A stretch of 64,000 nucleotides of DNA from Macrostomum lignano. Lineage: Eukaryota. Under the pieces are notes generated by a model, which saw nothing but the letters and a program-made list of their open reading frames with translations, was not told the DNA's origin and made no database searches. The DNA lies in NCBI GenBank assembly GCA_002269645.1, contig NIVC01001116.1, positions 1-64,000 of the forward strand, written 5' to 3'. The position numbers were made by a program, and so were the translations under genes. Below, piece by piece: positions 1 through 64,000 of the stretch. Each line of letters starts with the position of its first letter. Position 1 is the first letter of the stretch.

Positions 1-10209: not shown

Positions 10210-10512
10210 TATCCCGTGGCCTGAGTGAGGAAGGCAATGTCCTTGCTAGTCACTATTTGTGGCGACATCTCCAAATTGCGTGAAACCCGTCATACAGCTT
10301 CAAGTACCACTTAAATTGAGAAATCTTTTGAAGGAACAGAGGTAACTCCTCTTCCCAAAGGTAAAAAGCTTGAAGACATGGTGGCAATGCGCAGCCAAGC
10401 TCCTAAGTATTTTAAATATAAGGAGAAGGTTCAGAGAGCAGACGGAGATGGGCGGTAATTATCGCCGCTTAAGGTGTGCTCCAGCCTCTTTCGAAAGATT
10501 GAGGGTAAACTA
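10210..10512 (+). ncRNA. Group I intron, IC1-like, 303 nt, no internal ORF
   Basis: P1 CAGGU/GCCUG with U.G at the splice site; P3 CATCTCC 10266-72 / GGAGATG 10444-50; P AAATTGCGTGAAA; Q GCGCAGCCAAGCTCCTAAG; R GTTCAGAGAGCAGACG; S CTTAAGGTGTGCTCC; P7 fully paired with compensatory changes; P5abc with A-rich bulge and GAAA/GTAA loops; P9 GAAA hairpin. Removal restores NFTGPGTRL in frame. Confidence 0.93.
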
Positions 10513-11661
10513 CCCGGCACTCGCTTAGATTTGAGATTAAATCCTGACAATACTCCAAAATCTGATTCAATTCCAATAAATGGGATTGATTGGTTAGCAT
10601 ACTATCACGACTTAGCATATAGAGATGCTGACAAGAACCCGCCCGAGGAAGCATTAAGATTAAAACATGAAGCCGATCAAAAAATGATTCAAGGATTAGA
10701 TAACTTGCAGGGATTATCGGTAGGGCAAAGATTAACTAGGTGGATGGTTAAAAAGATTTTGCAGTCTAAAGTTAAATTTGGTTTGGGAATTAATTATAAT
10801 CAACATGGAAATAATTGTGTCGAGTGTTTATTATTAAGTGGTGGTGGGTTAAGTTCTGATGAGGCAAAGATTCTTCATAAAGAATATCGAAAACCTAAAT
10901 TTTATAGAAAAATCATGAACTTCAAAAAGAATGAAATTTGGTATGCTGATTTAATGTCGATGCCGAACGAAAGAGGATATAAATATATCTTAACCATATT
11001 AGATGGTTTTACTCGATACGCGTGGGCTGTTCCTTTAAAATCCAAAAAGGGAGAGGAGGTTGCTGCTGCTTTTAGAAGTCTTGGAGAAAAAAGCGAAAGA
11101 TTGTGTGTTGATGAAGGAAAAGAATTTTACAATCCTCATATGTATAAATTGTATCATTTTGAAAAAGGAAAAGAAAGGAAAAAAGACGCGAATGGGGAGT
11201 ATATTAATAAAATTTATTCTATTTATGGAGAGAGTAAAAACGCATTAATAGAAAGATTTAATCGAACTTTAGGTAAGAAATTATGGTTTCAGTTTAGTCT
11301 TAATGGTAACCAAAAGTGGGTAAAAATATTACCAGACGTAGTGAAAGATTATAACAATTCATATCATTCAGCTATAAAGATGACTCCTCAACAAGCTTAT
11401 AACAATCCTGAAAACGTTAAAGTTACTTTTGGAAAATTTGAAAAAAATAAAAAGAAATCTTTTAAGGTTGGTGATTCTGTTTATATCTATAAATGGAAAG
11501 ATAAGTTTGAAAAAGGAAGAAAAGGATATTGGAAGATAAGTGAGAAATTTACTATCAGTAAAGTTTTAAATACCAATCCTACAACCTATATAATTGCTGA
11601 TAATGACGGTGAAGAAATATTGGGTTCGTTTTATGAGAACCAACTAATATCAGCGAACTAA
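10513..11661 (+). CDS. PLA2-integrase ORF, exon 2 (PLA2 catalytic half fused in frame to rve/DDE integrase)
   Basis: PGTRLDLRL...PINGIDWLAYYHDLAY (PLA2 HD dyad), then without a stop LHKEYRK...WYADL...ILDGFTRYAWAVPLKSK...VDEGKEF...IERFNRTL...YNNSYHSAIKMTP. Confidence 0.92.
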   Translation, partial: PGTRLDLRLNPDNTPKSDSIPINGIDWLAYYHDLAYRDADKNPPEEALRLKHEADQKMIQGLDNLQGLSVGQRLTRWMVKKILQSKVKFGLGINYNQHGNNCVECLLLSGGGLSSDEAKILHKEYRKPKFYRKIMNFKKNEIWYADLMSMPNERGYKYILTILDGFTRYAWAVPLKSKKGEEVAAAFRSLGEKSERLCVDEGKEFYNPHMYKLYHFEKGKERKKDANGEYINKIYSIYGESKNALIERFNRTLGKKLWFQFSLNGNQKWVKILPDVVKDYNNSYHSAIKMTPQQAYNNPENVKVTFGKFEKNKKKSFKVGDSVYIYKWKDKFEKGRKGYWKISEKFTISKVLNTNPTTYIIADNDGEEILGSFYENQLISAN

Positions 11662-11671
11662 GTTCGAACAA

Positions 11672-11896
11672 TTACTTGAGACAACATGGTAGTAAATTTT
11701 TTATAACAAACAAAAACAATATTATTACTATAATTGTTACTAATATTATTATTGACATTTGTTCAACTGTTATCAAACTTAAATTTTCATTAAGTTCATT
11801 AATTGGAACATTTCCGATGTAGGAATAGTTTACCTTCATTTTTTTATATATATTTTTCACAATAAATGTCGTTTCTGTTATAGAATAATAGTTCAT
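11672..11896 (-). CDS. Small membrane protein (one C-terminal TM helix, CC tail)
   Basis: 74-aa ORF with IIILVTIIVIILFLFVI hydrophobic run. Confidence 0.5.
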   Translation of the reverse strand: MNYYSITETTFIVKNIYKKMKVNYSYIGNVPINELNENLSLITVEQMSIIILVTIIVIILFLFVIKNLLPCCLK

Positions 11897-11912
11897 TTTT
11901 TAAATATTTTTT

Positions 11913-12227
11913 TCACATAAAAATTTCACTTTCATTCTCTGAATCGCTGGTTTCATATGAACTATTTGTTGATTCGGAATCTGTTGATCTAACCTCCCAA
12001 TCATCCGAATTTAAATAATCTCCAAGTTGAAATATTAACTCACCCTCTTGTTCTAAATCAAACATCTCATCTAGCTCTAATGGATAAAGTTTTAGGTCGT
12101 GCTTGTCGTCATATTTTAAATAAACTTCATCAATTATTCCATTCAAAATATGTTGTTTTATTATCTCTGCATTTTTAGCAACAGTCTCAAAAGTATCACT
12201 AACAGAAAAGGTGTAAACTCGGGTCAT
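11913..12227 (-). CDS. Small acidic hypothetical protein
   Basis: Intact 104-aa ORF with AAAAATG context; Ser/Glu-rich tail. Confidence 0.5.
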   Translation of the reverse strand: MTRVYTFSVSDTFETVAKNAEIIKQHILNGIIDEVYLKYDDKHDLKLYPLELDEMFDLEQEGELIFQLGDYLNSDDWEVRSTDSESTNSSYETSDSENESEIFM

Positions 12228-12281
12228 TTTTAGTAACAGAAAAAGACCCTTCGCGCCTGCGGCGCGGGCAAGGGGTTATAG

Positions 12282-12551
12282 AGTAGTAGTATAGAAAAAG
12301 ACGCTTACAGATCAGACCTTATTTTAATGGCCGTTTTTAAGGTCTTAAGAGGGGGGACGCGAGGGGGGTGTTGGGGAGTGTTTGGAAGTGTTGGGAATGA
12401 TTTTTATTGTTAGGGGTGATTATGGGTGATTAGATGTATTAATGGTGTTTAGATGTGTTTTTTTATTTACCCCCCGTGTCCCCCCTCTAGACCCTCAAAA
12501 CGGTCATTAAAAAAGTGCTCTGGGTCTAGAAGCGTCTTTTTCTATACTACT
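12282..12551. repeat. Polinton right terminus, bounded by its own imperfect inverted repeat of about 90 bp
   Basis: AGTAGTATAGAAAAAGACGCTT at 12285-12306 and its exact reverse complement AAGCGTCTTTTTCTATACTACT ending at 12551; similarity continues inward. Confidence 0.85.
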
Positions 12552-15500
12552 CGGAACGACGCACATCCGGTTGCACTCAATCAGCATGTCGAAGTACATT
12601 CTTCTCCAAACTATCTTGGACTTGCTGGCAATTTTGCTCACTCTCAGGCTAAACAGTGCAATCAGCAGATTAACCATGACGATATTGACCAGCAGAAGGA
12701 ACACAAACATGAAGCAGTTGTAGAACGCATCACTGCCTTTGTCATAGGCCATGGAGCCGATTTCATACCCAGTAAGGTTGGTACTGTTCACGCTATTGAA
12801 TTTAATCTCGTCGAAATTAGTGAACATTAGCTTCAGGGGAAGCGTAAACACCTGGACAAGCGACAGCCAGTAGTTCGCTCCCGCTGGAACAGGGAACAGC
12901 AGGTGAAAGAAGAAAATCCCGAAGGAATATATCACAATCAGGATTATTGACAGAAACGGTAGCAGATCCAGATATAACAATTGAACCAGCATCATAACCA
13001 TAGGCCCCGTCTTCTCGAAGAACACCAAAAGTGAAATCAGACGAAATCCCCAAATTAGGAAGCTGGCAGCTGTGATCATTCTACCGGAGTAATATCCATA
13101 AAGTAGAACCCCTTGAACACTAGCAAAAAAAGCAACAGCATTAGCCAATTCTAGCCAGGAGAGGGCTCTGTTGGTGCTCAAAAGAGGCAGAGAAGACCTG
13201 GATAGCACACGAGAAAATAACACAAAATAATATGAAGATCCATACACAATGAAGGCCGAAATCCAAATTCGATAGTCAGTATTTGCATTACCATCCAATG
13301 AAGAAGTCTCATATGTCATCGGAATTCCAATACTTAATACAGACAGTAAGATTAACGCAATTAAGTCGGACACGCAGTACGAATAAAACTTTGCACGTGG
13401 TGAAGCAGCTGGATATCTCTCTAGCCTAACACTACCGATGTCTTTCTTAACATTTTCATCGTTAGGCAGCAGATTCCTAGTCAGGCTGCTGTGCCGGTTC
13501 TTCCACTCCGTGTCGGCCAGCTTGGTCATGCACTCACTGACAAACAGCTCGTCACAGCCAGCTTCCAGCAGCAGTCGCAGCACTGTGCATGGCTCGATAG
13601 CATCCTTCTTAGTCTCGCCAAACATGCCCGACGTCGGGTGCACACAGGTAAAAAGTGGGCCGCTACTTTTTGGCTCCATCCGGCCGCAAATATAGTCGAA
13701 GAGCAGTTGCTGCTCATAGGCGCTGGCATTGCGAAACATTTCATCAATAGCGTTGAATGCGATGCCTTTGAGCTTCTGTCTCAGTTCCTTAATCTCGTCG
13801 CGCTGCTCAGGAATCTCCTTCAACTTTCGCTTGAGCTCAACTAGCACTTTCAGGCATGTAGGAATTAGCTCGAACTGTCTCGTGAGCACTAGGTCCGGTA
13901 TGATCTTGAATTTATTGAGAAACAACGCTGTCTCAACTATGGACATTTCTGTTGCCTGAGTAAGATTTTCAGGATGTAAAATAGATGCAGCCAAGTACTC
14001 AGTTTCCAGGCTGATGAAGCCAATGCTTATTGCACTACGCAGAATCTCAGGTGCGTCAAGTTCAATGGAAGTGACAAGAAGGTTTACACCTGAGAGTGCT
14101 CTCTGATGTTGCTTAGGGACACTCGCTGATACACTGACGGAGCTCAGAACTCTGTTGGCCGTCTCCCTATCAGGCAGATCCAATGCTCGCTTCGGCAAGT
14201 CCAGAAGTCTCAGCAGGTTTGTCTTTCTCCCGCCACTGCTCAGAAATGCTTTCTCAACTGCGCCATCCTTTCCACTGTTGCAGGCAAAGTCGATCGGTGT
14301 GAGTCCGTCATGGGTCGGTGAGGACAGCGACAAGCCCTTTTCAATGAGAAACTTAAACGCAAAGTGAAGACAAGTCGCTCCTCTGTGAGTTCCTGACGAG
14401 ACTGTCAGTGACAGTAGTTCGGATGCTTCGATGCCAGATAAGCAGGCAAGTGGCTCAACAAAGTCTTTCAAGCGGTACCTGGTGGCAGCGAGATGAACCG
14501 CATGCGTCCCAGTCGAGCTGTGAAGCATCGCCTTGATCAGCTTTCCAACATTGTTGGTGTCCGCAGCCGCTTCTAAAATTTGCTTCAACAAGTTCTCTCG
14601 AATTTCGCACACTTGGAGACAAGTCTTACCAATGCTGTTCTCAGTGTCCGGATTTACTCCGGCTTTGGCAATGAGCTTCAGCGATTTGATAAAGGCTTCT
14701 ATGCCGCTGGTTGCAGCAGTGTTCATGAAGAGTGCGTGCATCAGGGTGTTCCCGTCAGCGTCAACGCGAGTCATTTCGTCGCTTGATTTGAAAGCCTCGA
14801 GTGCAGCCACGTTCCAGTTGAAGCTCGCATAGAAAAGCGGGTTTCTCCCTGATGCGTCCAAGGACTTCAAGGACTTATCGAGTACGCCAGGGAAATATTC
14901 CTTCAAGAAATTGTAAGACTTGACGTTCGCGAAAGCAAGATGCGCCACGGTTTGCTGCTTGTTATTTCGCCAAAAGATGCAGTCACTCGCGAGCTTCTTC
15001 ACAGCGGCATCAGTGAAAGTGAGCATGCCGCGTGAGATAGCGAGATGCAATACTGTGTTGCCTGCGTCATCTGCGGCATTGAGAACAGCAACCCTGGCAG
15101 CTGGTAGCAGCTCCAATAGAGTGGCCTCATCTTCACGGTGTGCCAAGCAATGCAGCACTGTCTGAGTGCAGTGAGAAGTGCTTCTGAACAGTCTGTCCTA
15201 TGGGCCATGTAGTGCATGCACGTGTTTCCAGAAGTGTCCTGCAAGCTGACGCATGCGGTATTCATTGCATTCAGCAGTCGCAACAGCACGCTTGGCTGGC
15301 AGTGCACCGACGCCAGATGTAATGCCGTCTCTGACTTGTTGTTTAACCAGCAGGGGCATCTGAGATTTCTCAGCAGTGCTGCTTTATGCTTATCTAACAT
15401 GGCGTTTTTCATAGCCTGCCTCTCAGCATCCTCAAGGACAGCTAACATTGCGTTATCATTATTTTCGTTCATAGCGGCATAGTGCATCCATGTGTTTCCA

Positions 15501-16702
15501 TCCCAATCAACCAGGCCAAACTTTTGGGCATCTTCCGGGTTCAAAGGCAACTCTGAAGACAACCTGAGCATTTGTTTTATGGTATCTACTCTGCAGTTTT
15601 GAAGCACCAGCTGCAACACAGATTGCTTTTTGTTATTTTTCCACCGAAAACTCTTTGGAAAAAACTCAACAGCCCGAAGTACAGCCTCGTCTGCACCTCG
15701 CATGGCAGCATAGTGAATGCTGGAGTTTCCCTGTTGGTTTTTCGTTTTAAGATGCTTTTTGAGACAGCCACTGCGTGTGTGACCAATCTCTAATAAAGCC
15801 GGTATTCTCTCTGGACTGAACTTCTCAATCGACATGTGCAGCATTGTTTGTCCAGCGGAGTTCGGAGCAAACAGATCACTGCAACTGGTGGGTGTTGAGT
15901 CAACCAGCAGACTCAGCACGTCCTGGTGCTCTGTGTTTGAGGCGGCATAGTGCGCTATGGTGTTTCTGCGTGACGTCTTCAGCGTCTTGAGCAGTTTGGA
16001 AACCATTTCACCGCTATCTATGATGTCAGAGAGGATTTTTCTCACAGTGCCAGTAGAATGGCAACCAAGCGAGAGGTGGAGCGGCGTGACCGACTTGTAG
16101 TCTTCTTTGAGCAGAGCTCGAGACCTGAACAGTCGCAGAATGTGCAGCAATGTGGACTCTCCATCGGTGCTCATCGCTGCATAGTGAGCTGCAGTTCGTC
16201 TGCTTTTATCGTGAACATGCTGACCCGAAAAATCATTGGGTATTTGCATGAGCAGTTCATTGGCTTCTGAGAATCTACCAACTTTTGTCAAACGAATAAT
16301 TCTTCTCATAAAGTCCTTCTCTGCACAATCTTTGAGCAGCTCTGTTGCTTTCTGTGAAGCTTCGGTTGAATCTAGATAGTCGCTTGAAGAATCCTCACGA
16401 GCATTCATAGTAGTGCCATCTTCTTGGTCCAACTCGGCTTCTGAGTCGCTACTGTCGCAGTCCAGTTGAAGGACGGCATTGGATTTCACATGCAGACCAG
16501 ATTGATGAAGTTCAGTGGGTTTCGGCAGCTGTGCTTCATAATCTTCACCGTCTCGCTGATGGAACTGGGCTGACGATTTTTTCTCAGCGAGGCTTTCCTC
16601 GTTAGAGCTGCCGCCAACGAAGCTCGCATCGACGTCTACAATTGTCAACTCCCTGCCGTTGCGGCTGCCGTCACTGCTTTCTCTTGGTATCTCATCCGCC
16701 AT
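12552..16702 (-). pseudogene. Intronless ankyrin-repeat TRP-family (TRPA-like) channel gene, frameshifted near 15160 and cut by the Polinton just after the S6/TRP region
   Basis: Many ankyrin repeats (GNSSIHYAAM, GNTVLHLAIS), 6-TM region, FGPMV-like TGPMVMML, VNLLIALFS...IVWRR; the frame runs into Polinton TIR sequence after RMCVVP. Confidence 0.85.
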
Positions 16703-18619
16703 CCTCTGCTGATAATGAGACGGCGCTCTCTGTGAGAATTTGTCAATTTATGGTTTTTATAAATTTTTTCATTGGCATTGACATACATTATCTTGCCTAC
16801 CATGTCATGCCATAAGGGAAGTTTACACAGACAAGAATACAAATATTTGAGAAGACTTAAGTGAAGCCCACAAATAGTTCATAGTAATCCCGTGCAGCAT
16901 TCTGACGTCCGCTAACGTACCAACGTAACTTATGCCGATGGTTGACACACGTAATGGATGACGACGTTGTACGTCGGTAAAGTTTTCCTTTTCCAGCGAT
17001 GTCGACAGACGTCAGATTGCTGAACGGAATGCTTTTTTACTTTACTGCTTCTATTTCTGCCACAAGTACTACCCTTCAATGACTATTAAATCCGTAGAAT
17101 AGTGTGTCTGCCCCCCAAAAAGAAGACGTGGCTGTCACACGAGTTCAGACCACCTTTTTGAAGTTAAATGTGGCACCGAAGAGCTGCTTTGAGCAGAAAG
17201 AACAGAATACTAGTGTTTTACACAGTTGTATATTTGTGTACGGCATGCCTAATGCATATGTTGTAACAAGGACCACTGTAGTAGAAGGGCAGTGGTCCTT
17301 GTGTTGTACATGTGTGCCTGAAAGCTATTTGGCATCATTTGCAGTCACACATGTTCTTCAGCATGCATTATTTTAGAAGGTACATACAGTAACTTCTCAT
17401 AAACTTTTTAAGTCACAGAACTATACCTGTTGCGAACCGAGTCAAATTAACTCGTAATAAGCACCCTGAGCTGCAAAGATTGCGACTAAACTAATCACCG
17501 TGAACAAAGACACACGCTAGCAACCAGAACCGTAAGCACGTATAAAACGGTAGTTTATTTCAAAACGATTATACCTAATCTTACCCGAAGTTTTATCGTA
17601 GTTCTTGTACTCCTAAAGTGACTTTACATGCACCTTAAAAGAGTGATTGAAAGAGAAATCTTGCGCACCGACTGTTGTGCTTTTGTTTTTGCTCCAACAG
17701 CTAAGCTAAGGACAAGTGTGATATGCAGTGTTTATTTTATGCAGATGCAGTAAATGTAAAACAGCTTCTATTTTTACTGCCAAACTTAAACTGCAGCGCT
17801 GCAGTGTTTTGGGGTTGCAGTGCTGATGGAGAGAGATTTTTTAGTTGCATAGTGCAGCCCTTCATCAGTAGTGCGTCAACTTGTTCATCTTATTATGCTC
17901 AATTACATTAATGAGTCCTTTTTGCATTGTATTGTACACTTATAGCTTCGAAAAAAACTTGCTTCAGAAACGCCGTACGCCGTACGCGCAGCAGTACAGC
18001 AGTTCTGTACTCTCTGCTTTTAGATACATTCTCACGGCTCAATTCCATGCTTACCATAGTAGCGAAAGAATAAATTGGTATAAGATTATTTAGTGTAGAT
18101 TCGCACTCACGCAATAAACCTGTCTGAATTTCTACAAGAGACAAAGTGCAATTGAGTGGCGTGGCTGTGGTGACTGGCATGCCTAAGCATTTATTCGACA
18201 ACCGAATAAATGCTAGCTTATTGGGAGATGCTGCGACCTCCCGATGATCTACTAGCCTTTGATAAAGATGATTCTCGTTAGCCGGAACGAGTGTTGTCAA
18301 CTAGGTGTTTTTAGAGCTCTATCATTCACCGTAATGTTGTCTATTAGAAGACTCTAAGATATACTAAAGAGTTTTTGAGATGTTTTGGAGGCCAGGTTTG
18401 AAAAGAGTCATCAAGACTTATTCCACGCTGAAAAGGGTGTCTTGGAAAAAAACTAGGCGTAGAGAACACGCGCCTGTGCTGGGTTTACTTGTCTGCAAAG
18501 TCTGTGGACGAATCCACTGCGATGTTCTTGGGCTGATCGCATAGAAAAACATAGCTGGCAACACTTCAGTTGAAGCGACATTTGAGTTTCCGTTTGCATA
18601 CGTTCTGCGCAATCAGAAG

Positions 18620-20312
18620 GCCAATACTGTCATCATGATCCTGGGCGAAAAGTTCTTACCTGAGTATGGATTTCCCAGCCAGATTCATCCGGACCAAGGA
18701 AAGCATGAACTTCTCTGGCAAATTTTTCAACAAATGTGACGCGACAGCTTCACCACAAAAAACACCGTAAAATTATAGCTAAAACGGCCATGTGGATAAC
18801 TTAAAAAAAACAGTTAAATAACGTTTTAACCGTTTATTTAAATGACCGGGTATTTATACAGCATTACCTAGTTCACGAGAAAATACTAGATGCCAATAGA
18901 CAATACTGAATCCGCCGAACTAAAATTAACTCAAAGAAGCTCTCACCTGGCGACCTCGTCTCCCTCAACAATCCTGCAATATATCCAAGCTGGGAAGCTC
19001 CAAAGTTTAACAGATCGCTCAAAGCAGTTTACGAAGTTTCTTCAGAAGATTGGTGAAATTTAATGCAAGATTTGTTCCTGTTTTGGGATTTCACGAACTC
19101 GAAAGGATATTATTCTACTAGTGCATCGGTGGAATCATCTGAACGTGTTTCAAGGAGATTACGGTACATCCGGAAGAGCCATCAGGACTTCGTAGAGCGT
19201 TGTACTGGATGGTTGCCTCTTGGTGTCCTTGAGGTCTTGAGGCTGGAGGAAGACGACGACGAGAATAAGGCGGTTGGCCCAAATTCAAGCTTGGCAAGAT
19301 TCTGCACCTCCACGAAGCGTGCCGTCAACACGCGGTGCCAAGCGGGCAACCGGAGCAACCCGGTTGGCAAAGCAGAATCGGGGGGGGGAGAGAGGCCCGT
19401 AGCCTCGGCGTAACAGCCGCGGTCTATGGGCAAACCTCCTCGCAACAGAGTGGCTTGGACCTAACCGACCCAGGCACCTCTCGAACAACAGTAAGGTTGA
19501 AAGCTTTGCCGAAGAAGTCCACTGCGGAGAGTGCAACAAGTGGATAAGCAAGTCCAACCACGCGCGGCATAGGAAACGGTGCAAGGAAAACGGAAGGAAA
19601 CCAGAGGCGGGCGCGACACCGGACGAGAGGGCAGAAGAAGCAGCAGTACCAACGGGGAGAGGCCAGCAGACGACGGGGATTACGGCGCGGATCTACAAGA
19701 GCGCCAGAGCTCCGTGCCCGGACTGCGGGAGGATGCTGGCCCGCACGAACATGGCCAGACATCGAAAGACCTGCCAGTGAGTCGGCGGCAGAGCGTCCAC
19801 GCCGCGAGGCGAGAAAAGGACTGAAGAAGAAGAAGAAGGCCCAAATTCAAGTTTAGTTCGATGAAACTTGCTACTGACAGGCGCTCCTCGCGCCAATTCG
19901 TTTATCTTATCAGAGCTGGCAGAGATAGGTGTCACCCGGATAGGGATAGGTACTCAAATCTAAGGGCAAAACATACGTAAATCGTAATCACCTGGTCTTA
20001 AATCTCAATATCTTTCTTGTAAAAAGGGTCAACGCAATTTTTATATTGTATTGGGTCAAGGAAGGAGTTTGAGTCACCGTTGTGAGTAAGGACCCAGCCT
20101 GACTTGGTAGTTGTGGGAGCGTCGAAAAGGATCATCCTCCTAGAACAGCTAAGAGAGACTGTATGAGGCTCACTCGAGTGCCGTCAAATGAGTCAGGGAG
20201 TGCGCGCCGCGTCACAGAGCTGCCAGCCAAGCGACCGCGGCTGCACTACAGCTCAGGCCAGCCCGCTTGAATAAAGGCTCTCTACGTTGCAGCCACCTTT
20301 TCGGTCTTCACA
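18620..20312 (+). mobile_element. Degraded 3' remnant of a Ty3/Gypsy element (integrase fragments, PPT-like tract, probable 3' LTR 19930-20312)
   Basis: FLPEYGFPSQIHPDQGK and PGDLVSL...APKFNRSLKAVYEV resemble the integrase at 59600-60250; AGAGATAGG precedes TGTCAC; AATAAA near a ...CACA end. No TSD found. Confidence 0.55.
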
Positions 20313-21826
20313 CCGCTCTATTGCGCAAACTGTGCGGGCTCAAAAGACAGGACTAAGCGCAACACTAAACGCTACAGCCCCTTGAAGCCCCTGATAGCTT
20401 CAATTATAAAATCAAATATATATTTACTCGTAAATGTGCCTCTAGCTGGTGGCACTCACAACACACCGTATTGCCATGACGATCTCCACCAATGCCAGTA
20501 TGTTCCTGTATGTCCATGCCAATATTAACTTACTGGTGTGGCGAAAATAGCTTTTTCTTTACGAGTTCGAGTGCTACGTCTACTTCTAAGGCTATTTCGA
20601 GAATGAAAGGTAAATGGTATTCAATGAACGGCAGTGTATAACGTTGTAGAATGAACTTAATTGTGGGATAATGATGAAATAGATTGTTCGAAGTAGAGGC
20701 CAATGGTCTCGTTTATAGGCTAATTCAATAGTTCAAATGCATATAATGCAATACCGTACGGTATTGAAGTGCAGTGACAGGATTGCTCGTATAACTAAAT
20801 AAACATAAACAGTCTCAAGTTAAACCCTCTCGTTAAACTAACTTAACTATTTTGGTTCCTAGGTTTGTAATGATTCAGCGACCGTCTTACGGCCTGAAGG
20901 CCAATCGTTACAGCACGAAATCATCACTAACATCGACAGAGGAAAAGCGAGAAAACAGAAATTTTTGTAAATATTTAAATAATACCAATTTCTTAGAACG
21001 TACGCATTACAAGCTATAACAAAGAAATAATGAATATAATCAAAATCAGCTCATAGAGTATGAATGCCAATGTACAAGAAAAGAAGACAATCAAACACTT
21101 TAAAATAGATTGATATTGTTACATTAATAAAATACATACAACAAAAACCTACTCGCGACACTTGATACTACTTTGCATTTTTCAGTTTGACTATAGCTTT
21201 ATCCTTCAGAATAATTCGCTTACGATACGATTAAAGAAAAAAACAACTGCGGTACTTTTTAAAAGTAATATGCATAACATTTTTGCTGTATAAAGTGATT
21301 AATAAGTTCGAAAAATACATTTTATAAAGATATTGATCAAAGAATTTTTTTCTATAAAGACGACACGCAAATTAGTATACTCGTAATGTATTAGTTTATT
21401 TAATATTTATGTCAAATGTCAATTTCTCAAATGTGTAGGCAACAGATATACTTCCGTTGTCTTTCGCTAGTTATTTTTGAAATCTACTCTAAAGGCCGGT
21501 TCACAGCTTTGCAAGTAAAATACTGCTCAACTCCGTGTACAGTTGGTCCAGGCCTGTTAAAAATTGATTTGAGCAATATTTGACCCACAGAGAAACTCGC
21601 ATTAATATTTGAACCAACCTTAACAAACTTACTACTCAATAAAAATTAGTCCATAGTTTAGGGCAACATAAGCAGAAACTGAAAAACGTGTATCGTAGCC
21701 CCGTAGCACTAATTCATTTCTTCACAAAACTGCAATTAAAAGCAATCAAAGGTACTCTATATAGCGTTTTTTCATTCTAAAGCCATTACTAGTTAATGCG
21801 TCGAAAAACAATTTGGTCACTTGCTT

Positions 21827-24800
21827 TCATTCAAAGAAGTGCTCGGCAGCAGGTCTTTTAAAGTCGTAGTCCTCCAAAACGACGCGTCCTTCTTTGCGCA
21901 GCTTTTTTAGCTCCTCTTTGCAGAAATTCCGGTGCTGGTGACTGTCTGAGTAGTTGGCTAAAGTGAGCAGCTCCTCCAAATCTGCATCTGCTTGAATCTC
22001 AGTATACCAGTCGTCGACACAGACTTCTCCAGCCCCCAGAAGTTCTGCTTGTAGACTCCAAAAAAGGCATCGAAAGTTAATGTAGACGTGGGATGTTTTA
22101 GATTTTTCAGATAGTCTGGCTGTAAACAGACTTTGCGTAAAGTTCGCCAAAAAAGGAAATTGAAAGCCACTTTTGCTTGGAAAGCAAAATCGCCACGCCC
22201 AGTCTGCTTCGTTGTCCCACTTGATGCCGTCTCTAACTGAAGTAGGCTGCCAACCGCGCTGAACTTTGTGACCATTAAGACAACTTAAAACAATGTCTGC
22301 TTGATCCAACCTACCACTCTTGCAATATGCCATTATCTTCAGGCAACAGACTGCAGAGTGGCAAATTTTGGGCAGCGTTTCTAAACGCTCAATCAAACGA
22401 TCAACGCTCGGACACTCGCCATCATTGGACAAATCTGTGAGAGTTTGCCAGATTTTTTCGTACAAGTTAGCCAGCAAGTTCACCGTGCTGTCTTGATGTC
22501 TTTTCGTTTTAAGAGCGCCTTGGCGAACACGCTGCAATGGCAGAAGAGTGAACGGGTGAAACCTGAACTCTTGCGAGCTCAACGGACGCAAAAACTCTAG
22601 CATCGGATCAAACACCGCCCAGGTCCTTTTTTGGAGGTCTTTCAGGGATATTTCCGCTTCCTTTTTTGAGTCTTCGAATCCGTACCCGAGGCCAGCATTT
22701 TTAATGTAGAGCTGTGCGCTTGGGCACATCGAGTGCGGCATAACGACATCCTTGGAAATACTCGCCGATAGAAACTCGATCGCCATACCAAGTGCTTCGT
22801 GGAAAAGGCGAGCCAAATTTGTGGGTTTCCACACCGATTCCCCCGATTCTGCGTGTCGCGCAATTAAATGAAACAATAGCGACTTTGCGTGGTACGATTT
22901 ATAGTAATCTTTTAATGGAGTGTTCTTGAAACAGTGCTTGATGATCATCAGTAAGTGCCCTTGCACTTCGTAAAAGCCTCGTACTAGTCTGTTCTCCTGG
23001 CTGTTAAAGCTGATTCGCAGCTCACACGTGCGTCCTGGCCTCGAAGCCCGGACGAGATTTTCGGGCTGGGGGTGCAATAAGGATAAGTCTCTTGTGCAGA
23101 CAGGAAAAGCGCAGCAGAAATCCATGCGGGGAAGAACTCCTTTAGCAGGGGAAGTCTGTGCAGGTTGACATCCTGTGTGGGGTTGAAACATGTTAATAAC
23201 GCTAATTTATTTATGTTCATATTTAGGCAGTTATTAAGCCTAATTATAAGAGGTCCATTTCGGTCAAGCTCTCATATCAATGGCAGTAGTCAAAAACTAC
23301 TATGACACAAAACATCGCACAGTTTACAACTTTGAAAGTAAATGCCGGTTCACATTCCCGCCAGTAGCTTCGCGGGTCAAAGACTGCTCAAATCAATGTG
23401 CAGTTGGTTCAGACACGTTTTTAAAAATGATTTGAACAATCCTTCAACTGCTGTGCTACTAGCGGTAATGTGAAACGGACTTAAGAGCACTGGATTATTC
23501 TCTTCAGGTTCCATTAACAAATTAAAGCATACAGTAGTGCTCATTTTACATAACAATTCTATAATACGCTAGAATTCAATGTGAAAATCATAGTTTTCTT
23601 ACCTACAGGAGCCGAGAGCGGCACATGACCCTCGATGGGGCTCCCCAAGTTCTGCTGTCCTAAGCAGGAGCAGAAATCTTCTAGGAGTAATACGTATCCG
23701 TTTATAATTTGTAGCCAGTCGATGTCGGAATCCGGTGACACCATTCTGTCCAAACAGGGTGGAATCATCCCATAGCCTTCGGCTGTGCTGCCAGCAATTT
23801 CCATGTCCTCGCCAGTGATCGCCGACGCTAGTTCTGATACGAAGCTTGCCATTCTTGGCAGACAGACCACCCGGTCTTGCGTGAAGCCCGACTGAGTCAG
23901 CGCCTCGGTCAACGCGGCACTTTTTTCGACAAAATAATTGCTAAGATCAAAATTCGGCCAAGAGCTGAAATCGGAAAAGTATGAAATAAAAAACCAATGC
24001 ACAAACTGACATAAACAGCTACGTGAAATGAGCTACATATACGACGTACGAGCGTATCTCTCACCAAAGCAACTTGAGCACAACTTCGTGCTTAGCCGAT
24101 TCCGCCAACTGTGCACAGCTTCGGCCAGCGCTGTCACAGTGGTTCACGTCAGAGCCCAAGTCTAGAAGCATTTTCACTGCTTTCTCTTTACCGTGCAAAC
24201 ACGCTATCGATAGGGCTGTTTGTCCGTTCGCATTTGTCTGAGTCACCGATGCGCCATCTTCAATCAGCGGCAATATCAGGTCGCTACGTCCGAACTTTGC
24301 CGATAGCATCAGCGCCGTTTCACCAGCGCTATTAGTGCGGTGAACTTCTAGGAGATGTGGTTGCATGCGATGCGCAAGAGTTATGTATCCTCTCTCGATG
24401 CATGCATGAAATGTTTTAAGCAACCGGCTCTGACTAAACCTTGAGCAAAATCTGTCAAAGTCGTGACTGTTAGGCTTTGTTACTAAGGCGTTATTTAGCG
24501 TACGCTGAAAATCTTCGGCTTCAATTATCCAATTCGCCTCCGTTGGGATATTCCTGAGTAACGTAAAAATATCCTGAAATTCATGTGTCAGACTACGAGT
24601 AATTAGTTTACACAGAAAGTCAACTCTATTTACAGCGCTTATGCTTGATTTCAGAATAGGCTCGACTGCGTCGACCTGGTTGGAATAGATGGCTTGTTGC
24701 ATCACATCCTGGAATCTTTCAGCCTCGTCGTTATATTGTAAGGCAAACTCATTTAGGCAAGTCCATAATCCAAGACTCGCTGCTTTTAATGACGCTCTCT

Positions 24801-27800
24801 TGAAACATTCCTTGCGACTGGAATACTTCGAAAGCTTTTTTATTGAAGCAGACAATTTTGAAGCGAATTCAACGTCTTCGTTGCTCGTCCACAGTGCGAT
24901 CTCGCGTTCAGCGATTTCCTGATAGACTGCATCTTTAATGTTGCAGTTTCTAATAGAATCGACCATTCCTTCTGTGTACTGGTAAAGTCGAAACTGGATG
25001 GCAAACCGGGCAACTCTAACGCGATACTTGTCGGCGTCCGGACTCTGATAAGAGTTGAAAAATTGCACAGCAGTTTCCAGCCTCTCTTGCTCATAAATTA
25101 GATCGACTCCGGCAACTAAACAATGCTCGATCAGATGTTTCAGTGTTTTTTTAATGCAAGCTATGAACATGGCAGCTAATTTGGCTTGGCCTTGGCTCAG
25201 CATCAGCCGCACCTCATCAGCACAACAAATGCATATAATGCGCTCATCTTCAATGAATTTCAAATAATTTTGAGCCTGCACCCACAAGTCGCATCTTAGG
25301 CAGGCACTAACTAATGCTTTGCAAACCTGGTTCCGTAATTCTGGATTATTGCAGATGTCTTTCAGAACTTTTTTGAACAGTTCCCACCTGAAGCCAGAAT
25401 TATTTCTTAATTGAACTATTGCCAACATGAGCTGCTTAACAGTGTGTAAGCCACAAAGAGCGCTAGCTGTGCGAATGGCAACAAGAAGACATTTAACTTG
25501 TAGAGCCTCAGAGAAGCTCAGTAACAACCGACAGGCAGTGTCATGGAAGCCGCTGCACACAGCTGATTTTACAGCCTCAACACAGCATTTGCCGCACATT
25601 TCATCGTCGCTGACCGAAGTAAATATAGTTTTAATAGTGTCGATGCAATCAGCAGCTGCGGCACACCTGATCGCCGTTAGAGGGCGAGGATTAAGAATTC
25701 CCCTTGCAATTATTATGCAACACCCAAGCTTCTTCTGGCTTGTGCAGATCTCGCGCACCAGTGCCTCGGCAGTGTCCATGTAGCCAAAGTTAGCAGCAAT
25801 TTCAGCAGTTTTTGCAAGTGCTTCGTCTCGCCTATTCGAATCGTGTATACGCTGTAGAATTTCTCTAACAGCCTCTAACCGACCACTACTTGCTGCAACT
25901 TCTGCTTCAGTCAGGTACCAGTCTTTCAGTCGGTCTGCCACATCTTGCTTTCCTTTATCAGACAGCTTTTGCACCTTTCTAGAGCGCCAATTTTCTTTCT
26001 TGTCCGTGTCAGCCATTCCGCTCAGAAACAAGTTTGACATTTCGGCCTGATCAAAGTCGATGGCAAACTCAGCAGCAGCAATAAGACTCTGATCGCGCTC
26101 ATCTCTATTCATAATGCTTTCTGAAATCTGTTTCGCTGTGTACCACAGCTTCCGCCTCACTAAAAGCTTCACTTCCTCGCGCCGGATGCCGTCTTTAAGA
26201 TCATCCTCTGCGTCTTCAGCTAGATAGTCAGCCACAGTCAGAAGAGTCCAGGCTTTTCGTTGCTCCGCATCAATTGGACTCTGGCAGCCGACAGGGGAGT
26301 CAGTGGGCACAAACTCTGGGTGAATTTGCGTTATTGACTGCTGCTGCTGTCTCCCTGCTGGTGACTGTTGGCAGCGCTGGCAGGAGGAGACAGTGGCCTT
26401 GGCCAACTGGCAATTGATCTTTGATTTTGCTCCGGCATCTTCGATAATTGAAGACAACGCTCTGATGCAACCTTTGCATCCACTGATTTTATTAAAAATA
26501 CTCTTAAGTGTATCAGATCGTTTGCTTGCACAGGAAATCTTTGCCAGAACAGATTGTGCCAGAATCCAGCTCCCCTGCTCAGCAGCTTGAATTGTCAGAG
26601 AACTACGGCACACTTCTATCGTCTCAGCCGGGACATTGTTAGCAAAAATCGCAAAAAAATTCTCGACGTCTGAAGAATCCCATTTACGAGTATTAATTTT
26701 CGAAACAAAAGTTTTAAGAAACTGAGACCGCTGCTGAATTGTCAGCTTTTGGCAAAAATAAGATGCAATGTCGAATTGACCCATTGACGCAGCTTTCTGG
26801 GCGAGATCGGCGCAGCTTTGCCAAAGGTCGGGGCCCGGTGAACTGGAATCTGAGATTATCTCCCAGCAGGCGGTAGCCAATTCCATCCAGCCATTAATAG
26901 CAGCGAGAGTTGCTAACTCGAGACATTGCTGTCTTCTTGTCCGCTCGTTTTCAACCCGTCGCAACAAGTAGGCAGACGCTTCCCACTGCTGAGCATCTAC
27001 GGCTTGTTTTGATGCCAAGATGAGACCTTGATCGCGTTGCGCAGAATTCGCGATGCCCTTCAGAAGCCTGTAAATGTATATGTAGATCAATGACATTTTT
27101 TTACTTTAATGGTATTAATTAAATTAAACACATTTCAATAGAACTTGGCATGTACGAGCTACATGTAAAACTGAAAATTAAGGACTCTATACATTCGTAT
27201 ACCGTGCAAATTTTGTTGGAGGTCAGTTTAGCAACGAAATTCATAATTTTCGAACTATCGAATTTCCAAACGGAGCGGTTATGCGTCCTGCATGTGCAAA
27301 CTCGATTTAGAAGGCGGCTGTAAAAATGCAGTGATATAGTGAAATTTGCACAATTTGCGACAGCAGCCTTCCTGTCTACAGTGTTAGGCAACATTCCGTT
27401 AATGTGCGTTCATATTCCTTACCTGGTATCAGCGTTTAACGGACTTCGTAAAAACTTATTTTGATTAACTTATTAACACATTCACAATCGAAATATTGGA
27501 AAGAAACTTTTTGGCGTTAATTTTTTTGTTTGAACAAGTTTTATTTTATGAATAGCGTTGGGTTTGATAAAAATTTAAATATTCATTATAGCACTTATAA
27601 AAAAATTCTGTAAATATTCGTAAGTAGTAGAATAGGGGGCATCCGATGTTTATGCTAGTCTTACGTGGCATAGGGTATATTTTCATGATTCGATCACGAA
27701 AATAAATTGATAGAATAGGCCGTATGAGTAAAGCTTGTGCTCTGAGTTGGAGGAGCAAGTGCTCAGAACTGAGAAATAGATCAGAATTTGAGCAACCAGT

Positions 27801-30800
27801 CTCCTTTCGCATGAATAAAAGTTTATAGAAAACTTTGAGCAAATTCTCTGCCACCCGAGCAAAATCCCTGCAACTGTGTCTTCTAGTGTCTGCACTTCTT
27901 TAAAATTACAAGGCTGCAAACACAGGCAGAATTCTTTCCGGAACAACTTCCGCTGGACACAAATTTTACCCGGAGCGCCCGTCTTCCGACCTGACGATCG
28001 AGAAGACACGAGAGATCAGCGATTTCTATCGATTTGATCTTGTCCAGAAGGCAGTGAAAGCGGGAAACAGTCTTGACGAACAATTGTACCATGACCTTTG
28101 TGCCCACTGGGCACTTATTCTTGTGCACATTTTAATGCCATTGACTACATTTAAGCCCGCTTGCAGGAGAGAAATATCGAAATTAGCGGGCGGTTAATGG
28201 TAGATTTATCTCTAGGTTTCGAGTGCGTAAATAGTCTTGGCACGAGTGCGCAGAGACTATTGCCATTGCCGCAGTGCCATAGACTATTTACGCACGAAGG
28301 AACCTAGTGATAGATTCATTGATTTATGGGCAAAGCATTCTTCTGGTTTTAGCCATAGACATAGATAGATTGGAATTTACCGCACGCATGGACTATAAGA
28401 GGGATAAGAGGGCTTTGATGTAACCACGCTCTGGTCGCGGGATAGGGCAGGGGAACTTTTTCGAAAGTGCCTCCTATCGCCGTGCACCCCCTGCACAGAG
28501 CTGTTGAGGCTCGGCCAGGTCTTCGACCAGGCCTGGAGACTCCCGCTCTGCTGCACCCCCCCCCCGCTGCCTTGGCTCCGTCTCCCCTGCCGCCACACTT
28601 GCCTTTCCGGAGCTTCCCCCTCTCTCTTTGTACCTCCCCCTCTACCCTATCTCTCCTGCGCGCCTCCCTATTCTTTATGTACTCTTCCTGTCTCCCCTCT
28701 TTTTGCCCCTTTTCGCCTTATTTTCCTGCTCTGTCCCCCCTTTCTCTGCGTCTACTTACAGTATTTTGCACGCTCACCGTCACCATCCCTTCTCAAACTC
28801 CCAAACGATGAAGCAAGTCGTGTGACCCATTCGTCCCCTCGATGACTCATCGATGACTCATCCCCCTCTCTTGCGCAACCTTTTCTCACGCCATTGTTCT
28901 CCTCCCCAAATTTCTCATGCGACACCCACCCCACCTCCGCTTCTATTGTTCTCGTTTTTGATTCTTTTGTTCTCTTTACCCCCACCAATTATCACATTTT
29001 CTCCGATTTTCTCTTTCTATTGTTCTCGTTTTCGCACCTAATTATCACCTTTTCCCCAATGTTAGCTTTTCTATTGTTCTCGATTCTCCCCAATTATCCC
29101 CGATTTCCAATTCCTTTGTTCTCGACCCCAGCCCCATTGTTCTCAATGTTTGCTTGCGCAACACTCTCGCGACCTCCCGCTGCGCCAATTATCCCCCCAC
29201 CCCACCTCCGGATTGCGCAATTCTCCCATTTCTCATGTTGCTATGCCGGTCTCATGCTTCTCATCATGACTCATTCTGACGTCATTCTGCCGGCAGCCAA
29301 TCAGAGAGAGGGAGTCATGGAAACGACCTTGGAGCGGCGGCTGGGAAGGCTATATAAGGAAGCGGTTTTCGGCAGGAGAATGCTAAAACGTTTCGACCTG
29401 TTCGTCTCCTAGTCCTTCTTTGGACTTGCGGTCAGACACTGCTCTGACCTTCCCGCCTATAAGACGAACCCCTGCCGGTCCGCGGTCTGTTACCGCCAAG
29501 TTATCTTCAGCTCCCCAAGCGAGCTCGCCTATCGGCCAGCGGTCTGATACCGCCCAGCATCATCAGCATCGCCTGATCTACACCAGCGCCTAGTCGCCTC
29601 AGCGCATCGCCGCTTCACTGTCTGCCTGACTGCAGCCTACGACCGCCCTCGGTCACTCCGCCTCTCTCTCTCTCTGTGCAGCTGCCGGTAAGTTCCTGTT
29701 ACTAATTTGTGCTCTAATCGCCTTTGCTTATCCGGGGTTTGCCTTGTGAATAATGAATTTTCCATTGCTTGACTAGAGAGCTGAGCCAATTGTGATACCG
29801 TTAACTTTTTGCTGTATTTTACTCAATAGTGAAGCCGCCTAATTGCCTGATTATTTGCCTAAGGGCCTAAATATTAACTATTAACTAACCTCATCATTAT
29901 TCACTCTTTCACCATCATTTCACCCATGGCTTGCTAAGCCTTTCTCCCGGGGTGGCAAAGCATAAGGAAGTTGGGTAAGCTAATGGCCTCTCCCCGTGCA
30001 AAGCCCGCCTGTGAGTGCGTGCTGCGGGGCCGCGGGTGCGTGCAGTAGGGGGATTAGCGAGTCTCGGCACAGAATGGCAGTAGGAAGGTTGCAACCCCAT
30101 GCTAACGCGTCCCTTCGCCCTGAGCAATCTAAACTAGAGACAGTACATGTTCGCCTCATACTACTCTTAGTAATCAAAGTCGCAAGTCGGCCTCGCTCAC
30201 AGCCACAAAGGATCCCCTGCTGAGAAATCCTCCAGGATTGAGCCCAGAGTTCCCGATCATGCCCCAAGCAGAGTCCCTGTACTCGGCTGCATGCGTCTCC
30301 CCTGTGAGCCTAAATCTCCTGGTAACCATCCCAGGCGGGGCTCTAGCCTCGAGAGGTCTGGTAGAAAGATCCAGGTGCGCCAGGTCACATAGAGTGGTGG
30401 CAGCCACTCGGTCATACTATGACCGAGTGACCAACTATTGCACCTTGGCTACAGGTGGGGTCCATGTGGGTCCTTGGCCCTCTGGTCACGAAGCACTACC
30501 AAAGCTATCAATCATGTGGGCGGGACAGTCTGGTGCTGGAGGTCCGTCAGGTCATTGCCCGGTCATAGGCAGCCTACGGTCATTGCCCCCCTCTAGTCAT
30601 GCGTTCGTCTCTCAACGGAGCGGACAGGCGACAAGGGCGGTTACATCAGCTTTATAATTATTTTAATTAAGTGACAACAGCAATGGAAAATATTTTTGCC
30701 TGTGAACATGTAAGTTTCAGTCCTAAATTTCGGTACCTCGGCTGATAGAATTAGTTCAGTACCTCAGGTAGAATTGGTTCAGTAGCTTAGGTAGAATTGG

Positions 30801-32673
30801 TTCAGTAGCTCAGGCAGAATTGGTTCAGTAGCTCAGGCAGAATTGGTTCAGTAGCTCAGGTAGAATTGGTTCAGTAGCTTAGGTAGAATTGGTTCAGTAG
30901 CTCAGGCAGAATTGGTTCAGTAGCTCAGGCAGAATTGGTTCAGTAGCTTAGGTAGAATTGGTTCAGTAGCTCAGGCAGAATTGGTTCAGTAGCTTAGGTA
31001 GAATTGGTTCAGTAGCTCAGGCAGAATTGGTTCAGTAGCTCAGGCAGAATTGGTTCAGTAGCTTAGGTAGAATTGGTTCAGTAGCTCAGGCAGAATTGGT
31101 TCAGTAGCTTAGGTAGAATTGGTTCAGTAGCTTAGGTAGAATTGGTTCAGTAGCTCAGGTAGAATTGGGTCAGTAGCTCAGGTAGAATTGGTTCACTAGC
31201 TCAGGTAGAATTGGGTCACTAGCTCAGGTAGAATTGGGTCACTAGCTCAGGTAGAATTGGTTCACTAGCTCAGGTAGAATTGGGTCACTAGCTCAGGTAG
31301 AATTGGGTCACTAGCTCAGGTAGAATTGGTTCACTAGCTCAGGTAGAATTGGGTCACTAGCTCAGGTAGAATTGGTTCACTAGCTCAGGTAGAATTGGGT
31401 CAGTAGCTCAGGTAGAATTGGTTCACTAGCTCAGGTAGAATTGGTTCACTAGCTCAGGTAGAATTGGGTCAGTAGCTCAGGTAGAATTGGTTCAGTAGCT
31501 CAGGTAGAATTGGGTCAGTAGCTCAGGTAGAATTTTCTCAGTAGCTCAGATAGAACTAAACCAGTAGCTTAGGTAGAATTGGGTCAGTAGCTCAGGTAGA
31601 ATTTTCTCAGTAGCTCAGGTAGAATTGGGTCAGTAGCTCAGGTACTGAGACAGTAGCTTAGGCAGGATTAGCTCATTAGCTCAGGTAGAATTAGACCAGT
31701 AGCTCAGGTAGACTTAAATAAATTTAATAAGTTGAATACGTGCGGGAATTTAAAGCACGGTGGTTGGAATTGACAGCACGGCTTGGGATTCACTGCACAG
31801 TCGCGTTATTGGTGAAGGATTGCTTTTTGGCCATAGACAATGAATAGTGTCAGCAATTTAAGAATGCTTGGCCATATGTCAATGACATTTAACGCCCGAT
31901 TGTCTATGTTAAACTTACTTTAATGCAAATTAGCGGGCAGTTAATGAGAAATTATTGCCCTCTGATTTTCCCATTAACGCCCCTAAAGCATGGGTATTAA
32001 CGTACTATTATTTCATTGCCTGGGTCTTCCTGAGCATTTATGCCTTTTTGAGCATCTCTAAAGTAGCCTACACTTGTGAGTCTTCAAAGAATCAGAAAAA
32101 GAGTAAAAATCGCAGTAAAAGAAAGAAGTTTATCTATCTGAAGTTTAGTCTATGGTTCAAAGTACCGCGGTTGTAGAGCTGTATTTTTATTCATACTCAC
32201 CATAAGCTGCTCTCCTCAAACTCAGATAAGATAGGGGTTGTAGAGATAGTTTAGACAGAATTACATCCTATGAAAAACTAAAATAATAATATTTAGCATT
32301 TCTGGCTAAGAAAAATATGAGTAAAAAAGTATAAATACACTAATATTGCTTACATTTCTGCATATTCAAAATGTCCTTCTTTGGCCACTGCGCCGGCCAA
32401 GTCAGCCAGGCTGCAAGGGTCGGCCGACTGCGACCAGTCGAACAGCAGCTGTCGCTGTGCGGATGTGAACGAGTCCTTTTTTGACACCGTCAAACAGATT
32501 TCATCGATGCATTGTTGGCGTAGTTGCGGATTTCGAATCGCTGCTACGAGGGTCCTCGCCTCGACTTTGAAGGCTCTTGAATCGATCCTGACGGTGCCAT
32601 CCTCAACTGGCAATTCGGGTAGCAGAGAAGCCATTGAAACTCTTCCCTGGCTGATGTCCACAATGGTAGCCAT
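21827..32673 (-). CDS. Helical (TPR-like) repeat + ankyrin + cGAS-like/Mab-21 nucleotidyltransferase (cGLR-like), 4 exons: 32673-32354, 27067-24065, 23964-23603, 23172-21827; 1676 aa
   Basis: All three introns GT-AG and phase-compatible (5031 nt total); GSTAEG...SDID and RMDF catalytic acids; LRISFNSQE, KSYHAKSLLF, PHSMCP Mab-21 motifs; ankyrin repeats GETALMLSAKFG and GQTALSIACLHG. Confidence 0.85.
28416..30648 (+). mobile_element. Solo LTR (2233 bp) in intron 1 of the cGLR-like gene
   Basis: TGATGTAACC...GGTTACATCA terminal inverted repeat, 4-bp TSD GCTT on both sides, CCAAT at 29297 and TATATAA at 29351; no retroelement ORF. Confidence 0.8.
30755..31710 (+). repeat. 23-bp minisatellite (AGTAGCTCAGGTAGAATTGGTTC)n
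   Basis: About 40 visible tandem copies. Confidence 0.95.
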
Positions 32674-32917
32674 AGCTTGAGGAATCTTTAGTTGGAAAAA
32701 TTATTTCTATCTTACCATTGGAGCTTTTAAACAGAAAGGTGTTTAAATAGCTTTTCGAATTGTTTACGCGTGACTCTAATGCAATAACTATTTATAGCGC
32801 CCATCAGACGTTACTTTTAAAGTTAATGTACGTTTTTGCTGTAGCTCCTGCATGAGCTTCCGGACTGCTTAAGAACCTAACAGCGTATTTTGTTGTTATC
32901 GTGTTATTGTGTTGTAG

Positions 32918-33205
32918 AGGATTGTAGCCTAGTGATTTAAAGGTAGGAGGTTCGATGCTCGACCACAGTGAAACAATTTGTGTCCTTGAGCAAGACACTT
33001 AAACCATGCATTAATTTTTGCTTCAGTTCACAAAGCTGTAAAATGGGTGCCAGCATGAGCTGGGATAACTGAGGGTGTGTGGCGACCCCCCCCCAGTCCT
33101 TGGACTGAAGAGCCGTACGCAGCCTTCAGATGCGCCGCGCAATAGCTGCGGCTGAGCTGTCGGTTGCACAAGTGGCCCAATCGGGGCAGGTGTAATCAAT
33201 TATTT
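32918..33205 (+). mobile_element. tRNA-derived SINE (copy 1, head partly deleted)
   Basis: TAGCCTAGTG and GGTTCGATGC boxes followed by GTCCTTGAGCAAGACACTTAA...CTGTAAAATGGG core-like block; inverted homologue at 37381-37677. Confidence 0.75.
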
Positions 33206-33284
33206 TTATTTTTATAATTATATTATTATTATTTCTATTATTATTATGTTCCTTAAGCTAGAGAAGGGTTTATATGCGGCCCAG

Positions 33285-33812
33285 GGGGGTCTTTCTCGAA
33301 AGTAACTTACGATCGACCATAGACGTAAGTTGGGTAAGCTACACTTACGGGTTGCTCGAAGGGCTCGCAAGTTAGCTATGCGTAAGATTGATCGCAACTT
33401 TACGAGTTCGTAACTTTGCGCAAAAGACTGTTTCTCGAAACGTTCGTATGTCTATGGTCTTTCGTAAGGTTGATCTTAACCCTACGACTGCTCGGTATCA
33501 GTCGTAAGACGCACTTAAGCACTAATCGCATAGTACGCGAAGCTTTAGTCAAGCCAAGTCAAGTTAAACTTTATCGAAGGTGGGTCTTTCTCGAAAGCAA
33601 CTTACGATAGACTAAGTAAAGATATTTGCAGATTTATGACCATAGACATGCAACTTTTCGTTTCAGATACGACTTACGAACAGCGTAAGCCACGCAAAGT
33701 CTATAAGTGAGTTTTGAGAAAGCGTCTTACGAGCAAACTTACGCTACACGTAAATTTCTTTCTTACGATCTAACTTACCATAGAACTTACGTGAGTTTCG
33801 AGAAACACCCCC
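33285..33812. mobile_element. Non-autonomous DNA transposon (MITE), Harbinger-like
   Basis: TIR GGGGGT(C/G)TTTCTCGAAA (16/17 match), 3-bp CAG duplication on both flanks, internal TTACG/CGTAAG subrepeats. Confidence 0.75.
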
Positions 33813-34413
33813 CAGAATCCTTTCTTCAAGTTCTCAAAGCAGGTCTTTTGAGGTGCCAAGGTCTTAGTGAGTCTTGTAAGTGTCCGTCTGTCTCTGTGCG
33901 ACTGTTTAGTTGAGGATCATTCTTCCAGTTTTTCTATACGTGTGTTTCGACCGGACCCCAAAGGCGGCTAAGATGTACTGCTCCATGCAGCTACTAAAAA
34001 TCATTAAGTCATAGAAGTCAATCAAACACGAGTAAACAAAATTTCAAAACAATTAAAATGCCATTTTTGAAGCGAATATATACTAGACGTACATACAAGT
34101 TTAGACAATTCAATTCAATGTCTAAGTGAACTTTATAGAGATAAACTTTCTTGTCTTGGTAAGTTGGTACTGACATCATTGGTTTAATTAACCCAGTGGA
34201 AGTTCAGCAGTGTATTACGAAATACACGGATGATTCCAGAAATACCTCATAGATATAATACGCTCGTAGTACGCCTACAGTGCGCAGTGACGAACATAGA
34301 TGGTCTACAAGTGTGCCAGATGGTGATTATTAGATAAAAGCTGTTAGCTTTTGGCCAACACCCAACCGAAGGCGAACACGCGTAGCAAAATGTACATGTG
34401 CTATCGGTCAGCA

Positions 34414-37400
34414 TCAGCACCAAACGCACCACGAAGGGACTTTACAGTCGCTTTCGACATTGGTCCAACCTGTAAATTGTGGTTTTGGACAAAATTTGCT
34501 TACACGCCTTCTGATGATTTAGTGGTTAGATAAATGGAAAATTGATGGTACAAAATAAACATGAACGTTACGTGAAACTTTTGGGGCGTTCAGAATTCAG
34601 AATTTTAGAAAAACAAATTAAATTTAAATATGATAGATACAGCGAATAAAATATTACTTACGAAATATTGAAACAGGATCTATTCGAAAAAGTTAAATAA
34701 TATAAAAGTGACGACAGTAAACTAATCAACTTGATTAAGTGAACCGAAAGAGTTAATATTATGCAACTTCGTATATTATAAGTAAGGGACGTCAACTAAA
34801 GCGAGAGTAAATTGTACCTCGGGAAGCCGTACTAAAAGCTTGGGACTAAACAATAATTGCACCACCTGCTATCTATTACTACAAGATAAACACAAATACT
34901 TGAAAGCTACAAAGACCACTAGCTAGTCAAAGAACACAAAGACTACAAAGACCCCTAATTACGAGCAATAAACATAAAGATTTAAAAGCTACAAAGACCA
35001 CCAGTCAGAGAACACAAAGACTACAAAGACCCCTAATTACGAGTAATAAACACAAATACTTGAAAGCTACAAAGACCGCTAGTCAAAGAACACAAAGACT
35101 ACAAAGACCCCTAATTACGAGTAATAAACATAAAGATTTAAAAGCTACAAAGACCACCAGTCAGAGAACACAAAGACTACAAAGACCCCTAATTACGAGT
35201 AATAAACACAAATACTTGAAAGCTACAAAGACCGCTAGTCAAAGAACACAAAGACTACAAAGACCCCTAATTACGAGTAATAAACATAAAGATTTAAAAG
35301 CTACAAAGACCGTTAGTTATACAGTTACACATGGTTTAACGTATTCTTTCAGCTATTTGTTTGTAGCAAAATAGTTCATTGCAGGATTAAAAAAAGTAAA
35401 ATTAGGCTAATTATTTCTCTGAATCATCGATTTCATCATTTTAATCCTAATAGGCTGGCAAAGGTGAAGCACACGAAAGCTTTTAAAGTCTGCAAACCCA
35501 CAGGCCCAAATTTTCAGCAACTCACGTACCATCAAGACAGACTTTTTCGCCATCCTTCGAGCAACTGTAGTGACCATTGGTGTCGTCATTCATTTCAACG
35601 CAATTTTTGTTACACAGCGACCCGTAGAAGTTCGTCTTGCAGATGAAACGGTAGTTGATGGCCAACCTGAATTATTTAAGAAATACATGCACAATTGTAG
35701 GCGTTAGGATTCTGGCAGGAACACTGCGTTGGGCTGGCGTCCCTATTGTTGGCGCAACTAGTGCTGACGCCCTTGGTGCTAAAGCCCCTGGTGCTAAAGC
35801 CCCTGGTGCTAAAGCCCCTGGTGCTAAAGCCCCTGGTGCTAAAGCCCCTGTTGCTAAAGCCCCTGGTGCTAAAGCCCCTGGTGCTAAAGCCCCTGGTGCT
35901 AAAGCCCCAGTTGCTAAAGCCCCTGGTGCTAAAGCCCCTGTTGCTAAAGCCCCTGGTGCTAAAGCCCCTGGTGCTAAAGCCCCTGTTGCTAAAGCCCCTG
36001 GTGCTAAAGCTCCTGTTGCTAAAGCCCCGGATGCTAAAGCACCGGGTGGTAGAGCCCCTGTTGCTAAAGGCCCTGGTGCTAAAGCCCCTGGTGCTAAAGC
36101 CCCTGGTGCTAAAGCCCCTGGTGCTAAAGCCCCAGTTGCTAAAGCCCCTGGTGCTAAAGCCCCTGTTGCTAAAGCCCCTGGTGCTAAAGCCCCTGGTGCT
36201 AAAGCCCCTGTTGCTAAAGCCCCTGGTGCTAAAGCTCCTGTTGCTAAAGCCCCGGATGCTAAAGCACCGGGTGGTAGAGCCCCTGTTGCTAAAGGCCCTG
36301 GTGCTAAAGCCCCTGGTGCTAAAGCCCCTGTTGCTAAAGCCCCTGGTGCTAAAGCCCCTGGTGCTAAAGCCCCTGTTGCTAAAGCCCCTGGTGCTAAAGC
36401 TCCTGTTGCTAAAGCCCCGGATGCTAAAGCACCGGGTGGTAGAGCCCCTGTTGCTAAAGGCCCTGGTGCTAAAGCCCCTGTTGCTAAAGCCCCTGGTGCT
36501 AAAGCCCCTGGTGCTAAAGCCCCTGTTGCTAAAGCCCCTGGTGCTAAAGCCACTGGTGCTAAAGCCCCTAGTGCTAAAGCCCCTGGTGCTAAAGCCCCTG
36601 ATGCTAAAGCCTCTGATGCTAAAGCACCTTGTGCTAAAGCCCCGGATGCTAAAGCCTCTGATGCTAAAGCACCTGGTGCTAAAGCCCCTGATGCTAAAGC
36701 CTCTGATGCTAAAGCACCTTGTGCTAAAGCCCTGGATGCTAAAGCACCGGGTGGTAGCGTCCCTGGTGCTATTAAAGCCCCTAGTGCTAAAGCCCCTGGT
36801 GCTAAAGCCCCTGATGCTAAAGCCTCTGATGCTAAAGCACCTTGTGCTAAAGCCCTGGATGCTAAAGCACCGGGTGGTAGCGTCCCTGGTGCTATTAAAG
36901 CCCCTGTTGCTAAAGCCCTTATTGTAAACAGACTATGCATTATAAAACTGTTATCAAAAAGCTAAAAGCTGCAAACCTGTGCTTGGTGCTCGGACTAACC
37001 AAGTTGGCATATTGTGCAGTCTGGCTGGGAGCCAGCATATGGGCAAATATGTCCATTGGTTTGTTCTTGCCGCTGGGGTCATAGTCGTCAACGGTCACTA
37101 TAAGATATATATGCGCCTAAAAGATATAAGAATAAAAGTTGTAATTCGATCAGATGAAACTTGATACGTGAGACAGCAGCGTGATACATTTTTTAGCATT
37201 ACCGGATCGTCCATTTTCACGTCGAAACTGATTGGATTGACCATATTATCAATCACGGTTCCAAATTTGAACACAGTGCCTCGACTGAAGTGGTCAGTCT
37301 GCTTGTAGCTGAACAGTGCCTCTCTGAAATATGTACAGTGCCTTACTTTTACGACTATTAATAGTTATAATATTATTTTAATTGATTACACCTGCCCTAA

Positions 37401-40400
37401 TGGCCAGATGTGCAACCGACAGCTCAGCCGCAGCTATTGCGCGGCGCATCTGAAGGCTGCGTACGGCTGTTCAGTCCAAGGACTGGGGGGGTCGCCACAC
37501 GCACCCTCAATTACCCCAGCTAATGCTGGCACCAATTTTACAGCTGGGTGAACTGAAGCAATGCAGAGTTAAGTGTCTTCATGCTCAAGAGCACAAATTG
37601 GTCCGAGTGGGTCGAGAATCGAACCCCCGACCTTTCTGTAGTGAGTCCGACGCTCTAACCAGTAGGCTACAACCCCTAAATGATATACAGTCTTCCAAAT
37701 ACAATTAAAATTGATTAAAAGAATACATAGTTATACAGGGCACCACATTAGGAGTGACAGCTGAGTGACAAATTGATCATCTGAGTGACGAGGTGATGGT
37801 TTGAGTGACAAATTGATCATCTGAGGGACGAGGTGATGGTTTGAGTGACAAATTGATCATCTGAGGGACGAGGTGATGGTTTGAGTGACAAATTGATCAT
37901 CTGAGTGACGAGTTGATGGTTTGAGTGACAAATTGATCATCTGAGTGACGAGGTGATGGTTTGAGTGACAAATTGATCATCTGAGTGACGAGGTGATGGT
38001 TTGAGTGACAAATTGATCATCTAAGGGACGAGTTGATGGTTTTAGTGACAAATTGATCATCTGAGTGACAAATTGAGCATCTGAGGGACGAGGTGATGGT
38101 TTGAGTGACAAATTGATCATCTGAGGGACGAGGTGATGGTTTGAGTGACAAATTGATCATCTGAGTGACGAGTTGATGGTTTGAGTGACAAATTGATCAT
38201 CTGAGTGACGAGGTGATGGTTTGAGTGACAAATTGATCATCTGAGTGACGAGGTGATGGTTTGAGTGACAAATTGATCATCTAAGGGACGAGTTGATGGT
38301 TTTAGTGACAAATTGATCATCTGAGTGACAAATTGAGCATCTGAGTGACAAATTGAGCATCTGAGTGACAAATTGATCATCTGAGTGACGAGTTGATGGT
38401 TTGAGTGACAAATTGATCATCTGAGTGACGACGTGATGGTTTGAGTGACAAATTGATCATCTGAGTGACGAGGTGATGGTTTGAGTGACAAATTGATCAT
38501 CTAAGGGACGAGTTGATGGTTTTAGTGACAAATTGATCATCTGAGTGACAAATTGATCATCTGAGTGACAAATTGAGCATCTGAGTGACAAATTGAGCAT
38601 CTGAGTGACAAATTGAGCATCTGAGTGACAAATTGAGCATCTGAGTGACAAATTGAGCATCTGAGTGACAAATTGATCATCTGAGTGACGAGGTGATGGT
38701 TTGAGTGACAAATTGATCATCTGAGTGACGACGTGATGGTTTGAGTGACAAATTGATCATCTGAGTGACGAGGTGATGGTTTGAGTGACAAATTGATCAT
38801 CTAAGGGACGAGTTGATGGTTTTAGTGACAAATTGATCATCTGAGTGACAAATTGATCATCTGAGTGACAAATTGAGCATCTGAGTGACAAATTGAGCAT
38901 CTGAGTGACAAATTGAGCATCTGAGTGACAAATTGAGCATCTGAGTGACAAATTGATCATCTGAGTGACGAGGTGATGGTTTGAGTGACAAATTGATCAT
39001 CTGAGATACAAATTGAGCATCTGAGTGACAAATTGAGCAACTGAGTGACAAATTAAGCTTCTGAGTGACAAATTGAGCATCTGAGTGACAAATTGAGCAT
39101 CTGAGTGACAAATTGAGCATCTGAGTGACAAATTAAGCATCTGAGTAGCAAATTAAGCATCTGAGTGACACATTGATCATCTGAGTGACAAATTAAGCAT
39201 CTGAGTGACAAATTAAGCATCTGAGTGACAAATTAAGCATCTGAGTGACAAATTGATCATCTGAGTGACAAATTGATCATCTGAGTGACAAATTGATCAT
39301 CTGAGTGACAAATTGATCATCTGAGTGACAAATTGATCATCTGAGTGACAAATTGATCATCTGAGTGACAAATTGATCATCTGAGTGACAAATTGATCAT
39401 CTGAGTGACAAATTGATCATCTGAGTGACAAATTGAGCATCTGAGTGACAAATTAAGCATCTGAGTGACAAATTGAGCATCTGAGTGACAAATTAAGCAT
39501 CTGAGTGACAAATTAGGCATCTGAGTGACAAATTGAGCATCTGAGTGACACATTGATCATCTGAGTGATAAATTGAGCATCTGAGTGACAAATTAAGCAT
39601 CTGAGTGACAAATTAGGCATCTGAGTGACAAATTGAGCATCTGAGTGACACATTGATCATCTGAGTGACAAATTGAGCATCTGAGTGACAAATTGAGCAT
39701 CTGAGTGACAAATTGAGCATCTGAGTGACAAATTGAGCATCTTGAGTGACAAATTGAGCATCTGAGTGACAAATTAAGCATCTGAGTGACAAATTGATCA
39801 TCTGAGTGACAAATTGATCATCTGAGTGACAAATTGATCATCTGAGTGATAAATTGAGCATCTGAGTGACAAATTAAGCATCTGAGTGACAAATTAGGCA
39901 TCTGAGTGACAAATTGAGCATCTGAGTGACACATTGATCATCTGAGTGACAAATTGAGCATCTGAGTGACAAATTAAGCATCTGAGTGACAAATTAGGCA
40001 TCTGAGTGACAAATTGAGCATCTGAGTGACACATTGATCAACTGAGTGACAAATTGAGCATCTGAGTGACAAATTGAGCATCTGAGTGACAAATTGAGCA
40101 TCTGAGTGACAAATTGAGCATCTTGAGTGACAAATTGAGCATCTGAGTGACAAATTAAGCATCTGAGTGACAAATTGATCATCTGAGTGACAAATTGAGC
40201 ATTTGAGTGACAAATTGATCATCTGAGTGACAAATTGATCATCTGATGTACTGTACAAATTGATCATCTGAGTGACATATTGATCATCTGAGTGACAAAT
40301 TAAGCATCTGAGTGACAAATCGATCATTTGAAATTTGAGCTTCTGGGCGAAACTTTGATCAGCTCACCAACCATCACCACAGATCCAAAGAGTCACTGAA

Positions 40401-40637
40401 ACTGAACTGTAAAAATACTTGAAGACAACAAACGATTCATTAATAAATTTTCTCTGGGCCTGACCCGTTGCCTCCCTCGCGCATCACTTCGAACTTGAAA
40501 ATGGGGTCGCAGTCTGCGAGCCGCATCCCGGTGAAGTCGGTTTCGCAGAAAACTCCATCGGCCAACTTTGCGTCTTTGTTTTCGTACCGAATAAACTTGA
40601 TGCTCAGCTCCGCGTTGCCTGTCTCTCTGGCCACGTT
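34414..40637 (-). CDS. Short Notch-ligand-like protein (C2/MNNL + DSL, no EGF array or TM); exons 40637-40465, 37323-37203, 37116-36977, 35666-35530, 34469-34414; 5' exon not located
   Basis: GT-AG, phase-compatible exons give 208 aa: ELSIKFIRYEN..AKLADGVFC...CDPIFKF...NPISF...IVTVDDYD...CKTNFYGSLCNKNCVEMNDDTNGHYSCSKDGEKVCLDGWTNVESDC. Confidence 0.8.
34870..35315 (+). repeat. Compound minisatellite containing AAAGCTACAAAGACC units
   Basis: Visible tandem units; related to 46200-46770. Confidence 0.85.
35775..36920 (+). repeat. 15-bp minisatellite (GCTAAAGCCCCTGGT)n, inside a DSL gene intron
   Basis: More than 70 units; produces the AKAPG/ALAPG/LKPLV ORFs in the track. Confidence 0.95.
37381..37677 (-). 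mobile_element. tRNA-derived SINE (copy 2)
   Basis: Reverse complement begins GGGGTTGTAGCCTACTGGTTAGAGCG...GGTTCGATTCTCG (A and B boxes) and matches copy 1. Confidence 0.8.
37752..40330 (+). repeat. 20-bp satellite (CTGAGTGACAAATTGATCAT)n with 40-bp dimeric variant in the first half
   Basis: Visible tandem array of about 2.6 kb inside a DSL gene intron. Confidence 0.97.
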
Positions 40638-40694
40638 CTGGGACACCGTCAGGGGGGGAGCATGATTTATTAGTCAAAGGCGACAGACAAATCG

Positions 40695-40815
40695 CTCATA
40701 CTCATGCTCATACTCATGCTCATGCTCATACTCATGCTCATACTCGTGCTCATACTCATGCTCATACTCGTGCTCATACTCATGCTCACACTCATACTTA
40801 TTCTCATGCTCATTC
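40695..40815 (+). repeat. (ATACTCATGCTC)n simple repeat
   Basis: Visible. Confidence 0.85.
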
Positions 40816-41264
40816 TAATTACCAATGGGAAAGCCGTTGTTATACTTTTATCGCTGTTTTAGGTGCGCGTTCTTCCCCTGGCCTATTGTTCGTGTACGAA
40901 CCCCAAATAAAATTGGTCGCACGCAAAGTGTCTAATTCAGCTTAGGAAAAATAAAAAATCGATGTAGCTACATGCAAACTCACCAAATGAAACAGTAGCC
41001 ACAATAAACAAATGAAATAGTTTAATTCGACTTGCTGCATGTCTTTCAATCTTCGACGGTCCCGAGAACCGATCTTTCTACGAGTAATACGAGCGAAATG
41101 CGATATTCTGTAGACACTATTATAGAAAATAATCGGACTATTTTCGAATAACTTTTAACTACATGTATTTTGTCTATGTTAAAGACTTTTAATTACAAAT
41201 ATCAAAAATAAACCAGAACTACAGAAGCCATTTTAACTCGAAAATAAATAAAAAATTTATGCCT

Positions 41265-41595
41265 GGGTCGTGCGTACATTAGGGGGTGAGAGGGCTAGGT
41301 CTGGATCGTGCGTACATTAGGGGTGAGAGGGCTAGGTCTGGGTCGTGCGTACATTAGGGGTGAGAGGGCTAGGCCTGGGTCGTGCGTACATTAGGGGTGA
41401 GAGGGCTAGGTCTGGATCGTGCGTACATTAGGGGTGAGAGGGCTAGGTCTGGGTCGTGCGTACATTAGGGGTGAGAGGGCTAGGCCTGGGTCGTGCGTAC
41501 ATTAGGGGTGAGAGGGCTAGGCCTGGGTCGTGCGTACATTAGGGGTGAGAGGGCTAGGTCTGGGTCGTGCGTACATTAGGGGTGAGAGGGTTGGC
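41265..41595 (+). repeat. 37-bp G-rich minisatellite (CGTGCGTACATTAGGGGTGAGAGGGCTAGG...)
   Basis: About 9 tandem units. Confidence 0.9.
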
Positions 41596-42494
41596 CTCAT
41601 CCGATGCTCGGAATTCGGTGGTAGCAATCAAAACGAAAATAAAAATCTTTTCAAAGGGTCATAGTAATAGACCACTTTTGCAGAGAGAAATAAAGTTAAA
41701 AGAAAGCAGTTTAAATCTAGGGCACAATTTCGGACATTGGTCAATATGCAGGCTTATTAAACTTGACGTATTGTTGATATTGAAATCATATTTTATATTT
41801 TTAATATATCTGTTCGAAGAAACGGAACTCGAAAAAGAACAGAAAAGCGTCTGTGGGGTTCAAAGTGAGATATAATTTATAGAGTAAGAAATCTCGCACT
41901 GCTCAATGTAATACCGATTGCATGAGAGCATTATTTATAAGTGTAGTATGCATATATATACACTACCAAGACGCAAACGACAAAGCCATTTATAGACTTA
42001 AATTTAATATACTGAAATCTCAACTAGAAATATGAAGTCACGGGCCAATTACCAGAAAATGGTTAAATCAGGAAAAGCTGACCAGGTTATTATGTCCGAG
42101 TCTGCGGATATGAAGGTGACTTAATAAAACAAGCAAGATTACAGTAAAGCAAATATACAAACCAATAACAGGTTGCAGTGAGATTTAGGATTCAAAACTT
42201 TATTGAAATTTGTGCTGATGTTGATTCTAATAATGAAATGATAATATAATAATATTGCCAGTAAAAATGTTAAATAACAAGGGTCATTAGTAAAGCAAGA
42301 AGAGATAACTCCACTCTTTCTTTGGAACTTACTAAAGTTTATATTTATATCTCAGTAACGCATAATTGCTTTGTTGACACATCCGAAAATTCATAATTAG
42401 GCGATAGAATAAGAGATAAAAAGTTTATGCAGTTAGACAATAATAATTTCGATTTTAGGAGTCACTCTGAACTAGGGGAAAATTAGGTTTGGTC

Positions 42495-43310
42495 TGGACC
42501 GTGCGTACATTATGGGATGAGGGGTTGGTCAAAGGCATGCGTACATTAGGTTTGAGAGACATTAGTCAGGGGTACGTACATTAGGGGTGAGAGGGGTTGG
42601 TCAGGGGTGCGAACATTAGGGGTGAGAGGGGTTGGTCAGGGGTGCGAACATTAGGGGTGAGAGGGATTGGTCAGGGGTGCGAACATTAGGGGTGAGAGGG
42701 GTTGGTCAGGGGTGCGAACATTAGGGGTGAGAGGGATTGGTCAGGGGTGCGTACATTATGGGGTGAGGGGTGTTGGTCTGGGGGTGCGTACATTAGGGAT
42801 GAGAGGGGTTGGTCAGGGGTGCGTACATTAGGGATGAGAGGGGTTGGTCAGGGGTGCGAACATTAGGGATGAGAGGGATTGGTCAGGGGTGCGTACATTA
42901 TGGGGTGAGGGGTGTTGGTCTGGGGGTGCGTACATTAGGGATGAGAGGGGTTGGTCAGGGGTGCGTACATTAGGGATGAGAGGGGTTGGTCAGGGGTGCG
43001 AACATTAGGGATGAGAGGGGTTGGTCAGGGGTGCGAACATTAGGGGTGAGAGGGGTTGGTCAGGGGTGCGAACATTAGGGGTGAGAGGGGTTGGTCAGGG
43101 GTGCGAACATTAGGGGTGAGAGGGGTTGGTCAGGGGTGCGAACATTAGGGGTGAGAGGGATTGGTCAGGGGTGCGTACATTAGGGGTGAGAGGGATTGGT
43201 CAGGGGTGCGTACATTATGGGGTGAGGGGTGTTGGTCTGAGGGTGCGTACATTAGGGATGAGAGGGGTTGGTCAGGGGTGCGAACATTAGGGGTGAGAGG
43301 GGTTGGTCTA
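42495..43310 (+). repeat. About 35-bp G-rich minisatellite related to 41265-41595
   Basis: ACATTAGGGGTGAGAGGGGTTGGTCAGGGGTGCGA units. Confidence 0.9.
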
Positions 43311-44394
43311 GTCCACGAGTAGCCAGTCTAAATTACAACTATCAATAGGACACAAACTTTAATAGTATTATCTTACACAGGTTTTTTTAAGGATTTGCCC
43401 ATTATCAAATCTTGTACAACATTTACTTGGAAATTAAAAACAATGGTAAAAGTTTTCTAGGAAAAGTGACGATATCTCTGGTTATATATGATATCAATAT
43501 AAAAGTATAATTCGTCACAGTTAAAGATTTTTACAAAGAACTCAAGTAATAAAGTACGATACTCGCATAATAATTAGTGTAAGCAATTAAAGTTTATAAA
43601 AAAACAACTTGAACGTAATGTTAGTCGACTCTTAATTGCAACACCTTAAGTAGGTGGGGAATCAAAAGTAAAATAAGTGAGTTATTAATGATGAGTTGAT
43701 AAAAAAAATAACAGAAGCAAAGAAGCAGAAAAGTGATCTTCAGAAAGATTATTAATATATGTATAGAGTACTCACTTATGCAAAATCTTTACAGATACAC
43801 AGATAATGATTGGGGCCAAGATAAAACAAAAATAAACTTACTAGCTAAAAATAAGTTTACAAAACACGGTAACGAGTTTTAATAACCACAACTATTGCTA
43901 GTCAAAAAGCTACTTACAGTAAAGGTGCGCAACAGTAGCTATTATAATAGTTAATATTTACGATTCAGAACTCGTATTCGAAGAAATCAATGACAATTAT
44001 GACTCACTGGTGTGTTGTCAAAACAAAGATGGGATTAGTAGGAGTGCTATTTTTTCGATTGACTTTTTCTATCTATTTTGCAAGGCATTGACAAATGGTT
44101 CATTAATTTGTTTAGGAAAATTTTACACGATTATCAAACCTACTGCACACCTATCAACATGTTGCTTCTTTATCAGTTTCTTTATCATTTTCTTTATCAG
44201 TACCAGACATCAAATTAGCCGATGCAATTATTAATTACTCACTACTCAATAACAGGCGACAGTAATTAAGAAAACAACGATTACTTTTATCTTATCTCTA
44301 TTGATTGCTAGACCGTAATTATGACCTATCAGGTATCAGGCATCTCTATATACGTATAGCATATGCCTTGTATCGTATTTAGAAGAACATTGTC

Positions 44395-44760
44395 GGGGCC
44401 GTAGCCCAGTGGTCTAGCGCGGCGCTCTGATGTGCCAGCGGCCCAGGCTCGATTCCAAGTACAGTCACATTAATTTGGGGCTGAATTGGAATCTCGGCTT
44501 GGCTCTGCTCGTGTAATTAACGGCCTTGAAGGCCAACTCCCAAGACACAGTGAAGTGTACATGCCTACAGATAAATAAAGTTAGGGCCGCTGTACACTCC
44601 TGTGTGAGTGTGTGCCTGTGCGTATGACTGCGTACGTATCCGCGCGCTTGTTGCCTGCTCAGGGGAGTCGGCGGAATGGGCAGCAATGCTGGTTGTGTGA
44701 CAATGTCGCTTAAAGTGCACCAGGGTGCATACAGTCCCTGTTTCTAATAAAAAAGGAGTT
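44395..44760 (+). mobile_element. Probable second family of tRNA-derived SINE (or tRNA pseudogene head)
   Basis: GGGGCCGTAGCCCAGTGGTCTAGCGCGG...GGCTCGATTCC A/B-box-like head; no intact acceptor stem; A-rich end. Confidence 0.45.
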
Positions 44761-44971
44761 ATTAAAATACTATTTATAATACAAAATATTAGCTTGCCAA
44801 CCCATCCCATCCGCAATGAATAGTGGAGACTGATTGTATCGCAATAAAAACGGCCTGGACTGACACCTGGGGCGCCCAAGCGAAAAAAACTGCTACTACT
44901 ACTATTACTACAAGTAGTAGAACACAGTAAATCAATTTGACTTCGCTAGGTTTTTCTTCAATCGTTTTACA

Positions 44972-47900
44972 TCAACCACTCTCGTTCTCGGCCAAGCGCT
45001 CTTTGGCGATCTGCTCGCAGCAGTAGACTAAAGCGGAGTGCAGGTGTGTGTGCAGCCGGATCTGCCTGGGCGGCTTTCCGCCCGCCCGGCGAACCTGCAG
45101 ACAGAAGCAGCCGGTGTCCTCGTCTGAACTCCAGGCTAGGACGTCCGACCAATCGAATCTGATCACCTGGGATTGTTTTCCAGCGAAGGGACCAATGTAT
45201 TCGAGACGGGCAATCCGAAGCAATTATTGATACTAAAGAATCGAGCTTATAAACCATAAATATTGCCTAGATTTAAAACCGAAAGTGAGGAATGTTGGAG
45301 TAAACAGTGGAAACCGGAAGCGAGATGCTGAAGTGAACAATGGAAACCGGAAGTGGGGAATGCTGAGATAAACAATGAAAACCGGAAGTGACCCGGGATG
45401 CTGAAGTTAACAGTGAAAACCGGAAGTGAGGGATGCTGAAGGGAAAAATGGAAATCGGAAGTGAGGGATGCTGAAGTGAACAATGGAAACCGGAAGTCAA
45501 AAATGTTGAAGTGAACAATGGAAACTGGAAGTGAGGGATGCTGAAATAAACAATGGAAACCGAAAGGGATGGATGCTGAAGTGAATAATGGAAACCGGAA
45601 ATGAGAGATTCTGAAATAAACATTGGAAACCGGAATTGAGGGATGCTGAATTGAACAATGGAAACCGGAAGTGAGGGATGCTGAAGTTAACAGTGGAAAC
45701 CGGAAGTGAGGGATGCTGAAGTTAACAGTGGAAACCGGAAATGAGATACTGGAGTAAACAATGAAAACCGGAAGTGAGAGACGCTGAAGTTAACAGTGAA
45801 AACCGGAAGTGAGAGATGCTGAAGTGTCCGTTCTGAAGTCTCACCTGTTCCAACGGCGCGCCAATCTCGTCGGCTGCCTGCAGTCGCAGAGCCGCCCAGC
45901 CCAGCCGTGGAATGACGCGGCCCTCTTTTCTAGCGTCGCAGGGGCAGTGCGGAAACGCCACCTCGGCGTAGCCAGGTTGTTGCCTGGCCAAGCTGAGGTA
46001 TTCGGCTTCGCCACCCGGCTCGGCAAGGCGCTCCTGAGCGCGCTTCATCTCCGGAGTGGCCTGTATGAGGAAGCCCTGTAGGGAGAGGGTGTCACATTTG
46101 TAAACAAAACAAATGAAGGAAACAAATACTGGAGCATGTAGAAATGTAGAAACACAGAGAGTGAAACTATACTACAAAGACTGCGAATTGGGAAAATTCA
46201 AAAAGATAGAGGCTACAAAGACCACTAATTAAATCAATACGAAGACTTGAAAGCTACAAAGACCACTAATTAGATACAAACAAAGACCTGAAAGCTACAA
46301 AGACCACTAATTAGATCAATACGAAGAGTTGAAAGCTACAAAGACCACTGATTAGATACAAACAAAGACCTGAAAACTACAAAGACCACTAATTAGATCA
46401 AAAACCCGAATGCTACAAAGACCACTGATTAGATACAAAAACCCGAATGCTACAAAGACCACTGATTAGATACAAAGACCCGAATGCTACAAAGACCCGA
46501 AAGCTACAAAGACCACTAATTAGATACAAAGACCCGAAAGCTACAAAGACCACTGATTAGATACAAAGACCCGAAAGCTACAAAGACCACTGATTAGATA
46601 CAAAGACCCGAATGCTACAAAGACCACTGATTAGATACAAAGACCCGAAAGCTACAAAGACCACTGATTAGATACAAAGACCCGAATGCTACAAAGACCA
46701 CTGATTAGATACAAAGACCCGAATGCTACAAAGACCACTAATTAGATACAAAGACCCGAAAGCTACAAAGAAAGTACCTGACAGGCCTCTTCAACAGCCT
46801 GAGCGCACAGCAAGTGCAGGGCGGCGCTACTAGCCGAGATCAGGGCAGCCTCAGCTGAGGGACTGAACAGCCACCGTTTGAGCAGCAGGCAGGTAGCGGC
46901 TGACACGGCCGAGCTGCAATAATTTTGCACATACAGAGCGTGCGGCTGCTCAGAGTCGGCAACCCGCCTATCGAATCCCTCTTCTTCGGTTTCGAATAGC
47001 GCAAAAGAGTTGCGCAACAATTGCTGCTGCTGCTGTTGGGCAGGCGTTGACAAGCCGGCCTTGTCCAGCACTAGCGATACAACGTTAATAGCTTTCTCAG
47101 TTCGGCCACACCGGATAGCAACTAATCTTCGATCTGGTAGCAGCACTTTCATTTCTACATCAGCATGCGGATCGGAGCTGGTTAGAAACTCCTGCATAGC
47201 CGAGCATTCAGCGATGACGCGGACAGCGCAGACGCGTTCCAGATATTTTTCTAGGCCTCGGCGACGGCTGTCCAGTTGCTGCTCGCTCAGGGCGAACGGC
47301 CAGCGACCTGTCAGTTGGAGAGCAGTCGGTTTACCTTTTAATAATTATTATCTAAATATTTTCGAGTCTTTTATGATTTGCTTTGTGTAAGTAGAGACAC
47401 TCATAGAGATGTTGCTTTATAGATCTATAGACACTCATAGATGTTGCTTTATAGATCTAGAGACACTTATAGATGTTGCTTTATCGATGTAGAGACACTT
47501 ATAGATGTTGCTTTATAGATCTAGAGACCCTTAACTTGTAGATGTTGCTTTATAGATCTAGAGACACTTAACTTGTAGATGTTGCTTTATAGATCTAGAG
47601 ACACTTAACTTGTAGATGTTGCTTTATAGATCTAGAGACCCTTAACTTGTAGATGTTGCTTTATAGATCTAGAGACACTTAACTTGTAGATGTTGCTTTA
47701 TAGATCTAGAGACACTTAACTTGTAGATGTTGCTTTATAGATCTAGAGACCCTTAACTTGTAGATGTTGCTTTATAGATCTAGAGACACTTATAGACATG
47801 TTGCTTTATAGATCTAGAGATCCTTATAGACATGTTGTTTTATAGATCTAGAGACCCTTAACTTTTAGATGTTGCTTTATAGATCTAGATACCCTAATAG

Positions 47901-49613
47901 ACATGTTGTTTTATAGATCTAAAGACACTCATAGAGATGTCAGATGTTGCTTCATAGATCTCGAGACACTTAGGTGTTGCTTTAGAGATCTAGAGCCCTC
48001 TATAGACACTGCTTTATAAATATATAGATATATATACATATACAAAGTACATATAACATATACATATACATATAATAGATATTGTCCAGAAAATTTATAG
48101 ATCATCTAATAGATACGATTTATTTCTATGTCCAATATTTCTACTACCAGTAGTGTATCGAAAAAATCGTTGATTTTTATCTTCATGTACGTGATATTTC
48201 GCTATTTCTACTAAAAGTAATTTAATAGTAAAATGCTAGGTAGAAAATGCTACAGACTGCTCAATTTATAACAGAGCACGCACTCACCTGGCAGACTAGG
48301 AAATCCAAAGTCGGGAAATTCCCGCCTCAGCAATTGATGCAGGCTAGCAAAATCTGAGTAGCGATGCGAGCACAGGTGCCTGCCAGCCATGTACACATTG
48401 AATACCACGTATTTTTCGTTATCCACCTCAATAGCCTGACAGTCAGGAATCGATACGGGCAGGGTTCGCTTGTCCGAATAGTCTATGGCGCTGCCACCCG
48501 ATGAGGTGTCGCTTGGCTCCAAGCAGGGGTCGCCGGGCGCGCCGACGCCGCCGCCTCCGAAGCCACCGCCGCTACCGCCGCCGTTAGGCACGGAGATAAC
48601 GGTTAGAATCAGCTGGTCCCGTCCGGACTTGATGAGATCCACCACCTGTGTATTGTATTATTGTGTATGGTTATATTTGTTGTAGTAAATTAAGAAACAG
48701 AGGGGGCGCCAGATACAGAGGGGGTATCAGCTACATAAGGGGGGGGCATCAGCTACAGAGGGCATCAGCTACAGAGGGCATCAGCTACAGAGGGGGGCAT
48801 CAGCTACATAGGGGGGCATCAGCTACAGAGGGGGCACCAGCTACAAAGGGGGCACCAGCTAGAAAGGGGGCATCAGCTACATAGGGGGGGCATCAGCTAC
48901 AGAGGGGGGCACCAGCTACAGAAGGGGGCACCAGCTAGAAAGGGGCATCAGCTACAGAGGGGGGCATCAACTACATAGGGGGGGGCATCAGCTACAGAGG
49001 GGGCATCAGCTACATAGGGGGGGCATCAGCTACAGAGGGGGGCACCAGCTACAGAGGGGGCACCAGCTACAGAGGGGGGCACCAGCTACATAGGGGCATC
49101 AGCTACAGAGGGGGGCACCAGCTACAGAGGGGGCACCAGCTAGAAAGGGGGCATCAGCTACAGAGGGGGCATCAGCTACAGAGGGGGGCACCAGCTACAG
49201 AGGGGGGCACCAGCTACAGAGGGGGGTACCAGCTACGGAGGGGCAGCAGCTACATAGCGGCCATCAGCTACATATGGGGCACTAGCTACAGAGAGATAGA
49301 GTAACATGAGAATGCATAAACCCTTCACCTGCTTGTGAGTGGAGCCTTCCACATTAACGCCATTCACTTCAATAATTCGATCGCCTTTCAATAACCCAGC
49401 CTGGTCAGCAGCGCCGCCCGGCAGAACAGCGCTAACGTGCTGCAGAGGAGCGAACAGTTCCCCATTGATTGACCTTAATTGTCCGCCCTCAGTGACCTGA
49501 CCGCGAACGTTAAAACCGAAACCCGTGTCGCTTTTATTAATAGCTACAACTCTCGGCCTCAGGCCGCCGCCCCCGCCGGCGCCAGGCCGGAAATCTTCCT
49601 CGTCATCCGACAT
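44972..49613 (-). CDS. SNX27: Sorting nexin-27 (PDZ-PX-FERM-like); exons 49613-49329, 48645-48288, 47307-46778, 46075-45845, 45166-44972; 532 aa
   Basis: [51 protein letters not shown]; [21 protein letters not shown]; [26 protein letters not shown]; GT-AG phase-compatible joins total 1599 nt. Confidence 0.93.
45290..45825 (+). repeat. About 35-bp minisatellite (GGAAACCGGAAGTGAGGGATGCTGAAG...) in SNX27 intron 4
   Basis: Visible tandem units. Confidence 0.9.
46200..46770 (+). repeat. Minisatellite (AAAGCTACAAAGACCACTGATTAGATAC...) in SNX27 intron 3
   Basis: Visible tandem units. Confidence 0.9.
47395..48010 (+). repeat. About 37-bp minisatellite (GATGTTGCTTTATAGATCTAGAGACACTTAACTTGTA) in SNX27 intron 2
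   Basis: Visible tandem units. Confidence 0.9.
48705..49290 (+). repeat. 18-20-bp minisatellite (GGGGGCATCAGCTACAGA) in SNX27 intron 1
   Basis: Visible tandem units. Confidence 0.9.
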
Positions 49614-49929
49614 GCAATAAAAATTTTACAGTTTATTATCATTTGCACTACTCATAGTAGATTAAAATAGTAAAAAATAGTAATATTACGGACTAGGAAT
49701 AACCACGCCCAAAATGAATTGAAGCAGATCGGGATCTAGGCATTTTTCTATTCAGAAAAGGACTAACCATTTGCTGATTTTCATTTTTAAGCGTAAATGC
49801 GATTTTCAGGGACAAATTAGGGCGTTGGCAAAGTGCCAAAGTACATTTAAGCACAGCGAGATTATCAAGGTTTGAAATAGGGTCAATTATTCTATAAATC
49901 AATGAGCAATGGCACTCCATGAGATAAAT

Positions 49930-50290
49930 TAGAGATTCCTGACAGATGGATTAGTGAGAGATTCCTGACAGATGGATTAGTGAGAGATTCCTGACAGATG
50001 GATTAGTGAGAGATTTCTGACAGACGGATTAGTGAGAGATTCCTGACAGATGGATTAGTGAGAGATTCCTGACAGATGGATTAGTGAGATGTTCCTGACA
50101 GATGGATTAGTGAGAGATTCCTGACAGACGGATTAGTGAGAGATTCCTGACAGATGGATTAGTGAGAGATTCCTGAAAGATGGATTAGTGAGATGTTCAT
50201 GACAGATGGATTAGTGAGATGTTCATGACAGATGGATTAGTGAGATTCCTGACAGATGGATTAGTGAGATTCCTGACAGATAGATGACAG
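49930..50290 (+). repeat. 26-bp minisatellite (GAGAGATTCCTGACAGATGGATTAGT)n
   Basis: Visible tandem units. Confidence 0.9.
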
Positions 50291-51189
50291 ATGACACAGC
50301 TAAAAACTAACCAGGGGATTTACAAAGTCAAAATGACAAAGATTCCCATCTGCTTTCATTCAGCTGCCCGCATGTGCGAGTGTGATGAAAGAAATCTTTG
50401 ATTAATAATTGATGACTGTTGATTCATCTGGTTTAAGAGAGAAAAATGAGCAAATTGTCAGTGAATTTGATTGCTAATGGATAGGTCCGCTGGTCATAAA
50501 TTATATTCTATCCAGATTTTAGTTACTAACAAAAAGCGCAATAAATATTTTTTGAGCATTGCGCCAGGGTGCCCACAGCATGTCTGCAAATATTGATTAA
50601 AAATAGAATCATTCATCCAATCATATCGACTCTTGTCGATTGATCTTGGGTCTGTCAAGAAACTGAGAAAGGAATTTGATGCTTTAAACATTGATAACAA
50701 ATACAAAAATGGCATAAAAACTTGGAAAAGCAACAAACCAACCATATTATAATATCAAGTTGGATAGTGTTGTAGACAGGTCTCTGCCAAAAGGTCTTAA
50801 AAGTGAAATTTACCTTTTCAAAACTGAGATTTTTTCAAATTGTTTTAAATAAATAAAAATGTTTCTAATACTATACACATGATCCCATGGAATGACCTTT
50901 TGGTGAAATATTTTTCAAAGCACAAAATTTTCTATCATTGCTAGCTTTAATGTCTTATAATTGGCCATAACCTATTACTTTTTTATCATATTCTATATAC
51001 CATAGTTAAAATCTTTGATACTAATTAAAAGTAATTTTTAGAAAGCCTGGCTGGCCCGCAACAATAAAGAAAATTTAATAACCTATTGCCAGAATTGAGG
51101 CAACATTACTTGGGCATATCAGCCCCAAAATAGAACATGGCATTGCAAGCAGTTAATCTGACCTGCTGCTAGCATCAAGCTGATTGGCA

Positions 51190-53340
51190 AGAATGAGCAA
51201 AAGCCCAAATCCAGCAATGGGATCAAAGCATACATGCGCAACCTCCAAAATTTGGTCAGCCATGCGACTTAGTTTTAACAAAATGCGACATAGTTTTTGG
51301 CCAAAATGCGACTTACATGTAAAAAAACCCTAGCATAAGTAGCGTAAAGCAAAATTAACGCTACTTTGAGTAAACGGCAGGAGTAACTATGACTGTCTTA
51401 TTAAGTATTTTTTGGGTATTTTTTGGGTGGGCATTTTTGCGACTTCCTTGTTTGGCCGCCAAATTGGTCGGCCGGATTGGCCAACTCGGCCGACTGTTGC
51501 GCATGTATAGATCAAAGGCCCCTCAATCAATATTGCCTACGAGACCAATGACAAGCCAAGGAGCAGGAGCCACTATTGTGACTACAAGTACCAGTCAGTT
51601 CAGCCTTCTTGGGCTATAGATCCCACATCTTAATCTAGCAACAGATACTATAAATGAGTTTGGCGCATTGCAAGCAACTATTTCGAGGCAATGGGGGTCA
51701 AGCTAAGCAAAGCGGACAGCCCCAAAGTAAAGGCACAGAAATCTGCCCATTGCAAGGCCTGCATTCTAAACTCTTTCTCTGCTACAACATTCAACAAATA
51801 CAAAAACCTGCCCCTATCTGTGAAACAACTTCGAGACCCGGAATTGGTCATCAAGACTCTATGGGAGCACCTACTTGAGCAAGTGAACATCATTGTTAAG
51901 TGCAATTAGTTCTAGACTTGTTAGCAAAAGGATGGCAAAACATTCTCTAACTATATAATAGAATTAAGAGACTTGATGAGGACTCAGAAAGTCCTCAAAG
52001 ATCTAGATATGGTAAAATGCCTACTGGCTCAGCTAAAAATCAGTCTCTCCAAGGCAATTACAATTTGCCAATCTGAAGAAGCATGCGTAAAACAGAGAGA
52101 CAAAATTTGCAAGTCTTCCAATATGCACGCATTGAAAATGTTAGCCTACAAGAAGACAAAGCATCCTGGATTGGCAAAGGGCCAAGCATTCTCTAACAAT
52201 CCTCAATGTGGCTACTGTGGCAAGTCCAAAGACTGCGGTGAGCCATGTCTAGCCAAAGACAAAATTTGTTGGCACTGTGATAAGAAAAGGTCACTACAAC
52301 TGAGTCTGCCATTCAAAGACAATGCCAATGCTGATGCTCCATCAAGAGCACCTATAGATTATCTGACTTAACAAGATAGGCTAGCAGAATCAGCAGACTT
52401 TTATCTGTCACAATTGCTTATCATGATGCTACAAAGTGCGGAACTAGACCCTAGCTTGCGTAGAGTGCAAGAAAACACAGCTATTGATCAGGATCTGCAG
52501 GACCTAAAGCAGCACATTACAGATGGATTTCCAAATGACAAGGCCAATATGCCCAACAATGTGCAACCATTCTAGAATGTGCGCAAAAAGCTTACTATCA
52601 AAGATGGGATCATCTTCTGCGAAAGTCAATGCATTGCGCCATGAGCTTTGAGAAAGCAGGTTCTTATATAGCTACACTCAAGCCACCAAGGAATTACCAA
52701 GACAAAACAGAGGGCTAGAATGGCCTATACTGGCCAGGCATTGACCGAGACATTGAGAGCACTATAAGACAATATAAGTCATGCCAGGAACACTTCCTGT
52801 CACAAGTTAGGGAGCCCATGAGCACATTAAATCTACCAGAATGATGTTTTCAGCACATTTGCAAATTTCTATGAATATGCCAACAAAAAGTTCTTAGTAA
52901 TTGTGGATGCCTATTTTGGTTGGCCATCTCTATGGAACTTTGGTGATTGAGCACCAACTTGTAAACTCATTAATTCATGTCAATAACTTTTCTACTATAC
53001 ATCAGTGCCTGAAAAACTTTGCTTAGACTTTAGTCCTCAATTTAAAGCAATAACTTTGTTATTTTTTGAGTTGCTGGAGAGTGCAGATTCAACACATATC
53101 TCTTTATCATCATCAAAGTAATGGCAGAGCTGAGGCTACTGTCAAGAGCATAAAGAAAATTATACGTGAAGCATGGGATGACCGTGCAAATGACATTGAC
53201 AAAGACAAGTTAGCACAAGGCTTGCTGCAGCTGCGTAATACTCTGCTGTATGATGGTAGAGTGCCTTCTATTATGATATTTGGACACCCAGTATAGGATA
53301 CTTTACTAGTTCACCAAAACAGTTTTGCCAAGGTTTGGAA
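51190..53340 (+). mobile_element. Heavily degraded, internally deleted Ty3/Gypsy remnant (gag zinc knuckle and integrase pieces; no RT seen)
   Basis: CGYCGK...CWHC knuckle; LHSSHQGITKTKQRAR (integrase HHCC region); HHQSNGRAEATVKSIKK...LLQLRNT core; many stops. Confidence 0.7.
51229..51509. mobile_element. hAT-type MITE, copy 1
   Basis: TIR CATACATGCGCAAC...GTTGCGCATGTATA; 8-bp TSD GATCAAAG. Confidence 0.85.
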
Positions 53341-53509
53341 GGATAAGATCTACAAGATAGCCATAGTCGAGAAGGTGGCACAGTGTGCGCCAGAACTATT
53401 TTGATGCCTTTTGAGCACTCTGCGCCGTGCACCATGAAGAAAAGATTTTGTGCGCCGCAGCGCGCCATGATAAAGTAAGTCTAAGGTAAGGTAAGGTAAG
53501 GTAAGGTAT

Positions 53510-54504
53510 TATGGCAGGCGAGTTGCCACAAAGAATTGATCAGATTTGATGAAATTGAACTTTGGGACATGAACATGGCGCACGTGGAGTTCCCTAGCTT
53601 TGCTTTTGCATCACTCCCATTGCAGTGTGTCTTCGCCCCGTTCCATGTATTTTGTCGCATGTGGCGGGATTTCTCTTTTAATTTTGTTTTTCTTAAGTGT
53701 TGGATATGCTGTACCGTCTCATGTCCTTCTCCGTGTATTTTTGCCCCAATGCATGTCCACTCCTTGGCCATACTGTGTGGTCCAAGCCCCTTTTGCCTAT
53801 ATAACTCGCAATGAATTTTGCATGAGGTTTTATTCTCCCTCTCCCTTCCCCCCTTTTTGTTTGTGTTTTCTTGGCATTTTAAGTTTTGTTTAGGCTTGTG
53901 TTTAAGTTTAGTTTTCCTTGTTTAGAGTCCTTAACGCTTTCTCTTACTTTTATTTCTGGTATCTTATATCTTGTGTTTTCAAGTCACACCCCCATCTTCA
54001 TCAAAGTCGTTCGTCATTAATTAATATTTAACATTTGCTTATTAAGCCTGCTTTAATAAACTTAATTCAACTTAATAAACTTAGTAACTCCAATTTTTCA
54101 ATATCTATTCAATATCCAAAGCCATAGTATATCTTAAGTCATTTGCCCGTGGGGTGTAAAATAACCAAGTACTCATCTCAAAGAAAGCTCTGAGACTTAT
54201 TTGTTCTGTAATACGTAAATTATGGTGGTGGCAGCAACTACCCTATTGAAAGTAATCAGCTCGACAACCCTACGCATCAGTTTACGGAGTCAGAAAATCT
54301 CCAGTGCTTCATCGCTTTGAACGACCGCGCTGCTACACGACTGCTCCGCTACGATACAACTACTCTCCCCCTAGACTTGAGAACCTGGCAGTCGGAGAAA
54401 AAGGAGAAATTTTCTTGTTGAGTTTCATCTGCGCGATTTTCCAGTTTATTCGTGCGAACTCAACGTTTTGGCGGAATTTCAAACAAGGAATCCGCCCTAC
54501 CTCA
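53510..54504 (+). repeat. 5' LTR
   Basis: Matches 62706-64000 apart from substitutions and the MITE; ends ...CCTCA before the PBS. Confidence 0.9.
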
Positions 54505-54633
54505 CTGGTGTCAACAAATTATTCAAACCGAGTATTCAAATAATTAATTTCTCCACCCCACCTCACTGGTGGTCAGCTAAGTGGGATTACAAAATGCCGA
54601 AACCCCTTCAACGAGTCGTTCAAGTGCTATACT

Positions 54634-56283
54634 ATGGCTTCAACTACTGATCCAATGGCCGCGGACGCGACAGCTGACACCGCAGGCCCCGACAACTCAA
54701 TACCACAACCGACCTACAATGAGATGATTTGGGCGGTGACCAAGGAGGTGCGTCGGCGACTGGAGCAGACAAGCCTGGGCCAGCCGCGACACCATCATCA
54801 CGTGTATCAGCAGCCCCAGCAGCCGGATCAAGCTCCAGCGCCGAAGCTGGTCAAGATTCAGTGGTACACGCCCAACCAGGAATTTGACGTCTGGATCAAG
54901 GCTCTCGAAGAGCAATGCAAGCTCAACGGGATCGTTGACAACAGACGAAAGAAGGCGGAGGTCCTAGTGAATTTGGACATCGCCACAGCCTATCCTGCAG
55001 TCGTCAGGATGGAACTGCCAGAGAATCTTACTTTTGGTGAGTTCAAACAACAATTGTCTGAACGTTTCACGCATGTTGCCGACACACTGTAGTACCGGGA
55101 GCAATTCTGAAGCTGCCAGCAAGGCAAGAATGAGAGTGTGGACAACTATGGCGACCGACTAATTGCTCTGGCCAATCGAGCGTTCCCGCATTTTACCCCA
55201 GTTCAAAAGCAGGCTGAACTGGTGGATCAATTCACTGTGGGAGTGCGGATAGCTCAGTTGGCCCAAGAACAGCTCATCCTGGTGCAACCGCCGAATCTGA
55301 CTGCAGCGAGACGGGCCGTGCTACGCCTGGAGACAGCAGCTAGTCTGGCTCAGCGTGTAGCACCGCCGCCAGCAACGAGACACGTCCGGGTCCTGGAAGA
55401 TGACGACAGTCAGACGCCCACTGCGGTGCAACACGACGCCAAGTCATCTCGGCCCGAGGAGAACTGGTTGCGTGAGGTCATGGAACAACAAGCTGAGACT
55501 CTGCAAGAGCAGCGACGCCTATTAGAGACATTGAGCAATGAGATGCGAGAGTTCTACTCGCGGGGATTGCGCAATAACAACGCCCCAGAGCCATGGGAAC
55601 CTCGTCACCAGCTATGGGACTCGTGGGGCCAATGCTCCAGATGTTTGGTGCCTTCGACTCCTCCTCGCAGCGCCGACGGAAGCGCTTAGTTTACGACGCC
55701 CGGCACACGAATTGTGCAAAATGACCAGTTCCAGCAACTTTAGCAACCACGCGATGGCAGCAACCCGCCGCCGAGAACGCCGCCAGCAGGTCAATGTCGA
55801 CATCAGCAGCTGCAACAGCCGCAGCAGCCGCAGCAGCAGCGGCCATAGCAGCAACAATCGAGTTTGAGGCCGCCGCCTTATCAGCTGCGGTGGCAGAATG
55901 TGATGTGCTACCGGTGCAACCGCGAGCATTGCGCCAACAAATGCCAGTATCGCGCCCGAGCGAAACAGCAGCTCGGGAAATGGGACGGCTGGACGCAACA
56001 TCGGGGGCAGCACCATCCAGCAGCCGAGCCAGCACTAAAGTCCCCGCCGCGGACTTTAGTCGCTCAGCAGGCCACTGCTAAGACCGCCTCCGCCGCACCT
56101 GTACAGCCATTTGCACCCAAGCAACCTCGGAGAGACCCGTTTCTAACTGGTGAGATTCAGGGCCGCTATTTTGCTTTTCTGCTTGACACCGGTTCCAAGT
56201 GCAAAGTCCTAGGCTTCAGCACCTGGCACCGACTATGTACCAACGACCCGACCCTGCATGGCCAAATCGAGCCCTGCCTGTAA
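54634..56283 (+). pseudogene. Gypsy gag and aspartic protease, with stops and frameshifts
   Basis: FDVWIKALEEQC...QQGKNESVDNYGDRL capsid-type motifs; CYRCNREHCANKC knuckle; FLLDTGS protease. Confidence 0.85.
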
Positions 56284-59200
56284 TGTATCATGACCTACAA
56301 TAGAGAGCCTATTCAAATGGCAGGCCAGCTTTCTATTAAAGTAAAGATTGGTAATTTCGAGCCTACAGTCAAGTTTCTGCTAGCGAAGGGGTCGCATGAC
56401 AACATCCTGGGCTTCAAGTTCCTGGAGAAGTACAGCAACTCCCTGGATCTCGCTGCCGGGATGCTATTCTTCAAGGACGGCATTGCCGCACCGCTTTGCT
56501 ACATGCAAACTGAGGCCACCACGTGCAGAATCTACACAGCCGAGAGCACTACTGTGCCACCGCTATAATCAGCCTGAATTAAAATTAAGCTAGCAAAAGG
56601 ACGAGAAGAAAACCAGGGTATACCCGCTATGATTGAGCCGCTAAAACCGGCTTGGCGCGAAGAAGATGTGCAGCATCTGGACGCCGCGCCTGCCCTGATC
56701 TCCATGGCTAATGGAGAAGGCGCTATCGAAATGATTAATCGAGGAACAACATCGATCAAAGTATGAGCGAATGCCTTAGTTGGGATTGCTAGACCTATTA
56801 GACTGCCCAAGTTACAGTTCTTCCCACTGCTGAAGCCAGAAGACTTGGTCAATCAAATCCAAGACAAAGATCCTGATGCTTGGATCAAGGAGATTGACAT
56901 CAGCAAAGATCTGTCCAGTGACCAGCTAGCTCAAGTCATCGAGCTATTGAAGAAGTACAAGACCATCTTCTCTCAGGGGCCACACGATCTCGGCCGAACC
57001 CACCTGGTCGCCCACAGTATTGTGCTAAAGGACATGAATCCGGTGCATCTGCCGACTCGCCGGATCCCGCCGCATCTGCTACCCAAAGTGGACCAGCTAC
57101 TCGATGATCTGCTGGCCAAAGGCGTGATTCGACCGAGCTTTTCCAGCTACAACACCCTGCTGGTGATCATCCCAAAGAAGGACGGCAGCCTGCGAATTAT
57201 GCAAGATTTCCGGAGTCTGAATCAAAAGTGCAAGTATTTTCTATACCCGATTCCTAACATCCAAGAAGCATTCGCCAGCCTCGAGGGAAGCCAGCTATTC
57301 AGCACATTTGACCTCAATAGCGGCTACTATCAGATTCTGCTGCATCCAGAAGATCAAGATCTGATTGCCTTTGCTACGCTGCACCGCGGACAATTCGCCT
57401 ACAACGTCATGCCTATGGGACTAAGTTCAGCGCCAGCCAGCTTCATGCACCTCATGAATGCTGTACTCAATGGGATTGCCTACAAAAGTGCAATAGCCTA
57501 TCTGGATGACGTAATTGTCTACTCTAAGAAATTTAACGACCATCTACAACATATGGAAGAAGTTTTCAAATGGGTCCAAGAAGCTAATCTCAAGTTCAAA
57601 GGCAAGAAGTGCCATTTATTTCGGGCAAGTCTAAACTATCTGGGACATATGGTAACAAAAGATGGAATCAAGACTGACCCAGCTAAGATCAAAGCGATTA
57701 AAACCTGGCCAAGACCAAGGACAGCTCGCCAACTTAAAAGTTTTGTCTGCACGTGCGCTTACTATGCTAAATTTGTACCTGGCTATGCAGAACTTGCTGC
57801 TCCGCTCCACAATTTGATTTAGGAGAAGAAGATCCAAAATTTCAATTGTCTATGGGGAAAAGCCCCGCCAGACGCGTTCGACCAGCTCAAGGCAGCTATG
57901 ACTTCGACATCAGTGCTCGCGTATCCGCAGTTCAGCGAAGATCCAAACGTAATATTTGTCCTGGACACGGATGCTTCTGCGACCAGAATCGGAGCCTGCC
58001 TAAGCTAAGGCCAAGTGGATGGAGTTGAGCAACCAATTGGCTATTTCTCCCAGCGACTCAAACCGGCCGAAGCCCATTATCCAATTACCAAGCAAGTGCT
58101 CTTGGCAGTCATAGATGGAATGCGACATTTCAGATTCTACCTGCTGGCCAAGAAGTTCATCTGCTGAACCGATCATGCCGCTTTAACCTGAATTCTCTGA
58201 CGAACTCAGCAAGTAGGAATTTTTGGACGATGGCTACAGCGCCTCAGTGAATTCGAGTTCGAGATCCAGCATTGAAAGTCGAGCCAGCATCAGAACGCCG
58301 ACGGTCTCTCGCGACGTCCCGAGGATGACGCCGAATGCATTGAGGAGGCTCAGCGCGAGGCAGCTGATGAGGACCAAAGTAAGCAGCCAGCCGCGATAAC
58401 TGGCGCAGCGGCGCCGAAGGTCCCCGACAGCAGCCACCCTAGTCCTCCACCGAGCAAGAAGCAATTGACCCGCTGTCACCGACGAAAGCCGCCGATGAAG
58501 CCGAAAGAGTCCGACGGCGAGGCTATGCCGCCAGCAACATCGACAGCCGACAGCAAGTTGCTGACAATGCTGCACCCGCTAGCGACAAAGCCGAGGCCAT
58601 CAGCCAGCCATCTGTGAGACTCTCAGAGGTTGCCCACCAGCTTTAGTAGCACGACATGTTGCCCTTCAAGGAGCCGCCGTCTACTAGCTGGAGGCAACGA
58701 GGACAGCGACCACAGCGCAGCCAACGACGACCGCTGCCAACCCGCTCGCCGTCCTGTATTTAAGAAAGTGAGATTCAGCCTCAACACAGACAGTACTGCT
58801 GACTCATCCTTATCTGCTGATGAATCTAATGTCAACAATGACGCCCACGCGACCGACGAGGATCGGCCTTCAAATTCTTCACCAACCCTGCAACCGGCCA
58901 GAGTAGCAATTATGCGGAGGGAGCTCCAGACCCCGAACCATGCCGCCACAGCCGAAGCCGCACCGACAAATTCGACTAATCTGACTAACCGACGCCAAAC
59001 ATTGAACTTAACTGATCACATCCCAAGACCAGTCACACGTGAGGAGCTCCAGACCCATCAGCGAGCTGACTCCGCCATCGCGATGATGATCAACCTAATT
59101 GAAAGTCAACAACCGAAGCCACTGCTAAATCAGCGTTTGAATCTGACGAGAGATGAGAGAAATCTCCTAGCATTCTTTGAGCAATTGGAAGTCCAAGATG

Positions 59201-60533
59201 ACGGACTATTAGTCATTCATCTTGATGATGTTGGCGAGGAGGATAAAGTGAGGATCGTCTTGCCAAAGAGTCTTGACGCAGCCGTGTTTGCCGACCTGCA
59301 TGGTTCTCCCTACTGCGGACACATGGGCCGAGATCTCACCATTGCGAAAGTGCGCAAAAGATTCTGGCGACCGGCCCTGGCCAAGGCTGTGTCCGACTAT
59401 GTTGCTTCCTGCCAGACCTGCACTCAGAGCAAAGGACAGCGACGCATCCCAGTGCATGTACAATCATTTCTGGTCTGCGAAATCTATGGGCGATGTGCGA
59501 TCAACATCATGGGCCCCACTGGAGACCTAACAGACCGAGGCAACAAGTACATACTCACCTACGTCGACACGACGTCAAAGTATCCATTCGCCTTTGCCAT
59601 GAAGAATCAGCGGGCCAAGACAATCATAACTCTGCTGCAGGAACAAGTCTTCCCGATCACTGGAATCCCCACGTGGATCCATTCGGATCAAGGCAAGCAG
59701 TTCATTGGGCACAAGTTTTGGCATTTCTGTGAGGTCTATGGCATCTGACAAACCACAACGCTGCCATACTCGCCCTGGGCCAATGGACAAGCTGAATCGT
59801 GCAATAAAAACATCAAGAAGATGCTCACTTGTCTCCTCGAAGATCATCAACAGTGGGACAAGATGTTGCCAGCCGCCTTGACAGCCCTGCGATCAGCTGT
59901 AAACCACACGACGGGATTCTCGCCACACTATGTCATCTACAGAGTGCCTTATCGCTATCCGATTGATAATACCCTAGACTGCCTGGACGTATCGCCAGAC
60001 CTCCCCGAGTATATCGCGAAACACCAGCGCAGACTGGCCGAGACTGAGAGGATTATGCGACAACAACTGCGAGCTGAGATCCAACGCCGCGAAGAGTACT
60101 ACGAGAACCGGCCTAAGCCCGTGAAAAGCCTGGAGACCTGGTCTGCTTAGCCAACCCAAAGCTTGAGTAGGGCGAATTGCCCAAGTTCCACCGGCCATAC
60201 AAAAGCATGTACAAGGTCAGCAAAAAGGTTGGCGAAGTAGCCTACTGGATCCAGCCAGCAACAGCCCGATGTGGATGCCCCGCCAAAATGCTTGTACACC
60301 GCAACAACATCATCAAGGTGCCACAGATGATGGCCGACAGACCGCAGGAGCCGCCGCGTCAGACAGAGCGGCCAATGCTGCCCTACAAGTTTAGTGACAA
60401 GAGCGAAGTCGACCTAGGCAATCAGCCTGACCTGCGCGGCAGCCAATTGTTCAAGCCGAGCCTCCACCATCCGGAAGTGCTGCCCGAAGGTGATCCGGAT
60501 CTGCCCAACATCGGCATGGAGCTAGAGATCTAA
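56284..60533 (+). pseudogene. Gypsy pol (RT, RNase H, integrase), with stops and frameshifts
   Basis: FSTFDLNSGYYQI, MPMGLSSAP, AYLDDVIV; LDTDAS; HGSPYCGHMG...CQTC; HSDQGKQF; PKFHRPYK. Confidence 0.9.
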
Positions 60534-60699
60534 GGTAATTACCAACGAATTTGATATTGCGCCGAGTTGCTAACTTTTGATGCGCATTACTATCAGTAGT
60601 CACCTACGCATTTTCAATTTCAGTTTGCTGTAAGCTTTCTTGGCACCCGCTCTGTGCTGAAAGCAGATTTTTAAGTTCATTTTTTTCTATTTTTGCTGT

Positions 60700-61016
60700 T
60701 TCCTTATGCTTTCGGGATAAAAGCAGGCATCATTTTCAATTTTGCTGTTTCCTTATGCTTTCAGGATAAAAGCAAGCACTAATTTTAATTTCAATATACT
60801 TTCCTTATGCTTGAGGGTTAAAAGCAGTTGTCATTTCTCCTTATGCTTTCAGGCTAAAAGCAAGCGCTAATTTTAATTTTAATGTACTTTTGTTATGCTT
60901 GAGGGTCAAAAGCAGTTGTTAATTTTCAATTCTGCCAATGCCTTATGCTTTCTAGGATAAAAGCAGGAATCAATTGCTGTTATTTTGCCATTCTCCTTAT
61001 GCTTTCAGGAAAAAGC
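60700..61016 (+). repeat. Seven spaced copies of a CCTTATGCTTT-N6/7-AAAAGCA hairpin motif in the Gypsy 3' region
   Basis: Copies near 60702, 60751, 60803, 60839, 60893, 60941, 60995. Confidence 0.8.
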
Positions 61017-62032
61017 ACTGTGTATTCTTTGTGCTCTTGTATAGTGCCCGATTTGTTAGCCCCATGCGTTTCTTAAATCAGCACTCGCACACTCTCTCTA
61101 TTTATCCTTAAGCTTTCTGGCAAAAGCTCGCACCAATGCAATTATATTTATCCAACGCGTCAATATGCGATATTTAGTCAATGCGATACAGTAAAATCAT
61201 TTAGCAATTTCAATTGATTTCTGCGCATCCGATTGAATTGTAAACTTCTCCGCACGCCATCAAAGTGCAGAAGTATTCCCCCCTCTCTCTCTCTGCTATT
61301 TGTGAGCCAAGCTTTCTATGCCCCGTTTAGGTCAAGTGCCCCGGATCCAGGCCTTGTCCTCAACGGAGGCCATTTGAGGACTCGACCCCTTTTCTTTGTT
61401 TGATTTTGTTCGAGCCTGGGAATGTTTTAGGGGCTGCTAATTTGGCTCCCTTTCCCAGTGCCCCTACATGATAATATCAGTCGCTAACCTATCCTATTAA
61501 ATTTTATCTTAGTATGAAGGAGCCCGCCAATTGCTCCTTTATTTTTCTATCCTTTCAAGTTGTTACTGTTTACACTTTATTCAGTTTTCTAATAGCCGAC
61601 CCCTTTTATGTGAGCCGTTTAAGGCGCCCTGATTTCATTCAATTTGGACCCCCTTGCCGCTGCTGCAGTTAACTGCAGCAGCGGCAGCAGTTTTATGACT
61701 TATGAGTTTTATGACTTTACTATTTGTAACCTACCCCACCTCCGTGTGTGCCCGCCATAGAGTACAAGCGAGGTGGTGGACGTCCCCCGTGTTTGGAAAC
61801 CTTCTCCAGCGGCGGGTGAAATTTTGTCGTATTTAAGGCAGCGCTTTACTTTGGTCCCAATTTCCTCAAACTGTAATTTGTCTCTCTGCTAAACATATAT
61901 ATTTTCTCCTTCGGCTACTATTTTGACTGCGTTCATCCCCCATCGTCTACTTGTAATTAGATCCTCCTGTAAATATTTTTGCTTACCCATTAGTTTTATT
62001 TATTTATTTTGTTTGCGTACAACTACGACGAC

Positions 62033-62686
62033 ATGTCCAGCCCAAACCATTTGTCAACCAGCGACTCTGCCCCTCGTGTGTCTGATTTGGAGGCTACGCT
62101 GCAGCGGGCACCTTGGCTCAGCCAGGAGGACGCCATTACCCTACGAGTGTATAACGCAGCTGCGATCGGAGCAGCACCGGCGCACATCTGCCTATAACAG
62201 GCATTGTTCTACGCATTCTCGCAGGCCGTTGAGAAGGGCCGGGTACAGATCGACGCCCCTTGGCGGCAGCTCTGCGGCATTATGCCCCCGGCATCCACCA
62301 GAGACCTCCTCGACGAGCAGCTGGGCCGAGCCGAAGTTCACCTCCGACAGAAGGGCCAGCCCCAGCCGGCCCTAGCTTTCTTTCTCGCGTTGGCCTATTT
62401 CGAGGCCAGACATTTGGAGGCCGGATGGGACGAGTGGCTTAAGGCCTTCTGGGACGCGGCTGTTGAAAAGTTCCCTGAGCGGCTCCGACTCGTTGACGGT
62501 TGCGTCACCATCCAGGGCTGGCCCCCAGCCGAAAGTTCTGCGCCCATCAAGGCGCCGCCTCAGCCGCCTCAGCCACCTCAGCCGCCCCAACCGCCGCAAC
62601 CGACCCAGCCAGGAGCCCAACCTGCACGCGACTCTCGTGGCCAAGGACGAGGTACGACAGCGGGAGCTGCGGTTTCTCGCCGCTAA
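62033..62686 (+). CDS. Extra ORF before the 3' LTR (about 217 aa, one internal TAA at 62195-62197), unknown function
   Basis: MSSPNHL... and ...ALFYAFSQ... are in the same frame; helical body with Pro/Gln tail. Confidence 0.55.
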
Positions 62687-62705
62687 ATGCCGGCCACCCC
62701 ACGCA

Positions 62706-64000
62706 TGTGGCAGGCGAGTTGCCACAAAGAATTGATCAGATTTGATGAAATTGAACTTTGGGACATGAACATGGCGCACGTGGAGTTCCCTAGCTTTGCT
62801 TTTGCATCACTCCCATTGCAGTGTGTCTTCGTTCCGTTCCATGTATTTTGTCGCATGTGGCGGGATTTCTCTTTTAATTTTGTTTTTCATTAGTGTTGGA
62901 TATGCCGCACCGTCTCATGTCCTTCTCTGTATATTTTTGCCCCGATGCATGTCCACTCCTTGGCCATACTGTGTGGTCCAAGCCCCTTTTGCCTATATAA
63001 CTCGCAATGAATTTTGCATGAGGTTTTATTCTCCCTCTCCCTTCCCCCCTTTTTGTTTGTGTTTTCTTGGCATTTTAAGTTTTGTTTAGGCTTGTGTTTA
63101 AGTTTAGTTTTCCTTGTTTAGAGTCCTTAACGCTTTCTCTTACTTTTATTTCTGGTATCTTATATCTTGTGTTTTCAAGTCACACCCCCATCTTCATCAA
63201 AGTCATTCGTCATTAATTAATATTTAACATTTGCTTATTAAGCCTGCTTTAATAAACTTAATTCAACTTAATAAACTTAGTAACTCCGATTTTTCAATAT
63301 CTATTCAATATCCAAAGCCATAGTATATCTTAAGTCATACATGCGCAACAGTCGGCCGAGTCGGCCGATTGATTTGGCAGCCAACCATGGAAGTCGCAAA
63401 AATGCCCACCCAAAAAACACCAAGTAGTAGTACTAAGTAGCTGACGAGGCATTTTTGCCTGATAAGACAGTCATGGTTACTCCCGCCGTTTACCCAAAGT
63501 TGCGTTAATTTTGCTTTAGGTTTTTTTACATGTAAGTCGCATTTTTGGCCAAAAACTACGCTCGTACGTCGCATTTTTTGTTAAAACTAAGTCGCACGGC
63601 CGACCGAATTTTGGACGTTGCGCATGTATGTCTTAAGTCATTTGCCCGTGGGGTGTAAAATAACCAAGTACTCATCTCAAAGAAAGCTCTGAGACTTATT
63701 TGTTCCGTAATACGTAAATTACGGTGGTGGCAGCAACTACCCTATTGAAAGTAATCAGCTCGACAACCCTACGCATCAGTTTACGGAGTCAGAAAATCTC
63801 CAGTGCTTCATCGCTTTGAACGACCGCGCCGCTACACGACTGCTCCGCTACGATACAACTACTCTTCCCCCGGACTTGAGAACCTGGCAGTCGGAGAAAA
63901 AGGAGAAATTTTCTTGTTGAGTTTCGTCTGCGCGATTTTCCGGTTTATTCATGCGAACTAAACGTTTCCACAGAATTTCAAACGAGGAATCCGCCCCCAC
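62706..64000 (+). repeat. 3' LTR (last few bases beyond the window) carrying a hAT MITE
   Basis: Starts TGTGGCAGGCGAG; direct repeat of 53510-54504. Confidence 0.9.
63336..63630. mobile_element. hAT-type MITE, copy 2 (inverted relative to copy 1)
   Basis: Same TIRs; 8-bp TSD TCTTAAGT; absent from the 5' LTR at the homologous site. Confidence 0.9.

What the first reader, a model, noticed from the sequence alone, without database searches (positions are those of the whole stretch)
10210..10512. IC1-like group I self-splicing intron inside a protein-coding gene of a Polinton integrated in an animal nuclear genome
Seen: removing 10210-10512 joins ...AAC TTC ACA GGT to CCC GGC ACT CGC, restoring the PLA2 Ca2+-loop motif NFTGPGTRL in frame. 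The insert pairs as a full group I core. P1 is exon CAGGU with IGS GCCUG (10219-23), U.G at the junction. P10 is 3' exon CCCGG with 10214-18 (4/5 pairs). P3 is 7/7 bp. P7 is G(A)GAGCA 10434-40 with UGCUCC 10477-82, changed from the usual CAGACUA/UAGUCG yet fully paired and keeping the G-C guanosine-binding pair. P5abc (UUCAAG/CUUGAA, A-rich bulge, GAAA loop), the CCUAAG receptor-like segment, P8 and a GAAA-capped P9 are present. Established: IC1 introns are typical of protist, algal and fungal nuclear rDNA; in animals group I introns are known mainly from mitochondria of early-branching lineages, not nuclear protein-coding genes. Inference: a virus-like element has carried a ribozyme intron into an animal genome; I do not know whether this has been reported.
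Basis: partly seen in the sequence, partly recalled or inferred. Interest (0 to 1): 0.95.

Follow-up and report, generated by a model that had tools for sequence, protein, structure and literature searches.

The report
Ribozyme intron in flatworm-integrated virus
A genuine group I (ribozyme) intron sits in the phospholipase-integrase gene of a Polinton-like virus that inserted into a Macrostomum flatworm chromosome; such introns were already known in giant viruses and protist-integrated Polinton-like viruses, so the new points are the animal host and the gene, and this copy lies in a decaying element.

Summary
Window 10210-10512 scores 64.2 bits against Rfam RF00028 (threshold 50, E 8e-16). 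Its removal joins ...NFTG to PGTRL..., which intron-less homologues read without interruption.

Five metagenomic or viral relatives carry a homologous intron at the same codon junction, and 24 related loci lack it. Across the six copies, 91% of 60 proposed base pairs hold and 29 pairs show compensatory double changes.

Three relatives carry an Eco47II-like PD-(D/E)xK nuclease ORF in the P2.1 loop. The window copy has no ORF.

The host gene is a parvovirus-type PLA2 fused to an rve integrase, in an AT-rich Polinton-like element (window 1-12551). Host homology (97-98% to Macrostomum lignano NIVC01000911.1) begins exactly at the outer end of a terminal inverted repeat, and the reference locus is an empty site. 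Integration into an animal genome is therefore well supported.

- The element is decaying: three genes are broken.
- The intron departs from consensus at one near-universal nucleotide. Whether this copy still splices is not shown.
- The IC1 assignment is untested.
- RF00028 introns in protist-integrated Polinton-like viruses were reported in 2025, and the same core type is abundant in giant-virus contigs.

Verdict: a new member of a known kind, of moderate to high interest.

The parts
1..12551 (.). AT-rich Polinton-like virus element (26-39% GC against 41-57% in the host DNA). It is cut by the window start, and its right end is at 12551.
   Evidence: Composition. Gene content. Host homology starts at 12552.
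10021..10209 (+). Exon 1 of the PLA2-integrase gene. The part 10114-10209 is homologous to intron-less relatives and ends ...NFTG. The upstream ~30 codons are not shared with relatives and overlap the end of the HNH-like ORF.
10210..10512 (+). Group I intron, 303 nt, with no ORF.
- Internal guide sequence: 10219-10223
- P2 hairpin: within 10228-10248
- P2.1: 10249-10263
- P3: 10266-10272 with 10444-10450
- P4: 10277-10282 with 10388-10393
- P5: 10287-10291 with 10380-10384
- P5abc: 10297-10376
- P6: 10394-10430
- P7: 10434-10440 with 10477-10482
- P8: 10452-10468
- P9: 10485-10504
   Evidence: RF00028 at 64.2 bits. Covariation. MFE fold reproduces P1, P2.1, P3-P6, P8 and P9.
10513..11661 (+). 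Exon 2. It holds the rest of the PLA2 domain (PGTRL..., HDLAY), the rve integrase core and a chromo/SH3-like C-terminus. The reading frame is intact.
   Evidence: PF00665. Homologues carry PF08398 + PF00665 (+/- PF00385). Single frame with no stops.
9474..10103 (+). Free-standing HNH / endonuclease-VII-like ORF (209 aa), immediately upstream of exon 1. A candidate free-standing homing endonuclease.
   Evidence: PHROG 1035 'endonuclease VII', E 5.5e-11. Homologues sit at other positions next to intron-less alleles in L003 and L027.
8775..9446 (+). Conserved element ORF (223 aa) of unknown function. Its homologue directly precedes the integrase gene in the intron-less relative L003.
7267..8739 (-). 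Major capsid protein gene (double-jelly-roll type), intact.
   Evidence: Full-length alignment to the L002 PF21738 protein, E 1e-9..
6495..7186 (-). A32-like packaging ATPase gene, broken: 1 frameshift, and 0-1 stop depending on the comparator.
   Evidence: PF04665, weak. Two frames against 243-aa homologues.
5601..6311 (-). Minor-capsid (penton)-like gene, broken: 5 in-frame stops.
   Evidence: tblastn against the 263-267-aa ORFs of L002 and L004.
4947..5345 (-). Adenain/Ulp1-like cysteine protease ORF (H...D...Q-x6-CG), intact.
   Evidence: 45% identical to a 139-aa ORF of L002. No HMM hit.
23..456 (+). Remnant of the 3' part of a large ORF family (850-1000 aa in relatives, with an endonuclease-VII-like insert). 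Broken by 1 frameshift and 1 stop.
12285..12551 (.). Palindromic terminus of the element. Outer inverted arms are 12285-12311 and 12525-12551, and inner arms are 12348-12366 and 12470-12488. The outer arm ends exactly at the host junction.
12507..16702 (-). Host ankyrin-repeat / ion-channel-like gene of Macrostomum. It is truncated by the insertion, whereas the reference locus continues 672 nt further.
   Evidence: 96% identity to BOX15_Mlig004315g1. Alignment to L086.

Best explanation
Window 10210-10512 is a bona fide group I intron.

Family. It belongs to a family of mobile introns that target one site: the Gly|Pro junction of the Ca2+-binding loop codons in the PLA2-integrase gene of Polinton-like viruses.

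How the family works:
- The RNA folds into the P1-P9 core. An internal guide sequence pairs with the last exon-1 bases (U.G at the splice site), and a G-C pair in P7 forms the guanosine-binding site.
- Excision of the intron restores the reading frame.
- Full-length members carry a PD-(D/E)xK (Eco47II-like) nuclease ORF in the loop of P2.1. This is the inferred homing endonuclease that spreads the intron to intron-less alleles during co-infection.

The window copy. It is an ORF-less derivative that keeps only a 5-bp P2.1 stub.

How it reached the flatworm. It arrived passively, when the virus-like element that carries it integrated into a Macrostomum chromosome and cut an ankyrin-repeat gene.

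Present state. That element copy is now decaying. Whether this intron copy can still splice is open.

Shown: ribozyme identity, conservation of the structure, the exact exon junction, the intron-plus / intron-minus distribution, the nuclease fold, host identity, and the anatomy of the insertion junction.

Inferred: catalysis, homing by the nuclease, loss (rather than never-gain) of the ORF, and the timing of decay.
For: Ribozyme identity:
- RF00028 at 64.2 bits in the window and 65.3 bits in relative L001.
- Six homologous introns sit at the same codon junction.
- 91.3% of pair cells are paired, and 29 of 60 pairs carry compensatory changes, against 2-8 in slid controls.
- The P7 G-C pair is invariant in 6 of 6.
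- P1 follows the exon: CAGGU/GCCUG in the window against UUAGGU/GCCUAA in L002.
- The middle P10 pair changes G-C to U-A together with a synonymous CCC to CCA change in L001.

Junction: it is read continuously in 24 intron-less loci and in proteins such as P0001 and P0004-P0006.

Sporadic distribution: the nearest host gene (L003, 72% aa identity) has no intron. The intron core is closest to that of L001 (78%), whose exon 2 is only 68% identical.

Nuclease ORF:
- It is bracketed by a 10-bp (L001) or 6-bp (L002) P2.1 stem.
- 21 of 23 family members hit PF09553.
- The AlphaFold model (pLDDT above 90 over residues 1-165) matches EcoO109I, the DdmD nuclease, McrC, BamHI and XPF.

Host and integration.

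Decay: three broken genes.

Wider family: at least 173 near-full-length core matches in 108 IMG/VR loci, many of them giant-virus MAGs.
Against: - No RNA evidence of any kind was available, so splicing is not shown for any member.
- In the window copy one near-universal group I nucleotide departs from consensus, while all five relatives keep it. One substitution lies in the tetraloop-receptor motif, and one P5b pair is open. A review (PMC3679873) does report a natural intron with a departure from a universal consensus nucleotide that self-splices efficiently in vitro, so this is not decisive either way.
- The window copy's count of private substitutions (13 of 112 eligible columns) is no higher than in relatives, so there is no general sign of relaxed constraint on the ribozyme.
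- Only one end of the element is visible. No target-site duplication can be read, and no read-level support for the junction was available.
- None of the window's proteins was found in any other assembly.
Confidence: 0.82

Rival explanations
1. The copy is still a working self-splicing intron, and the element (or at least this gene) is transcribed in the flatworm. A ribozyme intron would then be operating today in an animal nuclear protein-coding gene.
For: - 59 of the 60 helix pairs are intact in the window copy, and private substitutions are no more frequent than in relatives.
- Exon 2, the capsid gene, the protease gene and the HNH-like ORF are intact.
- A natural intron that departs from a universal consensus nucleotide is reported to self-splice (PMC3679873).
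Against: - Three other genes of the element are broken.
- One near-universal nucleotide and the receptor motif are off consensus in this copy only.
- No transcript evidence exists, and the window's proteins are absent from all other assemblies searched.
Confidence: 0.2
2. The ORF-less intron is maintained or spread by the adjacent free-standing HNH / endonuclease-VII-like gene (9474-10103). This would be 'collaborative homing', as described for phages: the nuclease cuts intron-less alleles near the insertion site, and repair copies both the gene and the intron.
For: - The HNH-like ORF ends about 100 nt upstream of the intron insertion site.
- It sits between two genes that are adjacent in the intron-less relative L003, so it is an insertion.
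- The concept is documented for phages (cited in PMC11296320).
Against: - Homologues of the HNH-like ORF lie next to intron-less alleles, at different positions, in L003 and L027.
- The other ORF-less copy (L004) and the ORF-bearing copies show no such neighbour in the DNA held.
- The cleavage specificity of the nuclease is unknown.
Confidence: 0.15
3. The join at 12551/12552 is an assembly chimera or contamination. The intron-bearing element would then belong to a free virus, or to a protist in the flatworm culture, and not to the animal genome.
For: - The element is much more AT-rich than the flanks.
- All close relatives come from environmental metagenomes.
- The reference assembly locus lacks the element.
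- No reads were available to check.
Against: - Host homology starts exactly at the outer end of a 27-nt terminal inverted repeat that occurs nowhere else in the window.
- Three genes carry stops or frameshifts, as expected for an endogenised copy rather than a replicating virus.
- The empty site in a 97-98% identical locus is what an insertion in one homeologue or allele gives.
Confidence: 0.07
4. The resemblance to a group I intron is fortuitous, and the insert is another kind of sequence (a spliceosomal intron, a small transposon or a decayed fragment).
For: The whole-window Rfam scan at gathering threshold returned nothing.
Against: - A full-length model match at E 8e-16.
- A homologous, covarying structure in five other loci.
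- No GT...AG boundaries.
- The exact exon junction is confirmed by 24 intron-less alleles.
Confidence: 0.01

Closest known systems
RF00028 group I introns reported in Polinton-like viruses integrated in protist genomes (Paulinella micropora, Rhodomonas lacustris, Desmodesmus armatus; Microbiome 2025, PMC12220804)
   Same: The same Rfam family, a similar size (309-376 bp there, 303 bp here), and residence in an integrated Polinton-like virus next to capsid genes.
   Different: - The host here is an animal (a flatworm).
- The interrupted gene is identified here as a PLA2-integrase. The paper describes only an unannotated ~50-aa ORF.
- The homing-nuclease type, the intron-minus alleles and the covariation were not described there.
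- Whether the two sets are the same intron family was not tested, because the paper's supplementary tables were not searchable for it.
Group I introns of giant viruses (chlorovirus PBCV-1 TFIIS intron, Mimivirus and Bodo saltans virus RNA polymerase introns; PMC7019647, PMC2688009, PMC5871332)
   Same: - Self-splicing-type introns in viral protein-coding genes, often with homing endonuclease ORFs.
- A profile of the window's core finds at least 173 near-full-length matches in 108 IMG/VR loci, many on giant-virus MAGs and on contigs up to 1.26 Mb.
   Different: - The carrier here is a small integrating element, not a giant virus.
- The nuclease is PD-(D/E)xK (Eco47II-like), whereas Bodo saltans virus introns carry HNH and GIY-YIG types.
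- The chlorovirus intron is classed IB in the literature. The subgroup of this one is untested.
Nuclear rDNA group IC1 introns (Tetrahymena type; review PMC3679873)
   Same: - Architecture: P2 plus P2.1, an extended P5abc scaffold with an A-rich strand, and a GAAA loop on P5b.
- A CCUAAG...UAUGG motif in P6 of the relatives (as read in L001, L002 and L063). From general knowledge this is the 11-nt tetraloop receptor.
- ORF-less copies are interpreted as remnants of mobile ones.
   Different: - The host gene is a protein-coding viral gene, not an rRNA gene.
- There are no peripheral helices beyond P9.
- No subgroup model was run.
[quoted passage not shown] 2009, as cited in PMC11296320)
   Same: An ORF-less group I intron lies next to a free-standing HNH-type nuclease gene.
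   Different: The two are not associated in related loci, and nothing is known about the cleavage site.

Membership tests
Group I intron (Rfam RF00028) | Covariance-model score at or above the curated gathering score | tested here: met
   64.2 bits against 50, full model 1-253, E 8.1e-16. Relative L001 scores 65.3 bits. The default-filter scan of all 64 kb missed the match.
Group I intron (Rfam RF00028) | Conserved core helices P3-P9, including the P3/P7 pseudoknot, supported by covariation | tested here: met
   60 pairs in 11 helices. 91.3% of cells are paired, against 40-50% in slid controls. 29 pairs have double changes, against 2-8. 0 of 500 shuffles reach the observed values.
Group I intron (Rfam RF00028) | P1 formed by an internal guide sequence with the 5' exon, with U.G at the 5' splice site | tested here: met
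   C10205-U10209 pairs with G10219-G10223. All five copies that have a 5' end show the U.G pair. The guide covaries with the exon in L002.
Group I intron (Rfam RF00028) | Guanosine-binding G-C pair in P7 next to a bulged nucleotide | tested here: met
   G10436-C10481 with bulged A10435. The pair is invariant in 6 of 6, while the neighbouring P7 pairs covary.
Group I intron (Rfam RF00028) | Full set of near-universal consensus nucleotides | tested here: inconclusive
One departs from consensus in the window copy, while the five relatives keep all of them. A natural precedent that still self-splices is reported (PMC3679873).
Group I intron (Rfam RF00028) | Precise excision restores the host reading frame | tested here: met
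   Phase-0 junction NFTG|PGTRL. 24 intron-less loci and many proteins read it continuously.
Group I intron (Rfam RF00028) | Guanosine-dependent self-splicing | not testable with these tools
   No RNA data were available.
Subgroup IC1 | P2 and P2.1, plus an extended P5abc scaffold with a tetraloop-receptor contact | tested here: met
   P2 within 10228-10248, P2.1 at 10249-10263, P5abc at 10297-10376 with a GAAA loop, and the CCUAAG segment in P6. The window copy has one substitution in the receptor motif.
Subgroup IC1 | Peripheral helices beyond P9, and a match to a subgroup-specific model | tested here: inconclusive
   Only about 8 nt follow P9, so there is no room for further helices. No subgroup models are in the tools. 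Published virus introns are classed IB.
Mobile (homing) group I intron | Intron-encoded homing endonuclease | tested here: not met
   The window copy has no ORF. Relatives L001, L002, L063 and L208 carry an Eco47II-like PD-(D/E)xK ORF in P2.1.
Mobile (homing) group I intron | Intron-plus and intron-minus alleles of the same site among related hosts | tested here: met
   6 intron-plus and 24 intron-minus loci. The nearest host gene is intron-less.
Polinton / Maverick (polintovirus) | Protein-primed family B DNA polymerase | tested here: inconclusive
   None lies in window 1-12551, but the element is cut by the window start. Relative L207 has PF03175. Relatives L002 and L208 show none in the DNA held.
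Polinton / Maverick (polintovirus) | rve integrase, adenain-like protease, double-jelly-roll major capsid, minor capsid, A32-type ATPase | tested here: met
   - rve integrase: PF00665.
- Protease: motif and homologues, but no HMM hit.
- Major capsid: aligned to a PF21738 protein.
- ATPase: PF04665, weak.
- The minor capsid and ATPase genes are broken.
Polinton / Maverick (polintovirus) | Terminal inverted repeats and a target-site duplication | tested here: inconclusive
   Only the right end is visible. It ends in a 27-nt repeat that is also present inverted 213 nt inside. The left end and the duplication lie outside the window.

The most novel reading that the evidence does not exclude
The intron copy is still catalytically competent and the PLA2-integrase gene is transcribed in the flatworm. 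This would be the first self-splicing group I intron operating in a nuclear, presumably Pol II-transcribed, protein-coding gene of an animal, and this Polinton-like lineage would be a current route by which ribozyme introns enter animal genomes.
Probability: 0.15. Interest if true: 0.85.

Novelty: new member of a known kind. Interest (0 to 1): 0.6.

Why it matters
Reviews state that all known nuclear group I introns interrupt rRNA genes of microbial eukaryotes (PMC3679873, PMC8395846). A 2025 survey added Polinton-like viruses integrated in protists.

This locus extends that to an animal chromosome. It also names the target gene (PLA2-integrase, at its Ca2+-loop codons), the nuclease that probably moves the intron (Eco47II-like PD-(D/E)xK), and a set of intron-plus and intron-minus alleles.

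The same ribozyme type is abundant in giant-virus contigs. That links giant viruses, Polinton-like viruses and, through integration, animal genomes in one pool of mobile introns.

Two practical points follow:
- Gene callers split such genes. P0002 and P0007 start inside the intron.
- Default Rfam filters missed a 64-bit match in a 64-kb scan.

Tried and rejected
- Whole-window Rfam scan at gathering threshold: no match. The match appears only when less sequence is given.
- Rfam on L002 at E <= 0.01: nothing, although nhmmer shows a homologous core (270 bits). Its longer P6 and different P9 probably cost score.
- Exact-sequence look-ups of five window proteins in public assemblies: none on record. 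This gave no second copy and no transcript evidence.
- The listing of cluster members on NCBI and Logan integrase homologues: no names or organisms.
- Pfam, PHROGs and NCBIfam on single intron ORFs, and a PDB sequence profile: only sub-threshold or no hits. The family-wide Pfam scan and the fold search resolved the question.
- Supplement search of PMC12220804 for RF00028: nothing in the stored text.
- Yamada et al. 1994 on chlorovirus introns: not held.
- Subgroup assignment: no subgroup models were available, and the GISSD paper gives no usable criteria.
- L207: exon-1-like DNA followed by two Eco47II-like ORFs and a protein-primed polymerase, with no ribozyme core. Not pursued.
- A second intron that would hold the HNH-like ORF was considered. 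It was rejected because no further core match exists in the window and the ORF's homologues are free-standing elsewhere.
Full report
OBSERVATION

Exon 1 ends ...AAC TTC ACA GGT at 10209, a 303-nt insert follows (10210-10512), and CCC GGC ACT CGC starts at 10513.

A scan of the whole window against Rfam at gathering thresholds returned nothing. When 9900-10800 was searched with laxer filters, RF00028 (group I catalytic intron) matched 10200-10503 on the + strand. The match covers the whole model at 64.2 bits (gathering score 50) and E 8.1e-16. The first result was therefore a loss to the speed filters.

- P1 (C10205-U10209 with G10219-G10223, U.G at the splice site).
- P3 with 7/7 pairs (10266-10272 with 10444-10450).
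- P4, P5 and a P5abc extension with a GAAA-capped P5b and an A-rich strand.
- P6 with a CCUAAG segment.
- P7 (G10434, 10436-10440 with 10477-10482, bulged A10435).
- P8 and a GAAA-capped P9.

A minimum-free-energy fold reproduces P1, P3-P6, P8 and P9. It adds a P2.1 hairpin at 10249-10263.

THE HOST GENE AND THE JUNCTION

The exon-2 translation carries an rve integrase core. It has 458 homologues, most of which carry PF08398 (parvovirus-type phospholipase A2) followed by PF00665, some with a chromodomain.

Intron-less homologues read ...HLPxYN(F/Y)(T/L)G PGTRLD... without interruption. The window's exon 1 ends NFTG and exon 2 begins PGTRL. tblastn places the two halves at 10114-10209 and 10513-10701, 303 nt apart.

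The intron therefore sits in phase 0 between the Gly and Pro codons of the Ca2+-binding loop. The HDxxY catalytic motif (HDLAY) follows in exon 2.

RELATIVES WITH AND WITHOUT THE INTRON

Two predicted proteins (P0002, P0007) start with residues translated from the 3' end of an intron. Their contigs (L001, L002) carry homologous introns of 835 and 852 nt at the same junction.

A search for loci encoding relatives of the protein gave 8 viral and 74 metagenomic loci. A profile of the ribozyme core found three more intron-plus loci: L063, L024 (cut by the contig end) and the viral contig L004 (302 nt, no ORF). 24 loci read straight across the junction. A further intron-plus element, L208, was found through the intron ORF.

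The closest host gene (L003, 72% amino-acid and 76% nucleotide identity) has no intron. The window's ribozyme core is closest to that of L001 (78%), whose exon 2 is only 68% identical. This sporadic distribution is what a mobile intron gives.

STRUCTURE CONSERVATION

The window-derived structure was laid on an alignment of the six cores:
- 91.3% of pair cells are standard pairs, against 40-50% when the 3' partners are slid by 1-3 columns.
- 29 of 60 pairs carry changes on both sides, against 2-8 in the slid controls.
- None of 500 column shuffles reaches the observed values.

P7 alternates between GAGCA/UGCUC and GACUA/UAGUC, while its G-C guanosine-binding pair is invariant.

P1 follows the exon sequence (CAGGU/GCCUG in the window, UUAGGU/GCCUAA in L002). 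The middle pair of P10 changes from G-C to U-A together with a synonymous Pro codon change in L001.

The relatives carry CCUAAG...UAUGG in P6 together with the GAAA loop on P5b. From general knowledge this pairing is the 11-nt tetraloop receptor and its loop.

HOW THE FAMILY MOVES

In L001, L002, L063 and L208 an ORF of 160-233 aa lies between P2 and P3. It is closed by a P2.1 stem of 10 bp (L001) or 6 bp (L002), and its 3' end runs into the ribozyme core.

Evidence on the ORF's identity:
- Single members hit PF09553 (Eco47II restriction endonuclease) only below threshold.
- 21 of 23 family members hit it at E <= 1e-3, the best at 4e-9.
- An AlphaFold model is confident over residues 1-165 and disordered over the tail that overlaps the ribozyme.
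- Its best PDB matches are EcoO109I, the DdmD nuclease domain, McrC, BamHI and XPF/Hef. All are PD-(D/E)xK nucleases.

This is the inferred homing endonuclease.

The window copy keeps only a 5-bp P2.1 stub whose outer bases match those of L001. That fits loss of the ORF, as in the invasion-degeneration-loss cycle described for rDNA introns (PMC3679873). Never having had the ORF is not excluded.

THE NEIGHBOURING HNH-LIKE GENE

ORF 9474-10103, just upstream of exon 1, matches PHROG 1035 'endonuclease VII' (E 5.5e-11) and, weakly, HNH families.

In the intron-less relative L003 the gene homologous to 8775-9446 directly precedes the integrase gene, and the HNH-like homologue lies downstream. In L027 it is on the opposite strand.

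It is therefore a free-standing, mobile nuclease gene that has landed next to the intron here. Collaborative homing is possible, but the distribution does not support it.

HOST AND INTEGRATION

The 883-aa ORF at 12507-15158 (-) is 96% identical to Macrostomum lignano BOX15_Mlig004315g1, and all other hits are from that species.

Window 12552-27256 aligns at 97-98% identity to contig NIVC01000911.1 of assembly GCA_002269645.1. The homology stops exactly at 12551/12552. In the reference the ankyrin gene simply continues for 672 nt, so that locus is an empty site.

Window 12525-12551 is the inverted copy of 12285-12311. A second pair of arms lies inside, so the last 267 bp form a palindromic terminus whose outer end is the host junction. 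The 20-nt terminal sequence occurs nowhere else in the window.

This is the anatomy of an integrase-mediated insertion in one allele or homeologue, not of a random misjoin. The other end of the element lies beyond the window start, so no target-site duplication could be read, and no reads were available.

WHAT KIND OF ELEMENT, AND ITS STATE

Window 1-12551 is 26-39% G+C, against 41-57% in the host DNA. It carries:
- a major capsid gene that aligns over its full length with a PF21738 double-jelly-roll protein of L002;
- an A32-like ATPase gene;
- a minor-capsid-like gene;
- an adenain-like protease ORF;
- the PLA2-integrase gene.

No protein-primed polymerase is visible. One relative (L207) has one, and others instead have 850-1000-aa ORFs with an endonuclease-VII-like insert. 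'Polinton-like virus' is the safe name.

Compared with relatives, three genes are broken:
- the minor-capsid-like gene: 5 in-frame stops;
- the ATPase gene: 1 frameshift and 0-1 stop;
- the remnant of the large ORF at the window start: 1 frameshift and 1 stop.

The capsid gene, protease ORF, ORF 8775-9446, HNH-like ORF and integrase exon 2 are intact.

In the intron itself 59 of the 60 pairs hold. Private substitutions (13 of 112 eligible columns) are as frequent as in L001 (13 of 116) and L002 (14 of 117). Three departures are specific to this copy:
- one near-universal group I nucleotide departs from consensus, while all five relatives keep it;
- one substitution lies in the receptor motif;
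- one P5b pair is open.

A natural rDNA intron that departs from a universal consensus nucleotide is reported to self-splice efficiently in vitro (PMC3679873). The activity of this copy therefore cannot be decided from sequence.

WIDER FAMILY AND LITERATURE

The six-sequence core profile gave 173 near-full-length matches in 108 of these loci. Many lie on giant-virus MAGs and on contigs up to 1.26 Mb. The ribozyme is thus of the type common in Nucleocytoviricota.

Published context:
- A group IB intron in chlorovirus PBCV-1 (PMC7019647).
- Endonuclease-bearing introns in essential genes of Bodo saltans virus, proposed to act in competition between viruses (PMC5871332).
- RF00028 hits in Polinton-like viruses integrated in Paulinella, Rhodomonas and Desmodesmus, with the interrupted gene left unannotated (PMC12220804).
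- Reviews stating that all known nuclear group I introns interrupt rRNA genes of microbial eukaryotes (PMC3679873, PMC8395846).

Searches for group I introns together with Polintons, virophages or nuclear protein-coding genes found no report from an animal nuclear genome. That is absence from the held library, not proof of absence.

VERDICT

The subgroup, the present activity and the strict 'Polinton' label remain open.

The finding is a new member of a known kind. What is new is the animal host, the identified target gene and the nuclease type. What is not new is the presence of group I introns in such viruses.

Noticed in passing
window 10030-10100: A GC-rich stretch holds two perfect hairpins, CGAACC-AAA-GGTTCG and CGTTCC-TTCG-GGAACG (UUCG loop). 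It lies where the end of the HNH-like ORF overlaps the unshared N-terminal codons of exon 1. Function is unknown. It gave only a chance-level Rfam hit on the minus strand.
   Followed up: no
window 12285-12551: The element ends in a 267-bp nested palindrome, with 27-nt outer arms and 19-nt G/C-rich inner arms. It could be a fold-back terminus, or a miniature two-end derivative abutting the element.
   Followed up: partly
window 4305-4775: A tandem array of a 57-nt unit (8.3 copies, 79% matches) lies inside the element, between the protease ORF and the 300-aa ORF at 2875-3777.
   Followed up: no
window 1-64000 (method): cmscan with Rfam's default filters on the full 64 kb missed a 64-bit RF00028 match. 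The match is found at once when 0.9 kb is searched. Pipelines that scan long windows may under-count such introns.
   Followed up: yes
L001 1490-2662; L002 10001-11191: Gene callers start the integrase protein inside the 3' end of the intron (P0002 MCSSLFRKIEGEL..., P0007 MCTSTSQRRM...). Database proteins of intron-plus elements therefore lack the first part of the PLA2 domain.
   Followed up: yes
L207 531-5770 (ENA ERZ25070786 ctg135151l): In this relative an exon-1-like segment is followed by two Eco47II-like ORFs and then a protein-primed DNA polymerase (PF03175). No ribozyme core and no integrase remainder lie in the 11 kb held. It may be a rearranged or differently organised element.
   Followed up: partly
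L087-L206 (IMG/VR), e.g. L161 on a 1,259,197-bp contig: The same ribozyme core type is very common in giant-virus contigs. Some loci hold 6, 10 or 19 copies within about 14 kb.
   Followed up: partly
window 54634-59748: Ty3/gypsy-like retroelement ORFs (gag-like, reverse transcriptase, integrase) in the host DNA.
   Followed up: no
window 30746-50285: The host DNA is packed with satellite arrays, with periods of 15, 19, 20, 23, 26, 35-37, 78 and 156 nt. One is a 15-nt array (35761-36918) that is open in several frames.
   Followed up: no
window 23-456; L005 11-2887; L008 92-2740; L208 390-3416 and 5122-7863: Relatives encode 850-1000-aa proteins whose only recognisable domain is an endonuclease-VII-like insert (PF02945). 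They may be the replication protein of this lineage. The window holds only a broken remnant.
   Followed up: partly
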